64,000 nucleotides of DNA, from assembly GCA_902785275.1 (NCBI GenBank), contig CACZYB010000002.1:99495-163494 (forward strand). Direction: 5' to 3'. This DNA is from an uncultured Pseudomonadota bacterium (GTDB lineage Bacteria > Pseudomonadota > Alphaproteobacteria > Rs-D84 > CACZYB01). Shown one piece after another: positions 1 through 64,000 of the stretch. The notes beneath the pieces were generated by a model, which was not told the origin of the DNA, did not search any database, and was given only the letters and a program-made list of their open reading frames with translations. Position 1 is the stretch's first letter. Each line of letters starts with the position of its first letter. The translations under genes were made by a program, and so were the position numbers.

Positions 1-273
1 TTTTTTTATCCAGCAAAAACAAGCAGTTACGAGCATGTTTTTAGACTACTTAAACAATATTGGCAAAGCAAATAATAATGCCAATCCACCAAAAATTAAT
101 TGTTCACGTGGAGTCCTTATTTTTTTTAACTCCTTATTAAATAATGCGATGTATTATAGGAAAAAATTCATTCCTTTTCAATAAAAATCACCCAAAAAAT
201 AAATTTATGTTGAAATTTTATAAATATTCGGCTATCTTTTATGTACTTTAAAAATTAATTTAGGAGTAATATT

Positions 274-840
274 ATGAAACAACAAGCAAACCAAATAAGA
301 CCAGGTTGGGTTATTTTAGATAATGGTAAACAATACACAGTTATTGGAATTCAAATCCTTCAACCAGGTAAGGGTGGCGCATTTATTCAGGTTGAAATGC
401 GTGATGTTGAAACAGGTCTTAAAACACAACAAAGATGGAGAACTGTTGATACAGTTGAAAAATTAACTGCTGAAGATAAAGATTATCAATACCTTTATGC
501 AGAAGGTGATGATTTCGTATTCATGGATCAAGAAAGCTATGAACAAATCAATATTTCAAAAGATTTGCTTGGCGAACGTGCTCCTCTTCTTCAAGATGGT
601 ATGAAAGTTATCATCAGTTTCATCGAAGGAAAGGCAATTTCTGTTCAACTTCCTAAAAATGCAACTTGCACAATCGCAGAAACAGAACCTGTTGTTAAGG
701 GGCAAACTGCTACTGGTTCATTCAAACCTGCTATCTTGGATAATGGTATCCGTGTTATGGTTCCACAATTCATCGATGCTGGTGATGCTATCGTTATTTC
801 AACAGACGATCTTGCATACATCGAACGTGCAAAGAAATAA
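274..840 (+). CDS. efp: Elongation factor P
   Basis: PGKGGAF loop, YLYxxGD, GQTA...KPA and VPQFI motifs; AGGAG RBS upstream. Confidence 0.97.
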   Translation: MKQQANQIRPGWVILDNGKQYTVIGIQILQPGKGGAFIQVEMRDVETGLKTQQRWRTVDTVEKLTAEDKDYQYLYAEGDDFVFMDQESYEQINISKDLLGERAPLLQDGMKVIISFIEGKAISVQLPKNATCTIAETEPVVKGQTATGSFKPAILDNGIRVMVPQFIDAGDAIVISTDDLAYIERAKK

Positions 841-856
841 TTTTATTTCAATTCGT

Positions 857-888
857 AATACCCTGTCTCTTGGCAGGGTATTTTTTTT
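857..888 (+). terminator. Rho-independent terminator after efp
   Basis: AATACCCTGTC-TCTT-GGCAGGGTATT hairpin followed by a T run. Confidence 0.85.
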
Positions 889-996
889 GAAAATTAAACC
901 ATAATATCTTCCTATTTTTTTCCAGATAATATTTGACTTTTTTCCCAGAAAATTATATAATATTTTGCATAAGGATAGAAATGGAGAAAATCGAAA

Positions 997-3051
997 ATGA
1001 GAAAGCTTATAACTTATTGCTCTTTGTTTATTTTGACAGGTTGTCTAACAAGTGGTGGCTCAGGTTCATACCGTTCATCAGTAAAAACAAAAACAGGTGG
1101 AAAAAAAACTGAAAAAAAGGAAAATCCAAGGAAAAAATCTGACGATGTTTCTACATCATCTACTCTTAAATACTTATCCAGAGCAGAAACAGTAAAGGAT
1201 AAGGTCTTAGAAACAAATAGTAAAGCAATAAAAAAATCATTCGAAACTTATAATAGAAACGTAACAACGGTTGATGATAAACTAACTGTGAATGAGGCAA
1301 ATCTTGCAAAGGCAGACGAATATTTGATTGCTTCTACCCGTACGGAAAATCCAATAGATATCTCCAGTATGATTAGCACAATTACTTCTTTGCAAAGTGA
1401 TTATATTGAATATACTGCATATAAAAGTGCTTATGATAGTTTGAATCACGTTCTTAAAACTTCGGCTGACTTTACAAATGCGAACGAATATGCAAACTAT
1501 CTTCAATCAAATGCTGAAAGCGGAATTTTAAAAGAACAAAAAGTTTCAACTGTTCGTGAAGTTGATGATGCTGTATACATCGCAAAAATTGAAAAGGCAT
1601 ACTTTGATTATTTAAAGAAACATATTTCTGGTCTAACATCTGTTGACTATACTGCATATTCTTCAGCAGATGGTTCTTCTGCTGCATATACAGATTTGAT
1701 GACAAATTTAGCAGCACAAGTTGAAACACAAAAATCTTCAATGGATACAAAAAAAGATGCTGTTATAAGTGATTTAAAAGCTCTTGATCCTTCTGTTAAT
1801 GAATTGCCATTAACAATTAATGACGTTGTAAAATATTGGAGAACACAACAAAAAATCCTTATCGCAATTCAAAATACAAAATACCTTCCTGATGTTTCAA
1901 CAAAAACTGATGATATGAAGAGTGTTGCATTAAACGAAGATTTGAATACTGTAAATATAAAATATGTTTATAACAAAGGATTAGAAGATTACACACTTGA
2001 TGCGGGAAAGGCAAATGGCGAAACTTTGTCATTTAAGGCAAGTGATTTTGAAAAGGATACAATAACTCGTTCATATGTCGCAAAAAAGGCTTCTGATGAA
2101 GAAACTATTGAAAATGCTATAACATTCCTTCCAAATCTTTGGGCTTATTTGAATAATGGTGGAAAAACAGATTCCGAATTCAAAAAAAGAAAAGATTATG
2201 CTCAAACTGTTTTTGTTAAAGTAAAAAATGGAACTGCAACAGTTGGAGAAAAAGCTGACTTTGAAAATTGGGTAAAGGATCCAAATACAGGTATATCTTT
2301 TATAAATATAGAAAACCTTTCAAATGTTTCATCTGATGATTATAAAAACTGGAATATTGCAAACATAATTTTAAAGTCCGCAAAAGATGTTGATTTTACT
2401 TTAACAAAAAAGGAAACAAAAACAGATACTGTTTACCTTGGTGGTGCTTATACTGGTTTGACATTCTCTGACTACGGAATTTGGCAAACAAAGGCTTCTA
2501 GTTATTATACAGGAAATAAAACATTGCTTTCATACTTAAGTTCAACTTCTGCAAAGTCAGTTAACGTAGTAGGTAATTATATGTTTTACAGTGGTCTTGA
2601 AAGCTTTAAACAAGCATATCCTGCAAATCAAACAAGAGGTTCTGTATCATTTGTTGGTAATACACTTGCTTATGCGGATTTGGTTGGAACTTCGGGTGAA
2701 AGAATAAGTAAGCAATTAATTGGTGCAGCAAAGCTTTCTATTTCACCTGCATCTGTTGCTGACTTAACACTTGGGTTTGAAGGTTGGTATGGATTTACTA
2801 TTGAAGGAATTGATGTTTCAACACCAGATTTCTCATCAGAAAATCCTGCAAAGATAACAACAAGTTGTGCTTCATGTGGTTGGGTAAAGTCTCCAACATT
2901 CACATCAAAAGTTTTCGGTTCACAATACGGACTTGATGCAGAAAAACCTACCGAAGCTGTTGGTGCATATAAGATTGAAACAAATGATGTTGCAGATCCA
3001 TCAAAGTACACAAAAGTTATAATCAAAGGTGCCTTTGGTGTAAAAGAATAA
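997..3051 (+). CDS. Large putative surface lipoprotein with C-terminal TbpB-like beta-barrel
   Basis: Lipobox LTGC (Cys16), Gly/Ser/Lys-rich tether, helical middle, beta-rich C-terminus ending GAFGVKE as in TbpB/Slam-type substrates. Confidence 0.6.
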   Translation: MRKLITYCSLFILTGCLTSGGSGSYRSSVKTKTGGKKTEKKENPRKKSDDVSTSSTLKYLSRAETVKDKVLETNSKAIKKSFETYNRNVTTVDDKLTVNEANLAKADEYLIASTRTENPIDISSMISTITSLQSDYIEYTAYKSAYDSLNHVLKTSADFTNANEYANYLQSNAESGILKEQKVSTVREVDDAVYIAKIEKAYFDYLKKHISGLTSVDYTAYSSADGSSAAYTDLMTNLAAQVETQKSSMDTKKDAVISDLKALDPSVNELPLTINDVVKYWRTQQKILIAIQNTKYLPDVSTKTDDMKSVALNEDLNTVNIKYVYNKGLEDYTLDAGKANGETLSFKASDFEKDTITRSYVAKKASDEETIENAITFLPNLWAYLNNGGKTDSEFKKRKDYAQTVFVKVKNGTATVGEKADFENWVKDPNTGISFINIENLSNVSSDDYKNWNIANIILKSAKDVDFTLTKKETKTDTVYLGGAYTGLTFSDYGIWQTKASSYYTGNKTLLSYLSSTSAKSVNVVGNYMFYSGLESFKQAYPANQTRGSVSFVGNTLAYADLVGTSGERISKQLIGAAKLSISPASVADLTLGFEGWYGFTIEGIDVSTPDFSSENPAKITTSCASCGWVKSPTFTSKVFGSQYGLDAEKPTEAVGAYKIETNDVADPSKYTKVIIKGAFGVKE

Positions 3052-3134
3052 AAATTTCTTGAAATTAAAAAAAATCAAATGTACAATCCCGTGCTATATC
3101 TAATCAAAATATAGCACTTTTTACGAGGTTTAAA

Positions 3135-4514
3135 ATGGAAAATGAATTGGCTACAAAGCCGATAAAGAATTTAATTATCAAATTTGCCTTACCATCAATC
3201 ATCGCATTTTTGGTAAGTTCTCTATATAATATGGTGGACCAAATTTTTGTTGGTAACTATGCCGGATATTTGGGTAACGCTGCAACATCAATTATATTTC
3301 CAATTTTTATTTTTGGTATGGCTGTTGCAAGCTGTATCTCGGATGGTGGTGTAGCATACTTCTCTCTCCAACTTGGTGCTGGACACAGAAAAATTGCAGA
3401 AAAGATTTTCGGTAATGTATTAAGTTTATTAATAGTATTTCCAATACTTATCACAACACTTTCTTACATATTTATTGACGATATGTTGGTATTTTTCGGT
3501 GCAACACCGGAAATTTTTCCACTTGCAAAAACCTATGCTCAGATTATGTTTGTTGGTACACCTGTATTCTTGCTCGGTATGGGATTAAATGCATTTATCC
3601 GTGCAGATGGAAGTCCAAAGTACGCAATGATTTCTATGCTTATTGGTGCAATATTAAACCTTATTCTTGACCCAATATTTATATTTTGGTTTGATTGGGG
3701 AATTGCAGGTGCGGCCTGGGCCACAGTTGTATCAGAAATATTTTCATTTATTTGGGCAATATCATATTTGCCACAATTCAAATCTATGAAAATAAAGATT
3801 ACAAGTCTTAAATTAAGCTTTCCAATAATACGTAAAATTTTCATTTACGGAATGTCAAACTTCTTTATTTCATCAGCAATCACATTTGTTGTAATTGCAT
3901 ATAACAACAGTCTTAAAAAATACGGTGCCGAAAGTATTTACGGAAGCAACATTCCACTTTCCGCCTATGCCTTGACCGCAAAGGTAAACCAAATCTTTAT
4001 GTCATTTATGATTGGTTTGGGTATCGGACTTCAGCCAATTGTTGGTTTTAACTATGGCGCAAGAAATTATAAAAGGGTAAAGGAAACATTTAAAAAAACT
4101 ATTTATATTGCTGTGACAATAGGACTTGTATTTTCAGTATTGTTACAGTCATTCCCATACATATTTATACGTATGTTTGGAAGTGGCTCTCAACTTTATT
4201 ATGACTTTGCAAGTATGTCATTCAGAATAATCTTTACTGGCCAAATCTTTATAGCAATAGGTATCATCACAAGTAACTTTTTCCGTGCAATAGGAAGACC
4301 TTGGATGTCTGTATTTTCTGCGGGATCAAGATTTACTGTATTCTTCATTCCAACAATATACTTTCTTCCAAAATTATTGGGAATAAAGGGTGTATTGTGG
4401 GTAACACCAGTTGCTGAGCTTTTATCGGCAAGCTTCTCATTATGGCTTATCTCTATGGAAATGAAAAAGCTTAAAAAATTGATTAAAAACGAGGAAAAAC
4501 GAAAAGCGGTTTAG
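3135..4514 (+). CDS. MATE family efflux transporter (MepA-like)
   Basis: YNMVDQIFVG, RADGSP, NLILDPIFI, GIAGAAWAT and QPIVGFNYGA motifs; about 12 hydrophobic segments. Confidence 0.93.
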   Translation: MENELATKPIKNLIIKFALPSIIAFLVSSLYNMVDQIFVGNYAGYLGNAATSIIFPIFIFGMAVASCISDGGVAYFSLQLGAGHRKIAEKIFGNVLSLLIVFPILITTLSYIFIDDMLVFFGATPEIFPLAKTYAQIMFVGTPVFLLGMGLNAFIRADGSPKYAMISMLIGAILNLILDPIFIFWFDWGIAGAAWATVVSEIFSFIWAISYLPQFKSMKIKITSLKLSFPIIRKIFIYGMSNFFISSAITFVVIAYNNSLKKYGAESIYGSNIPLSAYALTAKVNQIFMSFMIGLGIGLQPIVGFNYGARNYKRVKETFKKTIYIAVTIGLVFSVLLQSFPYIFIRMFGSGSQLYYDFASMSFRIIFTGQIFIAIGIITSNFFRAIGRPWMSVFSAGSRFTVFFIPTIYFLPKLLGIKGVLWVTPVAELLSASFSLWLISMEMKKLKKLIKNEEKRKAV

Positions 4515-4522
4515 TTACTTAA

Positions 4523-5569
4523 CTAATCCTTTTCGAAAAGACAAACCAGTTCCAAATGCTTTGTGTTTGGGAATTGGTCGACTGGTGTAATTTCCTTTAA
4601 TTTATATCCACCGTCGATAAGTATCTTTGCATCAGTCTTAAATGCCAATGGGTTACACGAAACATAGATTACTGTTTTAACCTTGCTTTTTGCAATTTCT
4701 TGGGATTGTCTTTTTGCACCATCACGTGGTGGATCAAGAACTATTAAATCAAGTTCATCAAGTTTTTCAGACTTTAGCGGATGTGCAAACAAATCAACAC
4801 TTTTTGCATCAATATTAAAGTGGTATGAGTGAGCAATTCTTTTAAGTTGCTTTATTGCATCATCATCACAATCTACCGCAAAAATTTCATCCGAAAAATC
4901 CTTTAAATAAAAAGAAAAAAGTCCAAGTCCACAGAAAAAATCAGCAACTTTTTTATAATGCTTTTCTCCAATCCACGATTTCACAATATCAACAATTTTA
5001 CTTTCTGATTCCTTTGCTGGTTGTAAAAAAGTTTTTGGAGGATAGGGGATTTTAACGCCATTAAATAAAACCAATGGCTCCTCACGCTTATAAAGCTCCT
5101 CTGTCCCACTTGTAAGGCGAAGTATGTTATGTGCTTCACAAAATTCTTTTATCTTTTGCTTATCAAGAAGCATAATGTTTATATTTTCGAAATGAATAGT
5201 TAGACCGTTGTCAACCTTTACTACAACAATACTTCCATCACTTCTTTTCACAAAAGATTTAAAAAGTTTACGTAAAGGAAGAATAAGTGCATTTATTTCT
5301 GGCAAAAGCAACGGGCATTTTTGCAATCCAACAACTTCGTTTGAACGAGCCTTGAAAAAGCCAATGTTGCAACCGTAATCAATTTTAAAGGTTGCCTTTC
5401 TCCTTATCCCTGCATCAAAGGTAATAACAGAATTAAGTTTATCATAGCTAAGTCCAGCCAAAATTTCCTTTAACGAAGATATTTTTTGTGCCTTATATTC
5501 TTCCAAATTCACACCTTGAATTTGGCATCCGCCACAAAGTCCAAAATACATACATTTTTTTTCTATCAT
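4523..5569 (-). CDS. TrmA/RlmD-family RNA m5U methyltransferase lacking the TRAM domain
   Basis: CxxxxxCGGC Fe-S motif, FLQ, DFFCGLG, LDPPRDG, YVSCNP and DQFPNTKHLE motifs. Confidence 0.9.
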   Translation of the reverse strand: MIEKKCMYFGLCGGCQIQGVNLEEYKAQKISSLKEILAGLSYDKLNSVITFDAGIRRKATFKIDYGCNIGFFKARSNEVVGLQKCPLLLPEINALILPLRKLFKSFVKRSDGSIVVVKVDNGLTIHFENINIMLLDKQKIKEFCEAHNILRLTSGTEELYKREEPLVLFNGVKIPYPPKTFLQPAKESESKIVDIVKSWIGEKHYKKVADFFCGLGLFSFYLKDFSDEIFAVDCDDDAIKQLKRIAHSYHFNIDAKSVDLFAHPLKSEKLDELDLIVLDPPRDGAKRQSQEIAKSKVKTVIYVSCNPLAFKTDAKILIDGGYKLKEITPVDQFPNTKHLELVCLFEKD

Positions 5570-5789
5570 AATAAATAATATTATTGCTATTTTTTGCGAA
5601 ATATCAAGTATAATCTGGAAAAACAGGAATTTGTTCTTTCAAATAATTCTTGAGTTATAATTCAAAAGATTTATAATTTAACCTGTTAATATGGTTTAGG
5701 AACAAAGATTTTTAAATTTATTTTTTGGCTTGTTTGTCTTTTACTTCCAGCATATTTTCGTATTATTAACTTTAATTATGAGGACATTA

Positions 5790-5990
5790 ATGACAAAAGG
5801 TACAGTAAAATGGTTTAATTCAAAAAAAGGCTACGGCTTCATTCAACCAGATGATGGATCAAAGGATGTATTTGTTCATATCACTGCGGTAAAGGCTGCC
5901 GGTATTTTTTTAAACGAAGGAACAAGGCTGGAATTCGAAATTGTTTCGGATAATGGCAAACAATCCGCCGGAAAACTTAAACAAATATAA
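5790..5990 (+). CDS. cspA: Cold-shock protein (CspA family)
   Basis: [14 protein letters not shown] and DVFVH motifs; ATG at 5790 after GAGG is preferred to the ORF-track start. Confidence 0.95.
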
Positions 5991-5991
5991 T

Positions 5992-6016
5992 AAAAGCCTC
6001 CATTCGGGGGCTTTTT
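5992..6016. terminator. Bidirectional terminator between csp and polA
   Basis: AAAAGCCTCC-ATTC-GGGGGCTTTT hairpin between convergent genes. Confidence 0.8.
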
Positions 6017-6039
6017 AATTTTCCTTTTTCGTTAGTGAA

Positions 6040-8859
6040 TTAGTGTGCATCGGTCCAATTATCGGCAACCCCAACCTCAACAATCAATGGAACAGAAAGA
6101 TGTTCAATATTTTCCATTGTGTTTTTGATTATATCCTTTGCCAAATCAACTTTATCTTCCTTTACTTCGAAAATAAGTTCGTCGTGCACCTGTAAAAGCA
6201 TACGAATATCATCAGTAAGATTTTGTTCCTTTAAAATTTCACGAATTTTTATCATCGCTTTTTTAAGTATATCTGCACCGGTACCCTGACAAGGAGCATT
6301 TATCGCCGCACGTTCGGCATATGCTTTAAGTCTTGGATTATTGATATTTGAAATGAAAAGCTTTCTGCCATAAAGTGTTTCAACATATCCATTTTTATGT
6401 GCAAAATCTTTTGTCTTTTCCATATATTCAAGTATTTCAGGATATATCTTAAAATAGTTTTCGATATATTCTTTTGCTTCTGTCTGAGATATATCAAGTT
6501 GCTTTGCAAGACCAAAAGCTGAAATTCCATAAATGATACCGAAATTAATTGCCTTTGCTTTACGTCTTATATCAGATGTCATTTCATTTTCTGGAACATT
6601 AAATATTTGAGAGGCAGTCCTTGTATGAATATCAACACCATCCAAAAATGCTTTCTCCAAATTCTTAACATTCGCAAGTGATGCCATAAGTCTTAGTTCT
6701 ATTTGAGAGTAATCTGCAGATAAAAGTTTGTACCCATTCTTTGCAACAAACGTTGAACGAATATCCTTTCCCAAATCTGAACGTACAGGAATATTTTGAA
6801 GATTAGGATCATTCGATGAAAGACGTCCGGTCGAAGTTCCACATTGAAAATAGTTTGTGTGAACACGTCCATCCCTTGGCAAAACCTGTTCTACCAAAGC
6901 ATCGGCATATGTACTTTTAAGTTTTGCAAGTTCCCTGTATTTCAAAACCTTTTCTGCAATTTCATAACCTTGATATGAAAGTTGTTTTAATATTTCCACA
7001 TCGGTTGAATAAGTTTTTTTATTTTTCTCTGGATATGGAATTGCCAATTTTTCAAACAAAACATCGGCTAATTGCTTTGGTGAAAGGATGTTAAATTCCA
7101 TTCCTGCCAACGCATAAATTTCTTTTGAAAGGTCATTAAGTATTTGCCCAAAACTAAAACTTAAACTTTTAAGTTTTTCTGTATCAACACAAACGCCCAA
7201 TTCTTCCATTTCAAAAAGATTGTAAACAAGTGGTAAATCAATATTTTTATAAATTTCTTCACAACCTTCTTTTTCGATTCTTTCTTTGAATAGGTTATAA
7301 AGTCGCAATGTTACATCGGCATCTTCTGCAGCATAATCTAAAGCCTTATCAAACGCAACTTCGGCAAATGAAATTTGAGCCTTTCCTGTACCACAAACAT
7401 CGGTGTAATGTATTGTTGTATAGCCAAGATGAATGTTTGCAAGTTCATCCATATTGTGAAGATTTTTTGTTGTATCTAAAACATAGCTCATAATCATAGT
7501 ATCTTCCACAGGATAAACATTTACGCCAAGACGTTTGAATATGTGCATATCATATTTTATGTTATGACCAACTTTTTTAATCTTTGGATTTTCAAGTAAT
7601 GGTTTTATATGTTTTACCAACTCATCTACAGGAATTTGTTTTTCCTGTAAAACATCTTTGCCGTCATTAAATAAATCGGCACCATCGAAAACTTTTTTAA
7701 TGTGATGTATAGGAATGTAGCAAGCCTTTCCTTCTTCTGTTGCAATACTCATACCGACAATATCTGCATCCAAACTGTTAAGTCCAGTTGTTTCTGTATC
7801 AACGGCAAATACACCTTTTTCTTCGCAATCCTTAATCCATTTATCAAGAGTTTCAATATCTTGAACAAGCTCGTATCTCTTTTCAACTTGTTTCACAGGT
7901 TTTCTTTCGTAAACATTATTTTCAATAGTTGTTTGAGAAGTTTGTTCTGTTTGATTAGTTGGAACAAAGTTTTCATCAAAAATTTTATTCACACTATCGA
8001 TGAAATTGTTTGCCTTTGTAACCAAAGATTTAAATTCCATTTCTTCCAAAAACTTCATAACTCTATCTTTTTCAACAGGGCAGTTCACAATAGATGACAA
8101 TGGAAATTCAACAGGTACATCGCGTTTAAGTGTAGCAAGTTGTTTTGAAATTCTTGCATCTTCGGCGCCTTCCATAATCATTTTACGGCGTTTATCTTGC
8201 TTAATATTTTTTGCATTTACAATAAGGTTTTCAATGTTTCCATATTTAGTAATAAGTTCCGCAGCAGTCTTTGGCCCAATACCCCTTATCCCAGGAATGT
8301 TATCAACGCTATCACCTATTAAGGCTTGAACTTCTACCACCTTTGATGGTTCAACACCAAATTTTTGAAGTACAGCTTCTTCATCAATATCTTTGTTTTT
8401 AAGAGGGTCGTGAATACGAATATTTGGTGTCATAAGTTGCATTAAATCCTTATCCGAAGAATATATCACAACTTTATCTCCATTTGCCTCTGCCTGTGTT
8501 GCATAGGTCGCAATCAAATCATCCGCTTCAAAGTTTGTCTGTTCAATTGATGCAATATTAAATGCTTCAACAGCCTTTCTTATATATGCAAATTGAGGGA
8601 TAAGTTCTTCCGGAGTTTCGGATCTATTTGCCTTATATTCAGGATAAATTTCATTTCTGAAATTCTTTCGAGCCTTATCAAAAATAACGGCAATAATTTC
8701 ATTTGGATTATGTCTTTCATTTAAAAGTTTCAAAAGCATATTGCAAAAACCATACACCGCACCAACAGGAAGATTATCACTTCTTGAAATTGGAGGTAAG
8801 GCATAAAATGCCCTAAAAATATAGCCTGAACCATCAACAAGTATGTATTTTTTTTGCAT
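6040..8859 (-). CDS. polA: DNA polymerase I
   Basis: 5'-3' exonuclease (LVDGS..FRAFYA, EADD), 3'-5' exonuclease (DTETTG) and polymerase motifs DYSQIELR, KAINFGIIYG, QVHDEL. Confidence 0.98.
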   Translation of the reverse strand: MQKKYILVDGSGYIFRAFYALPPISRSDNLPVGAVYGFCNMLLKLLNERHNPNEIIAVIFDKARKNFRNEIYPEYKANRSETPEELIPQFAYIRKAVEAFNIASIEQTNFEADDLIATYATQAEANGDKVVIYSSDKDLMQLMTPNIRIHDPLKNKDIDEEAVLQKFGVEPSKVVEVQALIGDSVDNIPGIRGIGPKTAAELITKYGNIENLIVNAKNIKQDKRRKMIMEGAEDARISKQLATLKRDVPVEFPLSSIVNCPVEKDRVMKFLEEMEFKSLVTKANNFIDSVNKIFDENFVPTNQTEQTSQTTIENNVYERKPVKQVEKRYELVQDIETLDKWIKDCEEKGVFAVDTETTGLNSLDADIVGMSIATEEGKACYIPIHHIKKVFDGADLFNDGKDVLQEKQIPVDELVKHIKPLLENPKIKKVGHNIKYDMHIFKRLGVNVYPVEDTMIMSYVLDTTKNLHNMDELANIHLGYTTIHYTDVCGTGKAQISFAEVAFDKALDYAAEDADVTLRLYNLFKERIEKEGCEEIYKNIDLPLVYNLFEMEELGVCVDTEKLKSLSFSFGQILNDLSKEIYALAGMEFNILSPKQLADVLFEKLAIPYPEKNKKTYSTDVEILKQLSYQGYEIAEKVLKYRELAKLKSTYADALVEQVLPRDGRVHTNYFQCGTSTGRLSSNDPNLQNIPVRSDLGKDIRSTFVAKNGYKLLSADYSQIELRLMASLANVKNLEKAFLDGVDIHTRTASQIFNVPENEMTSDIRRKAKAINFGIIYGISAFGLAKQLDISQTEAKEYIENYFKIYPEILEYMEKTKDFAHKNGYVETLYGRKLFISNINNPRLKAYAERAAINAPCQGTGADILKKAMIKIREILKEQNLTDDIRMLLQVHDELIFEVKEDKVDLAKDIIKNTMENIEHLSVPLIVEVGVADNWTDAH

Positions 8860-8881
8860 AACTTTCTCCTTTTATTAACAA

Positions 8882-9811
8882 TTATTTTTTAAATTCCAAA
8901 CCAATATCTGTGAAAAATTCTGGACTGTCACGCCAATTTTCTTTTACCTTTACAAACAAGAAAAGATTAACTTTTTTACCAACAACAAATTCCATTTCTT
9001 TTCTTGCTCTTGTACCAATAGCTTTTATTTTTGAACCTCTTTCACCAATGATTATAGATTTATGGTTTTCCGAGCTTGTATAAATAGTTTGCTTTACAGT
9101 AAAGGCATCCTTTTCTTCATCAATATTTTCTGTCTTTATTGATATTGCATAAGGAAGTTCCTGATGTAAAAGTTCGTAAACTTTTTCACGGGTAATTTCC
9201 GAAAGTCTAAGCTCTAATGGCAAATCACTTTTTATATCACTATCGAAATAAAATGGTGATTCTGGCATCTGGTCTTTTACCCAAGAAATAAGGTCATTAA
9301 CACCGTCATTGTTAAGTGCGGAAATCATAAAAATTTCCTTAAATAAATTTGGTGCAACTTCCATAACTTTTGCAGTTAGCTTCAAAAGATCCTCTTTTTT
9401 AAGCAAGTCAACCTTGTTAAGACAAAGAGAAATAGGAGTTTGAACAGTTCTTAATTTCTTAACAATGTTATTGAATGTTTCGGTAATCCCCTTTGATGCA
9501 TCAAGCAAAAATACAATACAGTCACTATCATTCATTGCGGACCAAGCTGATGAAACCATTGCCTTATCAAACTTTCCCTTTGGATTAAAGATTCCAGGTG
9601 TGTCAATAAATACCATCTGTACATTATCTTCGGTTTTTATACCACGAATTTGATTACGTGTAGTTTGTACCTTGTGCGAAGTGATTGAAACCTTTGTTGC
9701 CAAGATTGTATTTAAAAGTGTCGATTTACCACTATTTGTCGCGCCAATAAGTGCAACAAAACCACATTTTGTATTAGAGTAATTTTTTAAATCTTTCTCA
9801 TTCTTTTGCAT
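8882..9811 (-). CDS. era: GTPase Era
   Basis: GxxNSGKST, QTTR, DTPG, NKVD, QELPY and KH-domain IIIGxxGSKIK. Confidence 0.96.
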   Translation of the reverse strand: MQKNEKDLKNYSNTKCGFVALIGATNSGKSTLLNTILATKVSITSHKVQTTRNQIRGIKTEDNVQMVFIDTPGIFNPKGKFDKAMVSSAWSAMNDSDCIVFLLDASKGITETFNNIVKKLRTVQTPISLCLNKVDLLKKEDLLKLTAKVMEVAPNLFKEIFMISALNNDGVNDLISWVKDQMPESPFYFDSDIKSDLPLELRLSEITREKVYELLHQELPYAISIKTENIDEEKDAFTVKQTIYTSSENHKSIIIGERGSKIKAIGTRARKEMEFVVGKKVNLFLFVKVKENWRDSPEFFTDIGLEFKK

Positions 9812-10622
9812 TTCTTTCTCTTTCTTTTTGGTCTTCTATTTCTATTTTTTCATTTACGGATTTTACAAATTCTTCTATTTGTTTTAAAATCCCAAACTGT
9901 TCCCATAGATTAAGTATAACAAATCTTCCGCGACATGCCATAATTTTGTTATACTCAGCTATAAATTTTCTTTTACTAAGGTAAAAAGTCTTGTCAAAAT
10001 TGGCAATACAAACAGTCAAAGCAGTTTCATCAATGTTGTTATTGAAATTTTCCGCACATAAATGAAAATACCTAAGAATTCTAAGTGGATCAATATCAAC
10101 ACTTTCCAATGGATTACCAATAAATTTGACAACACCATTTTTTATATCTTCTATACCATTATATGGATCAATAATTTCAGCATTCGGACTTACATATATC
10201 GCATTACAGGTAAAATCACGTCTTTTTGCATCGATTACCGGATCCTTTACGTATTTTACAGTAGGGAACCTGGAGTAAAGTTTTTTTCTTACCTTATCAT
10301 TCTTCATGTCTTTTGAATTTTTCTCTACGGTCTTTTCATACGTATCTTGCCTAAAGGTTGTAATTTCATATTTTTCATTATCCCAAAAGGTCCTTACCGT
10401 ACCAAAATTAAGCCCAGGTGAATCTTCCCTTAAATTATTTTCACGAAGAAGATTTATTACATTCTGTGGAAGCATACTTGTCGCCAAATCAATATCAGTT
10501 GATTCTTTTCCAACAAAGTGGTCACGAACAGCCCCGCCAACGACATAAATCTGTTCCCCGCTTTTTAAAAACAAGTTGAATAATTTTTGCAAATACATAT
10601 TTTGTAAAAATTTAAAATTCAT
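9798..10622 (-). CDS. cca: Class II tRNA nucleotidyltransferase (CCA-adding family), short form
   Basis: VGGAVRD, DIDLAT, EITTFR, RRDFTCNA, DPLRILR; only 274 aa. Confidence 0.82.
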   Translation of the reverse strand: MNFKFLQNMYLQKLFNLFLKSGEQIYVVGGAVRDHFVGKESTDIDLATSMLPQNVINLLRENNLREDSPGLNFGTVRTFWDNEKYEITTFRQDTYEKTVEKNSKDMKNDKVRKKLYSRFPTVKYVKDPVIDAKRRDFTCNAIYVSPNAEIIDPYNGIEDIKNGVVKFIGNPLESVDIDPLRILRYFHLCAENFNNNIDETALTVCIANFDKTFYLSKRKFIAEYNKIMACRGRFVILNLWEQFGILKQIEEFVKSVNEKIEIEDQKERERNAKE

Positions 10623-10689
10623 TTTTTAAATCCTTGCATCTTTTTTGATTATAGTATAACATACAAAATCAATATAGGGGAGTTTTTTT

Positions 10690-11832
10690 TTGTTAAAGTT
10701 AAAATTAAAATCAATGGTACTTATTTTATGCGTAAACATTATGTTTTCGCAAGAGGTTTTTTCTGCTAAAAAGGATAAACAAAGTCTTGCAAAGATAAAT
10801 AAGGAAATTGAAAACAGAAAAAAGGCTACTGAAAAAATCGAACGTGAGCAAAAAAAACTTTCCGAAGAAATTAAGCAAACCCAGCAAAAAATGGTTGAAA
10901 TTGCTAATAATGTTAAGCAATACGAACGAAAACTTTCTGGTTACGACAGGGAACTTTCCGATCTTCAATGGAAGGAACATCTTCTTAACCGTAAAATAGA
11001 AGAAAACAATACCGAACTTATAAAAATTATTGCAGTTTTCGAAAATATATCACAGGTACCAAAGGGATACTTGATTATTTCTCCAAAACGTATTGATACA
11101 GTTTTCCATAGTTCTATTTTGCTTCGAAGCCTTGTTGATGAGCTTAATCGTTCCACCGTTGTTTATCGTCAGGATTTAGAGGATTTAATAAAGACAAAGG
11201 ATGAAATTACTGTGGCAAAGGTTTCTATTCATTCCTTAACAAAAAAGGTTAGGGGGGAGAAAAACAAGATTGCCGATTTGATTAAAACTAAAAAATCAAC
11301 CCAGAAAAAACTATCAAACGAACAGGAAAAAAATAAACGTGAAATTAAACGTTTGATTGCTGAATCTAAAACTATTGAAGAATTTATTAAAAAGGCCGAA
11401 AAGTTAAGAAAAGAGCAAGAAAGAAAAAAGACTCAACAAACAAAAATTTCATCAAAATTGATACGAAAGGCAACTGGTGTTGCACCACTTCCAGTTAGTG
11501 GTAATATCACCGTTTACTTTGGCGAACATACCAAAAAGGGTATTACATCAAAGGGTGTTTATATAAAGCCTCGTTCTAATTCACAGGTTGTATCTCCAGC
11601 TGATTCGGATGTCGTATTTTCCGGAAGCTTCTATGGTTTTAAGAACTTGCTTATTCTCCACTCCTCCGATGATTACTATATAATCCTTGGTGGTATGAAG
11701 GAGATTTTTGCCGAGGAAGGTCAATCACTCCTTACCGGTGAACCAATCGGTGAAATGGGTGATGCTGAACTTTATATTGAAATAAGGGATAAGGAAACCC
11801 CAATAAATCCATTGAAATACTTTAAGTTTTAG
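10690..11832 (+). CDS. envC: Murein hydrolase activator EnvC (coiled coil plus degenerate M23 domain)
   Basis: Signal peptide, long coiled coil, C-terminal LytM-like domain without the Zn ligands, LYIEIR...PINP; TTG start after GGGGAG. Confidence 0.8.
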   Translation: MLKLKLKSMVLILCVNIMFSQEVFSAKKDKQSLAKINKEIENRKKATEKIEREQKKLSEEIKQTQQKMVEIANNVKQYERKLSGYDRELSDLQWKEHLLNRKIEENNTELIKIIAVFENISQVPKGYLIISPKRIDTVFHSSILLRSLVDELNRSTVVYRQDLEDLIKTKDEITVAKVSIHSLTKKVRGEKNKIADLIKTKKSTQKKLSNEQEKNKREIKRLIAESKTIEEFIKKAEKLRKEQERKKTQQTKISSKLIRKATGVAPLPVSGNITVYFGEHTKKGITSKGVYIKPRSNSQVVSPADSDVVFSGSFYGFKNLLILHSSDDYYIILGGMKEIFAEEGQSLLTGEPIGEMGDAELYIEIRDKETPINPLKYFKF

Positions 11833-11925
11833 TAAATATTCCTTTGGTGTTTCTTTGACTTAAATATATTGACAATCCCCTGAACATTTATTAAAATATA
11901 ACAGTTTTAATAAGAGGAAAGTGAA

Positions 11926-12414
11926 ATGATTAAATTATTATTTTTTATGTTAATGTTTTTTCCATCAGTTATTGCAAAGGCAAATCCAGCGTGTGCAGTT
12001 TGTACCGTTGCTATGGGGGCATTTTTGGGTATTTCCCGTGCTCTTGGAATTTCTGATAATGCAACTGGTGTTTGGATTGGTGGTCTTCTTTTGATGACCT
12101 ATTATTTTACAATAAAGTTTGTTGAATATAAAAAATGGACATTCAAGTTTTATCATATTTTCTGGGGTTTAATGACATTACTTCTTGTACCAGTTATGTA
12201 TAAATTTGTAACCTATAAATTTGATACATTTTTTGGGATTGATGCGTTTTTGGTAAGTATGATTTCCGGTGCATTTGCATTCTGGCTCTCACAATTTATT
12301 TATCAAAAAATGAAAACAGCAAACGGTGGTCATGCACACTTTCCATTTGAAAAGGTTGTAATGGCTATTATATTCTTACTTGTTACATCAGTGATATTTA
12401 ATTATTTACCATAG
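11926..12414 (+). CDS. Hypothetical membrane protein with N-terminal CxxC
   Basis: NPACAVCT after a signal-like segment, several hydrophobic helices, HFPFEKVV C-terminal motif; GAGG RBS. Confidence 0.8.
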   Translation: MIKLLFFMLMFFPSVIAKANPACAVCTVAMGAFLGISRALGISDNATGVWIGGLLLMTYYFTIKFVEYKKWTFKFYHIFWGLMTLLLVPVMYKFVTYKFDTFFGIDAFLVSMISGAFAFWLSQFIYQKMKTANGGHAHFPFEKVVMAIIFLLVTSVIFNYLP

Positions 12415-12426
12415 GAGGATTAGGTT

Positions 12427-13035
12427 ATGAAAAAAGATAAAAGAGAAAAAAGTTTAAAGGAATTTGTTGAAAAAATTGATAATATGAAAAAGGTTAATCC
12501 AAAGGATTTGTCATCCGATCAGGATTTATCAATTGCAATTATGAATTTGATTTCAATCGAAGAACATCTTATCTTTTCTGGTGCAAAAACTGGAAAAACT
12601 TCTTTTTATGATTTAATCGAAGAAATCCGAGATATGCGTAAAACTTTGATGCAAAAAATGATAAAGGAATACGAAGGTGAAGTTTGGTGTATTTCAAAGC
12701 ATTTACTTGGTTCCGCATATCGTTTAATGGAGGTTGGTACAAAGCAACAATCTATGGGTAACACAGAAGAAGCTTATGATTTATTCGATAAAGCATACGA
12801 ACTTTATTGTCTTTTCTGGGGTTTAAATATGAATGCAATCAACTTGAAAGATGTTGAGTGGGTAAAGGATGCTGGTGTTGATGTAAAGGAAATACAATCA
12901 CATCTTGATAACCTCAAAATTGCAAACCAAGATGTAAAGGTTTCAAAATCTGTTGCAAAGACAGAAAAGAAATCAAGCAAGATTTCAAAATTAAAGGATG
13001 CTGTTAAAAAGGCTGTAAATTGCTGTATTGAATAG
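12427..13035 (+). CDS. Hypothetical helical protein, co-transcribed with the upstream gene
   Basis: GGAGG RBS; EEH, WCISKH and terminal NCCIE motifs. Confidence 0.8.
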   Translation: MKKDKREKSLKEFVEKIDNMKKVNPKDLSSDQDLSIAIMNLISIEEHLIFSGAKTGKTSFYDLIEEIRDMRKTLMQKMIKEYEGEVWCISKHLLGSAYRLMEVGTKQQSMGNTEEAYDLFDKAYELYCLFWGLNMNAINLKDVEWVKDAGVDVKEIQSHLDNLKIANQDVKVSKSVAKTEKKSSKISKLKDAVKKAVNCCIE

Positions 13036-13058
13036 CTTTTATTTAATTTGCAAGATAT

Positions 13059-13095
13059 AAAAAATCCCCACCGTTTCGATGGGGATAATTTTTTT
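13059..13095. terminator. Probable bidirectional terminator
   Basis: ATCCCCACCG-TTT-CGATGGGGAT imperfect hairpin with A run before and T run after, between convergent genes. Confidence 0.65.
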
Positions 13096-13101
13096 CATAC
13101 C

Positions 13102-14847
13102 CTATACATTTTTCCAATAACACAAATGTTTTTTAGGGGAAAGTGAAAGATATTTAAACCATTCATTTTTATATACATGAGGACAATTCGAATTCCATGG
13201 TTTTTTATCCCCAGAATAATGAATAATTACAGGCTTTGTTTTTGCAAATGCAACTTCTTCATTTGAATAACACCAAACAGGTCTTGAATCATCAAAAACT
13301 TCTGTCTGAAGATTAAATTTTAATTCAAGCAATCTGTAATTACCTTCTATCGCCATATTGAAAACTCTGCTTGTTGTGTTTTCTTTAATGAATACTTCAA
13401 GATTTTTTCTTGCATATACTGCCTTGTCGACAATGTTATCTTTTCTCATTAAAGGAATATTCATAAGAATAACGCCAGTATTAAAATAGTTCTGTACATT
13501 TATAAATTTTATAATACGGCCTTTTTCTTCTGATTGTCCCGCCTGTTCCACAACGGCAACATAATTCTTCTTTATCCTTTTATTGTAAAGCTCGTTAATC
13601 GAAGAAGTTATAATTGTATCATTATCTAGATAAAGACATCTTTCCAACTTGCTTGCAATTTCAGGGATTAAGAATTTATAAACAGAAACATCATTGCTTA
13701 CATTTCCCAATTTTTTAATAAGTTTTGGTGGAATTTTTACAAATTCGATATTGTGTTTTTCAAATGAAATCCTTGATTTTAAACTTTCCAAATTTTCAAG
13801 TTTTTTATATACAATATGGAAATTAAAAATTTCATCACTGTTCGCATTTTCTACCAAAGATGTCATGGAAACAATCATTGGTTCAATATTTTTACTGTCT
13901 ACTGTATAAAAAATATCATAGTTTTTTGTTTTTAAAAATGGACCATCATCGTCATCATCATCGAAATTTGAAAGATCTAAATTAAGGCTATTACCCAACT
14001 CTATCATCTTTAATTTCAAAGATTTTTCAATAATGTTGGTATAGTAAACTTTCTTTGTTTCCTTCAAATCATCCATTGTTCTGTAATACTTTTCCAATTT
14101 GTATTTATGAACAAACTTTCTTACATCATCAATGGCAACCAAAACATCAAGATTTTTTTTGCTAAGCTGTTTTGCAGTAACACCACTTTCGTTTCTGAAA
14201 TGGTTATAAAGCTTTTCATGTACACAAGAGCAAGTCTGAGATACTGCTAAATATTTGTATATAAAAGCTTCATCTTCCGCAGACTTTGTATCCGGACATC
14301 TTATCTTATATCTATCAATGATGCTTTTTTTGAAAATTTTATTCCAAAGAACACAGGAAATACTGAAAAATGTATCCCAAGTTATAGGTATAAGCTTTTC
14401 TTCTGGAACATTAATTGCCCATGAAAATTTTTCTAATAAAAGTCTTTCTTTTAACTTTTCATCATAAGAAACGCATGTCTTACATAAAGCCAAGTCAGAT
14501 TGGTCGGTTTCTATTGCATCAACCATTGTTTCAACCATAGCCTTGTCATACCAATCATCACTATCGCACCACATAACATATTTACCACAAGCCATATCCA
14601 AAGCATAGTTTCTGGTGTATGCGATTCCCTTATTCTTTTTGTTTGTTAAAACAACAATTCTTTTATCTTTTTTCTGGTATTCATATAATATAGCAGCAGA
14701 TTCATCCTTTGATCCATCATTCACACAAATAATTTCAATATTTTGATAAGTCTGAGCCAAAAGACTATCCAAAGTTTTTTTCAATGTTTTATCAGCATTG
14801 TATACAGGTACAATAATAGAAACAAGCTTCTGTTTAGTCTTAATCAT
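13102..14847 (-). CDS. Glycosyltransferase, GT2 + GT8 fusion
   Basis: N-terminal SIIVPVYN, VNDGSKD, CDSDD (GT2); C-terminal LYLDND, YFNTGVILMN, IIHYSGDKKPW (GT8); poly-Asp linker. Confidence 0.88.
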   Translation of the reverse strand: MIKTKQKLVSIIVPVYNADKTLKKTLDSLLAQTYQNIEIICVNDGSKDESAAILYEYQKKDKRIVVLTNKKNKGIAYTRNYALDMACGKYVMWCDSDDWYDKAMVETMVDAIETDQSDLALCKTCVSYDEKLKERLLLEKFSWAINVPEEKLIPITWDTFFSISCVLWNKIFKKSIIDRYKIRCPDTKSAEDEAFIYKYLAVSQTCSCVHEKLYNHFRNESGVTAKQLSKKNLDVLVAIDDVRKFVHKYKLEKYYRTMDDLKETKKVYYTNIIEKSLKLKMIELGNSLNLDLSNFDDDDDDGPFLKTKNYDIFYTVDSKNIEPMIVSMTSLVENANSDEIFNFHIVYKKLENLESLKSRISFEKHNIEFVKIPPKLIKKLGNVSNDVSVYKFLIPEIASKLERCLYLDNDTIITSSINELYNKRIKKNYVAVVEQAGQSEEKGRIIKFINVQNYFNTGVILMNIPLMRKDNIVDKAVYARKNLEVFIKENTTSRVFNMAIEGNYRLLELKFNLQTEVFDDSRPVWCYSNEEVAFAKTKPVIIHYSGDKKPWNSNCPHVYKNEWFKYLSLSPKKHLCYWKNV

Positions 14848-14862
14848 CTCACCTTTTCCTTA

Positions 14863-15867
14863 TTAAACTTTTTCTTCCGATTGTAATTTTACTTCATTAA
14901 AATCATCAAGATTGTTATCTCTGATTATACGTTTTACATCTAAAATATATTTATTCTTTTCAGTAGAATAGTGAATCATAGAGCTCATAAGCCATCTTCC
15001 AAACAAAGGTTTATTTTGTTCACGAAGCTTTGCACGCATCTTTCTGAACCCTGCATAATAACGTGTTCTGTTAAGGTTGTTTGCATAGCTATTTACTGAA
15101 TCATAAAGGGTAGGGAATGTCTTAATTCTGTGGATAAGTCCAGTTTTTCTTGCCCTTGGAAGCATACCTTCACCGCCCCATGTCCATTCTGCGAATATAG
15201 AGTTTCCCTTTATCAAAAATCTTGATTCGCCCCATCCGGTTTCCTGAATTGCCTGTCCTAAAGCCATAGATACAGAAATTTCATCTAATTTTGTAAGAAT
15301 ATCGTTAATATCTTTAGTTTCGGTCTTATATTCTTCCTGTACATACTTAAAGAATTCATTTTCCTCAGCCGAAAGCTTTTTCTTTTTCTCAAATTTTTCC
15401 TTAATTTTCAAAAGCTTTTCTCTGTTTGCCTTTAATTCTTCATTTTTCTTTAAAATAAGAGGCAAAAGGAATTTTATAAACAAATCCTTTTTTTCTTTTG
15501 GTGATTCTATCATATTAAAGTCATCAGGAAGGGATTGTATAAAGATTCTTGGAACATCAATCTCTCTATTTCTTATTTTTTCCAAATCATACCCTGAATC
15601 AAGGAATAATTGCTGCATTTTTCGGTATGATGTTATATGAGAATTAGTATCATATACGACCATAGTGCCTGAAATTACGGCAATAATCACAAAAATCAAG
15701 CTTGCGATATAAAGAGGAATAAACTCGGATTTAAAGAACTTTCTGGATACAAAATTCCATCTTAATTTAAAATGATGTACTATAAAGTTAAAGAAAACAA
15801 CCCATAAATTTGGCTTTTTTATAGGAATAACTTTAATATTTTTATCTTTTCGTCTCATCTTTTTCAT
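14863..15867 (-). CDS. Glucosaminidase-domain protein (Bax/GH73-like), membrane anchored
   Basis: ALGQAIQETGWGESRF, NS(I)F, YANNLNR and YS motifs; one N-terminal TM helix. Confidence 0.82.
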   Translation of the reverse strand: MKKMRRKDKNIKVIPIKKPNLWVVFFNFIVHHFKLRWNFVSRKFFKSEFIPLYIASLIFVIIAVISGTMVVYDTNSHITSYRKMQQLFLDSGYDLEKIRNREIDVPRIFIQSLPDDFNMIESPKEKKDLFIKFLLPLILKKNEELKANREKLLKIKEKFEKKKKLSAEENEFFKYVQEEYKTETKDINDILTKLDEISVSMALGQAIQETGWGESRFLIKGNSIFAEWTWGGEGMLPRARKTGLIHRIKTFPTLYDSVNSYANNLNRTRYYAGFRKMRAKLREQNKPLFGRWLMSSMIHYSTEKNKYILDVKRIIRDNNLDDFNEVKLQSEEKV

Positions 15868-15978
15868 ATTTTCAGAATTATTATAAATTTTTTTTATTGT
15901 TTGTAAAGAACTAAATTTTTGATAAAATTGAAAAAAAATGATGACTCTTTGAAATAAGGGTGTTATAAATATAAAACG

Positions 15979-16881
15979 TTGAATATGGGGGCTATTTTGA
16001 ATAAATTAAGTACATCAAAAGCATTAAAGATTCAAATGATAAAAAAGCTTGTTCGCAAGATCTTTGTTATCATGTTTATTATCTTCTCTTTTATCCTTAT
16101 ATTCATAGGAAAACCTGACAATATAATCATAAGTAAAACCAGTGGTGTTGTATCCGATGTTATATCACCATTTGTAAAGGTTATTTCATATCCAATATAT
16201 GTTGTCGGTACATTCATAAGTGATGTTAAAAATTTCCGTTCTGTTGATGCTCAAAATCAGGAATTGAAAAAAGAAGTTTCTAGATTAAAGGAACAATTAA
16301 ACTATTTCAAACAAGTAGAAGTTGAAAACCAACAATTAAGAAAGATGAATAATTATACAACAAACGGTGTTAATTATTTGCTTTCTTCAAGGGTACTTGG
16401 TTCAAGTGGTTCTGGTTTTACCCGTACATTTTTTGTTGATGCCGGTGCAAAAGATGGTGTAAAGAAATACCAAGGTGTTATTGTTGATGGCTATCTTGTT
16501 GGTCAAATAAATTCCGTTGGAAGCAATTATTCAAAGATGATTCTTTTATCCGATGCTTCATCCAAAATACCGGTACAGGTTGAACGAACAAAAACTCGTG
16601 CTTTTTTAATTGGCGATAACACAAACTATCCACAGCTTGCCCATTTTGAAAAACAGGAACCTGTACAAATTGGTGACGTTATTGTAACTTCTGGTATGGG
16701 GGAAAATTTGCCTGCTGGTCTTCCTATTGGTATCGTTGGAAGTATAAGTGAGGACAACGGAATAATTGTTCAACCTTTTGTAAGTGAGTCAAATATCGAC
16801 TATATAAAGATTATAAAAACTTCACACACAGAAGGTTTAAAGAACTTCCTTTTGGAAAATAAGAATGCAGGTGAGGGATAA
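15979..16881 (+). CDS. mreC: Rod shape-determining protein MreC
   Basis: TM plus coiled coil (ENQQLR), GDVIVTSG, PAGLPIG; synteny with mreD-mrdA-rodA; start codon uncertain. Confidence 0.92.
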   Translation: MNMGAILNKLSTSKALKIQMIKKLVRKIFVIMFIIFSFILIFIGKPDNIIISKTSGVVSDVISPFVKVISYPIYVVGTFISDVKNFRSVDAQNQELKKEVSRLKEQLNYFKQVEVENQQLRKMNNYTTNGVNYLLSSRVLGSSGSGFTRTFFVDAGAKDGVKKYQGVIVDGYLVGQINSVGSNYSKMILLSDASSKIPVQVERTKTRAFLIGDNTNYPQLAHFEKQEPVQIGDVIVTSGMGENLPAGLPIGIVGSISEDNGIIVQPFVSESNIDYIKIIKTSHTEGLKNFLLENKNAGEG

Positions 16882-16883
16882 AA

Positions 16884-17399
16884 TTGGTTCGTAAAAGTAA
16901 ATACAAGTGGTTATTTTCATTCCTTTCTCACCAAATTCCATGGGTAAGTAGTTTCTTTATTCTTGTATTTTCTTTTGTGTTTATACCTTGCTGTAATGTA
17001 AAGTCGACACTTGTACTTATTCCAATATTTTTTTGGGGAATGCAAAAAACAAAGTCATTCGATTTTATTTCAGTGATGCTTTTCGGCTTTCTTCAAGACT
17101 TTTTGGATGGAACCCAATTCGGTTTCAATATGTTTATTTTTTTAAGTACATATTTTGTGGTTTACTATCAAAAATTTTTCCCACTTGATGAATCATTTAC
17201 ATTTTCATATTTAGCATTCAGTATAGTTACACTTGCATTGATTTTGCTTAAATATTGTGTGATTTCAAGTATGTTTGTGGAAAATATAAACTTGCTTAAT
17301 ATTTTGGTAAGTTGGGCCGTATTGATTTTATGGTACCCAATATTTTTCATTATTTTAAAAAAATTGGATGAACGTTTTGTAAGGAAGTATAATGCGTGA
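16884..17399 (+). CDS. mreD: Rod shape-determining protein MreD
   Basis: Hydrophobic protein with FGFLQDFLDG motif between mreC and mrdA. Confidence 0.8.
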   Translation: MVRKSKYKWLFSFLSHQIPWVSSFFILVFSFVFIPCCNVKSTLVLIPIFFWGMQKTKSFDFISVMLFGFLQDFLDGTQFGFNMFIFLSTYFVVYYQKFFPLDESFTFSYLAFSIVTLALILLKYCVISSMFVENINLLNILVSWAVLILWYPIFFIILKKLDERFVRKYNA

Positions 17400-19221
17400 T
17401 GCGGAGTTGATTAAAGTTTTTAACAGACGCGCCCTTCTTGTTGCAGGAGGGGAGCTTTTCCTTTTTTCGATTTTGGCTGGTCGTCTTTATCAACTTCAAA
17501 TTTTGGACAGTGAAAAATATAAAAAACTTTCCCAAAAAAATAGTGTAAGAATAAAACTTATTCCTCCTCCTCGTGGTGTTATTGCCGATAGGTTTGGTAT
17601 CGAACTTGCCGTAAATGTAAACAGCTATGGTATCCAGATGATACCAGAGGAAGTTACTGCACAGGGCTTATCGGTTGAGGAAATTTTAAATCGTATTTCC
17701 GAACTTATTCCACTTACTGAAAAGGAAAAAGAAAAGGTTCTTAAGAACGTAAAAAAGAAACGTGCCTTTTTCCCTGTATTTATAAAAAATAATTTGGGTT
17801 GGAATGAAATGGCAAAAATTCAGGTAAACAACCTTGACTTTACCGGTGTTTATGTGGAAGAGGGTAAACGTCGTTACTATCCATTTGATGAAATTGCAGC
17901 CCATGTTATTGGATATGTTTCTGATGTAACAGAACAAGAGCTTAAAAACGATCCGTCCCCAATACTTCAGCTTCCTGATTTCAAAACAGGAAAGGCTGGT
18001 ATCGAAAAATTGATGGATAAGGAACTTCGTGGTGAAGTTGGTGAAACAATTCAGGTTGTTAATGCAAGCGGTCGTGTAATTGAAACTTTGGATGATAAAA
18101 AGAAAAAGGCTATACCTGGAGAACGTATTAATCTTACCATTGATAAACGATTACAGGAATTTGCATACAATCGTATCCATGATGAAAGTGCCAGTGCAGT
18201 TGTTATGGATATTTACAATGGAGATATTTTGATGATGATTTCCGTTCCATCATATAATCCAAATATCTTTTTGGATGAGGATGTTTCCGCCAAAAAATTT
18301 GAAAAGCTTTTCACAAATCCTCGTCATCCATTTATAAACAAAGCTATTGAGGGGCTATATTCCCCAGGTTCTACATTCAAGATGATGACTGCACTTGCGG
18401 CTCTTGCTGATGGAAAGCTTAATGCAAATACAAGGATTAAGTGTACCGGTCATATGGACTATGGTGATGCACGTTACCATTGTTGGAATACTGCGGGTCA
18501 TGGCGTTTTAAATTTGGAACAATCACTTCTTCATTCATGCGATATTTTCTATTATACTTTGGCAACAAAGGTAAGTATGGATGTAATTCAGGATATGGCA
18601 TACAAGTTTGGTCTTGGCGAATATACAGGTATTGAACTTGCCAATGAAAAGAAAGGTCAAGTTCCAGGTCGTGAATGGAAACGTAATTACAAAAGTGAAA
18701 CATGGTACACCGGTGATACAATTACAGCATCTATCGGACAGGGGTATACTTTGGTGACACCACTTCAACTTGCTGTTATGACTTCACGAATTGCAAATGG
18801 TGGTTTCGCGGTAAAGCCAAGAATTATAAAAGGTAAAAATGATTCTAATATAATATTCCCATCATTAAATGTTGATCCACATCATCTTAATATGATAAGA
18901 AAGGGAATGTTCTCTGTTGTAAACAAGCCAAACGGTACCGGAAAAACAGCATACTTTGATTTTAAGGGGAACCATATGGCTGGAAAAACTGGAACAACAC
19001 AGGTTAAACGTATTACTCGTGAAGAACGTGCCAGAGGTGTGATAAGACAGGAAGATTTGCCGTGGAAATACAGAAACCATGCTTTGTTTGTTGGTTATGC
19101 TCCATATAAAAACCCAAGGTTCGCGGTAAGTGTTGTTGTTGAACACGGAATGTCTGGTTCTGGTGCGGCTGCGCCTATTGCTCGTGATCTTATGATGAAA
19201 ACATTGGAACTTTATTTATAG
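17392..19221 (+). CDS. mrdA: Penicillin-binding protein 2
   Basis: PPPRGVIADR, STFK (SxxK), SCD, GKTGT motifs. Confidence 0.96.
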   Translation: MRDAELIKVFNRRALLVAGGELFLFSILAGRLYQLQILDSEKYKKLSQKNSVRIKLIPPPRGVIADRFGIELAVNVNSYGIQMIPEEVTAQGLSVEEILNRISELIPLTEKEKEKVLKNVKKKRAFFPVFIKNNLGWNEMAKIQVNNLDFTGVYVEEGKRRYYPFDEIAAHVIGYVSDVTEQELKNDPSPILQLPDFKTGKAGIEKLMDKELRGEVGETIQVVNASGRVIETLDDKKKKAIPGERINLTIDKRLQEFAYNRIHDESASAVVMDIYNGDILMMISVPSYNPNIFLDEDVSAKKFEKLFTNPRHPFINKAIEGLYSPGSTFKMMTALAALADGKLNANTRIKCTGHMDYGDARYHCWNTAGHGVLNLEQSLLHSCDIFYYTLATKVSMDVIQDMAYKFGLGEYTGIELANEKKGQVPGREWKRNYKSETWYTGDTITASIGQGYTLVTPLQLAVMTSRIANGGFAVKPRIIKGKNDSNIIFPSLNVDPHHLNMIRKGMFSVVNKPNGTGKTAYFDFKGNHMAGKTGTTQVKRITREERARGVIRQEDLPWKYRNHALFVGYAPYKNPRFAVSVVVEHGMSGSGAAAPIARDLMMKTLELYL

Positions 19222-19232
19222 GGAGAAAAGAA

Positions 19233-20423
19233 ATGCTTGATTACTCAGTTATGAAAAAAAGTGATAGAATGAATGTCTTTTCCAAGTTTTTATGTTTGAA
19301 TTGGCGCTTGGTATTTCTTCTTCTTTGCCTTTGCAGTGTTGGTATTATGATTCTTTACAGTGCGGGAAAGGCTGAATGTGCTGATCAATTCAAATGTTTA
19401 ATCAGTTATGGAAGCTGGACTCCATGGGCTCTTTCTCAAATTCCAAAAATTCTAATTGGTTTTTTAATACTTTTCATTGTTGCAGTTGTTGATTTAAAGG
19501 TATGGGTAAAGTATGCATACTGGATCTACGGTGTATCTGTCGTACTCTTAATTGGAGTTATGTTCTTCGGTCATGTTGGTATGGGTGCACAACGTTGGCT
19601 TAATATTGGTTTTATGAAAATACAGCCATCAGAACTTATGAAAATTGCGCTTGTCCTTGCCTTGGCAAAGTATTTTGCAGCCCTAAGTATAAATGAAATT
19701 CACAGTAACTATTACCTTATATTCCCTGCATTTTTGGTATTATTACCTGTTGGACTTGTTTTACAACAACCTGATCTTGGAACTGCGATGACATTGGTAC
19801 TTGTATCTGGTATAGTTTTCTTTATCGCAGGTGTGCAAATGTGGAAATTTGGAACAATTTTCCTTGTCGTTTTATTGTCATTTCCTATTATTTGGAAATA
19901 CGGACTTCACCCTTATCAAAAACAAAGAATTATTATTTTTATGAATCCGGAAAAGGATATTATGGGTTCCGGTTACCACATTACCCAATCAAAAATTACA
20001 CTTGGTTCTGGTGGTTTCTGGGGAAAGGGATATTTGAATGGTACACAAAGCCACTTAAATTTCTTGCCTGAAAAACAAACCGATTTTATTTTCACTATGT
20101 TTGCTGAGGAGTTTGGAATGTTTGGTTGCCTATGTCTTTTTGCATTGATTATTGCAATACTTTGGCAATGTTTCCGAGTTTCATTCGTAAGCCGTAACAA
20201 TTTCGGAAAGCTGTTGACGTTGGGGCTTGGTGCAAACTTCTTTATCTATTTCTTTATAAATACAGCAATGGTTATGGGATTGCTCCCTGTAGTTGGCGTT
20301 CCTTCACCACTTCTATCCTATGGTGGAACAGCGATGATGACCTTGCTTTTGGGTTTTGGCTTGATTGAGTGTTGCTTTGTTCACAGTGATATGCTCATCA
20401 GTTCAAAAAGCGATTATTTATAA
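19233..20423 (+). CDS. rodA: SEDS peptidoglycan polymerase RodA
   Basis: GAQRW, QPSELMK, QPDLGTA, FLPEKQTDFIF, SYGGT motifs. Confidence 0.96.
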   Translation: MLDYSVMKKSDRMNVFSKFLCLNWRLVFLLLCLCSVGIMILYSAGKAECADQFKCLISYGSWTPWALSQIPKILIGFLILFIVAVVDLKVWVKYAYWIYGVSVVLLIGVMFFGHVGMGAQRWLNIGFMKIQPSELMKIALVLALAKYFAALSINEIHSNYYLIFPAFLVLLPVGLVLQQPDLGTAMTLVLVSGIVFFIAGVQMWKFGTIFLVVLLSFPIIWKYGLHPYQKQRIIIFMNPEKDIMGSGYHITQSKITLGSGGFWGKGYLNGTQSHLNFLPEKQTDFIFTMFAEEFGMFGCLCLFALIIAILWQCFRVSFVSRNNFGKLLTLGLGANFFIYFFINTAMVMGLLPVVGVPSPLLSYGGTAMMTLLLGFGLIECCFVHSDMLISSKSDYL

Positions 20424-20426
20424 GAT

Positions 20427-21740
20427 TTATTTTCCCAAACAAAACGACGAAAAAATCTTATCCAAAAGTTCGTTGAAATAGATTTTTCCAGTGATGTTTC
20501 CAATTTCATCACTTGCAAGTCTAAGGTTTTCTGCCTTTAAATCTATTTCCTTTTCTTTTATCGCAGTTTTAAGAAATTCGATACAGTTCAACAAAGCATT
20601 TTTATATCGTTGTTGAGTAAGTGTCGCATCTCCAGAATTTTGCATTTTTGACTTTATCTTTTTTGTAAATGCATTCCAAAACTTGTTCCAATTTTCCCCA
20701 CTTTTTACAGATACAGGAATAATGTTTTTTGGAAGATTTTCAATTTGTTTTTTATCTATTTTATTAAATAGAACAATGGTATTGTCATCAACTTTTTTCT
20801 CATCATACGAACGAATACCATCAATCATATAGATTTTTATATCCGCCTTTCCAGCAATATCCAACGCCTTCTTTATACCTTTTTTTTCAATCTTATCATT
20901 TGTTTTTTCGTTAAGTCCGGCCGTATCAGAAATATTAACTTTAAATCCATTTATATCCAAACTTGCATCAACAACATCGCGTGTTGTTCCGGCAATATTT
21001 GAAACAATAGCCTTATTTTCGCCAATAATTTTGTTAAAGATTGATGATTTTCCAACGTTCGGTTTACCAATAATCGCAACCTTTAACCCTTGTTTGATAA
21101 GTTGCGCCGATGATGCAGTTTCAATGTGCTTTTCAATTTCAGAAATTAATTTTTTCAATTCCGCATCATTTTTTTGCATTACATCTTTTGGCATTTCATC
21201 ATCGGAAAAATCAATCGAAGCCTCACACCACGCAAGTATTTTTACAAGCTTTTCTCTCCATGAATTATAAAGCTTTGACGCCTCACCATTTGTATTGGAG
21301 AGAGCAAGCTTTCTTTGAGATTCAGTTTCCGCATCAATCAAATCGGCAATCGCTTCTACTTGTGTTAAATCAAGTTTATTATTCAAAAAGGCTTGCTTTG
21401 TAAACTCGCCATTTTCTGCCAATCTTGCATCTTTGAATTGAGATAATGCTTCGTAAATACTATCAATAACTGCAATACTTCCATGTGTATAAAGTTCAAC
21501 CGTATCTTCACCAGTATATGATGCAGGTCCCTTGAAAAACACCGCCATACAGCTATCTAAAAGTACACCTGTTTTTGGATGGTAAATGTTTGCAAACTTC
21601 ACCACATTAGGCTGAAACTTTTTTCCATTACTAAGTTTTGAAAGTATATCATATGATGCAGGTCCAGAAATACGGAAAACAGAAACGCCTGCTTTTCCGT
21701 ATGCTGAACTAAGAGCAAAAATAGTATTTACAGATTTCAT
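20427..21740 (-). CDS. mnmE: tRNA modification GTPase MnmE/TrmE
   Basis: TIFALSS, SYTGED, GKPNVGKS, GTTRD, DTAG and terminal FCLGK. Confidence 0.97.
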   Translation of the reverse strand: MKSVNTIFALSSAYGKAGVSVFRISGPASYDILSKLSNGKKFQPNVVKFANIYHPKTGVLLDSCMAVFFKGPASYTGEDTVELYTHGSIAVIDSIYEALSQFKDARLAENGEFTKQAFLNNKLDLTQVEAIADLIDAETESQRKLALSNTNGEASKLYNSWREKLVKILAWCEASIDFSDDEMPKDVMQKNDAELKKLISEIEKHIETASSAQLIKQGLKVAIIGKPNVGKSSIFNKIIGENKAIVSNIAGTTRDVVDASLDINGFKVNISDTAGLNEKTNDKIEKKGIKKALDIAGKADIKIYMIDGIRSYDEKKVDDNTIVLFNKIDKKQIENLPKNIIPVSVKSGENWNKFWNAFTKKIKSKMQNSGDATLTQQRYKNALLNCIEFLKTAIKEKEIDLKAENLRLASDEIGNITGKIYFNELLDKIFSSFCLGK

Positions 21741-24131
21741 TTATTCTTTAATTTCCTTAATTTTCCAAATGTCTTTTGCATAACTTTTTATTGTTCTATC
21801 GGAAGAGAAGAAACCAGAATTTGCAGTATTTATAACAGACTTCTTCCACCATAGTTTTTCATTTCTGTATGCTTCATCAATTTTTAACTGAGTTTTAACA
21901 TAAGAATCAAAGTCAGCAAGCAACATATATTCATCGTTATTATTAAAGAATGCATTCATCAAATTTTTATATCTAGAAGTATCCCCATGTGAAAATGCTC
22001 CTGTTAAAATTTGTGTAATGATTCTTTGAATTCTTGGGTTATTATTGAAAAATTCTTGGGCATTATAACCACGTTCTTTCATATTGTAAACTTTCTTTGC
22101 AGTCAAACCAAATATGAAAATATTTTTCGAACCAACCTTGTTTTTAATTTCAACATTTGCACCATCAAGTGTTCCTATAGTAAGCGCACCATTAAGGGTG
22201 AATTTCATATTTCCGGTACCACTTGCTTCTTTACCAGCAGTTGAAATTTGTTCACTAAGTTCGGTTGCGGATATAATAGTTTGTGCTTTATCAATGTTGT
22301 AATTTGGAATGAATACAACCTTTAATAAATCCTTGCAATGTCTGTCATTATTAACAACTTTTGCGACATCATTTATAAGGGTGATTATTTCCTTTCCAAC
22401 GGTATAGTTTGGATGAGCCTTCCCAGCAAACAAATAAATTTTTGGTTCTAAGCCATCAACTTCGCCATCAATAATTCTGTTATATCTATCAATTACTTGA
22501 AGTATGTTTAAGAACTGACGTTTGTATTCATGCATACGTTTTATTTGTGAATCAATCATAAAGTCAGGGGAAAGTTTTAATCCCAAATCATTCTTTATAA
22601 GTTGCATTAAATCAAGTTTATTTTCAAACTTTACCTTACGCCACTTTTCCAAAAAGTTTACATCATTTTTGTATCGTAAAAGTTTCTTAAGATAGTTCAA
22701 ATCAGTAATCCACTTATCCCCAATCGTTTTTGTGATAAGGTTTGAAAGCCTTGGATTTGCTTCCAAAAGCCATTTTCTTTGAGTAATACCATTTGTTTCA
22801 TTTATAAATTTTCTTGGGAAAAGTTCACTAAACAATGGGAACTCTTTTTTCTTTAAAAGTTTAGAGTGAAGTGCGGCAACTCCGTTTACCTTATGTGTCG
22901 CAACGATACAAAGATTTCCACAATTAATGTATCCATATTTGTAATTTACAATTTCAAGACTATTTAATTTGAAATCAGCAACAGTTCTTTTTGCTATATT
23001 GATAAAGTTTTCATTAATCTTTTCAATAATAGCAAAGTGATAAGGAAGTTCAGATTTAAACAAATCTATGCCAATTTTTTCCAAAGCTTCGGCAAGAAGA
23101 GTGTGATTAGTATACGCACAAATGTTGTACATCTTTTTATACGCATCATCAAATGAAAAACCATACTCGTTCATTAAAATTCTAATTATTTCAGGAATTG
23201 CCAATGTTGGATGTGTATCATTTAACTGTACTGCTAAAAACTTATCAATCACAGATATATCAAACCCAGTTTTTTTGAAACGTTCAAATAAATCTTGGAT
23301 TGATGCAGAAACAAGCAAATATTCCTGACGAAGCCGTAATCTTTTTCCTTCTTCTGTTCCATCAGGTGGATATAAAAAGTCAGTTATATTTGTGATATTT
23401 TTCTTCAAATCAGGTTTTGTTTTATCGGATCTTTCTGCTTCCCAAAGTCTTATTCTTAAGACATCCTCATTTCCATATCCGGCAAACAAAATATCATTTG
23501 CATATGCTTTTACTTTCTTTGATGGTGTCCACTTCATATCTTCCAATCTTGATGAAGAATTAAGTTTTCCACCAAAGCCAACCATATATGAAATATCTTT
23601 TCTTCTATCCAATGCTGGATTTTGTTTTTCAAGCCATAAGTCTGGTGTTTCAACTTGCTTTCCATCTTTTATTAATTGTTTATAAATGCCACATCTGTAT
23701 AAAAGTCCATAACCAAAAGCAGGGTAGGAAAGTGTTGCTAAAGAGTCAAAAAAACATGCGGCAAGTCTACCCAAACCACCATTTCCAAGTTGTGTTGATG
23801 GTTCCAATGCCAAAACCTTTTCTAAATCTACACCAAAAGATTTAAATGCCTTTCTAAAACTTTCCTTTACTTCCATATTAAACAAAGTTTGGTTTGAAAG
23901 CTTTCCAATCAAATATTCCATAGAAAGGTAAGCCATCATCTTGTTTTTACCATTAAGTATGTTATGTTCGGTAATATCAGCCATATCGACAAGTTCGTCG
24001 TTAATCATATTTGTAAATGCAATATACCAATCTTTTATAGTGGCATTTTTCAAATTTTTCTTTGTTGTTTCCTTAAGGAAAAAGCTTAATCTTTCTTTCA
24101 AATATTTCTGATTTGTTAGCTGTTTTTGCAT
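21741..24131 (-). CDS. glgP: Glycogen/starch phosphorylase
   Basis: LGNGGLGRLAAC, LNDTHP, HEYKRQ, EASGTGNMK motifs. Confidence 0.97.
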   Translation of the reverse strand: MQKQLTNQKYLKERLSFFLKETTKKNLKNATIKDWYIAFTNMINDELVDMADITEHNILNGKNKMMAYLSMEYLIGKLSNQTLFNMEVKESFRKAFKSFGVDLEKVLALEPSTQLGNGGLGRLAACFFDSLATLSYPAFGYGLLYRCGIYKQLIKDGKQVETPDLWLEKQNPALDRRKDISYMVGFGGKLNSSSRLEDMKWTPSKKVKAYANDILFAGYGNEDVLRIRLWEAERSDKTKPDLKKNITNITDFLYPPDGTEEGKRLRLRQEYLLVSASIQDLFERFKKTGFDISVIDKFLAVQLNDTHPTLAIPEIIRILMNEYGFSFDDAYKKMYNICAYTNHTLLAEALEKIGIDLFKSELPYHFAIIEKINENFINIAKRTVADFKLNSLEIVNYKYGYINCGNLCIVATHKVNGVAALHSKLLKKKEFPLFSELFPRKFINETNGITQRKWLLEANPRLSNLITKTIGDKWITDLNYLKKLLRYKNDVNFLEKWRKVKFENKLDLMQLIKNDLGLKLSPDFMIDSQIKRMHEYKRQFLNILQVIDRYNRIIDGEVDGLEPKIYLFAGKAHPNYTVGKEIITLINDVAKVVNNDRHCKDLLKVVFIPNYNIDKAQTIISATELSEQISTAGKEASGTGNMKFTLNGALTIGTLDGANVEIKNKVGSKNIFIFGLTAKKVYNMKERGYNAQEFFNNNPRIQRIITQILTGAFSHGDTSRYKNLMNAFFNNNDEYMLLADFDSYVKTQLKIDEAYRNEKLWWKKSVINTANSGFFSSDRTIKSYAKDIWKIKEIKE

Positions 24132-24225
24132 TTTATTTTCCCCTCTCGTTATTTATAAAAATAATATAGCATATTTTTTTATTTTGTGCTATAATTATTT
24201 TACATTAAAAATCAAGTGGAGATTT

Positions 24226-24642
24226 ATGATGGAAAAAATTTCACAAAAACAAGAAAATTTAACTGAACAAGAAAAAATAAATATTGTAAGAAATTATTTT
24301 CATGGTATCGAAGATCAGATGTATCTCTTCTTTGTTGAGCTTGCTGATATAAAGCTTAAAACCGGTGAAGCTCAAAGTTTTTATCAAGCTGTTGATATCC
24401 TTCTTAAGGAACGTCTTGGTGCAACAAAAAATAAATCTAAACCAACCTCTGTAAATGATGTTGAAGATCAAGCAAAAGATTTGCTTGAATTTAAAAATAC
24501 TTCAACAAAAATCAATTTTGAAGAGGCAAAAAATAAACTTGATGGTATTTTTTCTCAAATGAAAAAAGATGCTTCTGAACATCCAATCGTTGGTGAAAAA
24601 ATGGATATAAAAAATATTATCATCACAGGTAACGGTAAGTAA
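24226..24642 (+). CDS. Hypothetical protein
   Basis: ORF with GGAG RBS before ATG 24226; ends 2 nt before addA. Confidence 0.65.
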   Translation: MMEKISQKQENLTEQEKINIVRNYFHGIEDQMYLFFVELADIKLKTGEAQSFYQAVDILLKERLGATKNKSKPTSVNDVEDQAKDLLEFKNTSTKINFEEAKNKLDGIFSQMKKDASEHPIVGEKMDIKNIIITGNGK

Positions 24643-24644
24643 TA

Positions 24645-27600
24645 ATGGATGATAATTCTTTATTGAATCAAAAAATTGCCGCAAATCCAAATTTTTCTGT
24701 TTGGGTTTCTGCCAGTGCCGGAACCGGAAAAACAACCGTCCTTGTAAATCGACTTTTGCGATTATTTTTAAATGATGTGGAACCAAGCAAGGTTTTATGT
24801 CTTACCTATACTAATGCCGGTGCCATAGAAATGCAAAATCGTATCTATAAAAAAACACTCGATTGGGCAACAATTCCGGATGAAGATTTAAAAAAAGAAT
24901 TAAATAATTTATTGGATGATAAGGATGAAAGTTTCGATTTTGATGAGCTTTTTTCAAAGGCAAGAAAACTTTTTTCAAAACTTATTGATAATCCAATGCC
25001 TCTTAAAATCTATACAATACATGCTTTTTGCCAATCTATACTAAAGCGTTTTCCAATAGAAGCTTGTATCACTCCTCATTTTAAAATTATTGAGGACAGC
25101 GAGGTAAAAAATTTACTAAACGAAGCCTATCAAAAACTTATTCACACATTGAAAAATGATAAAACTATTGACTATGTCGATGTGTTTAAAAGCTTTACTT
25201 ATCTGATGCAAAACACACCGGAAATCGAGTTCGATAATCTTGTTGAAACCATTGTCGATGGCCGTGAACATTTCTTTGAACTTTGCCAAAAGTATAAAAC
25301 AAAATCTAAAATGTTAGATTATCTAAAGTCAAAGATTTTTGGTAATTCCCAATACGCGAATGAAAGTTTTCTTAACGATATAAATTTATTTAAGGCAAAC
25401 ATTTTAGATCATATTCCATCTGGCTTTATTGATAATTTAAAAAGGGTTCTTTCCGTTGATAATGGAAAAAAATCATTGGCAAGATTGAATTTAATTTCAA
25501 CCTTTTTACAGGAAAAAAATATCTCAAAAAAATTTGATGTTTATAAAAAGATTTTCCTAAATTCAGATGACAGTATTCCAAAGGATTGCATACTTAACAA
25601 AAAATCCATAAATGAAGATATTAAATTTGTGGATAATGTTTCACGTGAAACAATTCGTATACGGAATGCCGTTGAATTTATAAATTCGATTGAAATTTAT
25701 AACGCAACATCATCTGTCCTTGATATCGGTTTGACTCTTAATACTATATATGAAGGACTAAAGAAAAAACGTGGCGTTATGGACTTTACAGACCTAATAA
25801 CAACCGTAAAAAATTTGTTTGATAAGGATAATATAAGCTCTTGGATTTTATATAAACTTGATGGCGGAATATCACACGTTTTGATTGATGAGGCACAGGA
25901 TACTTCGCCTATCCAATGGGAAATTGTTGATAAATTGACTGAGGAATTTTTCACCTCTGGTAGCGATAAAAAAAATGTAAAAAGTCTTTTTTCTGTGGGT
26001 GATAGAAAACAATCAATCTTTAGTTTTCAGGGGGCTAACATAAAACTTTTTGAAAAATATAAAAATCATTTCAAGGAAAGAATTGAGTTTGAAAATTACC
26101 CATTTTTTGATTTACCGCTTAATCGTTCTTTCCGTTCCTGTAAAAATATTTTGAATACAGTCGACGATGTGATAAAAAATTCAAACGGAGTTTTGCTTCC
26201 AAACGAAGATATTACACACATCCCAAACCGTAAGGATAGCTTTGGTCTTGTCGAAGTTTTGCCATTGGTAAAAAGTATCGAAGATGAAACAAAAAAATGT
26301 TTCAAACCACCAATAGAAAATATCAATGTATTCAATACTGATATTGAAATGGCAAATGTCTTGGCAACGAAAATAAAGTATCTACTTGATAACGAATATA
26401 TTTCTGATTCAAAAAATGATGAACCAAAGCGAGTAAGAAAAATCGAACCAAAAGATATTATGATTTTGGTAAGAAAAAGAAATCTTGTTGATAACATTAC
26501 CCGTGCATTACTTGCAAAAAATATACCTTTGGCTGGCCGTGATAAATTATCATTAAGTGACAATATTGCAATAGAAGATTTAATTTCTCTTTTGAAATTT
26601 GTCCTATTTAATTATGACGATTTGTCCCTTGCCGAAGTTTTAAAATCCCCACTTTATAATTTAACAGATGATGATTTGTTCGACCTTTGCTTTAACAGAA
26701 AAGATGAAACCTTGTATTCAATGTTGTGCAAATCCGAAAAATACAAAGATATTTCCGATGATTTAAAATACCTTATCGATTTTTCAAAAACTGCACTACC
26801 ATTTGAATTTTTTGATTATATATTAAAGGTTCAAAACAAAAGAAAGAATTTCATTTCACGTTTAGGTATTGAAGTAATTGATATCTTGAATGGCTTTTTA
26901 TCACAATGTCTTTCCTATGATAATTTGAAATTGGGAAAGTCTTTATCTGACTTTTATGAGTGGTTCTCTTTAAACGAAGTTGAAGTAAAAAGAAATATGG
27001 AACAGGTAAATAATACCGTTCGTATAATGACAGTTCACAGCTCCAAAGGGTTGGAGGCTCCTGTTGTATTTATCTATAATGCAAACGCGGTTTTGTCTTC
27101 GTCAAGGGATAGAATTATTTGGAACGAAGATTTTCCAATGTATAAAACATCCAATTTCAAGAATTCAGGAAAAGTATTTTCCGATATGATTGAAAATAAC
27201 AATAACGCAAATCAAGAAGAATTTTACAGATTGCTTTATGTTGCAATGACAAGAGCAAGAGACAGACTTTATGTCATTGGTTCGGAAAATAAAAGTAAGG
27301 ATGCAAAGACATGGTATTCTTGTATAAAAGAAAGCCTTCTTTCCAACCCAGAAACAAAAATAAACAATGATACAAAAACAAATTTTACACACGATGTTTT
27401 TGTTAATGATGAGTTTGTTGTTTTGGGTGAAAATGAAACAGGAGATATCTCAAATATAACAAAATCATCTGTCGAAATACCTTTGAATTTGCCGGAATTC
27501 TTTGATAAAAAAGAAGATGATATTCCATCGTTTAGTAAGAATATTGATGCAAAATCACCTCTTTCCCAATATGATAAAAATGAAAATTCTTCACTTTCAC

Positions 27601-28031
27601 GTGGTACAATAATTCATAAATTGTTGGAGCATATTTCAAAATTTAATGGCGAAGATGTTGAAAAATTTATTGATTTTTACCTTTCAAAAACTCAAATAGA
27701 AGATAAAAATTTAATAAAAAATAATATTCTAGAACTTTACAATAATCCAGAATATAACTTTATTTTTAATAGTAACAATTTAAGCGAAACAGAAATAATC
27801 ACATCAGAAAATGGTACATCTCAAATCTTGCGCGTGGATAAGGTCGTTTTTGATAATGATGATATCTGGATTATCGATTATAAAACTGATAAACAAACAG
27901 ATACTGTTCCATCATCATACAGAAAACAACTTGAAAAATATAAGGATGCGATTACAAAAATCTATCCAAACAAAAAAATCCACATCGCAATTTTGTGGAT
28001 AAATGATTTAAAGTTTTCAGAAATTATTTAA
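24645..28031 (+). CDS. addA: Double-strand break repair helicase/nuclease AddA
   Basis: WVSASAGTGKT, TIHAFC, IDEAQD, VGDRKQSI, MTVHSSKGLE, LYVAMTRARD and C-terminal IIDYKT nuclease. Confidence 0.93.
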   Translation: MDDNSLLNQKIAANPNFSVWVSASAGTGKTTVLVNRLLRLFLNDVEPSKVLCLTYTNAGAIEMQNRIYKKTLDWATIPDEDLKKELNNLLDDKDESFDFDELFSKARKLFSKLIDNPMPLKIYTIHAFCQSILKRFPIEACITPHFKIIEDSEVKNLLNEAYQKLIHTLKNDKTIDYVDVFKSFTYLMQNTPEIEFDNLVETIVDGREHFFELCQKYKTKSKMLDYLKSKIFGNSQYANESFLNDINLFKANILDHIPSGFIDNLKRVLSVDNGKKSLARLNLISTFLQEKNISKKFDVYKKIFLNSDDSIPKDCILNKKSINEDIKFVDNVSRETIRIRNAVEFINSIEIYNATSSVLDIGLTLNTIYEGLKKKRGVMDFTDLITTVKNLFDKDNISSWILYKLDGGISHVLIDEAQDTSPIQWEIVDKLTEEFFTSGSDKKNVKSLFSVGDRKQSIFSFQGANIKLFEKYKNHFKERIEFENYPFFDLPLNRSFRSCKNILNTVDDVIKNSNGVLLPNEDITHIPNRKDSFGLVEVLPLVKSIEDETKKCFKPPIENINVFNTDIEMANVLATKIKYLLDNEYISDSKNDEPKRVRKIEPKDIMILVRKRNLVDNITRALLAKNIPLAGRDKLSLSDNIAIEDLISLLKFVLFNYDDLSLAEVLKSPLYNLTDDDLFDLCFNRKDETLYSMLCKSEKYKDISDDLKYLIDFSKTALPFEFFDYILKVQNKRKNFISRLGIEVIDILNGFLSQCLSYDNLKLGKSLSDFYEWFSLNEVEVKRNMEQVNNTVRIMTVHSSKGLEAPVVFIYNANAVLSSSRDRIIWNEDFPMYKTSNFKNSGKVFSDMIENNNNANQEEFYRLLYVAMTRARDRLYVIGSENKSKDAKTWYSCIKESLLSNPETKINNDTKTNFTHDVFVNDEFVVLGENETGDISNITKSSVEIPLNLPEFFDKKEDDIPSFSKNIDAKSPLSQYDKNENSSLSRGTIIHKLLEHISKFNGEDVEKFIDFYLSKTQIEDKNLIKNNILELYNNPEYNFIFNSNNLSETEIITSENGTSQILRVDKVVFDNDDIWIIDYKTDKQTDTVPSSYRKQLEKYKDAITKIYPNKKIHIAILWINDLKFSEII

Positions 28032-28683
28032 TATACTTTTTTACCGGAGCATAGGTCATTCTGTGGTACTTTGTAACTCCATATTTTTCCAATGCCATCA
28101 TATGAGATTTTGTACCATAACCTTTGTTTTTATCAAATTCATATTCTGGAAAATTTTTACCAATTTCATTCAAAAGACGATCTTTCATAACTTTTGCAAC
28201 AATAGATGCCGCAGCAATAGAATACGATTTTGCATCACCAGAAACAACCGTGTGACAAGGATTTATAACCGGAGCTTTATTCCCATCAACAAGAGTTATT
28301 ACAGGTTTATTTTTAAGCCTTGGTAATAATTTTTGATATGCATTTTTCATCGCCAAAAGTGATGCCTGTAAAATATTAATTTCATCAATTACACCGGCTG
28401 GAACCGCATCATATTCAAACATAAAAATATCGTCCGGCAAAGAACAAAATTCACAAAAAATTTCTTCACGTTTCTTTTCCGAAATCTTTTTTGAATCATT
28501 TATTTTGCAAAGAAGTGTAGGGGGAAACTTTTTTTGATTTATCCAACAACATCCCGCAACAACAGGCCCAACCAAACAACCGCGTCCTGCCTCATCAACA
28601 CCCAAAACAATATCGCAACTATCTTTCATAAAAGATTTTTCAATATCAAATGAAATACTTGGGATTTTATTTATTCTAACCAT
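28024..28683 (-). CDS. rnhB: Ribonuclease HII
   Basis: GVDEAGRG, DSKK, VDGN, IAAASIVAK, NKGYGT motifs. Confidence 0.96.
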   Translation of the reverse strand: MVRINKIPSISFDIEKSFMKDSCDIVLGVDEAGRGCLVGPVVAGCCWINQKKFPPTLLCKINDSKKISEKKREEIFCEFCSLPDDIFMFEYDAVPAGVIDEINILQASLLAMKNAYQKLLPRLKNKPVITLVDGNKAPVINPCHTVVSGDAKSYSIAAASIVAKVMKDRLLNEIGKNFPEYEFDKNKGYGTKSHMMALEKYGVTKYHRMTYAPVKKYIK

Positions 28684-28690
28684 TTAACCT

Positions 28691-30622
28691 CTAAACTTCA
28701 GGATTTTCGATTTCTGATGAAGAGTCTTCTGTTGTGTTTTCAGAGCTATTTTCTATATCTTCTTCATCAAGATTTTCAGCATCTTTTTCCTTATCCTTAT
28801 CTTCTATATAATCCTCCAAATACTCCATTTCCTGAGACGAGTATTTATTTGCAGGAATATCACCCTTGCTTATATAGATAGGCCACATATCCTTTATAAC
28901 ATCATCTAAAGATTCAGAGTTTTGGTTAAGTTTGTTTCTGTAAATCCAAAAGTTTGCCATAACCCTTTCAATATAAATTCTTGTTTCTTTAAGGTTGATT
29001 GACTCGATAAAGAATAATGGATCATCATTTGGATTATTTATTCTTTCAATTTGTTTTTTAAGGTTTCCAGGACCGGCATTATATGCCACCAAAAACTTGA
29101 ATAAATTTCCATTTACCATAGGTGATGAAAGTAAATATTCAATGTACATCTGACCAACTTTAAGGTTAAGTTCTTCCTCAAAAAGCTTTGATTTTTGTTT
29201 CTTTCTAAGTGATGAATCTCGCATAATAAACGAAGCAGTTGCAGGCATAATTTGCATTAATCCTCTGGCACCAACATTTGATTTTGCCTTAGGGTTAAAT
29301 CTTGATTCCTGTCTTATAAGAGCATTAACCAAAGCCTTATCCACACTCCATCCCTCTTTCAAATCAATATCAATAGTAGGATAGGTGCAAGTCGCAAATG
29401 TATTACTGTCAGAATAATGCTTTATATAATTTGCAACATTTATTGAAAGATGAGGCATATTTGAAATTTCCGCAACAGCCAATACTGCATTGATAAGGTC
29501 ATCAGAATAGTCAGTATCTGCAGTATCAATCAAAAACTTTAATTCCTGACTTGCTTCCTCTTTCATATCAAGTTGAAGCAAAGCCAATGCACGAAGACCA
29601 CCTTGCCATGAACTTATTTCACGGGCATTTTGTATAGTAAGCAAAGGTTCTTCCCATTCAATTTCCCAATCTTTATTAAGTTTTTTTGTCGCCAAAATAC
29701 CATAGAAAGTTTTTGGATAACTTGATGCAGTTTCAAGGAATATATCACTATCATCCTTTAATTCATCATCATCAATTCGTTCATTTGCACGATAAGCCCA
29801 ATATGCACTTGCAGTCAAAATATCAACCGGAACCTGTTTTGAAAAGGCAACATTTTTAAAATAATCCCTTGATTTCAAATAATCGCCACGTCTCCAGTAA
29901 ACAAGTCCAAGTGTCCAATTCGCAAGGTAAAAGTTAAGTTGTTCTGCTGGCTCCTTTGCCCAAAGAATTGCCATATCATCATCATTTGCAAGGAAGTATG
30001 TAAAGGCAAGATATGCTTCCATCCTTAAATAATCATTCTTTGCAAAATATTTTTTACTGTTAGGATTTTCCAAAATCTGACGTGCATTTTTTGTGTATCC
30101 ACGTTTCAATCTGTTATTGAAAACCTTTAACATATAGTTTACTTCGTTTCTTTCTTTTTTAGGAAGATGTTTGTACGAGTATTGAATCATCTGGTAACGA
30201 TTTTTATAGTCGTCATTGAAATATTGCGTACGTCTTGCTCCACGTTTTATTTTATGAAGCTCTCGTTTGGCACCCTTTTGAAGGCCAAGTTTGTAAATAT
30301 CATTTGCGTTTGGCATATCATAATACTTGCTAAGCCATTCTTTTGCCTCTTTAAATGGAGTTTTGTAATAAGGGCTCATATATCTTTGATGTAGAACATA
30401 TCCCATCAAAATATCATTTTTAATATCCTTTATAGCCTTATCTGCTTCTTTAAATCTTCCCTTTTCTTGTAATTCAAAGATTTTTTTATAGTTTTTAACA
30501 TCCTGGGCATAAATTACATTAGGAAGCTTTGCCAAAGTATTTTCTGAAAAAAGACAAAGCCCTGATATAACAAATACCAAAGCACTTAAAAATTTTGAAA
30601 TTTTTAAAATAGTCTTTTCCAT
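28691..30622 (-). CDS. Soluble lytic murein transglycosylase (SLT)
   Basis: Signal peptide, helical N-terminal region, IRQES, GLMQIMPATA, AYNAGPG, ETRIYI motifs; acidic tail. Confidence 0.9.
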   Translation of the reverse strand: MEKTILKISKFLSALVFVISGLCLFSENTLAKLPNVIYAQDVKNYKKIFELQEKGRFKEADKAIKDIKNDILMGYVLHQRYMSPYYKTPFKEAKEWLSKYYDMPNANDIYKLGLQKGAKRELHKIKRGARRTQYFNDDYKNRYQMIQYSYKHLPKKERNEVNYMLKVFNNRLKRGYTKNARQILENPNSKKYFAKNDYLRMEAYLAFTYFLANDDDMAILWAKEPAEQLNFYLANWTLGLVYWRRGDYLKSRDYFKNVAFSKQVPVDILTASAYWAYRANERIDDDELKDDSDIFLETASSYPKTFYGILATKKLNKDWEIEWEEPLLTIQNAREISSWQGGLRALALLQLDMKEEASQELKFLIDTADTDYSDDLINAVLAVAEISNMPHLSINVANYIKHYSDSNTFATCTYPTIDIDLKEGWSVDKALVNALIRQESRFNPKAKSNVGARGLMQIMPATASFIMRDSSLRKKQKSKLFEEELNLKVGQMYIEYLLSSPMVNGNLFKFLVAYNAGPGNLKKQIERINNPNDDPLFFIESINLKETRIYIERVMANFWIYRNKLNQNSESLDDVIKDMWPIYISKGDIPANKYSSQEMEYLEDYIEDKDKEKDAENLDEEDIENSSENTTEDSSSEIENPEV

Positions 30623-30656
30623 CGCTAAAAGAAGATAACTATTCCCCTCCAGAAAA

Positions 30657-30929
30657 TTAACTTCTTCTTGAGTATAGCAAAGTTATAATAAAAGGCAATA
30701 CGATTATATGTAAAAATTGTTCAACAAGAACATTTGCACTTTGTCCAAGCACAAGTAAATCAAGCAATTTTACAATAAGTGCAAAAATTACTGTTGAAAA
30801 GAAAGGAGTCCACTTCTTGCTTGATAAAAATCCTGCAATAATGAAAACAATCATTCCCAAATAAATTAAGTCAGATACGTTATATCCAGGTATCATTCTA
30901 AAGATAAAAGTTTTTAATTGTGAATACAT
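30657..30929 (-). CDS. Small membrane protein, hypothetical
   Basis: 90 aa with three hydrophobic helices; AGGAG RBS. Confidence 0.65.
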   Translation of the reverse strand: MYSQLKTFIFRMIPGYNVSDLIYLGMIVFIIAGFLSSKKWTPFFSTVIFALIVKLLDLLVLGQSANVLVEQFLHIIVLPFIITLLYSRRS

Positions 30930-31069
30930 TTTTTACTCCTTTATTTTGTATTTCTAGGAAATAATGTATACCATTAAATTATTTGTGGCAAGCATATTTT
31001 AAAATTTATTTTACTTTTTACATAAAATGTGCTTTTATAGTATTAAGTAAATGAATTAAGAGGTGAATT

Positions 31070-32446
31070 ATGTCAAATTTTACACGAAAATCAGAACTTT
31101 TAATCCCTGGTGGATCATATAACAGAATAAAAACAGCATTTATGTATGGTGCTGATGTCGTTTATGCCGGAACACCGGATATGAGCTTGCGTGTAAAGGC
31201 AAAAGTAACCCTTGATGAAATGGCAGAATGTATTGATTATGCTCACAGTATTGGAAAGAAAATTTATTTGGCAGTAAACCTTTATACTCATAATAAGGAT
31301 ATTGCTCGCCTTCCTGATTTCGCAAATACATTGAAAAAGCTTTCTCCTGATGGTGCAATTATCGCCGATGCTGGTGTGTTCAGATATATGAAAAATCATT
31401 TACCAGAAGTTCCTCTTCATGTATCGACCCAAGCAAACGTTTGTTCCTATGAAACAGCAATGTTTTGGTACGATATGGGTGCAAAGCTTTGTGTTCTTGG
31501 CCGTGAGGTTTCATTTGAAGAATTAAGGGAAATAAGGGAAAAGGTTGCTCCAGATTTAAAACTTGAAACCTTCATCCACGGAAGTATGTGTATGAGCTAT
31601 TCCGGCCGTTGCCTTATCTCTAATTTCTTAACAGAACGTAGCTCTAATCAGGGAAATTGTGCCCACTGTTGCCGTTGGAATTATAAATTATATATGAAAC
31701 CACGTGAAGAACTTATTGAAACCGGTACTATTAAGGAAGAAGCTCAAAAACTTGGTATTGATATAAATTCCGATACAATGAAGCTTTTCGATTTCTATCT
31801 TGAAGAACAGGAAAGAAAAGGAGAGTTTATTGAAGTTTGTGAAGATGAACGTGGCGCATATTTAATGAACTCTCGTGATTTATGCCTAATGCCAAAACTT
31901 GATAAATTACTTTCTATTGGTATTGATTCATTAAAGGTAGAAGGTAGAAACAAGTCCGAATATTATGCCGGAACAACCGCACGTGCATATCGTCATGCAA
32001 TCGATGCATTTTATCGTTCCCCAGATAATTGGAACTATGCTCCATATATGAGTGAACTTAATACCCTACAAAATCGAGGTTATACATACGGATTTTTTGA
32101 TGGACACTTAACACATCACGCAATGAATTATGAAACAACCCGTTCAGATGGAAACTGGCGTTACGCAGCTTGCGTTTCAAACCATACACCTGATGGTATT
32201 GTTCTTGAAATGAAAAATTCATTCGAAAAGGGTGACGAAATAGAGTTCCTTTCTCCATCAAGATTTGAACCAGTAAAAATGACCCTTAACCGAATTATTG
32301 ATACAAAAAACAATAATATGTTGGAAAGGGCAACCGTTGCCAATAAATATGTACTTATCCCATACGAAGACTTTACCGGATATACAAAAGAAGAGGTTTC
32401 AAACCTCCTCCCTGTATTATCGCTAAGCCGAGTAAAAATTCGTTAA
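31070..32446 (+). CDS. trhP: U32 family protein, probable tRNA hydroxylase TrhP/YegQ
   Basis: GADVVYAG, HVSTQAN, HGSMCMSYSGRC, CAHCCR, SLKVEGR motifs. Confidence 0.85.
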   Translation: MSNFTRKSELLIPGGSYNRIKTAFMYGADVVYAGTPDMSLRVKAKVTLDEMAECIDYAHSIGKKIYLAVNLYTHNKDIARLPDFANTLKKLSPDGAIIADAGVFRYMKNHLPEVPLHVSTQANVCSYETAMFWYDMGAKLCVLGREVSFEELREIREKVAPDLKLETFIHGSMCMSYSGRCLISNFLTERSSNQGNCAHCCRWNYKLYMKPREELIETGTIKEEAQKLGIDINSDTMKLFDFYLEEQERKGEFIEVCEDERGAYLMNSRDLCLMPKLDKLLSIGIDSLKVEGRNKSEYYAGTTARAYRHAIDAFYRSPDNWNYAPYMSELNTLQNRGYTYGFFDGHLTHHAMNYETTRSDGNWRYAACVSNHTPDGIVLEMKNSFEKGDEIEFLSPSRFEPVKMTLNRIIDTKNNNMLERATVANKYVLIPYEDFTGYTKEEVSNLLPVLSLSRVKIR

Positions 32447-32715
32447 ATAAATTTTTGGGAAAGTGCAGCATTAAGCTGGGAAATTTGACTGTTTTGTCTT
32501 CCAAAGTGAAAATATGATTTTTCACCCTTTGGATGTCTTATCAAATAGCTATAAAGCTTTGGAAGTTTAGGAAGTAATGATAATTCTAAATCTTCTCCAA
32601 ATTCTTTTTTCATATCAAAGAAAGCAAACTCTATTGCTTCGTCTTCAGTTAATCTACTTGCCTTATAAAGGGCATAATGTTGTTTAAAAAATGATATAAC
32701 TTCTTTACTATCCAT
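32443..32715 (-). CDS. Hypothetical protein
   Basis: 90-aa ORF with GGAG RBS, convergent with the U32 gene. Confidence 0.55.
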   Translation of the reverse strand: MDSKEVISFFKQHYALYKASRLTEDEAIEFAFFDMKKEFGEDLELSLLPKLPKLYSYLIRHPKGEKSYFHFGRQNSQISQLNAALSQKFI

Positions 32716-32927
32716 AATTTTACTCCGTATACTACATAATCAATCATATAAAGAATGGAAATCTAATACTTTATTTTAAAAAGTCAATATCTTTTATCAA
32801 CAAGTATAAATTCAAAGGAATTTAATATCATTGCAAAGCCACAGATTCTCTACTACTCTAATGAAAGTTGTAGAATTTATAAAAATTCTATTTCTATTAA
32901 TAATAACCAAGAAAAAAGGAGATAAAA

Positions 32928-33521
32928 ATGACAACAGGAACACGTTATCCAACATTGGCATTCCATACAGGTGGCGCAGGCCAAGCAGACGATGGAATTC
33001 CACCACAACCATTTGAAACTTTTTGCTATGATAGTGCATTGCTTCAGGCAAAAATCGAAAATTTTAATGTTATTCCATACACATCTGTTTTGCCTCCTGA
33101 ACTTTTCAATAATATTGTTCCAGTAGAGCAAGTCCAAGATCAATTCAAACATGGTGCTGTTTTGGAAGTTATTATGGCAGGTAATGGAGCAAGAAAAGAA
33201 GAACATAAAGCCATTGCCACAGGTGTTGGTATTGTTTGGGGAAAGGATAAACAAGGCAATTTCATTGGCGGTTGGGCTGCAGAATATGTTGAATATTTTG
33301 ATACCTATATAACTGACGAAATTGCAAAAGCTCATGCTGAAATGTGGCTTACAAAATCACTTAACCACGAACTTATGCTTCGTAATGTTGATAAGCACAG
33401 CGAATTCCAATTTTACCACAATTACTTAAACATTACTCAAAATTTTGGATATTGCTTGACTGCATTGGGATTTTTAAATTTCGAATATGCAAATCCAGTA
33501 ACTCCAAAACAATCATATTAA
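32928..33521 (+). CDS. aaxB: Pyruvoyl-dependent arginine decarboxylase, Chlamydia AaxB type
   Basis: [46 protein letters not shown] matches the recalled chlamydial AaxB N-terminus; Thr52-Ser53 self-cleavage site. Confidence 0.92.
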
Positions 33522-33525
33522 ATTA

Positions 33526-33543
33526 AGGGGGATTATTCCCCCT
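33526..33543 (+). repeat. Intercistronic hairpin, copy 1
   Basis: AGGGGGA-TTAT-TCCCCCT directly after the aaxB stop. Confidence 0.7.
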
Positions 33544-33564
33544 GTTTAAAAAAAGGAGAAAACT

Positions 33565-35022
33565 ATGTTTAAAAGTAAACAATCAAAAACAATGCTTGGC
33601 GTTATGGGACTTGCCGGTATAGTGGTAAGTTCTATGATAGGAGGAGGAATATACAGTCTTCCACAAAATATGGCACAGGATGCATCTGTTGGTGCAGTAA
33701 TTCTTGCATGGATAATCACAGGATTTGGAATGTATTTTATTGCAAATACATTTCGTATTTTATCAACCGTAAAACCAAAACTTACATCCGGAATTTATAT
33801 GTATGCCCACGAAGGTTTTGGAAGTTATATGGGATTTAATATAGGTTGGAGTTATTGGCTTTGCCAAATTTTCGGAAATGTAGGATATGCAGTCATTACA
33901 ATGGACGCATTGAATTACTTTTTTCCCGGAGTATTCACAGGTGGAAATAACCTTGCTTCTATAATTGGTGGCTCAATTTTAATATGGGGATTTAATTACC
34001 TTGTATTAAAGGGGGTTAAGCAAGCAACATTAATAAACTTAATTGCAACAGTATTTAAAATAGTTCCATTATTCTTATTCATTTTAATTTTGCTTTTCGT
34101 GTTTAATATCGATAAGTTTGATTTTGATTTCTGGGGTGAAAATATGCTTGGTTCCAGCCATAGTTTAGGTTCACTTTCTTCACAAATAAAAAGTACAATG
34201 CTTGTAACACTTTGGGCATTTATTGGTATAGAAGGAGCCGTAGTGTTATCTGATAAGGCGAAAAGTCAATCCGATGTATCAAAGGCAACATTGTTAGGTT
34301 TCCTTGGATGTTTAGTAATATATGTATTACTATCCGTTGTTCCATTCGGTTTTATGAACCAACATGAATTATCGGGGATTGCAAATCCATCAACCGCAGG
34401 TATCTTAAAAGAAGTTGTTGGCCCATGGGGTGCATGGCTTATGAACATAGGTTTGATTATAGCAGTTCTTGCAAGCTGGCTTGCATGGACAATGATTGTT
34501 GCGGAAATGCCATTTGCTATGGCGAATAATGGAACATTCCCAAAAATCTTTTCTAAAACAAACGAACATGATTCCCCAAGCATTTCGCTTTGGGTGACAA
34601 GTTCAGTTATGCAACTTGCAATGTTTTTGGTTTATTTTTCAAATAATGCATGGAATACAATGCTAAGTATAACCGGAGTTATGGTTCTTCCTGCATACTT
34701 TATTTCAACATGCTATCTTTGGAAAATTTGCGAAGACGGAGAATATGATAATACAAAAGGTATTGGTAGGGCATCTGCATTGTTTACATCAATCATTGGA
34801 ACATTATATGCCTTATGGTTAATTTATGCCGCTGGGTTAAGCTATCTTTTAATGGCAATAGTTTTCATTGCTTTTGGTATACCATTTTACGTCTGGGCAA
34901 AGGAAGAATTATCCTTTACAGAACCGGTATTTACACATAAAGAAAAATACTTGGTAGCAAGCATTTTGATGATAAGTGTAATTGCCATATATTGCTTTAT
35001 TCGTGGAATTATAAATATATAA
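33565..35022 (+). CDS. aaxC: Arginine/agmatine antiporter (APC family, ArcD/AaxC type)
   Basis: SSMIGGGIYSLP, TMLVTLWAFIGIEGA, about 13 TM segments; adjacent to aaxB. Confidence 0.88.
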   Translation: MFKSKQSKTMLGVMGLAGIVVSSMIGGGIYSLPQNMAQDASVGAVILAWIITGFGMYFIANTFRILSTVKPKLTSGIYMYAHEGFGSYMGFNIGWSYWLCQIFGNVGYAVITMDALNYFFPGVFTGGNNLASIIGGSILIWGFNYLVLKGVKQATLINLIATVFKIVPLFLFILILLFVFNIDKFDFDFWGENMLGSSHSLGSLSSQIKSTMLVTLWAFIGIEGAVVLSDKAKSQSDVSKATLLGFLGCLVIYVLLSVVPFGFMNQHELSGIANPSTAGILKEVVGPWGAWLMNIGLIIAVLASWLAWTMIVAEMPFAMANNGTFPKIFSKTNEHDSPSISLWVTSSVMQLAMFLVYFSNNAWNTMLSITGVMVLPAYFISTCYLWKICEDGEYDNTKGIGRASALFTSIIGTLYALWLIYAAGLSYLLMAIVFIAFGIPFYVWAKEELSFTEPVFTHKEKYLVASILMISVIAIYCFIRGIINI

Positions 35023-35025
35023 TTG

Positions 35026-35042
35026 AGGGGGATTTTCCCCCT
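35026..35042 (+). repeat. Intercistronic hairpin, copy 2
   Basis: AGGGGGA-TTT-TCCCCCT directly after the aaxC stop. Confidence 0.7.
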
Positions 35043-35061
35043 TATATAAGGAGGTCTTAAT

Positions 35062-36324
35062 ATGAAAGATATCAGTAAAATTTTATTTTTAAGTTTTTTA
35101 TCAATAAATATATTTCCTGTAAAATCATTCGCACAGGAATATACAATGGTTGGTGTAGAGGAGAAGGTAACCGAAGCCATTACACCTATGACTAATGCTT
35201 CACATAAGGGTAAGGCAATAACCAAAGCAACAGCCCCAACACACCCTTGGTACGACCAATACACAACATGGAAAAACAACCTTCAAAATGAAACAGGTTT
35301 TTCTTACACTTTTGATTTATCCCTTCTTGCACAAAGGGGCGCTCCAAATGGTAAAGGAACAGCATTACAATTCCAGTCATACCCAAGTATTTCATGGCAA
35401 CTTTTCAATAATGAATACGGATCTGGAACAATAAACGCAGCCTATACCCCAACAAGATATTGGAGCTCTACTGATGGGCAAGATATAAGCAATAGGATAG
35501 GTGTTCTTTCATCAATAAATGACTATACAACAAAATCAAATTCATTTGATGAGTTGAGCTATACCCAAGAATTTTGGGGCAGTATGAGTTGGCTTTCTGT
35601 AACCATAGGTCAATTTCCAATATACAATTTTGATGGTACAACCTATAATTCAAACCAACAAATTAACTTTGTGAATTACGCTCTTTCTCAAAATGCAAGC
35701 TCTACTTATCCAACAGCAAGCTTGGGTGCATACGCAACATTCACAATAAATCCAGAATGGCAAATAAATGTTGGTATGCAAGATGCAAATAATGTTACCG
35801 GTACATCAATAAGTGCAAGTGATTTCGGTAAAGGCAAGTATACAAGCTTCGCTTCCGTCTCCTATACCCCAATGATAAAAGGTTTGGGTATGGGACAGTA
35901 TTCCATACTTTTATATAATCAACCAGGTGTAGATGAACAGCCCGGCACATCAAACGGCTGGTCAATAAATATGGAGCAAGCCGTAAGTGATAAGATTGCG
36001 GTTTTCGGAAGAATAAACGGAGCCAAAAACTCCCCATCACAAATTGAACAATCATATATGATAGGAAGTGTACTAAATAACCCTCTTGGCAGAAACGAGC
36101 TTGATCAAGTCGGTACAGCCATAGCCGTGAACAAAGCAAATCTTGATGTCATAGGCAAAGAAAATACCCGAGATTATGAAACAGTAATCGAAGCATATTG
36201 GGCATGGGGAATTGAAAATTGGATGACAATCACACCTGATATCCAAATGTATTTCTATCCAGCCCTTGATGACTCTCACAATTTCGCCACAGTTGCAAGT
36301 ATAAGAACGACACTTCTATTTTAA
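35062..36324 (+). CDS. aaxA: Outer-membrane porin, OprB family (AaxA-like)
   Basis: Signal peptide (SFA-Q), amphipathic beta strands, ETVIEAYW, ITPDIQ, terminal Phe; operon context. Confidence 0.8.
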   Translation: MKDISKILFLSFLSINIFPVKSFAQEYTMVGVEEKVTEAITPMTNASHKGKAITKATAPTHPWYDQYTTWKNNLQNETGFSYTFDLSLLAQRGAPNGKGTALQFQSYPSISWQLFNNEYGSGTINAAYTPTRYWSSTDGQDISNRIGVLSSINDYTTKSNSFDELSYTQEFWGSMSWLSVTIGQFPIYNFDGTTYNSNQQINFVNYALSQNASSTYPTASLGAYATFTINPEWQINVGMQDANNVTGTSISASDFGKGKYTSFASVSYTPMIKGLGMGQYSILLYNQPGVDEQPGTSNGWSINMEQAVSDKIAVFGRINGAKNSPSQIEQSYMIGSVLNNPLGRNELDQVGTAIAVNKANLDVIGKENTRDYETVIEAYWAWGIENWMTITPDIQMYFYPALDDSHNFATVASIRTTLLF

Positions 36325-36341
36325 CAATTACTACCTAAAAA

Positions 36342-36380
36342 CTCACCCCCTTAAAAAAGGGGGCGAGAGGTTTTAATTTT
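36342..36380 (+). terminator. Terminator of the aax operon
   Basis: CTCACCCCCTT-AAAA-AAGGGGGCGAG hairpin followed by T-rich sequence. Confidence 0.6.
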
Positions 36381-36828
36381 TGTTATATCCTATACAAAAT
36401 ATCAAACCAAGAATTCCAAATTGAATAAAGTGATTATATTCTATTTTCTGTTTTTCTATGTATGAATAAGAGGATATAGTAATACCTGTAAAAAGATCTT
36501 TTTAGTTCAAAAGATAAAGAAAAGAGAAAATACCTTTTTAAATTTTTATAATACATAAAACTATCCTAATATTAATTTTTTAAACCTAAACCTAATATAT
36601 AGATATTAAAATAGAAATCAGAATTAAAACTAATTCCTGTTTTTAAAGTTGGGGTAAATATTAAATGAAATTTACCCAAATTTTTTTTATATTCTTTATT
36701 TTCTATATTGTGAAGAAAAAGTTCAAATAATTTAATATGTGAGGATATTTCGAAATTAGACACTCTAATTGATGTACATAAATTTGCAACAGAAATAAAT
36801 ATGTTAAAGTACAATCTCATATTTAAAC

Positions 36829-37365
36829 TTATTCTTCTTCATCTTCAATTAAAGGTACTTTATATTCACCTATTGGTTTCAATTTTTCACAAACAGTTTC
36901 ACAAACACTTAAACTTTCATCAAGATTTATTCCTCTGTTTATTTTATTTTTTTTATCTAATTCTTTCTGTTCTTCTTTTGTAATCCAAGCAACTGAAATT
37001 TCATTTAATATTTTTTCAATTTCATCTTCATCTTTTGTTTTTGCATTAAACAAATTTTTTATAATTTGAGATATTGGTAAAATATGTTCTATATGTAACT
37101 TTTTTCTGCCCGCATCTCCCAAACCACCTTTTTCTATACTTTTTACTTGATCTTTCCAATTATATTCTGATAAATCTTTTCCTTTTGTTAAAGATATAGC
37201 TTTTTGAGACGCATATAAATTTATTTTTCCCTTATATTCTCGAATAATCCAATTTAAAATTCTTTTTGTAATTTTTTCAGTTGTATTATTTTTATTTAAA
37301 TTATAAATATTCAATATTGAATTTACCATTTCAACATAAAATTTTAATATTTCTTTTTTATCCAT
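36829..37365 (-). CDS. Hypothetical protein, possible degenerate HNH-like domain
   Basis: LHIEHILP motif resembles the HNH EH-x-x-P core; AGGAG RBS; very AT-rich. Confidence 0.55.
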   Translation of the reverse strand: MDKKEILKFYVEMVNSILNIYNLNKNNTTEKITKRILNWIIREYKGKINLYASQKAISLTKGKDLSEYNWKDQVKSIEKGGLGDAGRKKLHIEHILPISQIIKNLFNAKTKDEDEIEKILNEISVAWITKEEQKELDKKNKINRGINLDESLSVCETVCEKLKPIGEYKVPLIEDEEE

Positions 37366-37380
37366 TTTATACTCCTTTTA

Positions 37381-37977
37381 TTATTTAATACTATATTCAA
37401 AAAGTTCACCATCTTTAAACTTCAAAATCTTCATATAACATCCTTTTTTATATTCATTATATTTCCATATTTCAATATCAGCATTTCCTTTTATCTTATA
37501 TTCTTTATGATGCGGTTTTCCTAGTATTTCTTTAACTATATCAAAACTCATTCCTCTTTCTAATGTTTTATTTAGTATTAATTTTGCAAAATATTCACCA
37601 TATTCATCTATTAATCTTTTTCTTCTCTTTTCTCTCTTTTTTGCCTCTTCTACTTGATTTACATACAAAATCACTAAAATACCAACAGTTATCCAAATAT
37701 ATAATGGTATGGAGTTAAATATTTTTTTTGCAAAATTTAATAATCCATACATAATAGGTTTCCAAAAATCTGGTAATGCAAATATGCTTATAGTAATAAA
37801 TAAGGTAACAAAACTTAAAATATTATTAGCTATTTTCTTCTTATCAGAATAATCTTGTCCCAATAAACAAGCAAAAGGAAACCAAAGCGCACTTATTGAA
37901 TACTTTTTGTAAATTAAAAGTAATACGAATATGCAAAGCCAAACTAAAATAAGTATATTTTCCCATTTTTTTTTCAT
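37381..37977 (-). CDS. Hypothetical membrane protein with C-terminal BamE/BLIP-like domain
   Basis: N-terminal TM helices; GMSFDIVKEILGKP...EIWKY pattern. Confidence 0.55.
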   Translation of the reverse strand: MKKKWENILILVWLCIFVLLLIYKKYSISALWFPFACLLGQDYSDKKKIANNILSFVTLFITISIFALPDFWKPIMYGLLNFAKKIFNSIPLYIWITVGILVILYVNQVEEAKKREKRRKRLIDEYGEYFAKLILNKTLERGMSFDIVKEILGKPHHKEYKIKGNADIEIWKYNEYKKGCYMKILKFKDGELFEYSIK

Positions 37978-37986
37978 ATTATCCTC

Positions 37987-38259
37987 CTATCCATTAAGCC
38001 ACATAGATCCAAATAAGACAATAAATGCAAGAAAACATCCCCATAATGGAGCTCCAGCTGCTTCTGCTATACCATAACCAATAATTCCTGCAATTATTGC
38101 CCTAATTAAAACAATAAAACTACCCATAATTCCATATTTAATTTTCATTTCTTCTGCATAAGAAGCTGGCCTTGAATATCTTTTACCATCAACTGTTTTT
38201 TCGTAAATTCGAACATGAGATTTTCTATAATGTCCACTTGAACTTTTATGTTTAGTCAT
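37987..38259 (-). CDS. Small membrane protein, hypothetical
   Basis: AAGGAG RBS; basic N-terminus and two C-terminal TM helices. Confidence 0.65.
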   Translation of the reverse strand: MTKHKSSSGHYRKSHVRIYEKTVDGKRYSRPASYAEEMKIKYGIMGSFIVLIRAIIAGIIGYGIAEAAGAPLWGCFLAFIVLFGSMWLNG

Positions 38260-38302
38260 ACATATCTCCTTAAATAAAAATTAAACCACTCATATCAAAG
38301 AG

Positions 38303-38374
38303 TGGTTGGGGTCTGAAAAACGTCACTAATACTATACAAAAAATGACCGTCAGCATAAGCCAACACCCCAACCA
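38303..38374 (-). ncRNA. C4/CI-like antisense RNA (three-way junction)
   Basis: Perfect 10-bp outer stem 38303-38312/38365-38374, two internal hairpins, loop and bulge complementary to upstream 38386-38397 and 38407-38415. Confidence 0.65.
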
Positions 38375-38479
38375 TAACAGTTGGGTGTATAGTATTAACA
38401 AAACGAGTTTTTCAGGCTCGCATACCCTCTCAGATACTAAACTTTGCGACAAGTACTCCTGCCAACAAAATCTGCTTTT

Positions 38480-38508
38480 ATTTTATAATAGGAAAAATCC
38501 AAAGTCAA
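38480..38508 (-). promoter_or_regulatory. Sigma70 promoter for the C4-like leader and orphan operon
   Basis: TTGACT-17 nt-TAAAAT on the minus strand. Confidence 0.6.
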
Positions 38509-38537
38509 ATATATAAAAAAGTTAGTATATTTTTTCT

Positions 38538-39107
38538 CTATGCAATTGCTTCTTTTATTTCTCTTAAATCCATAAATCCAGGGAAAACTTGATTCCTTAT
38601 GATAAGTGCTGGTGTTCCGTGAATATTAAGTTGATGTGCAATTTTTTTTGTAATATCAATTTCCTTTTCCACTTCTTCCGAACACATATCGTCTTGAAGT
38701 TTTTGAATGTTAAGTCCAATTCCCTTTGCAATTTTTAAAACTTTGTTAAGTATTTTTTTATTCAATGTTTCCACCCCAATTTCAGAATAGTTAAGTGGAA
38801 GCAAATGATTTTCAAACAAAGATTTGTGAAAAAGAAAAGTCTTTCCCTGTTTTTTTGATGCGACCGTAGCCTTTGCTGGCAAATGCGAAACCGGAAAAAT
38901 AGGAAAGTTTTTAAGTATTATTTTTATATCTCTGTTCGCTTGGATAAGTTCATTCATAATTACATTTTGATTTTTGCAATGTCCACAGTTGTAATCAAAA
39001 AATTCATAGATAATAATTTTTCCTTCGGGGTTTCCAATAATTGGCGACATTTTATCTTTTTCCAAGGCAGTCATAATTTCTTTTGAAACTTGCATTTTCT
39101 CCTCCAT
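38538..39107 (-). CDS. DsbA/Com1-family thioredoxin-fold oxidoreductase
   Basis: EFFDYNCGHC (CxxC) and GTPA cis-Pro loop; no obvious signal peptide. Confidence 0.85.
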   Translation of the reverse strand: MEEKMQVSKEIMTALEKDKMSPIIGNPEGKIIIYEFFDYNCGHCKNQNVIMNELIQANRDIKIILKNFPIFPVSHLPAKATVASKKQGKTFLFHKSLFENHLLPLNYSEIGVETLNKKILNKVLKIAKGIGLNIQKLQDDMCSEEVEKEIDITKKIAHQLNIHGTPALIIRNQVFPGFMDLREIKEAIA

Positions 39108-39236
39108 ATTTTTTTTATTACTATTTTATAAAAACAAAAGATATTTGCCAATAATCTAATATTCCTAATACACCAAATAGTTTTTTCTTATTGTAAATAA
39201 AAATCAAATTTGATATACTCGAGGCAGAGGAATTTG

Positions 39237-40223
39237 ATGATGAAAAATAATATAAAAATCGAAATACTTAAGTTTTCTATCCCTACTGCGATGCTCTTTT
39301 TTTTGATGTTCGTTGTGTATGTATTTTTATATCCAATGAACAAGGGAAAAAAGGTTGTCGAGCTTGTTACCGGTGACCGACTATCTATTGTCGCGGAAAG
39401 ACTTTACTCTGATAAAGTTATTAATTCAAAGTTTTTATTTAAGGTTTGGATGTACCTTTCATGGAACCAAAATAACCTTAAAATTGGCGAATACGAAATT
39501 GATGATGGTGCTACATTAAACGATATAAAAAATACTATCACCAGTGGTCGTATGTATAATAAATATTTAACTATTCCAGAGGGGCTTACCGTAAAACAAA
39601 TTGCAGAGATTTTAAATTCGCACGATGATTTACAGGGAAAAATTACCCTAAAGGTTGAAGACGGAGAACTTCTTCCTCAAACCTATGCCTATAATAAAAT
39701 GATTTCAAAGGACGATCTCCTTTTGAAAATGAAAACTTCTATGACTGAAGTTATTGATAAGGAATGGGAGAATAGGGAGCAAAATCTTCCACTAAAAGAT
39801 AAACAAGAGGCGATAATTTTGGCTTCTATGGTGGAAAAGGAAACTTCTATTCCAGAGGAAAGACCAATCGTTGCTTCGGTTTTCTATAATAGACTTGCTA
39901 AAAATATGCGTCTTCAAAGCGATCCAACTGTTGTCTATACCCTTACAAAAAAATACGGTAATATGCGTGGCAGAAAGCTTTATAAAAAGGATTTAGAGGT
40001 CCCAACCCCATATAATACTTACAAGATAAAGGGAATTCCTGTTGGTGCCATTGCGAATCCTGGAATTGAGAGTATAAAGGCTGTTCTTCATCCTGCATAT
40101 ACGGGTTATTTCTATTTTGTTGCGGATGGTTCGGGTGGTCATAAATTCGCAGAAACCCTTGAAGAACACGAGAAAAATCGAGCTAATTGGAAAAAAATAA
40201 GGGATAAAATAGAAAAATATTAA
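39237..40223 (+). CDS. mltG: Endolytic transglycosylase MltG
   Basis: TIPEGLT, LASMVEKET, RLQSDPT, PYNTY, YFYFVADGSGGH; ATG 39237 after GAGG. Confidence 0.95.
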   Translation: MMKNNIKIEILKFSIPTAMLFFLMFVVYVFLYPMNKGKKVVELVTGDRLSIVAERLYSDKVINSKFLFKVWMYLSWNQNNLKIGEYEIDDGATLNDIKNTITSGRMYNKYLTIPEGLTVKQIAEILNSHDDLQGKITLKVEDGELLPQTYAYNKMISKDDLLLKMKTSMTEVIDKEWENREQNLPLKDKQEAIILASMVEKETSIPEERPIVASVFYNRLAKNMRLQSDPTVVYTLTKKYGNMRGRKLYKKDLEVPTPYNTYKIKGIPVGAIANPGIESIKAVLHPAYTGYFYFVADGSGGHKFAETLEEHEKNRANWKKIRDKIEKY

Positions 40224-40283
40224 AAAAAATTAAAAAATATCTTGACTGTGGTATTTTTTATGATATTATATATTGCATTGATT

Positions 40284-40359
40284 GGGTGTTTAGCTCAGCT
40301 GGTAGAGCAAATGACTTTTAATCATTGGGTCACAGGTTCAAGTCCTGTAACACCCACCA
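40284..40359 (+). tRNA. tRNA-Lys (anticodon UUU), CCA encoded
   Basis: GGGTGTT/AACACCC acceptor stem, GCTC/GAGC D arm, AATGA-CT-TTT-AA-TCATT anticodon arm, ACAGG-TTCAAGT-CCTGT T arm. Confidence 0.97.
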
Positions 40360-40367
40360 AGTTCAAT

Positions 40368-40393
40368 AGCCGTCTTTTGACGGCTTTTTCTTT
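40368..40393 (+). terminator. Terminator after tRNA-Lys
   Basis: AGCCGTC-TTTT-GACGGCT followed by T run. Confidence 0.85.
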
Positions 40394-40508
40394 TCCCCGC
40401 AACACTAGGCTAAATCTAGCCTTTCTGGTCAGTGGTGCATTTAGAAAAATTTTGGACTTTTTCAAAAAAATGCAATTTTAGGGTCATTTTTCTCTCTATT
40501 TTCTATGT

Positions 40509-40664
40509 TTTTTAGATTCTACTGACCCACTCCTCTAAAACACCTAAGTATATGATTTTACAGTGTTTTATTTTTAGAAAAATCTTAAAAATTGTCAATA
40601 ATAATGTATTTTTTGGGTCGTTTTTTACTTAATTTTTTACATTTTTAGATTCTATTGACCCACT
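40509..40664 (+). repeat. 23-bp direct repeat, 133 bp apart
   Basis: TTTTTAGATTCTACTGACCCACT (40509-40531) and TTTTTAGATTCTATTGACCCACT (40642-40664), 22/23 identical. Confidence 0.85.
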
Positions 40665-40773
40665 GATATATAGAGTAATAAAACTTATCTATTTTGATGT
40701 GTTATAAGGTTTATTTTCCTTGCATGTAGTTTTTATGGGAGTAAAATACAGTGATAATAAAAGGAGAAATATA

Positions 40774-41688
40774 ATGGCTTTAAAATTAGTAGAAACAGTT
40801 GTAAACACTCTTAAATCAAATCCTGAAAAATATTATACCGCAAGAGAACTTGCAGAAAGTGCTTATCAATGTAAACCAAAAGAATGTGAAGAAAAAAAGG
40901 ATAAAAGTCAAAACTTAAAAACACACGATGATTTAATTCAACAATTAATCAGAGAAATTGGGTCATCGACTCCTCTTATAAAATCTCACCCAAATATAAG
41001 AATAACAGAAGAACGCCCTAGGAAATATTATTATTCAGAAAAAACAGATATTGAAGAAATTGAAGAAGCAGAAAAAACTTCAAGAAAAAACGGTCATCCA
41101 GAACATGATTTATATCCATTACTTTGTGAATATTTATATAATGAATTGGATATTTATCCTAAAAGAATTGATGAGAGAAAGTCATCAAATAGTAAAGGAA
41201 ACAATGGAAATAAATGGTTGCACCCTGATATAGTTGGATTGCAAAATCTCTCCAAAGATTGGGATGATGATGTTATTAATTGTGCTAATAAACATGCTTT
41301 CAATAAAACTTCATTATGGTCATTTGAAGTAAAAATTAAAATAAATTTATCTAATGTAAGAGAATATTTTTTCCAAACAGTTTCAAATTCGAGTTGGGCG
41401 AATAATTCATATCTTGTTGCAACAGAAATAGATGAAAAGTCAATGAAAGAACTTAAAATATTATGTTATGGGCATAATATAGGACTTATCAGATTAAATA
41501 AAGAAAATCCTTCAGAAAGTCAAATCTTAATTCCTGCAATAGAAAATGATGACTTAGATTGGAATATGATAAATAGAATATCAGAAGAAAATCCAGATTT
41601 TAAAGAATTTGTAAATCGTATTACAGAATTTTATCAAACTGGAAAAATAAAAGAAAAAGAATGGGATATTCCAGAACGTAGTAATTAA
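40774..41688 (+). CDS. COG2958/HrgA family protein (HTH plus restriction-endonuclease-like domain)
   Basis: EHDLYP, NKWLHPDIVG, SFEVK, FFQTVSNSSWAN motifs; ATG 40774 after AGGAG. Confidence 0.8.
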   Translation: MALKLVETVVNTLKSNPEKYYTARELAESAYQCKPKECEEKKDKSQNLKTHDDLIQQLIREIGSSTPLIKSHPNIRITEERPRKYYYSEKTDIEEIEEAEKTSRKNGHPEHDLYPLLCEYLYNELDIYPKRIDERKSSNSKGNNGNKWLHPDIVGLQNLSKDWDDDVINCANKHAFNKTSLWSFEVKIKINLSNVREYFFQTVSNSSWANNSYLVATEIDEKSMKELKILCYGHNIGLIRLNKENPSESQILIPAIENDDLDWNMINRISEENPDFKEFVNRITEFYQTGKIKEKEWDIPERSN

Positions 41689-41742
41689 AGATATTATTTG
41701 ATAAAGGTATGGTATAGAAATTATAGTAGAGAGTATTAGATT

Positions 41743-43188
41743 ATGATTGATAAAGCAAATTTTTACAAATTACCAGAAACAGAACAAAAAAAAGAATTAG
41801 AAAATTTATGGGTAAATACATCAGAAGATGTAGAAAGTTTTGCTAACAATTTAGTCGAAGAAATAAAATACTCTAATACCCCTTTTGTATTAGGTATTGA
41901 TGGTGGATATGGAACGGGAAAAACTTATTTTTCGACTAGATTTACAGAATATTTAAAAGCAAAAGATATAAATGCTATATATTGTAGTGTTTGGGAAAAT
42001 GACTATCTTGAAAATCCATTCATTGCAATATCAAAAGAAATAATTAAAAGTATAAATAGCGCTACAATAAAAAGTAAAACGAAAACTGTTTTAGAGAAAT
42101 TAAATGATAGTATCGTAAATGTTTTTTCTTGTTTAAATATTTCTGTTCCTATTAAGAATGTAGAAGTATCTGCAAATGTAAAAGATGTATACAAAGCAAT
42201 AGCTAAGCCTTGGATAGAACAAAAAAAAGATGAAATACAACAATTTAAATCAGATATGGGTAATTTTATAAAATATCCTAATGGTGAAAAGTTAGTTTTA
42301 GTTGTTGATGAACTAGACAGATGTAGACCTGATTTTGCAGTTAAAACTCTAGAAATTTTAAAACATCTTTTTGATATTGAAGGTTTGTATGTTATTTTAA
42401 TGATAAATAAGGATAGATTAAGTCAACATATAAATGCATTTTATAATATTCAAGTTATTGGAGAAGAAAAAGAAGAAGGTTATTTAGCCAAATTTATAAA
42501 TAGATATGAGCATATTCCAAATCTTAATTATGAAGTTATTGTAGATGATATTTTAAAAACAGAAAGATTAAAACATGCTATTGATAAGGGGAATATAACA
42601 GAAGATGAAACTAAGTTTAATAGTTTTAGTATACTTAGAAAAAATATTATAAATAGTTGTAATATGTCTCATATAACATATAGAGAAACGAAAGAACTTG
42701 TTGAGAAGTGTATTGAGTTTTGTATTAACTATAATGAATCAATTAGGTGTGAATGTTTACCTTATGAATTTGTTGAAAACAATAGTCCAATAAAAACTAT
42801 AATAGAAGATCCCAAAATTTATAGAATACGAAACGTTTTAATTGATAATAAAAACACTCTAATTTCCTTAATAAAACAGAATATTTCCAATTTACGCTAT
42901 GGTTATATTAATGGAGATGTTAAATGTGATAATTGGAAAGATATAGATGAATTATACAGCGAATTATCTTATAGGCTTAGTATACAAAATAATTTTGGTA
43001 TAAATAATAGAATTAATAAAGATGATTTTAATATAATATCTCAACTATATAAAAAGCTAAAATTTTTAGAAGCTGATGATAATGATGAAATTAGAGTTAA
43101 AAACTATGAAAAAATAGCAAAAGAATTTAATAAATTATATTCTAATAAAAATATTAAAGAAAAGGATAAAAATGAAAATATATCTTAA
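41743..43188 (+). CDS. KAP family P-loop NTPase
   Basis: Walker A GGYGTGKT, WEND, Walker B VVDELDRCRP, LEILKHLFD, YLAKFI. Confidence 0.88.
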   Translation: MIDKANFYKLPETEQKKELENLWVNTSEDVESFANNLVEEIKYSNTPFVLGIDGGYGTGKTYFSTRFTEYLKAKDINAIYCSVWENDYLENPFIAISKEIIKSINSATIKSKTKTVLEKLNDSIVNVFSCLNISVPIKNVEVSANVKDVYKAIAKPWIEQKKDEIQQFKSDMGNFIKYPNGEKLVLVVDELDRCRPDFAVKTLEILKHLFDIEGLYVILMINKDRLSQHINAFYNIQVIGEEKEEGYLAKFINRYEHIPNLNYEVIVDDILKTERLKHAIDKGNITEDETKFNSFSILRKNIINSCNMSHITYRETKELVEKCIEFCINYNESIRCECLPYEFVENNSPIKTIIEDPKIYRIRNVLIDNKNTLISLIKQNISNLRYGYINGDVKCDNWKDIDELYSELSYRLSIQNNFGINNRINKDDFNIISQLYKKLKFLEADDNDEIRVKNYEKIAKEFNKLYSNKNIKEKDKNENIS

Positions 43189-43906
43189 TTGTATGCAATG
43201 TGATCCATTTTCTCCACATAGATATAAAAAAGAAGTTGAGTATAATGAAGAAGGATATTACACAATAGAGTGTCCAAATGGACATAAAAGTTTTATTATT
43301 TTACAAGAAGAAAAATTTGAAACTTTATTCCAAATTGGAGCGCATGCTATATATGATGGATATTATAGAGAAGCAGTAAGCTCTTTTACTAGTTCTTTAG
43401 AACGTTTTTATGAATTTTGTGTTCAGTTGTTTTGTAAAAAACATAATATAGAAATGGATAAAATTGAAAAGGCTTGTAAATTTTTTACAAATTCTTCTGA
43501 AAGACAATTTGGAAGTTTTCTATTTTTATACTTGATAGAATTTGGAGAGTTACCTTTTTCTTTTGATGAAGATACAAGTAATAGGAACTTTAGAAATGGA
43601 GTGATACATAAAGGAAAAATACCTACAAAAGAAGAGGCTATTAAATATGGAGATTGTATTCGTAAATTTATTCTAAAAACAGAATTAAAACTACAAAAAA
43701 ATTATGAAAAAGAACTTTCTGAATTGATATTTAAGAATTTAAGTGATAAAGCAAAACAAAATATAAATAACTATCCAGTAGTAACTATGTGTCAGGGTAA
43801 TATTATATCTTTAGCTAATGGAGAAATTGAAAAATCATTGGAAAAAAGTTTTGTTGAAGAAATAGAAAGTATGAAAAAACAAGAAAATGGAATGAAAATG
43901 CATTAA
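43172..43906 (+). CDS. Zn-ribbon plus putative HEPN-domain protein
   Basis: CMQC...CPNGH, helical SSLERFYEF, RNGVIH (Rx4H); start overlaps the KAP NTPase end. Confidence 0.6.
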   Translation: MKIYLNCMQCDPFSPHRYKKEVEYNEEGYYTIECPNGHKSFIILQEEKFETLFQIGAHAIYDGYYREAVSSFTSSLERFYEFCVQLFCKKHNIEMDKIEKACKFFTNSSERQFGSFLFLYLIEFGELPFSFDEDTSNRNFRNGVIHKGKIPTKEEAIKYGDCIRKFILKTELKLQKNYEKELSELIFKNLSDKAKQNINNYPVVTMCQGNIISLANGEIEKSLEKSFVEEIESMKKQENGMKMH

Positions 43907-43992
43907 ATTAAATTTTAGAATAAGTATTTAGGTTTTAATTGAAAGTAAGATTTTTGAATGTTAAAATAGAATAGGTTGATATGGTTTAGTTT

Positions 43993-44664
43993 ATGTCGGA
44001 AAAGAAATGCATCTCTGAAATTAAAAAGCTCATGCAAGAATGGGATTATGAGGCTAATAAAGATTTAGACCCAATAAAACTTACCATCGGAAGTAATAAA
44101 AAAGCATGGTGGAAGAGTTATCTGTGTGGACATAGATGGCAAACATCAATTTCTCATCGCACTCGAGAAGGAAGAAACAGTTGTCCTAATTGTCATTATG
44201 GACATTGGAGTAAAGGTAGAAAAAATTTAACACAAACAAATCCTGATATTGTAAAAGATTGGGATTATACTAAAAATGGAAAATTAACACCAGATATGTT
44301 TAAACCTAATTCAGGGCATAAAGTTTGGTGGATTTGCCCTAAATGTGGTTACGAATATGAATCGAAAATAGGACATAGAATAGGTAAACATCCAACTAGT
44401 TGTCCTAAGTGTGGTATAGAAAAATCAAATTTTGCAAAAAACAAACCAATAAATATGATCGATCTTAAAACGCACAAAGTTATAAGAACATTTAAATCGA
44501 TTTCTGACGCTTCAAGAGAAATGAAAGTAAGTAGTGGAAACATTACAGCTGTTTGTAAAGGAACAAGGACTAAGGCTAGTGGTTATATTTGGCAATATGC
44601 TGATGAACAAGAATTAAAAAAAAGTCAGAAGAATAAAAAACAACTAGAACTTGAATTGAAATAG
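43993..44664 (+). CDS. DUF4379-type treble-clef zinc-ribbon repeat protein with C-terminal NUMOD1-like HTH
   Basis: Two WDY..N...S..K.WW.C..CGH/Y....CPxC repeats; FKSISDASR...ITAVCKG....ASGYIWQY. Confidence 0.75.
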   Translation: MSEKKCISEIKKLMQEWDYEANKDLDPIKLTIGSNKKAWWKSYLCGHRWQTSISHRTREGRNSCPNCHYGHWSKGRKNLTQTNPDIVKDWDYTKNGKLTPDMFKPNSGHKVWWICPKCGYEYESKIGHRIGKHPTSCPKCGIEKSNFAKNKPINMIDLKTHKVIRTFKSISDASREMKVSSGNITAVCKGTRTKASGYIWQYADEQELKKSQKNKKQLELELK

Positions 44665-44789
44665 ATTTAGAAATTTTAACTTTATAGTTTAGGATTATGC
44701 AAACTATGAAGTATCAGTAATAATCATATCCGAATTATAGTAACCAAGAACTTCTTTCTATATTCCTTTAAAAGCATGATTTACGACAG

Positions 44790-44822
44790 TTGCAAAATTT
44801 GCAATTATCGAGTTTTCTGCCA
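44790..44822 (+). repeat. 33-bp direct repeat, copy 1
   Basis: TTGCAAAATTTGCAATTATCGAGTTTTCTGCCA; 31/33 identical to 49370-49402. Confidence 0.85.
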
Positions 44823-45078
44823 ATTATCCATCATTAAAGTGGAAAACTAGTTACGAATGGTATAGGATTAATATTCTCCCAACCAAAATTAGAGATTTTT
44901 AGAAAATTTGAAAAGATATCCTCAAAATTACTTTGTAAATGGTGCTGGTTTGGAATTATTAATTAATGACATATTGAAAAGTTAAATATTCAATATGTTT
45001 CAATTATTGAAGTATTTATTGATTTTTGAATATATTGAATTGTAATATATTGTATAGATATATTATGGTTTAGTTAAA

Positions 45079-45990
45079 ATGAATAGAACGATTACACTAT
45101 CATCATTTGGAGAGGAATTTTTTAGAAAATGGAAATGCTATAAGAAGAATATTTCTAATAGAGAAATTAAAGAATGGCTTATTTGTAGTGATTATTGTAT
45201 AGATGCTAAAAGTAAAAATGATACGTTAACATTTACAATATTTCCTTCCAATCTTAGATTTAAGATATTTAAAGAAACAAAACAAATTTTAACCCAGGAT
45301 ATGAAACATATTACTAATATTTCTAAGGAAGTATTAGATTATCTTAAAAATAATAAAGAATGTTTTTCTATTGGTATAATACTAAGAAATAAAAAACTTT
45401 TTGTTCATAATTTAAATGAAATGTCAAAACATTTACATGCGCAAATTGAAGATTATAAGACAATGCCTGAAGATCTACAAAAACAGAAGAAAGAAGAACA
45501 TAGATTAATAGTTGATTTTGTAAATTATATTGATAGTAAAAAATGTGATAAAAAATTAGTATCTTATTTTTTCTTAGTTATGCAAACTGTAGCCTTTATT
45601 ATGGAATTTTTAATTATAAGAGAGAATGCAAATAGTATTTATTGGATATCTGATAGAGATAAAATAATTTCTTTTGATGATGGAGTTATTTATTATCTGT
45701 TAAATGCGTTAGTATTTTTATTAGTAAAAGAAAGAAAAAAAGATTACAAAATTGGTTTGTTTCCTTTTGAAGAATTGCAACATTTTGATTCTATTTTGAG
45801 AATACCTGATATAATAACAGGAACTTTATCTTCCATATCGTCAAAAAATGGGGCTGTGTTTGCAGAAAAAGAAAAACACAGAGATGTTTTTCGTGATGTA
45901 ATATATAATAATCCAAGAATATTTTTGATGTATTATATTTGGGATAAGATTAAAGGTCATCAAGAATTTGTTATACTAAACCATCCATAG
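45079..45990 (+). CDS. Hypothetical protein, possibly RNase H-fold (DUF3800-like)
   Basis: Long ORF; acidic motifs SDY, SDRD and PDIITG are spaced as in DUF3800-like proteins (weak). Confidence 0.5.
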   Translation: MNRTITLSSFGEEFFRKWKCYKKNISNREIKEWLICSDYCIDAKSKNDTLTFTIFPSNLRFKIFKETKQILTQDMKHITNISKEVLDYLKNNKECFSIGIILRNKKLFVHNLNEMSKHLHAQIEDYKTMPEDLQKQKKEEHRLIVDFVNYIDSKKCDKKLVSYFFLVMQTVAFIMEFLIIRENANSIYWISDRDKIISFDDGVIYYLLNALVFLLVKERKKDYKIGLFPFEELQHFDSILRIPDIITGTLSSISSKNGAVFAEKEKHRDVFRDVIYNNPRIFLMYYIWDKIKGHQEFVILNHP

Positions 45991-46095
45991 TAATTGTACT
46001 AAACAAATCATTAGATAAATAAAATACCGACTAGTAAAGTGTGGATTATAAGATTAAAAAAAATAAAATTATATTAAATTCTATTCTATTCTATT

Positions 46096-46956
46096 CTATT
46101 CATTAAGAAACTTTTTTATTTGAGGAAGCATTTTGATTGCATCATTTCTTCCTAAATCATATAATTCTTTAATAACAGATAAATTGTTTTCAACTCTTCC
46201 AACTTTAATATAACGACTTGGTCGGATTATAATAGTATTATTACCAACCTCACTTTTTTCAATATATTTAATTTGTTCATTATACATATTATGTCGGTTA
46301 AGCATTGCTTTGATAAATTTAGGATATTTTCTATAGACTATTGGTGTAAGCATTTTAATAAGGAAAGATGGCTTCTTTTTATATCCTTTAATTCTGGTTA
46401 GAACAACGATATTTTTCTTATAACCAAGTTCTTGTGCTCTTGCTAATGGAATACTATCTGCAATACTTCCATCAAGAAATTCTTTACCCTTTATTTTAAC
46501 TATTTTTGAAAAAAATGGAAGAGAGGCAGAAGCCCTTATGTAATCGATGTCTTTAAACATATCATTACATTTTATATATTCGGCTTCTCCTGTTTCAAGA
46601 TTTGTACATACAGCATAAAGGTCTATACCAAGTTTTTTGAAAGTTTCATTATCAACAGGATCTAGTTTTTCAGGTAATGTATGATAAGAAAATTCAGTAT
46701 CAACAATATTTCCAGTTTTTAACCAATTTTTAAAACTCATAAATCTCGAATCTTTACCGTATTTCATATTGTATCTTATACTTCTACCTATTTGTTGAGA
46801 AGCATATGAACATCCGTGTATGCATCCAGCAGATGTTCCAATAACACCATCAATCATTATGTTATTTTCCATTAAGACATCAAGAACGCCAGCTGTGTAA
46901 ATTCCACGTTTACCGCCACCTTCTAAAACTAAACATGAATTTTTGATGTTTTTCAT
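46096..46956 (-). CDS. Patatin-like phospholipase (YjjU/RssA-like)
   Basis: GGGKRG oxyanion motif, GTSAG nucleophile, DGS catalytic Asp. Confidence 0.9.
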   Translation of the reverse strand: MKNIKNSCLVLEGGGKRGIYTAGVLDVLMENNIMIDGVIGTSAGCIHGCSYASQQIGRSIRYNMKYGKDSRFMSFKNWLKTGNIVDTEFSYHTLPEKLDPVDNETFKKLGIDLYAVCTNLETGEAEYIKCNDMFKDIDYIRASASLPFFSKIVKIKGKEFLDGSIADSIPLARAQELGYKKNIVVLTRIKGYKKKPSFLIKMLTPIVYRKYPKFIKAMLNRHNMYNEQIKYIEKSEVGNNTIIIRPSRYIKVGRVENNLSVIKELYDLGRNDAIKMLPQIKKFLNE

Positions 46957-47095
46957 TTATTATTCCTTATACTGTTATAATACACTTATTTTATATATTA
47001 AGTCAATTAAAACGAATATAGTCATAAATGGTATTTCTTAGCTTTACCAGGTTTTGATTCAGAAATAAAAGTTATATGATAAAAAAAGAGAGAGA

Positions 47096-47584
47096 TTATT
47101 CTCTCTCTTTTTGTTCTTCTTTAAGTGCTTCTGTTAGAGCTCCAAAAAATTCTTCTGATGCTGTAGGAATTTTCTTGTCGCCAATTTGTTTTATAGCATT
47201 ACTTGGCATATTTTTCATTGGTTTTGCAAGATAATTTCTTCTTTCATTATACAATATCTTGTCACCAGGTTTTGCTGTATTAGTAAATTTTACACCATCA
47301 ACATAAAATGTTCTTTCAATTGTGTTTAAATCTCCATCTAAATCAATGTCAAATTTAGTTTTGTTATCTAAACTTTCTGCACTTATAATTGTACCTTGAA
47401 TTGGTGTAGCTTTCATTTCTTCTTCTGGAAGACGACATCCTCTTAAGAATATTAGAAATAATGCACATTCAATAGAAAAACCTGTAAAATTCCACAATAA
47501 ACTCATAGCAGCATTTGGTTTTCCATCTATTTCAATAGTTGTTTTATCAAGTAATTTAAATGGGTTTGGAGGAGTAATATTCAT
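47096..47584 (-). CDS. Hypothetical protein with one TM segment
   Basis: 162-aa ORF with AAGG RBS; divergent from the Y-family polymerase. Confidence 0.55.
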   Translation of the reverse strand: MNITPPNPFKLLDKTTIEIDGKPNAAMSLLWNFTGFSIECALFLIFLRGCRLPEEEMKATPIQGTIISAESLDNKTKFDIDLDGDLNTIERTFYVDGVKFTNTAKPGDKILYNERRNYLAKPMKNMPSNAIKQIGDKKIPTASEEFFGALTEALKEEQKERE

Positions 47585-47692
47585 TTTTTTCCTTATAATA
47601 TTTGTTCTTGTTTATTTGTGAATTAAATCACGTGTAGTATATATACAAAATCACTATAATTTTGTCAATGAATATTTGTTATGAGAAAATAC

Positions 47693-47721
47693 TTGCAAGA
47701 ACATAAATGGAACATTATAAT
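47693..47721 (+). promoter_or_regulatory. Sigma70 promoter with alphaproteobacterial LexA box in the spacer
   Basis: TTGCAA (47693-98), 17 nt, TATAAT (47716-21); GAAC-ATAAATG-GAAC at 47699-47713. Confidence 0.8.
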
Positions 47722-47739
47722 ATCAGTTAGGTGTAGAAA

Positions 47740-48996
47740 ATGGCTGATAAGATGTATCTTTGTATTGATTTGAAAAGCTTCTTTGCCTCTGTGGAATGTG
47801 TGGAAAGAGGCCTTGATCCTTTTACAACTAATCTTGCAGTGGCTGATCCTGCTCGTAATTCTGGTACAATCTGTCTAGCAATAACTCCAGCAATGAAGGA
47901 ATTAGGTATAAAGAACAGATGTCGAGTATTTGAAATACCTTCTCACATAAAGTACATAAAAGCTAGACCAAGAATAAGTTTATATATGAAGTATTCTGCT
48001 GACATATATGGAACTTATTTAAATTACATATCCAAAGAAGATATTTATATTTATTCTATTGATGAGTGTTTCATAGATATTACTAGTTATTTGAAGATAT
48101 ATCATAAGACACCTAAAGAATTAGCTATAATGTTAATGGATGCAGTATTTAAGAAAACAGGTATTTGTGCTACCGCTGGGATAGGTACTAATTTATTCTT
48201 AGCAAAGGTTGCATTAGATATTACAGCAAAACATGTTCCAGATCATATTGGATATCTTGATGAAGAAGAGTTTAAAAAACAAATCTGGCATCATAAACCT
48301 ATGACAGATATTTGGAGTATAGGTAAAGGTGTAGCAACAAGACTAAATCACTTAGGCCTATATGACTTATATGATGTTTCACAATGTGATCCAAGAAGGC
48401 TTTATAAAGAATTTGGCGTAAATGCTGAATTCTTAATTGATCATTCTAAAGGTATTGAACCTTGTACTATAAAAGAAATTAAAGAATACAAATCTAAGAG
48501 TAATTCAATTTCCAATGGTCAGATACTATTTGAAGATTATAAATACGAAGATGCAAAAGTAGTACTTACTGAGATGGTAGAACTTCTAACACTAGAAATG
48601 AACGAAAAGGATTTAAGTGCTGATGGTATATCATTGATGGTTGGATATTCAAAGGATTGTATACCAGCAACAGGTGGCTCTAGAAAAATATCAAGGACTA
48701 ATTCTTATTCAACTATTTTAAAATCAGTTTTGGAACTATATGAAAAGTCAACTGATAAACATCATCCTATCAGAAAGTTAAATGTTGGATTAAACAACTT
48801 GTTACCAGAAACATTTATACAATATGGTTTGTTTGATAATCCAGAATTAAATATTAAAGAAAAGAAGGTTCAGAACATCTTAATGAGTATAAAAAATAAA
48901 TATGGTAAGAATGCAATATTAAGAGGAATAAGTTTTGAAGAAAAAGCCACAGGAAGAGAACGTAATAAAATGGTAGGAGGTCATAACAGTGAGTGA
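47740..48996 (+). CDS. Y-family translesion DNA polymerase (UmuC/ImpB-like)
   Basis: CIDLKSFFASVEC, YSIDECFID, AKVALD, KYGKNAI, terminal GGH. Confidence 0.92.
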   Translation: MADKMYLCIDLKSFFASVECVERGLDPFTTNLAVADPARNSGTICLAITPAMKELGIKNRCRVFEIPSHIKYIKARPRISLYMKYSADIYGTYLNYISKEDIYIYSIDECFIDITSYLKIYHKTPKELAIMLMDAVFKKTGICATAGIGTNLFLAKVALDITAKHVPDHIGYLDEEEFKKQIWHHKPMTDIWSIGKGVATRLNHLGLYDLYDVSQCDPRRLYKEFGVNAEFLIDHSKGIEPCTIKEIKEYKSKSNSISNGQILFEDYKYEDAKVVLTEMVELLTLEMNEKDLSADGISLMVGYSKDCIPATGGSRKISRTNSYSTILKSVLELYEKSTDKHHPIRKLNVGLNNLLPETFIQYGLFDNPELNIKEKKVQNILMSIKNKYGKNAILRGISFEEKATGRERNKMVGGHNSE

Positions 48997-49294
48997 TAGA
49001 GCAAGACAGTTTATGGCATTTGCTGCATTAAAAGGATATTATGATCTAATTGAAAAGAAGAATGAGCAATATGACATAGAAGATAAGAAAGAACTTAGTA
49101 ATGAAGAGATAGAACAGATTTCTAATACCATTAAGGAGTTAGAAATAGGAAGTATTATTTCTGTTATTTATTATAATAAAACCAGATATGAAAAAGTAAC
49201 TGGAGCATTAACAGACATAAATCCAGAAAGACATACCCTAAGAATTATAAAAACAGATATAAAGTTCGATGACATATTGGAAATAATTACTTAA
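48989..49294 (+). CDS. YolD-like protein
   Basis: DRARQFxxFAALKGY N-terminus, IKFDDILEI C-terminus; overlaps the polymerase end. Confidence 0.85.
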   Translation: MSDRARQFMAFAALKGYYDLIEKKNEQYDIEDKKELSNEEIEQISNTIKELEIGSIISVIYYNKTRYEKVTGALTDINPERHTLRIIKTDIKFDDILEIIT

Positions 49295-49369
49295 TTGTTA
49301 GTTTGAATTTGTAAAAGAAATTTACAAGTTGAGTTTATAAATAGTAAGTTATCTGGAATTTCTGGGAAA

Positions 49370-49402
49370 TTGCATAATTTGCAATTATCGAGTTTTCTGA
49401 CA
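49370..49402 (+). repeat. 33-bp direct repeat, copy 2
   Basis: TTGCATAATTTGCAATTATCGAGTTTTCTGACA. Confidence 0.85.
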
Positions 49403-49472
49403 TTTTGTTTTTTTTAAAATCAATTTAGTAATTATGTGAAAAATGGAGTTAAGCACTAGATATAAAATAAAT

Positions 49473-49724
49473 TTATCGAGTATTAAGAGTTTTTGCCATA
49501 TTTAATGCTTCTGAAAATTGTAAAGTTCTATAACAAGGTTTACCATCTTTGTTTAAAATAACTATATTACTACCTTGTAAAGCAATTTTGTAATTACCAA
49601 TAAATAAACTGTCATTAAGCATTTCCATATAATAAGTAAACAACTTTTCTGAAGAAGGTAGTCCTTCTTCTTTATTGTAAGTATTTTGTCTATCTAGTTC
49701 ATATATTAAATCAGAATAATGCAT
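49473..49724 (-). CDS. Hypothetical protein
   Basis: 83-aa ORF with AGGA RBS. Confidence 0.45.
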   Translation of the reverse strand: MHYSDLIYELDRQNTYNKEEGLPSSEKLFTYYMEMLNDSLFIGNYKIALQGSNIVILNKDGKPCYRTLQFSEALNMAKTLNTR

Positions 49725-50531
49725 TATAAAATCCTACTTTTTAATTCTTTTTATTAGGTCGACTTGAGTCTTACTAATGGATTTATTTTTCATACTTTAT
49801 ACAAAAAGTCAATAATATATTTTCGGCTACTAGTACAATATCATGATCATCCATTAAGAGGTAATTTTAAAGTGAATAGAGATTTACATATAGAAGTAGA
49901 ATGGATATTGATTTATAAGATAGAAAATATGCTATTGTATTTTTAACTGTTACTTGTAGTTATGCAAAATTGTTGAAATAATTGAACTGTCTAGTTTCTT
50001 TTGGTAGTTATTTGTACAAATTGAGTATTAAGGCAAATAAAGCTATGTTTAAAATTTATGCAAATTATTTTTTTAATGCTTTTGTTATTGATCAAATTAT
50101 TAGAATTTGAAAATCAATGTTTCTTATACAATGGAATAATTAAATAATTTCTTTTCATATTTATGTAAAAAATTTTGTATTTGAAATACCTAAGTTTTAG
50201 TTTACAAATATTTATTATAATTAAAGTAAATGAATCGATTTTAAATCAGTAAAATTTCAATTAAATGATAAGATAAAAGTAAAAATTTAATATATTTTTA
50301 TAATATTTTTATAAATTTGAAATCATTTTTTATTGTAAAATTAAATGGATAAATCAACTTATATCTTAAAATATAATTTTAAAATATAATAATAGGTTAT
50401 TCACAAATTAAGAAAATTATCATAGTATATGTTTCATAAAGTAAATCATAAAAAAAATATATTGAAAGAAAATGATAAATATATAAAAATTTGATTTATT
50501 AAAATAGTTATAGAAAAGTGAGTAAATTAAA

Positions 50532-51434
50532 ATGATAACAATAAAAAATAAAATTATATTATTAAAGGAACTTCTTTATTTAAAAGAAATTATCAAAGCT
50601 GGACAATTTCAAATAGTAGCTCAAAAAAACGGTATAAAAGCATCTAATTTATCAGCATTAATTAATCAATTAGAAAGTTCTGTAAATCAAAAACTTATTA
50701 AAAAATCATCAAATAAAGTTGTCCCAACTCAAGCTGCTTTAGATATCTATGATGATATTAAAGAAATAAATATGATACTACGTCGTATTATAAATAAATT
50801 TGATAAAGATATAGGTGTTTCAGGAACTGTAAGTCTATGGAGTGTTGGTGGATTGACAGGATCAAATGTATTAAAAATGATTGCAGACTTTTATGCAAAA
50901 TATCCATCTATTAAATTAAATATATCAACAAACATTGAAGAAGATTTTACAAATATAGATTTGGTTTTGGTGTATGATCGTTTTGCTCAAATTCCATCTG
51001 GAAAAAAGATATTAAGTCTCACTCAACATATGCATTTCTATTCGACACAAGAGTATTTAGATAAACATGGTGAACCAAAAGATATTTATGATTTATTCGA
51101 AAATTACGATTTGTGTTTAATGAAAAATTTATTAACTTGGAAAGAACTTGAACCTTATATGAAAAAGGTAAAACATTTACACACAGTTTCAGATATTATG
51201 ATTGTGATTTTGAACATTATAAATGCAGGTGGTGGAATATCACTATTACCGGATTGGTGTACAAAAGAATGTCATTCACATTTGGTAAAATTAAAAAAAG
51301 TTAAATTTTCAATACCATTGAATGTTCATTTGATATGTCGTGATGGCTATGAAAATCAAATAAGAATTTTAGAGTTGGCTAAATTACTGCAAGAAGCCTA
51401 TTTTTCAGATATAGATAACGAAAGGAGTGAATAA
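50532..51434 (+). CDS. LysR-family transcriptional regulator (divergent)
   Basis: About 300 aa; N-terminal wHTH (SNLSALINQLE...PT), FYAKYPSI, GGGISLLP. Confidence 0.8.
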   Translation: MITIKNKIILLKELLYLKEIIKAGQFQIVAQKNGIKASNLSALINQLESSVNQKLIKKSSNKVVPTQAALDIYDDIKEINMILRRIINKFDKDIGVSGTVSLWSVGGLTGSNVLKMIADFYAKYPSIKLNISTNIEEDFTNIDLVLVYDRFAQIPSGKKILSLTQHMHFYSTQEYLDKHGEPKDIYDLFENYDLCLMKNLLTWKELEPYMKKVKHLHTVSDIMIVILNIINAGGGISLLPDWCTKECHSHLVKLKKVKFSIPLNVHLICRDGYENQIRILELAKLLQEAYFSDIDNERSE

Positions 51435-51436
51435 AA

Positions 51437-51709
51437 ATGACTGAGAAGATTAAATTTAAACATGTAGGAAAAATTTATAATGTAATGGCATATATGTATG
51501 AAGACATATTTTTTGTTGTCAAAAATTCTTTACCAAACGATATTATACCTAAAATTGGAGATAGAATTGTTTGGAATTTCGAAGGATATGATTTTGTAGT
51601 AAAAAAGATTGTTCCTTTAATATTTAAAGATAAAATTATAGATGATGATGTCTATGCTCTTAAGGTTGACCTAATTCCAGTGGAGTCAGATCATAGTCAA
51701 ATTATATAA
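51437..51709 (+). CDS. Hypothetical protein
   Basis: AGGAG RBS inside the LysR 3' end. Confidence 0.55.
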   Translation: MTEKIKFKHVGKIYNVMAYMYEDIFFVVKNSLPNDIIPKIGDRIVWNFEGYDFVVKKIVPLIFKDKIIDDDVYALKVDLIPVESDHSQII

Positions 51710-51865
51710 TTTATAATAACTAAAATGGATATATTTATATGGTTAATAGATGAGTTTTTTATGGTAATTTCGGTTATCCGAAGTAGATTAAAAACTTGTA
51801 GAATAGCAAAAAAGCTGACTTTTAAAAAATTTAGAGAAACGGCGTTTTTTGCCCCACCAAAAATC

Positions 51866-51892
51866 AAAAGGCTTCCGAAAGGGAGCCTTTTT
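51866..51892. terminator. Rho-independent terminator
   Basis: AAAAGGCTTCC-GAAA-GGGAGCCTTTT. Confidence 0.8.
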
Positions 51893-51953
51893 AGTATTGA
51901 AATAAAAGAAATTATTTGCTAAAATTAAAGTATCTTAAATAAAGGAGGTAATA

Positions 51954-52787
51954 ATGCCAGGAAAAACAATTCAAATATTTTTACCTGATGGAAATCCTAA
52001 AGGAGTAAAGAAAGCTTCAATAACTACAGATAAAGTTGAAATAATACAAATTCCAAGATCCATTCTTGCTGAAAATAATAAATTATTAGATTTTAATGGT
52101 GTTTATATTTTAGTTGATAGTCTTAAAGCTGAAAAGCCTGAAATATATGTAGGTAAGGGAGATGTAAAAAGTAGAACATATTCTCATGATAATAAAAAGG
52201 ATTTTTGGAATACAGTATTTGCTATTAGATTAAAAGATGAAACAGGATTTAATGACGCTCATAATAGTTATCTTGAATATTATTTTGTAAAGAAAGCTCA
52301 AGATTTAAATCAAGCTATTATGAATGAAAACAAACAAACTCCAAAATGTCCTAATCTTACAGAAGAAATTATTTCTGAATTACATTATTATATTCAAACA
52401 ATTGAAACATTATTATCAACATTAGGCTTAAAATGTTTTCAACCTATTGAAAATAATGAAAAAACAGAAAAAGATATATTTATATGTTCAGATAAATACG
52501 GAAATATTGGTGAAGGAGAATATACAGAAGAAGGATTTTTATTATATAAAGGTGCAATTTGTAATCTAGATTTACATAAAGGAACAGATAAATTACCTCA
52601 AAGGGAAGATTTAATATCATCTGGATTGTTAAAAGAACAAGATGGTCATTATGTCTTACAAGAAAATAAACTTTTCTTATCTGTATCAACAGCATCATCA
52701 ATAGTATTAGGTAGAAGATCAAATGGATGGTTAGAATGGAAAAATAGTGATGGTAAAACACTTGATGAAATAGAAAGAAAACATTAA
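51954..52787 (+). CDS. GIY-YIG nuclease family protein with DUF4357-like C-terminus
   Basis: GKTIQIFLPDG, GVYIL..YVG, HDNKKDFW, YLE and S.STASSIVLGRRSNGWLEWK motifs; GGAGG RBS. Confidence 0.85.
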   Translation: MPGKTIQIFLPDGNPKGVKKASITTDKVEIIQIPRSILAENNKLLDFNGVYILVDSLKAEKPEIYVGKGDVKSRTYSHDNKKDFWNTVFAIRLKDETGFNDAHNSYLEYYFVKKAQDLNQAIMNENKQTPKCPNLTEEIISELHYYIQTIETLLSTLGLKCFQPIENNEKTEKDIFICSDKYGNIGEGEYTEEGFLLYKGAICNLDLHKGTDKLPQREDLISSGLLKEQDGHYVLQENKLFLSVSTASSIVLGRRSNGWLEWKNSDGKTLDEIERKH

Positions 52788-53317
52788 TGCTAAAAGTTAT
52801 TGAACCAAATAGAGATTTATGGGAAAGTGCGGTTGGGTTTGCTAAAGAAGTAAAAGCCTCCCCGACTGAGTTTGATATCTATGCAAGCGAACATTTGATA
52901 AATAATATTGAAAATCCAGATGGATATTTTGATTTGGTTGAAAAGTGTAAACACGGCTTTGGTGAATATGTCCCAAACCAAACTTTGTGGATTGTGGATG
53001 ATGACAAGGTTGTTGGCATGTTTGACTTACGACTTCAACTTAACGAAAAACTTATGAATCGTGGTGGTAATTTGGCATACCAGGTTGCTCCTTCATTTCG
53101 TGGAAAAAGAACAGTGTTTCACGCCTATCCACTACTTTGCGAATACATAAAGTTACATTATGGTTTTGATAAAATTTTGATAACTTGTGATGAAAGGAAC
53201 ATTCCATCACACAAAGTTATCATTTCACTTTTTGACGAGTTTGGTGGTGAAGAACTTCCACCATCCAAAATATCCGATACTGAAACCCAAATCCGATATT
53301 GGATAAATGTGAAGTAG
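52787..53317 (+). CDS. GNAT family acetyltransferase
   Basis: VGMFDLRLQLN..L...GGNLAYQVAPSFRG, LITCDERNIPS, RYWI. Confidence 0.85.
   Translation: MLKVIEPNRDLWESAVGFAKEVKASPTEFDIYASEHLINNIENPDGYFDLVEKCKHGFGEYVPNQTLWIVDDDKVVGMFDLRLQLNEKLMNRGGNLAYQVAPSFRGKRTVFHAYPLLCEYIKLHYGFDKILITCDERNIPSHKVIISLFDEFGGEELPPSKISDTETQIRYWINVK
53277..53317 (+). repeat. 41-bp direct repeat, copy 1 (3' end of the GNAT gene)
   Basis: 37/41 identical to 59137-59177. Confidence 0.9.
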
Positions 53318-53372
53318 TAAAATCAATTTTTTATATTTCTTTAATGCCAACAAGAAAAATCAAATAAAACTC

Positions 53373-53427
53373 TTGCAATTTTAAAATCTTGGTTTATATT
53401 TAACTTAAATATGAAAATGATTTCCAT
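53373..53427 (+). promoter_or_regulatory. Promoter with Fur/Zur-like operator
   Basis: TTGCAA (53373-78), 16 nt, TATATT (53395-400); ATGAAAAT-G-ATTTCCAT 8-1-8 palindrome (7/8) at 53411-53427. Confidence 0.65.
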
Positions 53428-53446
53428 TTTTATAATGAGGTTTAAA

Positions 53447-53845
53447 ATGACTAAATACAATACAAAACAATCGCAAATAATCTTAGATTTCCTTAAGCAA
53501 AATAGTAAGAAGGATTTGACTGCAGAGCAGATTTTACAATATGTAAACAGAAAGAAAAAAATTTGCGGGCTTACTACGGTATACCGCCAACTTAAAAATC
53601 TTGTATCTGAAAACAAAATCAAAAAATACTATATTGCAAACAATTTGTCCTGCTTTTATCAATATATTTCAGATAATGAATGTCATGAACATTTGCATTT
53701 TAAATGTGAGAAATGTGGAAAGACTTTACACCTTGAAAAATTTAATATTCAGGACATAAATTTAACTTTATCAAAGCAATATAATATTCTTGTTGATACG
53801 AGTAAAACTGTTCTTTATGGTCTTTGTAATAATTGTCAAAAATAG
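53447..53845 (+). CDS. Fur-family metalloregulator (Zur-like)
   Basis: TAEQI, TTVYRQL, HEHLHFKCEKC, LYGLCNNC; ATG 53447 after GAGG. Confidence 0.88.
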   Translation: MTKYNTKQSQIILDFLKQNSKKDLTAEQILQYVNRKKKICGLTTVYRQLKNLVSENKIKKYYIANNLSCFYQYISDNECHEHLHFKCEKCGKTLHLEKFNIQDINLTLSKQYNILVDTSKTVLYGLCNNCQK

Positions 53846-53854
53846 GAGATTAAA

Positions 53855-54793
53855 ATGAGAGTTTCTTTTTTCGGTAAAGGGGGAAGTGGTAAAACATCCC
53901 TTTCTTCATCATTTATAAAATTTTTAAATGAAAATAGAAAAACTGTTTTGGCTGTTGATGCTGATATAAATGTAAATCTTGGGTCAAGTTTGGATATGAA
54001 TACAAAGTTTATTGGTGATGATTTTAGCGAGATTTCCGAATTTTTGGAACCTCAAGATATCAATAAACCAATTATTGGAAGTACACCTCCAACATATAAA
54101 AGTCGCTTTATTAAACCGGATTTAAGTGATGACTTTTTCAAAAAATTTGCAACATTTAAAGGTGATAACTTAGCACTTCTTACCGTTGGAACATATACGG
54201 ATAAAAAAGTTGGGTATGCGTGTTATCACTCTAAACTTGGTAGTGCGCTTTTGATTTATAACAGACTTTTGGATGATAATAATTTCTTTGTTGTTTCCGA
54301 TGCAACTGCTGGAATTGACAGTGTTGGAACAAGTATGTTTTTTGTTTCAGATATAAATATTTTTGTTGTAGAGCCAACCAATAAAAGTATTGGTGTTTAC
54401 AAAGATTTTAAAGAAATTACTAAAAATTATCCGATTAAAACTTTTGTAATTGGAAACAAAGTCCGTACGCAAGGAGATATCGATTATATTACCGAGCAGA
54501 TTGGTGCAGAAAATATCATTGGGTTTGTTTCTGATTCCGAACATCTTCGTGATTATGAAAAAGGTGATAAATCTGGTATTGATAGATTTGTTGCAGAAAA
54601 CAATGAAATCAATAAAAAGATTTATAATTTACTTTCAAATACTACAAAAAATTGGGCTGAATATTACAATATTTTAAAGCAAGTTTATTCCGATGATTGT
54701 GGTGATTGGTATAGTCAGTTTTATGGCGAAGATCTTACAAAATATATTGATGAAAATTTTGATTATGAGGATGTAATAAAGAACAATGTTTAA
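53855..54793 (+). CDS. CooC/MinD-like ATPase
   Basis: GKGGSGKT deviant Walker A, VDADIN.NL, GYACYH, DATAG, VVEPT, NKV. Confidence 0.8.
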   Translation: MRVSFFGKGGSGKTSLSSSFIKFLNENRKTVLAVDADINVNLGSSLDMNTKFIGDDFSEISEFLEPQDINKPIIGSTPPTYKSRFIKPDLSDDFFKKFATFKGDNLALLTVGTYTDKKVGYACYHSKLGSALLIYNRLLDDNNFFVVSDATAGIDSVGTSMFFVSDINIFVVEPTNKSIGVYKDFKEITKNYPIKTFVIGNKVRTQGDIDYITEQIGAENIIGFVSDSEHLRDYEKGDKSGIDRFVAENNEINKKIYNLLSNTTKNWAEYYNILKQVYSDDCGDWYSQFYGEDLTKYIDENFDYEDVIKNNV

Positions 54794-56225
54794 ATTTACG
54801 CCAAAGGTTCATAACAGCATTGAAAATGTTATTGAGGACAAAGATTTCTTGTTTGATTTAGGTGATTGTTATGGTTCACCATACAATGTTTTAATACCGG
54901 AAAATATCGATGAAAATATCAAAAGTTTTCAAGATGTATTTAAGCAAAATAATGTTGTTGGTAAAATCTTTTATGCTCATAAATGTAATAAGTCAAAGGC
55001 AATAATTAAGCAGATGCTTAAGAATAATATTTGCATTGATGTTGCATCACTCGGTGAACTTATAGATGTGGTAAGTTGTGGCTTTTGTGGTGATAAGATT
55101 GAAGCAACAGGACCAAAAAATGATGACTTTATAATACTTGGCCTTCAACATAAAATTACATTTAATGTGGATAACTTTTCCGAACTTGATACTATTGTGA
55201 AATACCATAAAAAACTTGGGATAAAGGGTGCGGTAAAAATTCTTATCCGCCTTAACAATTTTCATTCTGATGAAACAAAAATTATAAATAAGGTTAGTCG
55301 TTTTGGTTTTCCAATTTCCGAGTTTGAAAATGTTTTGGATTTTGTTTCTGAACACAGGGATGTATTCAATCTTATTGGTATTTCGTTTCATCTTGATACT
55401 GTAAATATGATTGAAAAAATTATTGCAATTGAAAATTGTATTTCACTTTTTGAAGTTATGTTTGATAGAGGCTTTGAACCATACGTTCTTGATATTGGTG
55501 GAGGGTTTAAACTTAATTATATTGAAGATAAAGCTCAGTGGAATGAAAGTATTTCTGAATTAAAGGAAGATATTGCAACTGGCAAAAACAGTCTTACCTG
55601 GAACGGAAAAACATTTGGCTTGAGTGTAAAAAACAACATACTTCACGGCACATTAAATATTTATAATTATTACGATGAGTTGGTAAAGGAAAAGTTTTTG
55701 GATGCAATACTTCAAACAAAACTTTCCAAATATCAAAACCGAAAAATTGCAGAAATTTTAAGTGAGAATATGATCGAACTTTATATCGAACCAGGACGAA
55801 GCCTTCTTGATAATGTTGGTTTCAATGTGGCAAAGGTGAACTTTACCAAGATGGATGCAAAGGGAAATACTTTGGTTGGACTTGATATGAAACGTTCGGA
55901 CCTTTTGATTGGAGAGCAAGAAATGTTCGTTGATCCAATCCTTGTATCACAAAAGGAAAACCAGAAAAAAGATGATTGTGGCGTTTTCTTTATAGGAAAT
56001 CTTTGTATGGAAAATGATATGATTTTTAATAGAAAAGTTTTTCTTGAAACTGTACCACAAAAGGATGATTTAATCGTATTTATGAATACAGCCGGATATT
56101 TTATGGATTTTGATCAATCAACAACCCTTGGGCAAAAGGTTGCAACAAAGGTTATACTTTCAAAAAAAGGAAATGGAAAATACAAACAATATACTGATGA
56201 AAACTTTAACCCATTTAAGGAATAA
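54786..56225 (+). CDS. Y4yA-family PLP-dependent enzyme (fold III, LysA-like decarboxylase)
   Basis: YAHKCNKS (PLP Lys), DVASLGEL, SRFG, FHLD, DIGGG, EPGRSL, GNLCME, NTAGYFMD. Confidence 0.82.
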   Translation: MFKFTPKVHNSIENVIEDKDFLFDLGDCYGSPYNVLIPENIDENIKSFQDVFKQNNVVGKIFYAHKCNKSKAIIKQMLKNNICIDVASLGELIDVVSCGFCGDKIEATGPKNDDFIILGLQHKITFNVDNFSELDTIVKYHKKLGIKGAVKILIRLNNFHSDETKIINKVSRFGFPISEFENVLDFVSEHRDVFNLIGISFHLDTVNMIEKIIAIENCISLFEVMFDRGFEPYVLDIGGGFKLNYIEDKAQWNESISELKEDIATGKNSLTWNGKTFGLSVKNNILHGTLNIYNYYDELVKEKFLDAILQTKLSKYQNRKIAEILSENMIELYIEPGRSLLDNVGFNVAKVNFTKMDAKGNTLVGLDMKRSDLLIGEQEMFVDPILVSQKENQKKDDCGVFFIGNLCMENDMIFNRKVFLETVPQKDDLIVFMNTAGYFMDFDQSTTLGQKVATKVILSKKGNGKYKQYTDENFNPFKE

Positions 56226-56228
56226 ATT

Positions 56229-57560
56229 ATGTTATACAAAAGTGTTTTGGATTTAATTGGTAATACACCAATAATTGAAATTGATAAAAAAATAACTGGT
56301 TTAAAAAATGTAAATCTTTTTGTAAAATGCGAACTTTTTAATCCATTTGGTTCATTAAAAGACAGGGCAGGATATGCCATGTTAAAGGACAAGATTGACG
56401 AGATTAAAAAAAGTGGTGCTGTGGTTATAGAGTCGTCATCTGGTAATACAGCCAAGGCATTGCAAATTGTTTGTTCAATTAACGGTATACCATTTAAAAC
56501 TGTGACTAACAGAATTAAGGTACCAGAAACAAAAAATATTCTTAAAGTTTGTGGTGCAGAAATTGAGGAACTTCCTGGACTTTCTGAATGTCCTGATCCA
56601 ACAGATCCAAATGATCCTGTTGCGTATATTGAACGACTTGTATCGGAAAATAATGGAAAATACTATCATACAAATCAATATACAAACCTTAATAATCCTA
56701 AAATACATTTTGAAACAACTGGCCCAGAAATTGAAATGGATATAGGTCAAGTTGATTATTTCTTTTCCACACTTGGAACAACTGGATCATCCCGTGGTGT
56801 CATTGAATATTTAAGTGGCAAAAATCCAAATTTAAAAAAAATTGGTATTATTGCTGATAAGGGAGATAATATTCCAGGTATAAGAAACAAGGATGAAATG
56901 TATGAAGTCGGCATTTTTGAAAAGTCTCTCTACGATGAAATACTTACAGTAAATTCTATGCAGGCGATTGAACAAATGCTTATTCTTAACCGCAAGATTG
57001 GTATCTTGGGTGGTCCAACAAGTGGTGCTTGTTTCTTTGGTGTGATGGAATACCTTAAAAAAATTGATGAATCTTTGGATAAGTCTGTTAATGCAGTTTT
57101 CGTTGCATGCGACAGAATGGAATGGTATATGTCTTATATTGAAAAGCGAAGACCAGATATTTTTGCCACTGATACAAAGGTTGAAAATATCAGAAATATT
57201 TCGGATGGAGATATTGAAAATTATGCAAAAACTATTGATGTGGAAAATGTTTCAACTTGGATAGAAGAGAATAAGCCAATCATTATTGATATGCGTGGAA
57301 ACCTTGCCTATAAAAACGGACATATAAAAAACTCAATCAATATTACTGATGTGTTTTTTGATGATATTGTCGAAAATGGGCTTCCTTTTTCATCGGAAAA
57401 CAAAGTCCTTCTTGTTTGCGCAACTGGGGATAAATCAAAAAAATACAGTGCATTGTTGAATAAAAAAGATCTTAATGTTTACTCTCTTAATGGTGGTATG
57501 GTCGAGTATAGAAATCAAAATCAACCTATCGTTCGTAATCTTAAAAGGACACTTGTATAA
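56229..57560 (+). CDS. Cysteine synthase-family (CysK/CBS-like) enzyme fused to a rhodanese domain
   Basis: IGNTP, NPFGSLKDR, ESSSGNT, GTTGS, GPTSGA; C-terminal IDMR...GHI..S.NI, CATGDKS, L.GG. Confidence 0.88.
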   Translation: MLYKSVLDLIGNTPIIEIDKKITGLKNVNLFVKCELFNPFGSLKDRAGYAMLKDKIDEIKKSGAVVIESSSGNTAKALQIVCSINGIPFKTVTNRIKVPETKNILKVCGAEIEELPGLSECPDPTDPNDPVAYIERLVSENNGKYYHTNQYTNLNNPKIHFETTGPEIEMDIGQVDYFFSTLGTTGSSRGVIEYLSGKNPNLKKIGIIADKGDNIPGIRNKDEMYEVGIFEKSLYDEILTVNSMQAIEQMLILNRKIGILGGPTSGACFFGVMEYLKKIDESLDKSVNAVFVACDRMEWYMSYIEKRRPDIFATDTKVENIRNISDGDIENYAKTIDVENVSTWIEENKPIIIDMRGNLAYKNGHIKNSINITDVFFDDIVENGLPFSSENKVLLVCATGDKSKKYSALLNKKDLNVYSLNGGMVEYRNQNQPIVRNLKRTLV

Positions 57561-58780
57561 TGACCAAACAGTGTAAATATTTTGTTGATGATAAAAACTT
57601 GGATATAAACCTTGGTGAAAAAGTAAAGGCTGATTTCCCAATTTTTAAAAACAGTGATGTTGTGTATTTTGATAACAGTGCTACCACACAAAAGCCACAA
57701 TGTGTAATTGATGCTACTCAAAATTACTCTTTAAATTTTTGTGCAAACATTGGACGTGGTTCTTATAGCTGGGCAAATAAAGCCGGAGCCGAGGTGAAAA
57801 AAGCTAGGCAAAAAATTGCTTCGTTTATTGGTGCAAATGTTGATGAGATATTTTTTACAAGCGGTGCAACCGATGCATCGAACTTAATTGCCTATGGTTA
57901 TGGTCTTAAAAATCTAAATACTGATGATGAAATAATGTATTGTCTAGACGATCATAAATCCACCTATCAACCATGGAAAAATCTTGTAAAAAATCTTGAA
58001 CACTTTGGGAAAAAGGTTGCTGTAAAAAATATCCTTATTGATACAGAGGGTGATTATAAGGAGGATGATTTGGTTGATAAAATCACTCCCAAAACAAAGG
58101 TGGTAATTCTCACCCATATCCACAATACCTATGGGTTAGAGATGGATATTGAAAAGATTGTTCCTCTAATAAGGGCAAAAAATCCCGATACAAAAATTGT
58201 GTTGGATTGTTCACAAAGTGTTGGGCATATTCCTGTTGATGTTCACAAACTTGATGTAGATTTTGCTTTCTTTTCCGGACATAAGATGTTTGCCGATACA
58301 GGTATCGGAGTTTGCTATATCAAAAAATCCACTCAACCGGAAATGCAAAAATTTAAGGTAGGTGGTGGTAATAAATTATTTGAAAGTGGAACCCAGAATA
58401 TTTCTGGCATACTTTCACTTGGGGTGGCAGTGGACTATATAAATTCTATTGGTATCGAAAAAGTTGAGGCATATATTCGCTATCTGACAAGGTACCTTTA
58501 CACAAAACTTAAATCTATTCCACAAATAGAGTTTTCAAAGGGTATAGATAAGTGTTCCTGCCCTTTGGGGTTTGGTATAATTTCATTTGGTATAAACGGT
58601 ATTCAAAGCAGTGATGTCGGCGAAGTCCTTAACGATTATAATATTTTTGTTCGTACAGGTGATTTTTGCCGAACCACAAACGGTGAAGACTTCATCCGCA
58701 CAAGCTTTCATATATACAACACCATTTCTGACATAGATAAGTTCGTAAAGGTAATAAAGTATATTGTATCAGAGGGGTAG
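57560..58780 (+). CDS. SufS-like cysteine desulfurase (class V aminotransferase)
   Basis: DFPIF, YFDNSATTQKP, FTSGAT, DCSQ, SGHKMF, FESGT, RTGDFC, SFHIYN. Confidence 0.88.
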   Translation: MTKQCKYFVDDKNLDINLGEKVKADFPIFKNSDVVYFDNSATTQKPQCVIDATQNYSLNFCANIGRGSYSWANKAGAEVKKARQKIASFIGANVDEIFFTSGATDASNLIAYGYGLKNLNTDDEIMYCLDDHKSTYQPWKNLVKNLEHFGKKVAVKNILIDTEGDYKEDDLVDKITPKTKVVILTHIHNTYGLEMDIEKIVPLIRAKNPDTKIVLDCSQSVGHIPVDVHKLDVDFAFFSGHKMFADTGIGVCYIKKSTQPEMQKFKVGGGNKLFESGTQNISGILSLGVAVDYINSIGIEKVEAYIRYLTRYLYTKLKSIPQIEFSKGIDKCSCPLGFGIISFGINGIQSSDVGEVLNDYNIFVRTGDFCRTTNGEDFIRTSFHIYNTISDIDKFVKVIKYIVSEG

Positions 58781-58987
58781 CATTTGATATTTTTTTTGAT
58801 AAAAAGTGTAGATTATCTAGTGTCTTTAGGAAGCCTAGCTTTTACTCTATTTGGGGTTTCGATTAGTAAATTAGTCTTACACGTCCCAGCAAAATCATAA
58901 AGGCTTCCGCAATTCGTATCAAAATAAACTTTTTCCAATTATTCCTTTTTTATGATATAATTTTCTATACGAAGTTGGAGAGTTATA

Positions 58988-59136
58988 ATGTCAAAAAAAT
59001 CTTTTATTAATGTTCAGATGAAGAAGAATATATGCTTGATTTATACATTGGAGCTCAAAAATTAAATATTAAAGAAAAAGATAAATCAATAGAAATTGCT
59101 AAAATTAAACAAATTTCACAAAATGATGGTCTATAA
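58988..59136 (+). pseudogene. Frameshifted or truncated gene remnant abutting the direct repeat
   Basis: GGAG RBS plus ATG 58988; a second frame reads SDEEEYMLDLYIG...NDGL with stop at 59134-59136, directly before repeat copy 2. Confidence 0.35.
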
Positions 59137-59177
59137 ATACCGAAACCCAAATCCAATATTGGATAAATATGGAGTAG
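59137..59177 (+). repeat. 41-bp direct repeat, copy 2
   Basis: ATACCGAAACCCAAATCCAATATTGGATAAATATGGAGTAG. Confidence 0.9.
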
Positions 59178-59286
59178 GGGGTACATTTTAGTATTTATAT
59201 CTTCTATTTTTATCCTTTACAATAAATATTGACAAATAAAATAATATAGTCTACTATATCACAGATATAAATTTTAGAGGTGTTTT

Positions 59287-60489
59287 ATGAAATATATAAA
59301 TAGTGCCAGAAATGTTTGTATAAATGATTACAATATTCTTGTTGCGACCAAAGGTCCTTTGACTTCTCTTCAAAAGGAAAAACTTGATTCTGTTTTTGGT
59401 ACAGCTGAAATACTTTCTTTTAATAATTATGTTGAATTTAAGGATTTTGTTGATTATAAAAATACAAGATTTCTGAATTTAAAAAAAATTGAAGATAACA
59501 TAGAAAATACAATAAATATTCCATCTCCTGGTGAGGTAAAAGAAATTCTTTTTAAACAATTTGATAAATCAAAGTATAGTTTTACTTGTTTTAATATGTA
59601 TGAGAATATTAAAAATTCAATTCCAGATCGTTTTAAAAAATTAGGATTAAATATTTCGTATTTTTTTAAGATATTTGAAGCCGATGCAAACAAAAGTTGT
59701 AGACCTTTGAGTGGAACAGATAAAGGTGGTCTTTTTTATTGGAATAAAAATAAGGTTGAAGTTGCATTTCCTGTTCTTATATTTGATAAAAAAATAAAAG
59801 AATATGATACTAATCTTCTTAGTAGTCTTTATTTTGATTCATCATATATTTTGATTCACGAACTTAAACATGCATTTAATCATCATAATTTTATTAATAC
59901 TTTGAAACATAAAAAAATTTCTCCTTATGATTATCTTAGATTTTTTAAATATGATGAATATTCTGCTGAAATGGAGAAAATTTTTTATTATATAAATACA
60001 AGAGAAATGAATAAGAAAGGATTATCTATTTTTAAGTATAAAAGATTTGAAAAATATGTGGATAGCCATCCTAATTATTTCGAAAATTTACCTGAATTTG
60101 TAAATTTTGTAAAACATGATTTAGAGGAAACTTTTTTTAAGTTTAACAGTCATGTTTATACTGAAGATTATTATTTAGAAAATGTTGCTGAATTTATACG
60201 TACATTCCCTAATTATTTTTCAAATAAATCTGATGATGGTGTATATGAAGCATTGAAAAAAAATTCTTTGTCATTTGAAATATTTAATCCTAAAAAAGGT
60301 AAAGTGGAAGTTGTCGATTTATCATCCTATTTTAAAGATGAAGATCTTTCTTCTAAAGAAAAATATATACTTGATAAACTATTTAGAAAAGTAAAAAATG
60401 CAGTGAGAGAATTAAAAAAAGAAACTTCGATTTCAAATAAAACTTTAAAGATTTTGGCAAATGAATTAGATATGCTAATACAGAAGTAA
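59287..60489 (+). CDS. Hypothetical protein with HExxH zincin-like motif
   Basis: LIHELKHAFNH followed by DEYSAE; GAGG RBS; TTGACA upstream. Confidence 0.6.
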   Translation: MKYINSARNVCINDYNILVATKGPLTSLQKEKLDSVFGTAEILSFNNYVEFKDFVDYKNTRFLNLKKIEDNIENTINIPSPGEVKEILFKQFDKSKYSFTCFNMYENIKNSIPDRFKKLGLNISYFFKIFEADANKSCRPLSGTDKGGLFYWNKNKVEVAFPVLIFDKKIKEYDTNLLSSLYFDSSYILIHELKHAFNHHNFINTLKHKKISPYDYLRFFKYDEYSAEMEKIFYYINTREMNKKGLSIFKYKRFEKYVDSHPNYFENLPEFVNFVKHDLEETFFKFNSHVYTEDYYLENVAEFIRTFPNYFSNKSDDGVYEALKKNSLSFEIFNPKKGKVEVVDLSSYFKDEDLSSKEKYILDKLFRKVKNAVRELKKETSISNKTLKILANELDMLIQK

Positions 60490-60521
60490 CACTAACTCAA
60501 AAGCTTGCATCTTATGACATT

Positions 60522-60842
60522 GTGAATAATGAGATAAATCAAATAGTTAATGGAGTCGTAGATTTTGCAAACAATATGGGTAAATACTTTGATAGTTCGG
60601 ATTTTTCTTTAAAAAAGGAAATTTTACAAATTTTAATTCCGAACTCTTTATTGTATTCAAAAAAGTTAGTATTATCAATAACTAAACCGTTCGATACTAT
60701 GCTAAAAAGTAAGAATTATAAAGTATGGTGCACGATATTACGTGACTTCCGAGCTAATAATTGGCAAGAATTACTTAGCTTATATAATAAAATAAAACAC
60801 TTTCAACAAGAGTATGAAAAAGAGCAAAAATTAAAAGTTTAA
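60522..60842 (+). pseudogene. Possible C-terminal remnant of a large serine recombinase
   Basis: KKEILQIL..N..L..KKL.....KPF...W....DFR resembles recombinase C-termini; no catalytic domain and no clear RBS. Confidence 0.35.
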
Positions 60843-60851
60843 CATTTTAAA

Positions 60852-60949
60852 GGGGGAGTACCCTAGAAGGGGAACCCCGGGGATACCCGATGGGGGAGAG
60901 GGTGCCTGCTACCTGGTATCTCGGATGTGTGATGTGGACCTGGAGCCCT
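60852..60949 (+). other. GC-rich non-coding patch with five G tracts
   Basis: G5 60852-56, G4 60869-72, G4 60879-82, G5 60892-96, G3 60900-02 in an AT-rich background. Confidence 0.7.
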
Positions 60950-61312
60950 AACAAAAATAATGCTTAATTTTGGGAAGGCCCTTTACGCGAGAAAAGATTT
61001 TTTAAAAGTCAAAAATTTCACTAGATAACAAAAAAATCTCTTTATTTATTAGTAAAATCAAACAGTTATAAAAAATATCAAAAATTTATTAAAAAAAGTC
61101 GGAAAAGTTCAAAAAAAATCTCAGTTCTATATATAGTATAGGCCCTTTTTTGGTCAACGAAGAGGTGGCGTGGATGCCTAATCGGATTATTGCAAATACT
61201 ATATGAGAAAATCTATAGTAAATTTCTTTTATACTTTTAATATAATTATAAATAATATATATTAATAATAATTAAATAATACTAACTAATACACATAAGC
61301 ATAAGCAGACAA

Positions 61313-61894
61313 ATGCAAATAAAGAACATAAGAAGATATAATCATTCATCACAAAATAACATACAAGCTAAGAATATTGCTAGTGTATCAGATTGGCTTA
61401 CAACAACCATAGACAGTAAAAGTGTATTTGCTAGTATTCGTTGGTATGCAAATCCCCCTACTACAGATAATCAGCTCATAAGTCGTTTGCATAATGTATT
61501 TAATAAGTTGTTTCAAGAATTATTAGGTAGTCATTGGTTTAAGACGTATAAAAATCATTTTAATTTAGTGGTAGTAAAAGAGTTAGGTAAATCACATACA
61601 AACTATCATTCCCATATTGCTTTAGGTATTAAGAGTGATAAGTTTACAATAAATGATATAGTAAATGCGTTTATAAAAGTACAAGATAAAGTAAAAGCAG
61701 TAGTATATGTAAAGACAGATGCCGAAAAAGTAAATCTCCCTGATACATATCCTGATAATATAGTAATATCTCCTGTTTATTATGTAGGTGGAATATCTGA
61801 ATATATAACAAAAGAGTTTAATATAACTCAAAATGAAACTATGTCATTTGCAAGTGCAGAAAACCTTATTTTTGATTATCAAATATTCAATTAA
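61313..61894 (+). CDS. HUH endonuclease (rolling-circle Rep-like)
   Basis: WLTTT (motif 1-like), NYHSHIAL (HUH motif 2), EYITKE (YxxK motif 3). Confidence 0.6.
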   Translation: MQIKNIRRYNHSSQNNIQAKNIASVSDWLTTTIDSKSVFASIRWYANPPTTDNQLISRLHNVFNKLFQELLGSHWFKTYKNHFNLVVVKELGKSHTNYHSHIALGIKSDKFTINDIVNAFIKVQDKVKAVVYVKTDAEKVNLPDTYPDNIVISPVYYVGGISEYITKEFNITQNETMSFASAENLIFDYQIFN

Positions 61895-61932
61895 AACAAC
61901 CATAAATAAGCGTATTTTGTGTTTATATAAAT

Positions 61933-61975
61933 TATAAGCCAGAACTGAAATCAATCAATTCTGGCTTGTTTATTT
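61933..61975. terminator. Hairpin/terminator between convergent genes
   Basis: AAGCCAGAA...TTCTGGCTT inverted repeat. Confidence 0.6.
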
Positions 61976-61990
61976 TATGTTATAGAATAT

Positions 61991-62305
61991 TTAGTATTCT
62001 TCCGCTAGCATAACAGTCATTACTCTAATGGTTTTAGTTATATCAGTTGGGTCGTTTGAATAATAACGCAAATCCCTATCATAATAATCAATTTTCCACA
62101 TTATCTTTTCACCATCATACTCAAAACTTCCGTAGTCATGCTCATTGTATGGGTCATTCTTACTATTAAAATTATTGAAAGTTTTAACGCTGTTTAATAT
62201 CTCGTTTATAACAGCTTGTCCTTTACTGTAAATACCTCTTGTTAACATAACTTTACCACCTAAAAGGCTTTTACGGAAGTTATCATTTAAAGTCATAATA
62301 TCCAT
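61991..62305 (-). CDS. DUF3768 domain protein
   Basis: NDxFR, NDPYNEHDYG, WKIDYYD, RVMTVMLAEEY. Confidence 0.88.
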   Translation of the reverse strand: MDIMTLNDNFRKSLLGGKVMLTRGIYSKGQAVINEILNSVKTFNNFNSKNDPYNEHDYGSFEYDGEKIMWKIDYYDRDLRYYSNDPTDITKTIRVMTVMLAEEY

Positions 62306-62307
62306 TT

Positions 62308-62619
62308 TTATATCCTTACAATTTCAGTTACTACAACATGACCACGTTGTTTTTCTGCTCTACATGCATTCATTGCATCACGAAGTTTATAATAAATTGT
62401 TGGACGCAAAGCTTGTTTTACTGATGTATGGCTTCTATTACCATAAGCATATTTATCTCCAGTTTCATATTCAGGAAGAATGTTAGCAATATTAGCAACC
62501 AATGTATCAAGAGTGATATTTTCCTGTTTACAAAGTCTTTCAATTCTGCCTTCATAATCTTTAGCAGTGTTGATTTTATAGTTGTTTTCGATTAACCAAT
62601 TTTGAAATTTTTTAAGCAT
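62308..62619 (-). CDS. Hypothetical protein with integrase SAM-like N-terminus
   Basis: FQNWLIENNYKINTAKDY pattern; no catalytic domain. Confidence 0.45.
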   Translation of the reverse strand: MLKKFQNWLIENNYKINTAKDYEGRIERLCKQENITLDTLVANIANILPEYETGDKYAYGNRSHTSVKQALRPTIYYKLRDAMNACRAEKQRGHVVVTEIVRI

Positions 62620-62891
62620 TTTTAAACCCTTTCATTTTTTGTTTTACATATATAATTATGTCGCGTTGTTTTGGGTTTGTAAGCGAAAAAATGCACAAAA
62701 ACACAAGAAAAATGGCTAAAAACAGCACTTTTATGCAACTTTTCACATAAAAATACTCAATTCTGCTTAATTTTTGGAGATTTTAATTATTTGTTATCTC
62801 TAAGTATTAACAAATATTTCAGTAAACGTTTTCTATCCAGGAATGGTAGGAAATAAAGATAAAATACAAAAGTGTTTTATCTAGGAATGAA

Positions 62892-63854
62892 TTAATACTT
62901 CTTATTCAATTCCCAATTCCATGCAGTTTTGATTATATCTTCCATGGTATGTGTTGGGTGCCAGCCAAGTATTTCTCCGGCTTTCTTGCTATCGGCACAA
63001 AGGATTGCTGGATCACCGGCACGACGTGCCTCGAATACTGTTGGACAAGGTTTTCCTGTTACCTTTTCCGCAATCTTGATTATTTCTTTTACACTTGTTC
63101 CGGTGCTTGTCCCAAGGTTTATTACTCCACTAAACTTTGCAATATTTTCAATTGCAAGACGGTGTGCAAGAGCTAAATCTTCAACATGGATATAGTCACG
63201 GATGCAAGTACCATCTGGTGTATCATAGTCGGTACCGAATACCTTAATATTTTCCCTATCTCCCTTTATTGCTTTTAATACAAGTGGAATAAGGTGAGTT
63301 TCAGGATTGTGGCTTTCACCTATTGTGCCATCTGTTGAACAACCACTTGCATTAAAATATCTTAGTGCGACATAGTTTAAACCATAGGCAGTACGGTAAT
63401 CAGCAAAGATTTTTTCAATCATTAATTTGGTCCAACCGTATGGGTTGATTGGTGAAGTTTTGTGTGCTTCATCAATGGGAGTATATTCTGGATTTCCAAA
63501 TACAGCAGCAGTTGAAGAAAATACAATATTTTTTACATTGTTTGCAAGCATTACATCAAGCAAATTTATTGTACCAATAACATTGTTACGATAGTATTTT
63601 GCTGGATTTTCAACACTTTCACCAACAGCGATGAAAGCGGCAAAGTGAATGACTGCATCGATTTTATATTTTTTGAAAACACGGTCGAGAGAGTCTTTAT
63701 CAGCCAAATCTGCAATTTCAAAATGAGGTGTTGTAACAGCCTTACGATGACCCATAGAAAGGTTATCAGCAACAACAACTTCGTATCCGTTTTCAATCAA
63801 GTGTTTTACAGTGTGTGAACCGATGTATCCTGCACCACCCATTACCAATATCAT
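62892..63854 (-). CDS. galE: UDP-glucose 4-epimerase
   Basis: GGAGYIGSH, HFAA..AVGES, YGWTK (YxxxK), LRYFNA, DGTCIRDYIHV. Confidence 0.96.
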   Translation of the reverse strand: MILVMGGAGYIGSHTVKHLIENGYEVVVADNLSMGHRKAVTTPHFEIADLADKDSLDRVFKKYKIDAVIHFAAFIAVGESVENPAKYYRNNVIGTINLLDVMLANNVKNIVFSSTAAVFGNPEYTPIDEAHKTSPINPYGWTKLMIEKIFADYRTAYGLNYVALRYFNASGCSTDGTIGESHNPETHLIPLVLKAIKGDRENIKVFGTDYDTPDGTCIRDYIHVEDLALAHRLAIENIAKFSGVINLGTSTGTSVKEIIKIAEKVTGKPCPTVFEARRAGDPAILCADSKKAGEILGWHPTHTMEDIIKTAWNWELNKKY

Positions 63855-63874
63855 TTTATACTCCTTTGTTAGAT

Positions 63875-64000
63875 TTATATATTACATTTTTTCAAAATCT
63901 CTTCAGCAGTTTTTTTATTTCTTTCCTTAAATACTGACTCTTTAAGTAAAGTATAAAGAAGTGCTTCTTCGTATCCTGCCAATGTTCCACAATCAAGATA
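63875..64000 (-). CDS. galU: C-terminal fragment of a sugar-phosphate nucleotidyltransferase, probably GalU (runs off the window)
   Basis: Minus strand reads YLDCGTLAGYEEALLYTLLK...CNI*, similar to the GalU DCG..GY tail; adjacent to galE. Confidence 0.6.
   Translation of the reverse strand, partial: YLDCGTLAGYEEALLYTLLKESVFKERNKKTAEEILKKCNI

Follow-up and report, generated by a model that had tools for sequence, protein, structure and literature searches.

In M. tuberculosis, CysM takes its sulfur from a protein-bound donor in the CysM-CysO-MoeZ system, and a persulfide relay operates in SepCysS. In both systems, as suggested below for the locus described here, the sulfur comes from a carrier charged via a rhodanese persulfide, not from free sulfide. 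SbnA and SbnH of staphyloferrin B combine a CysK/SbnA-like enzyme and a fold-type III PLP decarboxylase in a metal-regulated small-molecule pathway, and the same pairing is seen in the sbnA/FAD/Y4yA trios and in the rhizobial y4xP-y4yA cluster, in which y4yA, y4xP and y4xN are neighbors (cited section of PMC3973906). In the fungal enzymes aspergillomarasmine A (AMA) synthase and Fda4, a PLP-dependent cysteine-synthase-like domain is followed by a rhodanese-like domain, and a serine-derived aminoacrylate builds a metal-chelating or Dap-type amino acid (cited sections of PMC12751119 and PMC8829947). [quoted passage not shown] Both AMA synthase and Fda4 form C-N bonds, and neither of them has a desulfurase partner.

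Architecture and co-conservation of the five-gene operon

The window, namely the whole stretch of 64,000 nucleotides analyzed, carries on its forward strand five genes for a Fur-family regulator (53411-53845 as called, but likely 53447..53845; Pfam FUR), a CooC-like ATPase (53855-54793; CbiA/AAA_31), a Y4yA-family decarboxylase (54786-56225; Orn_Arg_deC_N), a CysM-like/rhodanese fusion (56229-57560; PALP and Rhodanese) and a paralogue of the SufS/CsdA-type desulfurases (57560-58780; Aminotran_5). The ORF coordinates reproduced the tight coupling claimed in the preliminary description, with intergenic spacings of +9, -8, +3 and -1 nt from the first to the fifth gene, and every catalytic residue named there was present. 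As had also been claimed, neither an NIS or NRPS gene, nor sufBCD, nor a transporter was found within or adjoining the operon by Pfam and NCBIfam annotation. The same holds for exporters and importers in the eight other five-gene loci, and transporters were seen at only some distant loci. In comparison with staphyloferrin B, the operon is without an NIS synthetase, an SbnB-like enzyme and a transporter, and a sulfur relay appears to replace the nitrogen route.

All five genes were colinear, with unrelated flanks, in 8 of the 10 distinct genome loci fetched. Our survey of metagenomes covered 80 loci, 63 of which belong to the close subfamily and have GC contents of 0.23-0.73. Of these 63 loci, 55 reach far enough to be informative on the fusion gene, and in all 55 it directly followed the decarboxylase gene. 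The SufS-like gene came next in 42 of 43 informative loci, and an ATPase gene was found in 38 of 50; the expectation that the enzymes would be co-conserved elsewhere was borne out. A Fur-family gene was found in at least 20 of the 63 loci, plus locus L063 by Pfam. The gene order was fixed across this GC range (23% to 73%), which spans ruminant-gut bacteria with genomes of ~1 Mb and Streptomyces. The module is co-conserved, widespread and distinct from lysA/cysK/sufS housekeeping, and its product is probably a small metal-binding molecule that contains sulfur and nitrogen and was previously uncharacterized.

A putative pathway to a sulfur-containing metal ligand

Our preferred reading, which we would accept about as readily as doubt, is that a persulfide relay under Zur-like control yields a beta-thio amino acid, which then loses CO2 to become a metal ligand of the aminothiol or thioether-amine type; we infer both the product and the metal. 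A metal-loaded Fur-family (Zur-like) repressor would sit on the box downstream of the -10 hexamer and be released when the metal is scarce. The SufS-like enzyme would take the sulfur of cysteine as a persulfide and hand it to the rhodanese C397 of the fusion; we infer this relay because the invariant catalytic residues are intact and the genes strictly co-occur. The CysM-like domain, with a mobile loop bearing C121, may turn O-phosphoserine, O-acetylserine or cysteine into a PLP-aminoacrylate and would join the relayed sulfur to it. The product of the relay would be a beta-thio amino acid beyond ordinary cysteine, such as cysteine persulfide or a lanthionine-type thioether, and the Y4yA-family decarboxylase would remove CO2 from it to give a cysteamine-, thialysine- or bis-aminoethyl-sulfide-like aminothiol or thioether amine. 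A dimer of the CooC-like ATPase could bind the metal via two Cys and two His (C-Y-H) and either exchange it with the ligand or a pathway enzyme or give the scarce metal to clients. The ligand itself may leave the cell as a zincophore or stay within it to buffer metal.

Some points weigh against the preferred reading. We assume that a relay from cysteine to a cysteine-like product would be futile unless extra sulfur or two C3 units are involved, and an operon with neither an exporter nor an importer is unusual for a secreted metallophore. Altogether, the overall interpretation in the preliminary description held with respect to a self-contained, non-housekeeping module with a Fur-family box and metallophore-like logic, but not with respect to the CysK-like half of the fusion, which is CysM-like (see below for the details).

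The CysM-like/rhodanese fusion and its decarboxylase partner

The presence of PALP and Rhodanese domains confirmed the fusion, although the half that had been called CysK-like scored best against CysM among the NCBIfam models (172 bits vs. the cut-off of 413), with lower scores against the SbnA family TIGR03945 (161.8 vs. 349.95) and cysK (138.2 vs. 350.95). By sequence, the PLP domain is most closely related to CysM, with which it shares the motifs PGIR and CDR. PGIR is an Arg-containing motif in CysM, a protein that accepts bulky sulfur donors. The PLP lysine K44, the SGNT-type loop (S70-S71-G72-N73) and the GTxGS loop (G183-T184-x-G186-S187) were invariant in 23 of 23 sequences, as were C397, G400 and S403 in the catalytic six-residue loop of the rhodanese domain (Pfam, 54.8 bits), so that the PLP Lys and the rhodanese Cys (CATGDKS) are intact, as was first noticed. 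A new loop in the fusion carries C121, which was equally invariant (23/23). In contrast to CysM-CysO-MoeZ, there is no ThiS-like carrier here, the rhodanese is fused directly, and the product would go to a decarboxylase instead of becoming a protein cysteine.

The decarboxylase is a fold-type III PLP enzyme of the Y4yA family, the plasmid homologues of which are named 'Y4yA family PLP-dependent enzyme' in RefSeq. Its PLP lysine, K66, is intact and invariant in 67 family members, and H202, GGG238-240, EPG335-337, C407, D411 and Y438 show little or no variation. Its score against the LysA equivalog TIGR01048 was 126.6 bits, while the cut-off is 297.9. As for meso-DAP synthesis, neither DHDPS/DapA (PF00701) nor DAP epimerase/DapF (PF01678) was found in the genome, which is 95.7% complete.

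For the AF2 model of the fusion (pLDDT 89.3), the top Foldseek match was AMA synthetase (8h4q/8h4h), with both domains aligned over 466 columns but with an identity of only 20-21%. AMA synthase and Fda4 share the two-domain architecture of the fusion and form C-N, not C-S, bonds (cited section of PMC12751119), which counts against the preferred reading and makes a nitrogen-linked product a live, albeit unlikely, rival. The fusion would in this case condense O-phosphoserine with the amine of an amino acid, like AMA synthase, SbnA and Fda4, and the decarboxylase would yield an N-(2-aminoethyl) amino acid or an ethylenediamine-type chelator, comparable to staphyloferrin B and EDDS. The role of the SufS-like enzyme and the rhodanese would be limited to supplying a substrate (L-alanine, which SufS makes from cysteine) or a regulatory persulfide. 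Besides the fold match, this rival is consistent with a Y4yA-like decarboxylase beside an SbnA-like enzyme in an NIS siderophore cluster (L020) and with the sbnA/FAD-protein/Y4yA trio of Chondrinema; these pairs and the match to AMA synthetase also uphold the relation in logic to metallophore pathways that had been proposed from the start. In addition, two expanded bacterial clusters (L040 and L067) possess a CrtI/amine-oxidase-like FAD protein and a GNAT, the counterparts of the FAD oxidoreductase and N-acetyltransferase that accompany Fda4 according to the cited section of PMC12751119. Nevertheless, the window operon is without an FAD oxidoreductase, and the PLP domain, with its CysM motifs, scored higher against CysM than against SbnA. 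The rhodanese Cys is invariant and, in 42 of 43 loci, the fusion is partnered by a desulfurase in which the catalytic Cys is intact; both points argue against the nitrogen-linked product. The invariant Cys, the obligatory SufS-like gene and the new Cys loop further separate the fusion from AMA synthase and Fda4.

Promoter, operator-like palindrome and regulator

The promoter-like hexamers TTGCAA-16-TATATT (53373..53400, forward strand) are a consensus match only, and matches of this type were no commoner than chance (35 found vs. 33.2 expected from shuffles). The palindrome ATGAAAAT-G-ATTTCCAT was located at 53411-53427 with the very sequence and position given in the preliminary description. 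The Fur-family operator-like 7-1-7 palindrome TGAAAAT-G-ATTTCCA (53412..53426, forward strand) sits 12-26 nt downstream of the -10-like hexamer and is conserved upstream in five of five orthologous loci. With two or fewer mismatches allowed, the perfect 15-mer was matched 4 times in the window, where 2.4 matches would be expected, so that the match count by itself is not significant. The core TGAAAAyGATTwyCA was, on the other hand, kept in all five aligned upstream regions, whereas the remaining spacer was unconserved, and the palindrome occurs as a single copy in the 1.05-Mb genome. Two similar sites were detected in a Streptomyces cluster (L102), a count reached by none of 200 shuffles. The conserved core and these sites are in agreement with the earlier proposal that a Fur-family box controls the operon.

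The orthologues of the regulator align from the Met at 53447, and GAGG lies at 53437-53440; the regulator most likely starts at 53447 rather than at 53411, which would place the palindrome upstream of the gene, not within it. From the likely start, the regulator comprises 132 aa with two CxxC pairs, and a C79-HEHLH84 segment precedes the first pair. It carries the FUR domain (Pfam, 57.2 bits vs. 23.1) and a phmmer search of the genome turned up no other member of the Fur family. In the structural Cys4 site, C87, C90 and C127 were invariant among 19 sequences and C130 was present in at least 90% of them. The scores against the NCBIfam Fur, PerR and Zur models all fell far below the cut-offs, a point against the preferred reading. 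The box resembles what we take to be the actinobacterial Zur box. The regulator would most likely be Zur-like. Separately, a Cys adjoins HxH in the regulator clade of the window and a similar box occurs in the Streptomyces cluster with a COG0523-type gene, each of which hints at zinc.

In PerR and Fur, a sensing His immediately precedes the first DNA-binding helix. By our reading of the alignment of its homologues, the regulator has no His at this position, arguing against the rather improbable explanation that a PerR-like or other non-zinc sensor governs a module for stress-related sulfur metabolism. If this were the case, the pathway would yield a low-molecular-weight thiol or persulfide (a sulfane-sulfur carrier) that protects in redox or metal-excess defense, and the ATPase would metallate or protect one enzyme with no metal scavenging involved. 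The PerR models of NCBIfam scored nearly equal to the Fur models, and a glutathione peroxidase gene and a thioredoxin-reductase-like gene lie directly downstream of the module in one lineage (L002/L023); these peroxide-defense neighbors at the same time weigh against the preferred reading. A pyridine-nucleotide disulfide oxidoreductase, together with a methyltransferase, follows the module in the Streptomyces cluster. Metal transporters adjoin some loci (NicO; VIT1 with an RND/CusB-type pump; a P-type ATPase) and, like the box and the COG0523-type gene of the Streptomyces cluster, tie the module to metal as the preferred reading has it. Several of these neighbors, namely those in L037, L049 and L019, are of the efflux type, which fits metal excess rather than starvation. 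Against a stress-related module speak the presumed resemblance to the Zur box and the CobW_C/COG0523-type gene that takes the place of the CooC-like ATPase gene upstream in the Streptomyces cluster. COG0523 genes are common Zur targets (cited section of PMC6103462).

The CooC-like ATPase and the desulfurase

The ATPase is a CooC-like SIMIBI P-loop protein with a helical C-terminal extension of ~80 aa (AF2 model, pLDDT 93.3), and CooC1 was its top match both by sequence (E 3e-10) and by Foldseek fold (3kje, E 3e-11). Of 51 sequences, 48 retain the deviant Walker A motif of CooC (GKGGxGKT; GKGGSGKT here), and the remaining three have gaps at this place. The position of the metal site is shared with CooC as well: C123-Y-H125 aligns with C-Y-C of CooC1 (PDB 3kje), as the preliminary description had it, and the C and H were invariant in 51 of 51 homologues. 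The ATPase differs from CooC in possessing an extra C-terminal helical domain and in having C-Y-H in place of C-x-C, the motif with which CooC binds metal at its dimer interface. CO dehydrogenase is the typical client of CooC, whereas CODH/Prismane (PF03063) had no match in the 95.7%-complete genome or in any annotated locus. Among the metallochaperone NTPases (CooC, UreG, HypB and COG0523), UreG has a Cys-Pro-His to which we liken C-Y-H. Note that the ATPase was absent from 12 of the 50 informative loci, which counts against the preferred reading.

In the desulfurase, H132, D216, Q219, S239-G-H-K242, R365 and C370 were invariant in 19 of 19 sequences, a set characteristic of class V group II desulfurases, in agreement with the intact PLP Lys (K242) and Cys (C370; RTGDFC) first described. 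The score against the SufS subfamily TIGR01979 (320.5 vs. 475.1) and the absence of a SufE/SufU/SufBCD context set it apart from the SufS of Fe-S assembly; a separate canonical SufS (474.5 bits to Pfam) and SufB/D are encoded on contigs C4 and C8, respectively.

Desulfurase-rhodanese pairs usually begin thiolation routes. This, together with the Fur-family control and the occurrence of the nitrogenase Fe protein, BchL and ApbC among the proteins related to the ATPase by fold, would suit an auxiliary Fe-S or thio-cofactor/tRNA sulfur delivery under iron limitation, in which a NifH/ApbC-like ATPase works with the rhodanese and the SufS-like enzyme and the two other PLP enzymes are metabolic add-ons. 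We regard this explanation as very improbable: a scaffold, a ThiS/MoaD-like carrier and a tRNA enzyme were absent from every locus, the rhodanese was always fused to a beta-replacement enzyme (23/23), the decarboxylase was the most constant partner (55/55), the genome already has SufS and SufBD, and the ATPase is nearest to CooC1 in both sequence and fold. That these are ordinary lysA, cysM/cysK and sufS genes, linked to a Fur regulator and a partition-type ATPase by nothing more than a common operon, is hardly credible, as the preliminary description had anticipated: the best named sequence relatives are indeed DAP decarboxylase, CysM and SufS, but all three enzymes score far below the curated NCBIfam cut-offs given above, the gene order is fixed over the entire GC range, neither DHDPS nor DAP epimerase was found, and the genome has a second, canonical SufS.

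Returning to the persulfide relay, a broader version of the preferred reading is tentative and rather unlikely to hold in full. It envisages an unrecognized, very widespread route to a free aminothiol or thioether-amine ligand as the sulfur counterpart of ethylenediamine-type zincophores, with a persulfide-fed CysM-like enzyme, a dedicated decarboxylase, a new C-x-H CooC-like zinc/nickel chaperone and packaging as a repeat-flanked cassette of 5.9 kb that is passed between Firmicutes of the gut and bacteria with reduced genomes. The preferred reading, if it holds, would add a sulfur branch to the small family of non-NRPS, non-NIS pathways for metallophores or metal buffers (staphyloferrin B, EDDS and marasmines), define a new subclass of CooC-like metallochaperones in which the Cys-x-His site is invariant and a CODH client is lacking, and be a direct biochemical example in which the persulfide of a rhodanese feeds the PLP beta-replacement enzyme fused to it. 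The survival of very reduced bacteria under metal limitation might be explained as well. Given the breadth of the module, identification of one product would annotate hundreds of gene clusters, and Streptomyces sp. NBC_01237 is a named, cultivable carrier.

A repeat-flanked cassette

Beyond what was first described, the operon is enclosed by direct repeats of 41 nt, which delimit a cassette of 5.86 kb. The left copy (53277..53317, forward strand) makes up the last 41 nt of a GNAT gene (52787-53317), and the right copy (59137..59177, forward strand), identical to it at 37 of 41 positions, contains the palindrome ATCCAATATTGGAT. Flanked by these repeats, the operon is a cassette that moves horizontally. 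The 27-nt core of the repeat had 2 matches in the window and 0 in 100 shuffles.

Operon structure and active-site residues

The five genes are all on the + strand and comprise a Fur-family regulator (ORF 53411–53845; Pfam FUR), a CooC-like ATPase (53855–54793; Pfam CbiA/AAA_31/ArsA-type P-loop), a decarboxylase of the Y4yA family (54786–56225; Pfam Orn_Arg_deC_N), a fusion of CysM-like and rhodanese domains (56229–57560; Pfam PALP + Rhodanese), and a SufS-like desulfurase (57560–58780; Pfam Aminotran_5). The ORF coordinates give junctions of +9, -8, +3, and -1 nt, the tight spacing reported in the preliminary description, whose observation as a whole was confirmed. Each of the curated NCBIfam equivalogs scored well under its cut-off, namely lysA (126.6 vs. 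297.9), CysM (172 vs. 413), the SbnA family (161.8 vs. 349.95), and SufS (320.5 vs. 475.1), and the Fur, PerR, and Zur models gave 29–57 bits on the regulator (cut-offs 146–220). No Rfam element was found in window 44000–64000.

The three PLP lysines and the rhodanese and desulfurase Cys residues described earlier as intact are so, and the homologue alignments extend their conservation to the families as a whole. The PLP Lys, SGNT loop, phosphate loop, and rhodanese Cys of the fusion were kept in 23/23 diverse members, and the SGHK motif, stacking His, and catalytic Cys of the desulfurase in 19/19; the decarboxylase retains the complete catalytic set of the ODC/DapDC group. The PLP domain of the fusion shares the PGIR and CDR motifs with E. 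coli CysM and bears a new loop (SEC-PDP) in which C121 is invariant. In the structural model of the fusion (pLDDT 89.3), residues 119–124 fall below 50 and low confidence is otherwise confined to the last five residues, a pattern with which a mobile active-site loop at SEC-PDP would fit. C123-Y-H125 of the ATPase aligned to the C-Y-C of CooC1 (3kje), which was both the top sequence match of the protein (E 3e-10) and the top fold match of its model (Foldseek E 3e-11; pLDDT 93.3). Across homologues from loci of very different composition, the C and H of this motif were found in 51/51 and the Y in 49/51.

Regulator and candidate operator

The start of the regulator is most likely at 53447, judging from the orthologues, which align from that Met, and from the GAGG just ahead of it. 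With this start, the palindrome at 53411–53427 lies between the promoter-like hexamers (53373–53400; a consensus match not above chance) and the start codon. The sole conserved block in five aligned orthologous upstream regions was AAT(A/T)TGAAAA(T/C)GATT(T/A)(C/T)CA(T/A)(T/A)TT, and the 1.05-Mb genome has a single copy of its degenerate core. The case for an operator rests on this conservation, because the plain count of matches in the window (4 vs. 2.4 expected) was not significant. Two like sites were found in the 71%-GC-type Streptomyces locus carrying the trio of decarboxylase, fusion, and desulfurase, the first preceding the decarboxylase gene and the second following the desulfurase gene; this count was reached in 0/200 shuffles.

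No Fur-family protein other than the operon regulator was detected in the genome by phmmer. Both CxxC pairs were conserved across 19 cluster-associated regulators, most of which also possess a His-rich segment ahead of these pairs. This segment is not conserved, and in the regulators of the clade including the window it contains a Cys.

Conservation and distribution

Ten distinct loci were recovered from the genome collections, eight of which have the complete set of five genes, identically ordered, between unrelated flanks. One of the other loci (L019) possesses only the regulator, decarboxylase, and fusion, adjoined by a NicO-type permease, and another (L020) has a distant decarboxylase/SbnA-like pair within an IucA/IucC siderophore cluster. 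L019 is on contig C53 of G430, a genome of ~0.8 Mb from the family of the window; ORFs overlap on both strands of this contig (a sign of high GC), which may be a binning contaminant. The distribution of the operon is patchy: a match was found in 1/400 other genomes of the phylum sample (of the distant type), 6/200 of the order, and 3/13 of the genus. The regulator, ATPase, decarboxylase, fusion, and desulfurase scored 158, 456, 614, 739, and 536 bits, respectively, against a locus in a Clostridia-labelled MAG (L002), albeit 79, 374, 486, 617, and 370 bits and 66, 375, 485, 622, and 383 bits against two same-genus loci (L017 and L018). The higher scores against L002 than against the two same-genus genomes point to spread by horizontal transfer. 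The ~0.8-Mb genome bearing L018 encodes MlaD, an Lnt-like acyltransferase, and a Slam-type outer-membrane protein (1148–3604 and 8935–10302), and its host lineage is therefore diderm despite the tiny genome.

At E up to 1e-30, the family comprises ~337 clusters. For the metagenome scan, we used the closer alignment set A5, the family alignment A4 being too diverse; of 348 relatives, 80 were kept and their loci were tallied by hand. The close subfamily accounted for 63 of the 80 kept loci, with GC of 0.23–0.73. In this subfamily, the fusion directly follows the decarboxylase in 55/55 loci reaching far enough, and the desulfurase is next in line in 42/43 (the exception is L047). The ATPase was found in 38/50 informative loci and a Fur-family gene in at least 20 of the 63. 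By these counts and the eight five-gene loci, the enzymes are co-conserved.

Thirteen further kept loci contain a distant decarboxylase and PALP pair, lacking rhodanese, together with ATP-grasp ligases and arginase; the remaining ones comprise two with the decarboxylase alone and two with fragments. On the low-GC metagenome contigs L084 (8980–17036) and L090 (8980–14753), the distant pair is accompanied by a second decarboxylase and belongs to another small-molecule pathway, likewise uncharacterised. The large low-GC contigs L079 (8246–9644) and L097 (8822–9121) hold no more than short pieces of the ATPase and decarboxylase genes, which may be decayed operon copies. The decarboxylase search returned no match in phages. 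The stretch of the window itself is present in ruminant-gut metagenomes (public runs X1–X3), of which X1 is the possible source, with pieces 97–100% alike in X2 and a relative ~91% alike in X3; no RNA run was listed for it.

Related systems and proposed function

The top structural match of the fusion was aspergillomarasmine A (AMA) synthetase, with both domains aligned at 20–21% identity. AMA is described as a natural Zn2+ metallophore (PMC8829947). AMA synthase is reported to condense O-phosphoserine with L-aspartate, whereas Fda4 of fungi, which combines a rhodanese-like domain with a cysteine-synthase-like PLP enzyme, joins O-phosphoserine to L-alanine, after which an FAD oxidoreductase releases L-Dap (PMC12751119). 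A Y4yA-type decarboxylase adjoins an SbnA-like enzyme on a Chondrinema plasmid (sbnA / FAD-protein / Y4yA) and in the siderophore cluster L020. The same pairing is seen in the rhizobial y4yA-y4xP-y4xN group, the role of which is called enigmatic (PMC3973906). On Y4yA, our literature search found only work on the rhizobial T3SS region, and searches combining synthase, rhodanese, decarboxylase, desulfurase, and Zur, or directed at SbnA metallophores, cysteamine, and CooC metallochaperones, found none on this operon. EDDS is a further comparison system, for which no primary EDDS/aesA paper was found.

We regard the operon as an uncharacterised, mobile, metal-linked module and a variant of SbnA-plus-decarboxylase pathways, the product of which would be a sulfur ligand. 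The interpretation in the preliminary description is partly supported. The anatomy, conservation, and intact active sites of the operon are established, whereas its chemistry is inferred. Sulfur from cysteine would be passed as a SufS persulfide to the rhodanese C397 and then, possibly through C121, to aminoacrylate in the CysM-like site. The product of the fusion would be a beta-thio amino acid with more than cysteine carries, because the relay would otherwise be futile, and its decarboxylation would yield an aminothiol or a thioether amine. The nitrogen versions proceed through Dap to an ethylenediamine unit; the sulfur counterparts would, by analogy, be ligands resembling cysteamine, thialysine, or bis-aminoethyl sulfide.

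A nitrogen-linked product is a serious alternative to the sulfur-linked one, since all characterised relatives of the same fusion architecture form C-N bonds. In Streptomyces sp. NBC_01237, a CobW_C (COG0523-type) gene precedes the trio, and a methyltransferase and a pyridine-nucleotide disulfide oxidoreductase follow it. This disulfide reductase and the thioredoxin-reductase-like neighbours in one Firmicute lineage fit a thiol/disulfide product. COG0523 genes are described as frequent Zur targets (PMC6103462). The module is linked to metal handling by the C-x-H ATPase and by the COG0523 protein that takes its place. Metal transporters stand beside the trio in some loci (NicO; VIT1 with an RND pump; a P-type ATPase), and extras in other lineages include a GNAT-like protein, a CrtI/amine-oxidase-like flavoprotein, methyltransferases, a hydroxylase-like protein, and a second regulator-ATPase pair. 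An expanded 12-gene version at L040 (5464–19032; also L038, L046, L050, and L065) comprises a hydroxylase-like protein, a 547-aa protein matching no known family, a flavoprotein, a 443-aa GNAT-containing protein, a second regulator-ATPase pair, and two methyltransferases.

No transporter is encoded in the five-gene form, in keeping with the preliminary description of the operon; this counts against a classical metallophore that is secreted, and an intracellular buffer or ligand is equally likely. Lysine or cysteine housekeeping, in which the enzymes would be an ordinary LysA, CysK, and SufS, was rejected: all of them are below the equivalog cut-offs, neither DHDPS nor DAP epimerase was found in the genome (95.7% complete), and a canonical SufS and SufB/D are encoded elsewhere. 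Neither a CysK-like nor a fold-III decarboxylase paralogue was detected in the rest of the genome by phmmer, and a search for SATase_N was a weak test, its control being positive in only 6/14 genomes. CODH maturation was rejected because the same genome has no CODH. The only G3E-type match in the genome is a weak cobW-family match (22.3 bits) at window 9359–9652 on the - strand, within a 317-aa frame.

Cassette and possible genomic island

A 41-nt direct repeat (53277–53317 and 59137–59177; 37/41 identical) flanks the operon; the upstream GNAT gene ends with its left copy. Within the repeat, a 27-nt core has 2 matches in the window, vs. 0 in 100 shuffles. The operon is therefore part of a cassette of 5,860 bp inserted where the GNAT gene ends, within a ~22-kb stretch of accessory genes after tRNA-Lys. 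No clean empty site was found in the same-genus genome G424, of which the GNAT gene is 90% identical, because different DNA follows that gene, and no contig joining across the cassette was found in four sequencing runs.

The accessory stretch extends from the tRNA-Lys (40284–40359) to 62620 and carries KAP NTPase, DUF4379/NUMOD, patatin, DinB with YolD, LysR, DUF4357, GNAT, the operon, and DUF3768. Window 40284–62620 looks like a genomic island, in which no integrase or recombinase gene was recognised. A second direct repeat (44790–44825 and 49370–49405; 36 nt, 92% identical) encloses a 4.6-kb segment with a 303-aa unknown, a patatin-like gene, a 162-aa unknown, and a DinB/UmuC-like polymerase with a YolD-like gene; this segment may be a further cassette of the same island. 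Just right of the operon cassette, 59287–60489 encodes a 400-aa protein with an HELKH (HExxH-type) motif and no Pfam or NCBIfam match. The following ~237 nt (60495–60731) recur at 90% identity on contig C5 of the same genome and as 84–93% copies in three same-genus genomes, and represent either a short repetitive element or a small gene that is conserved.
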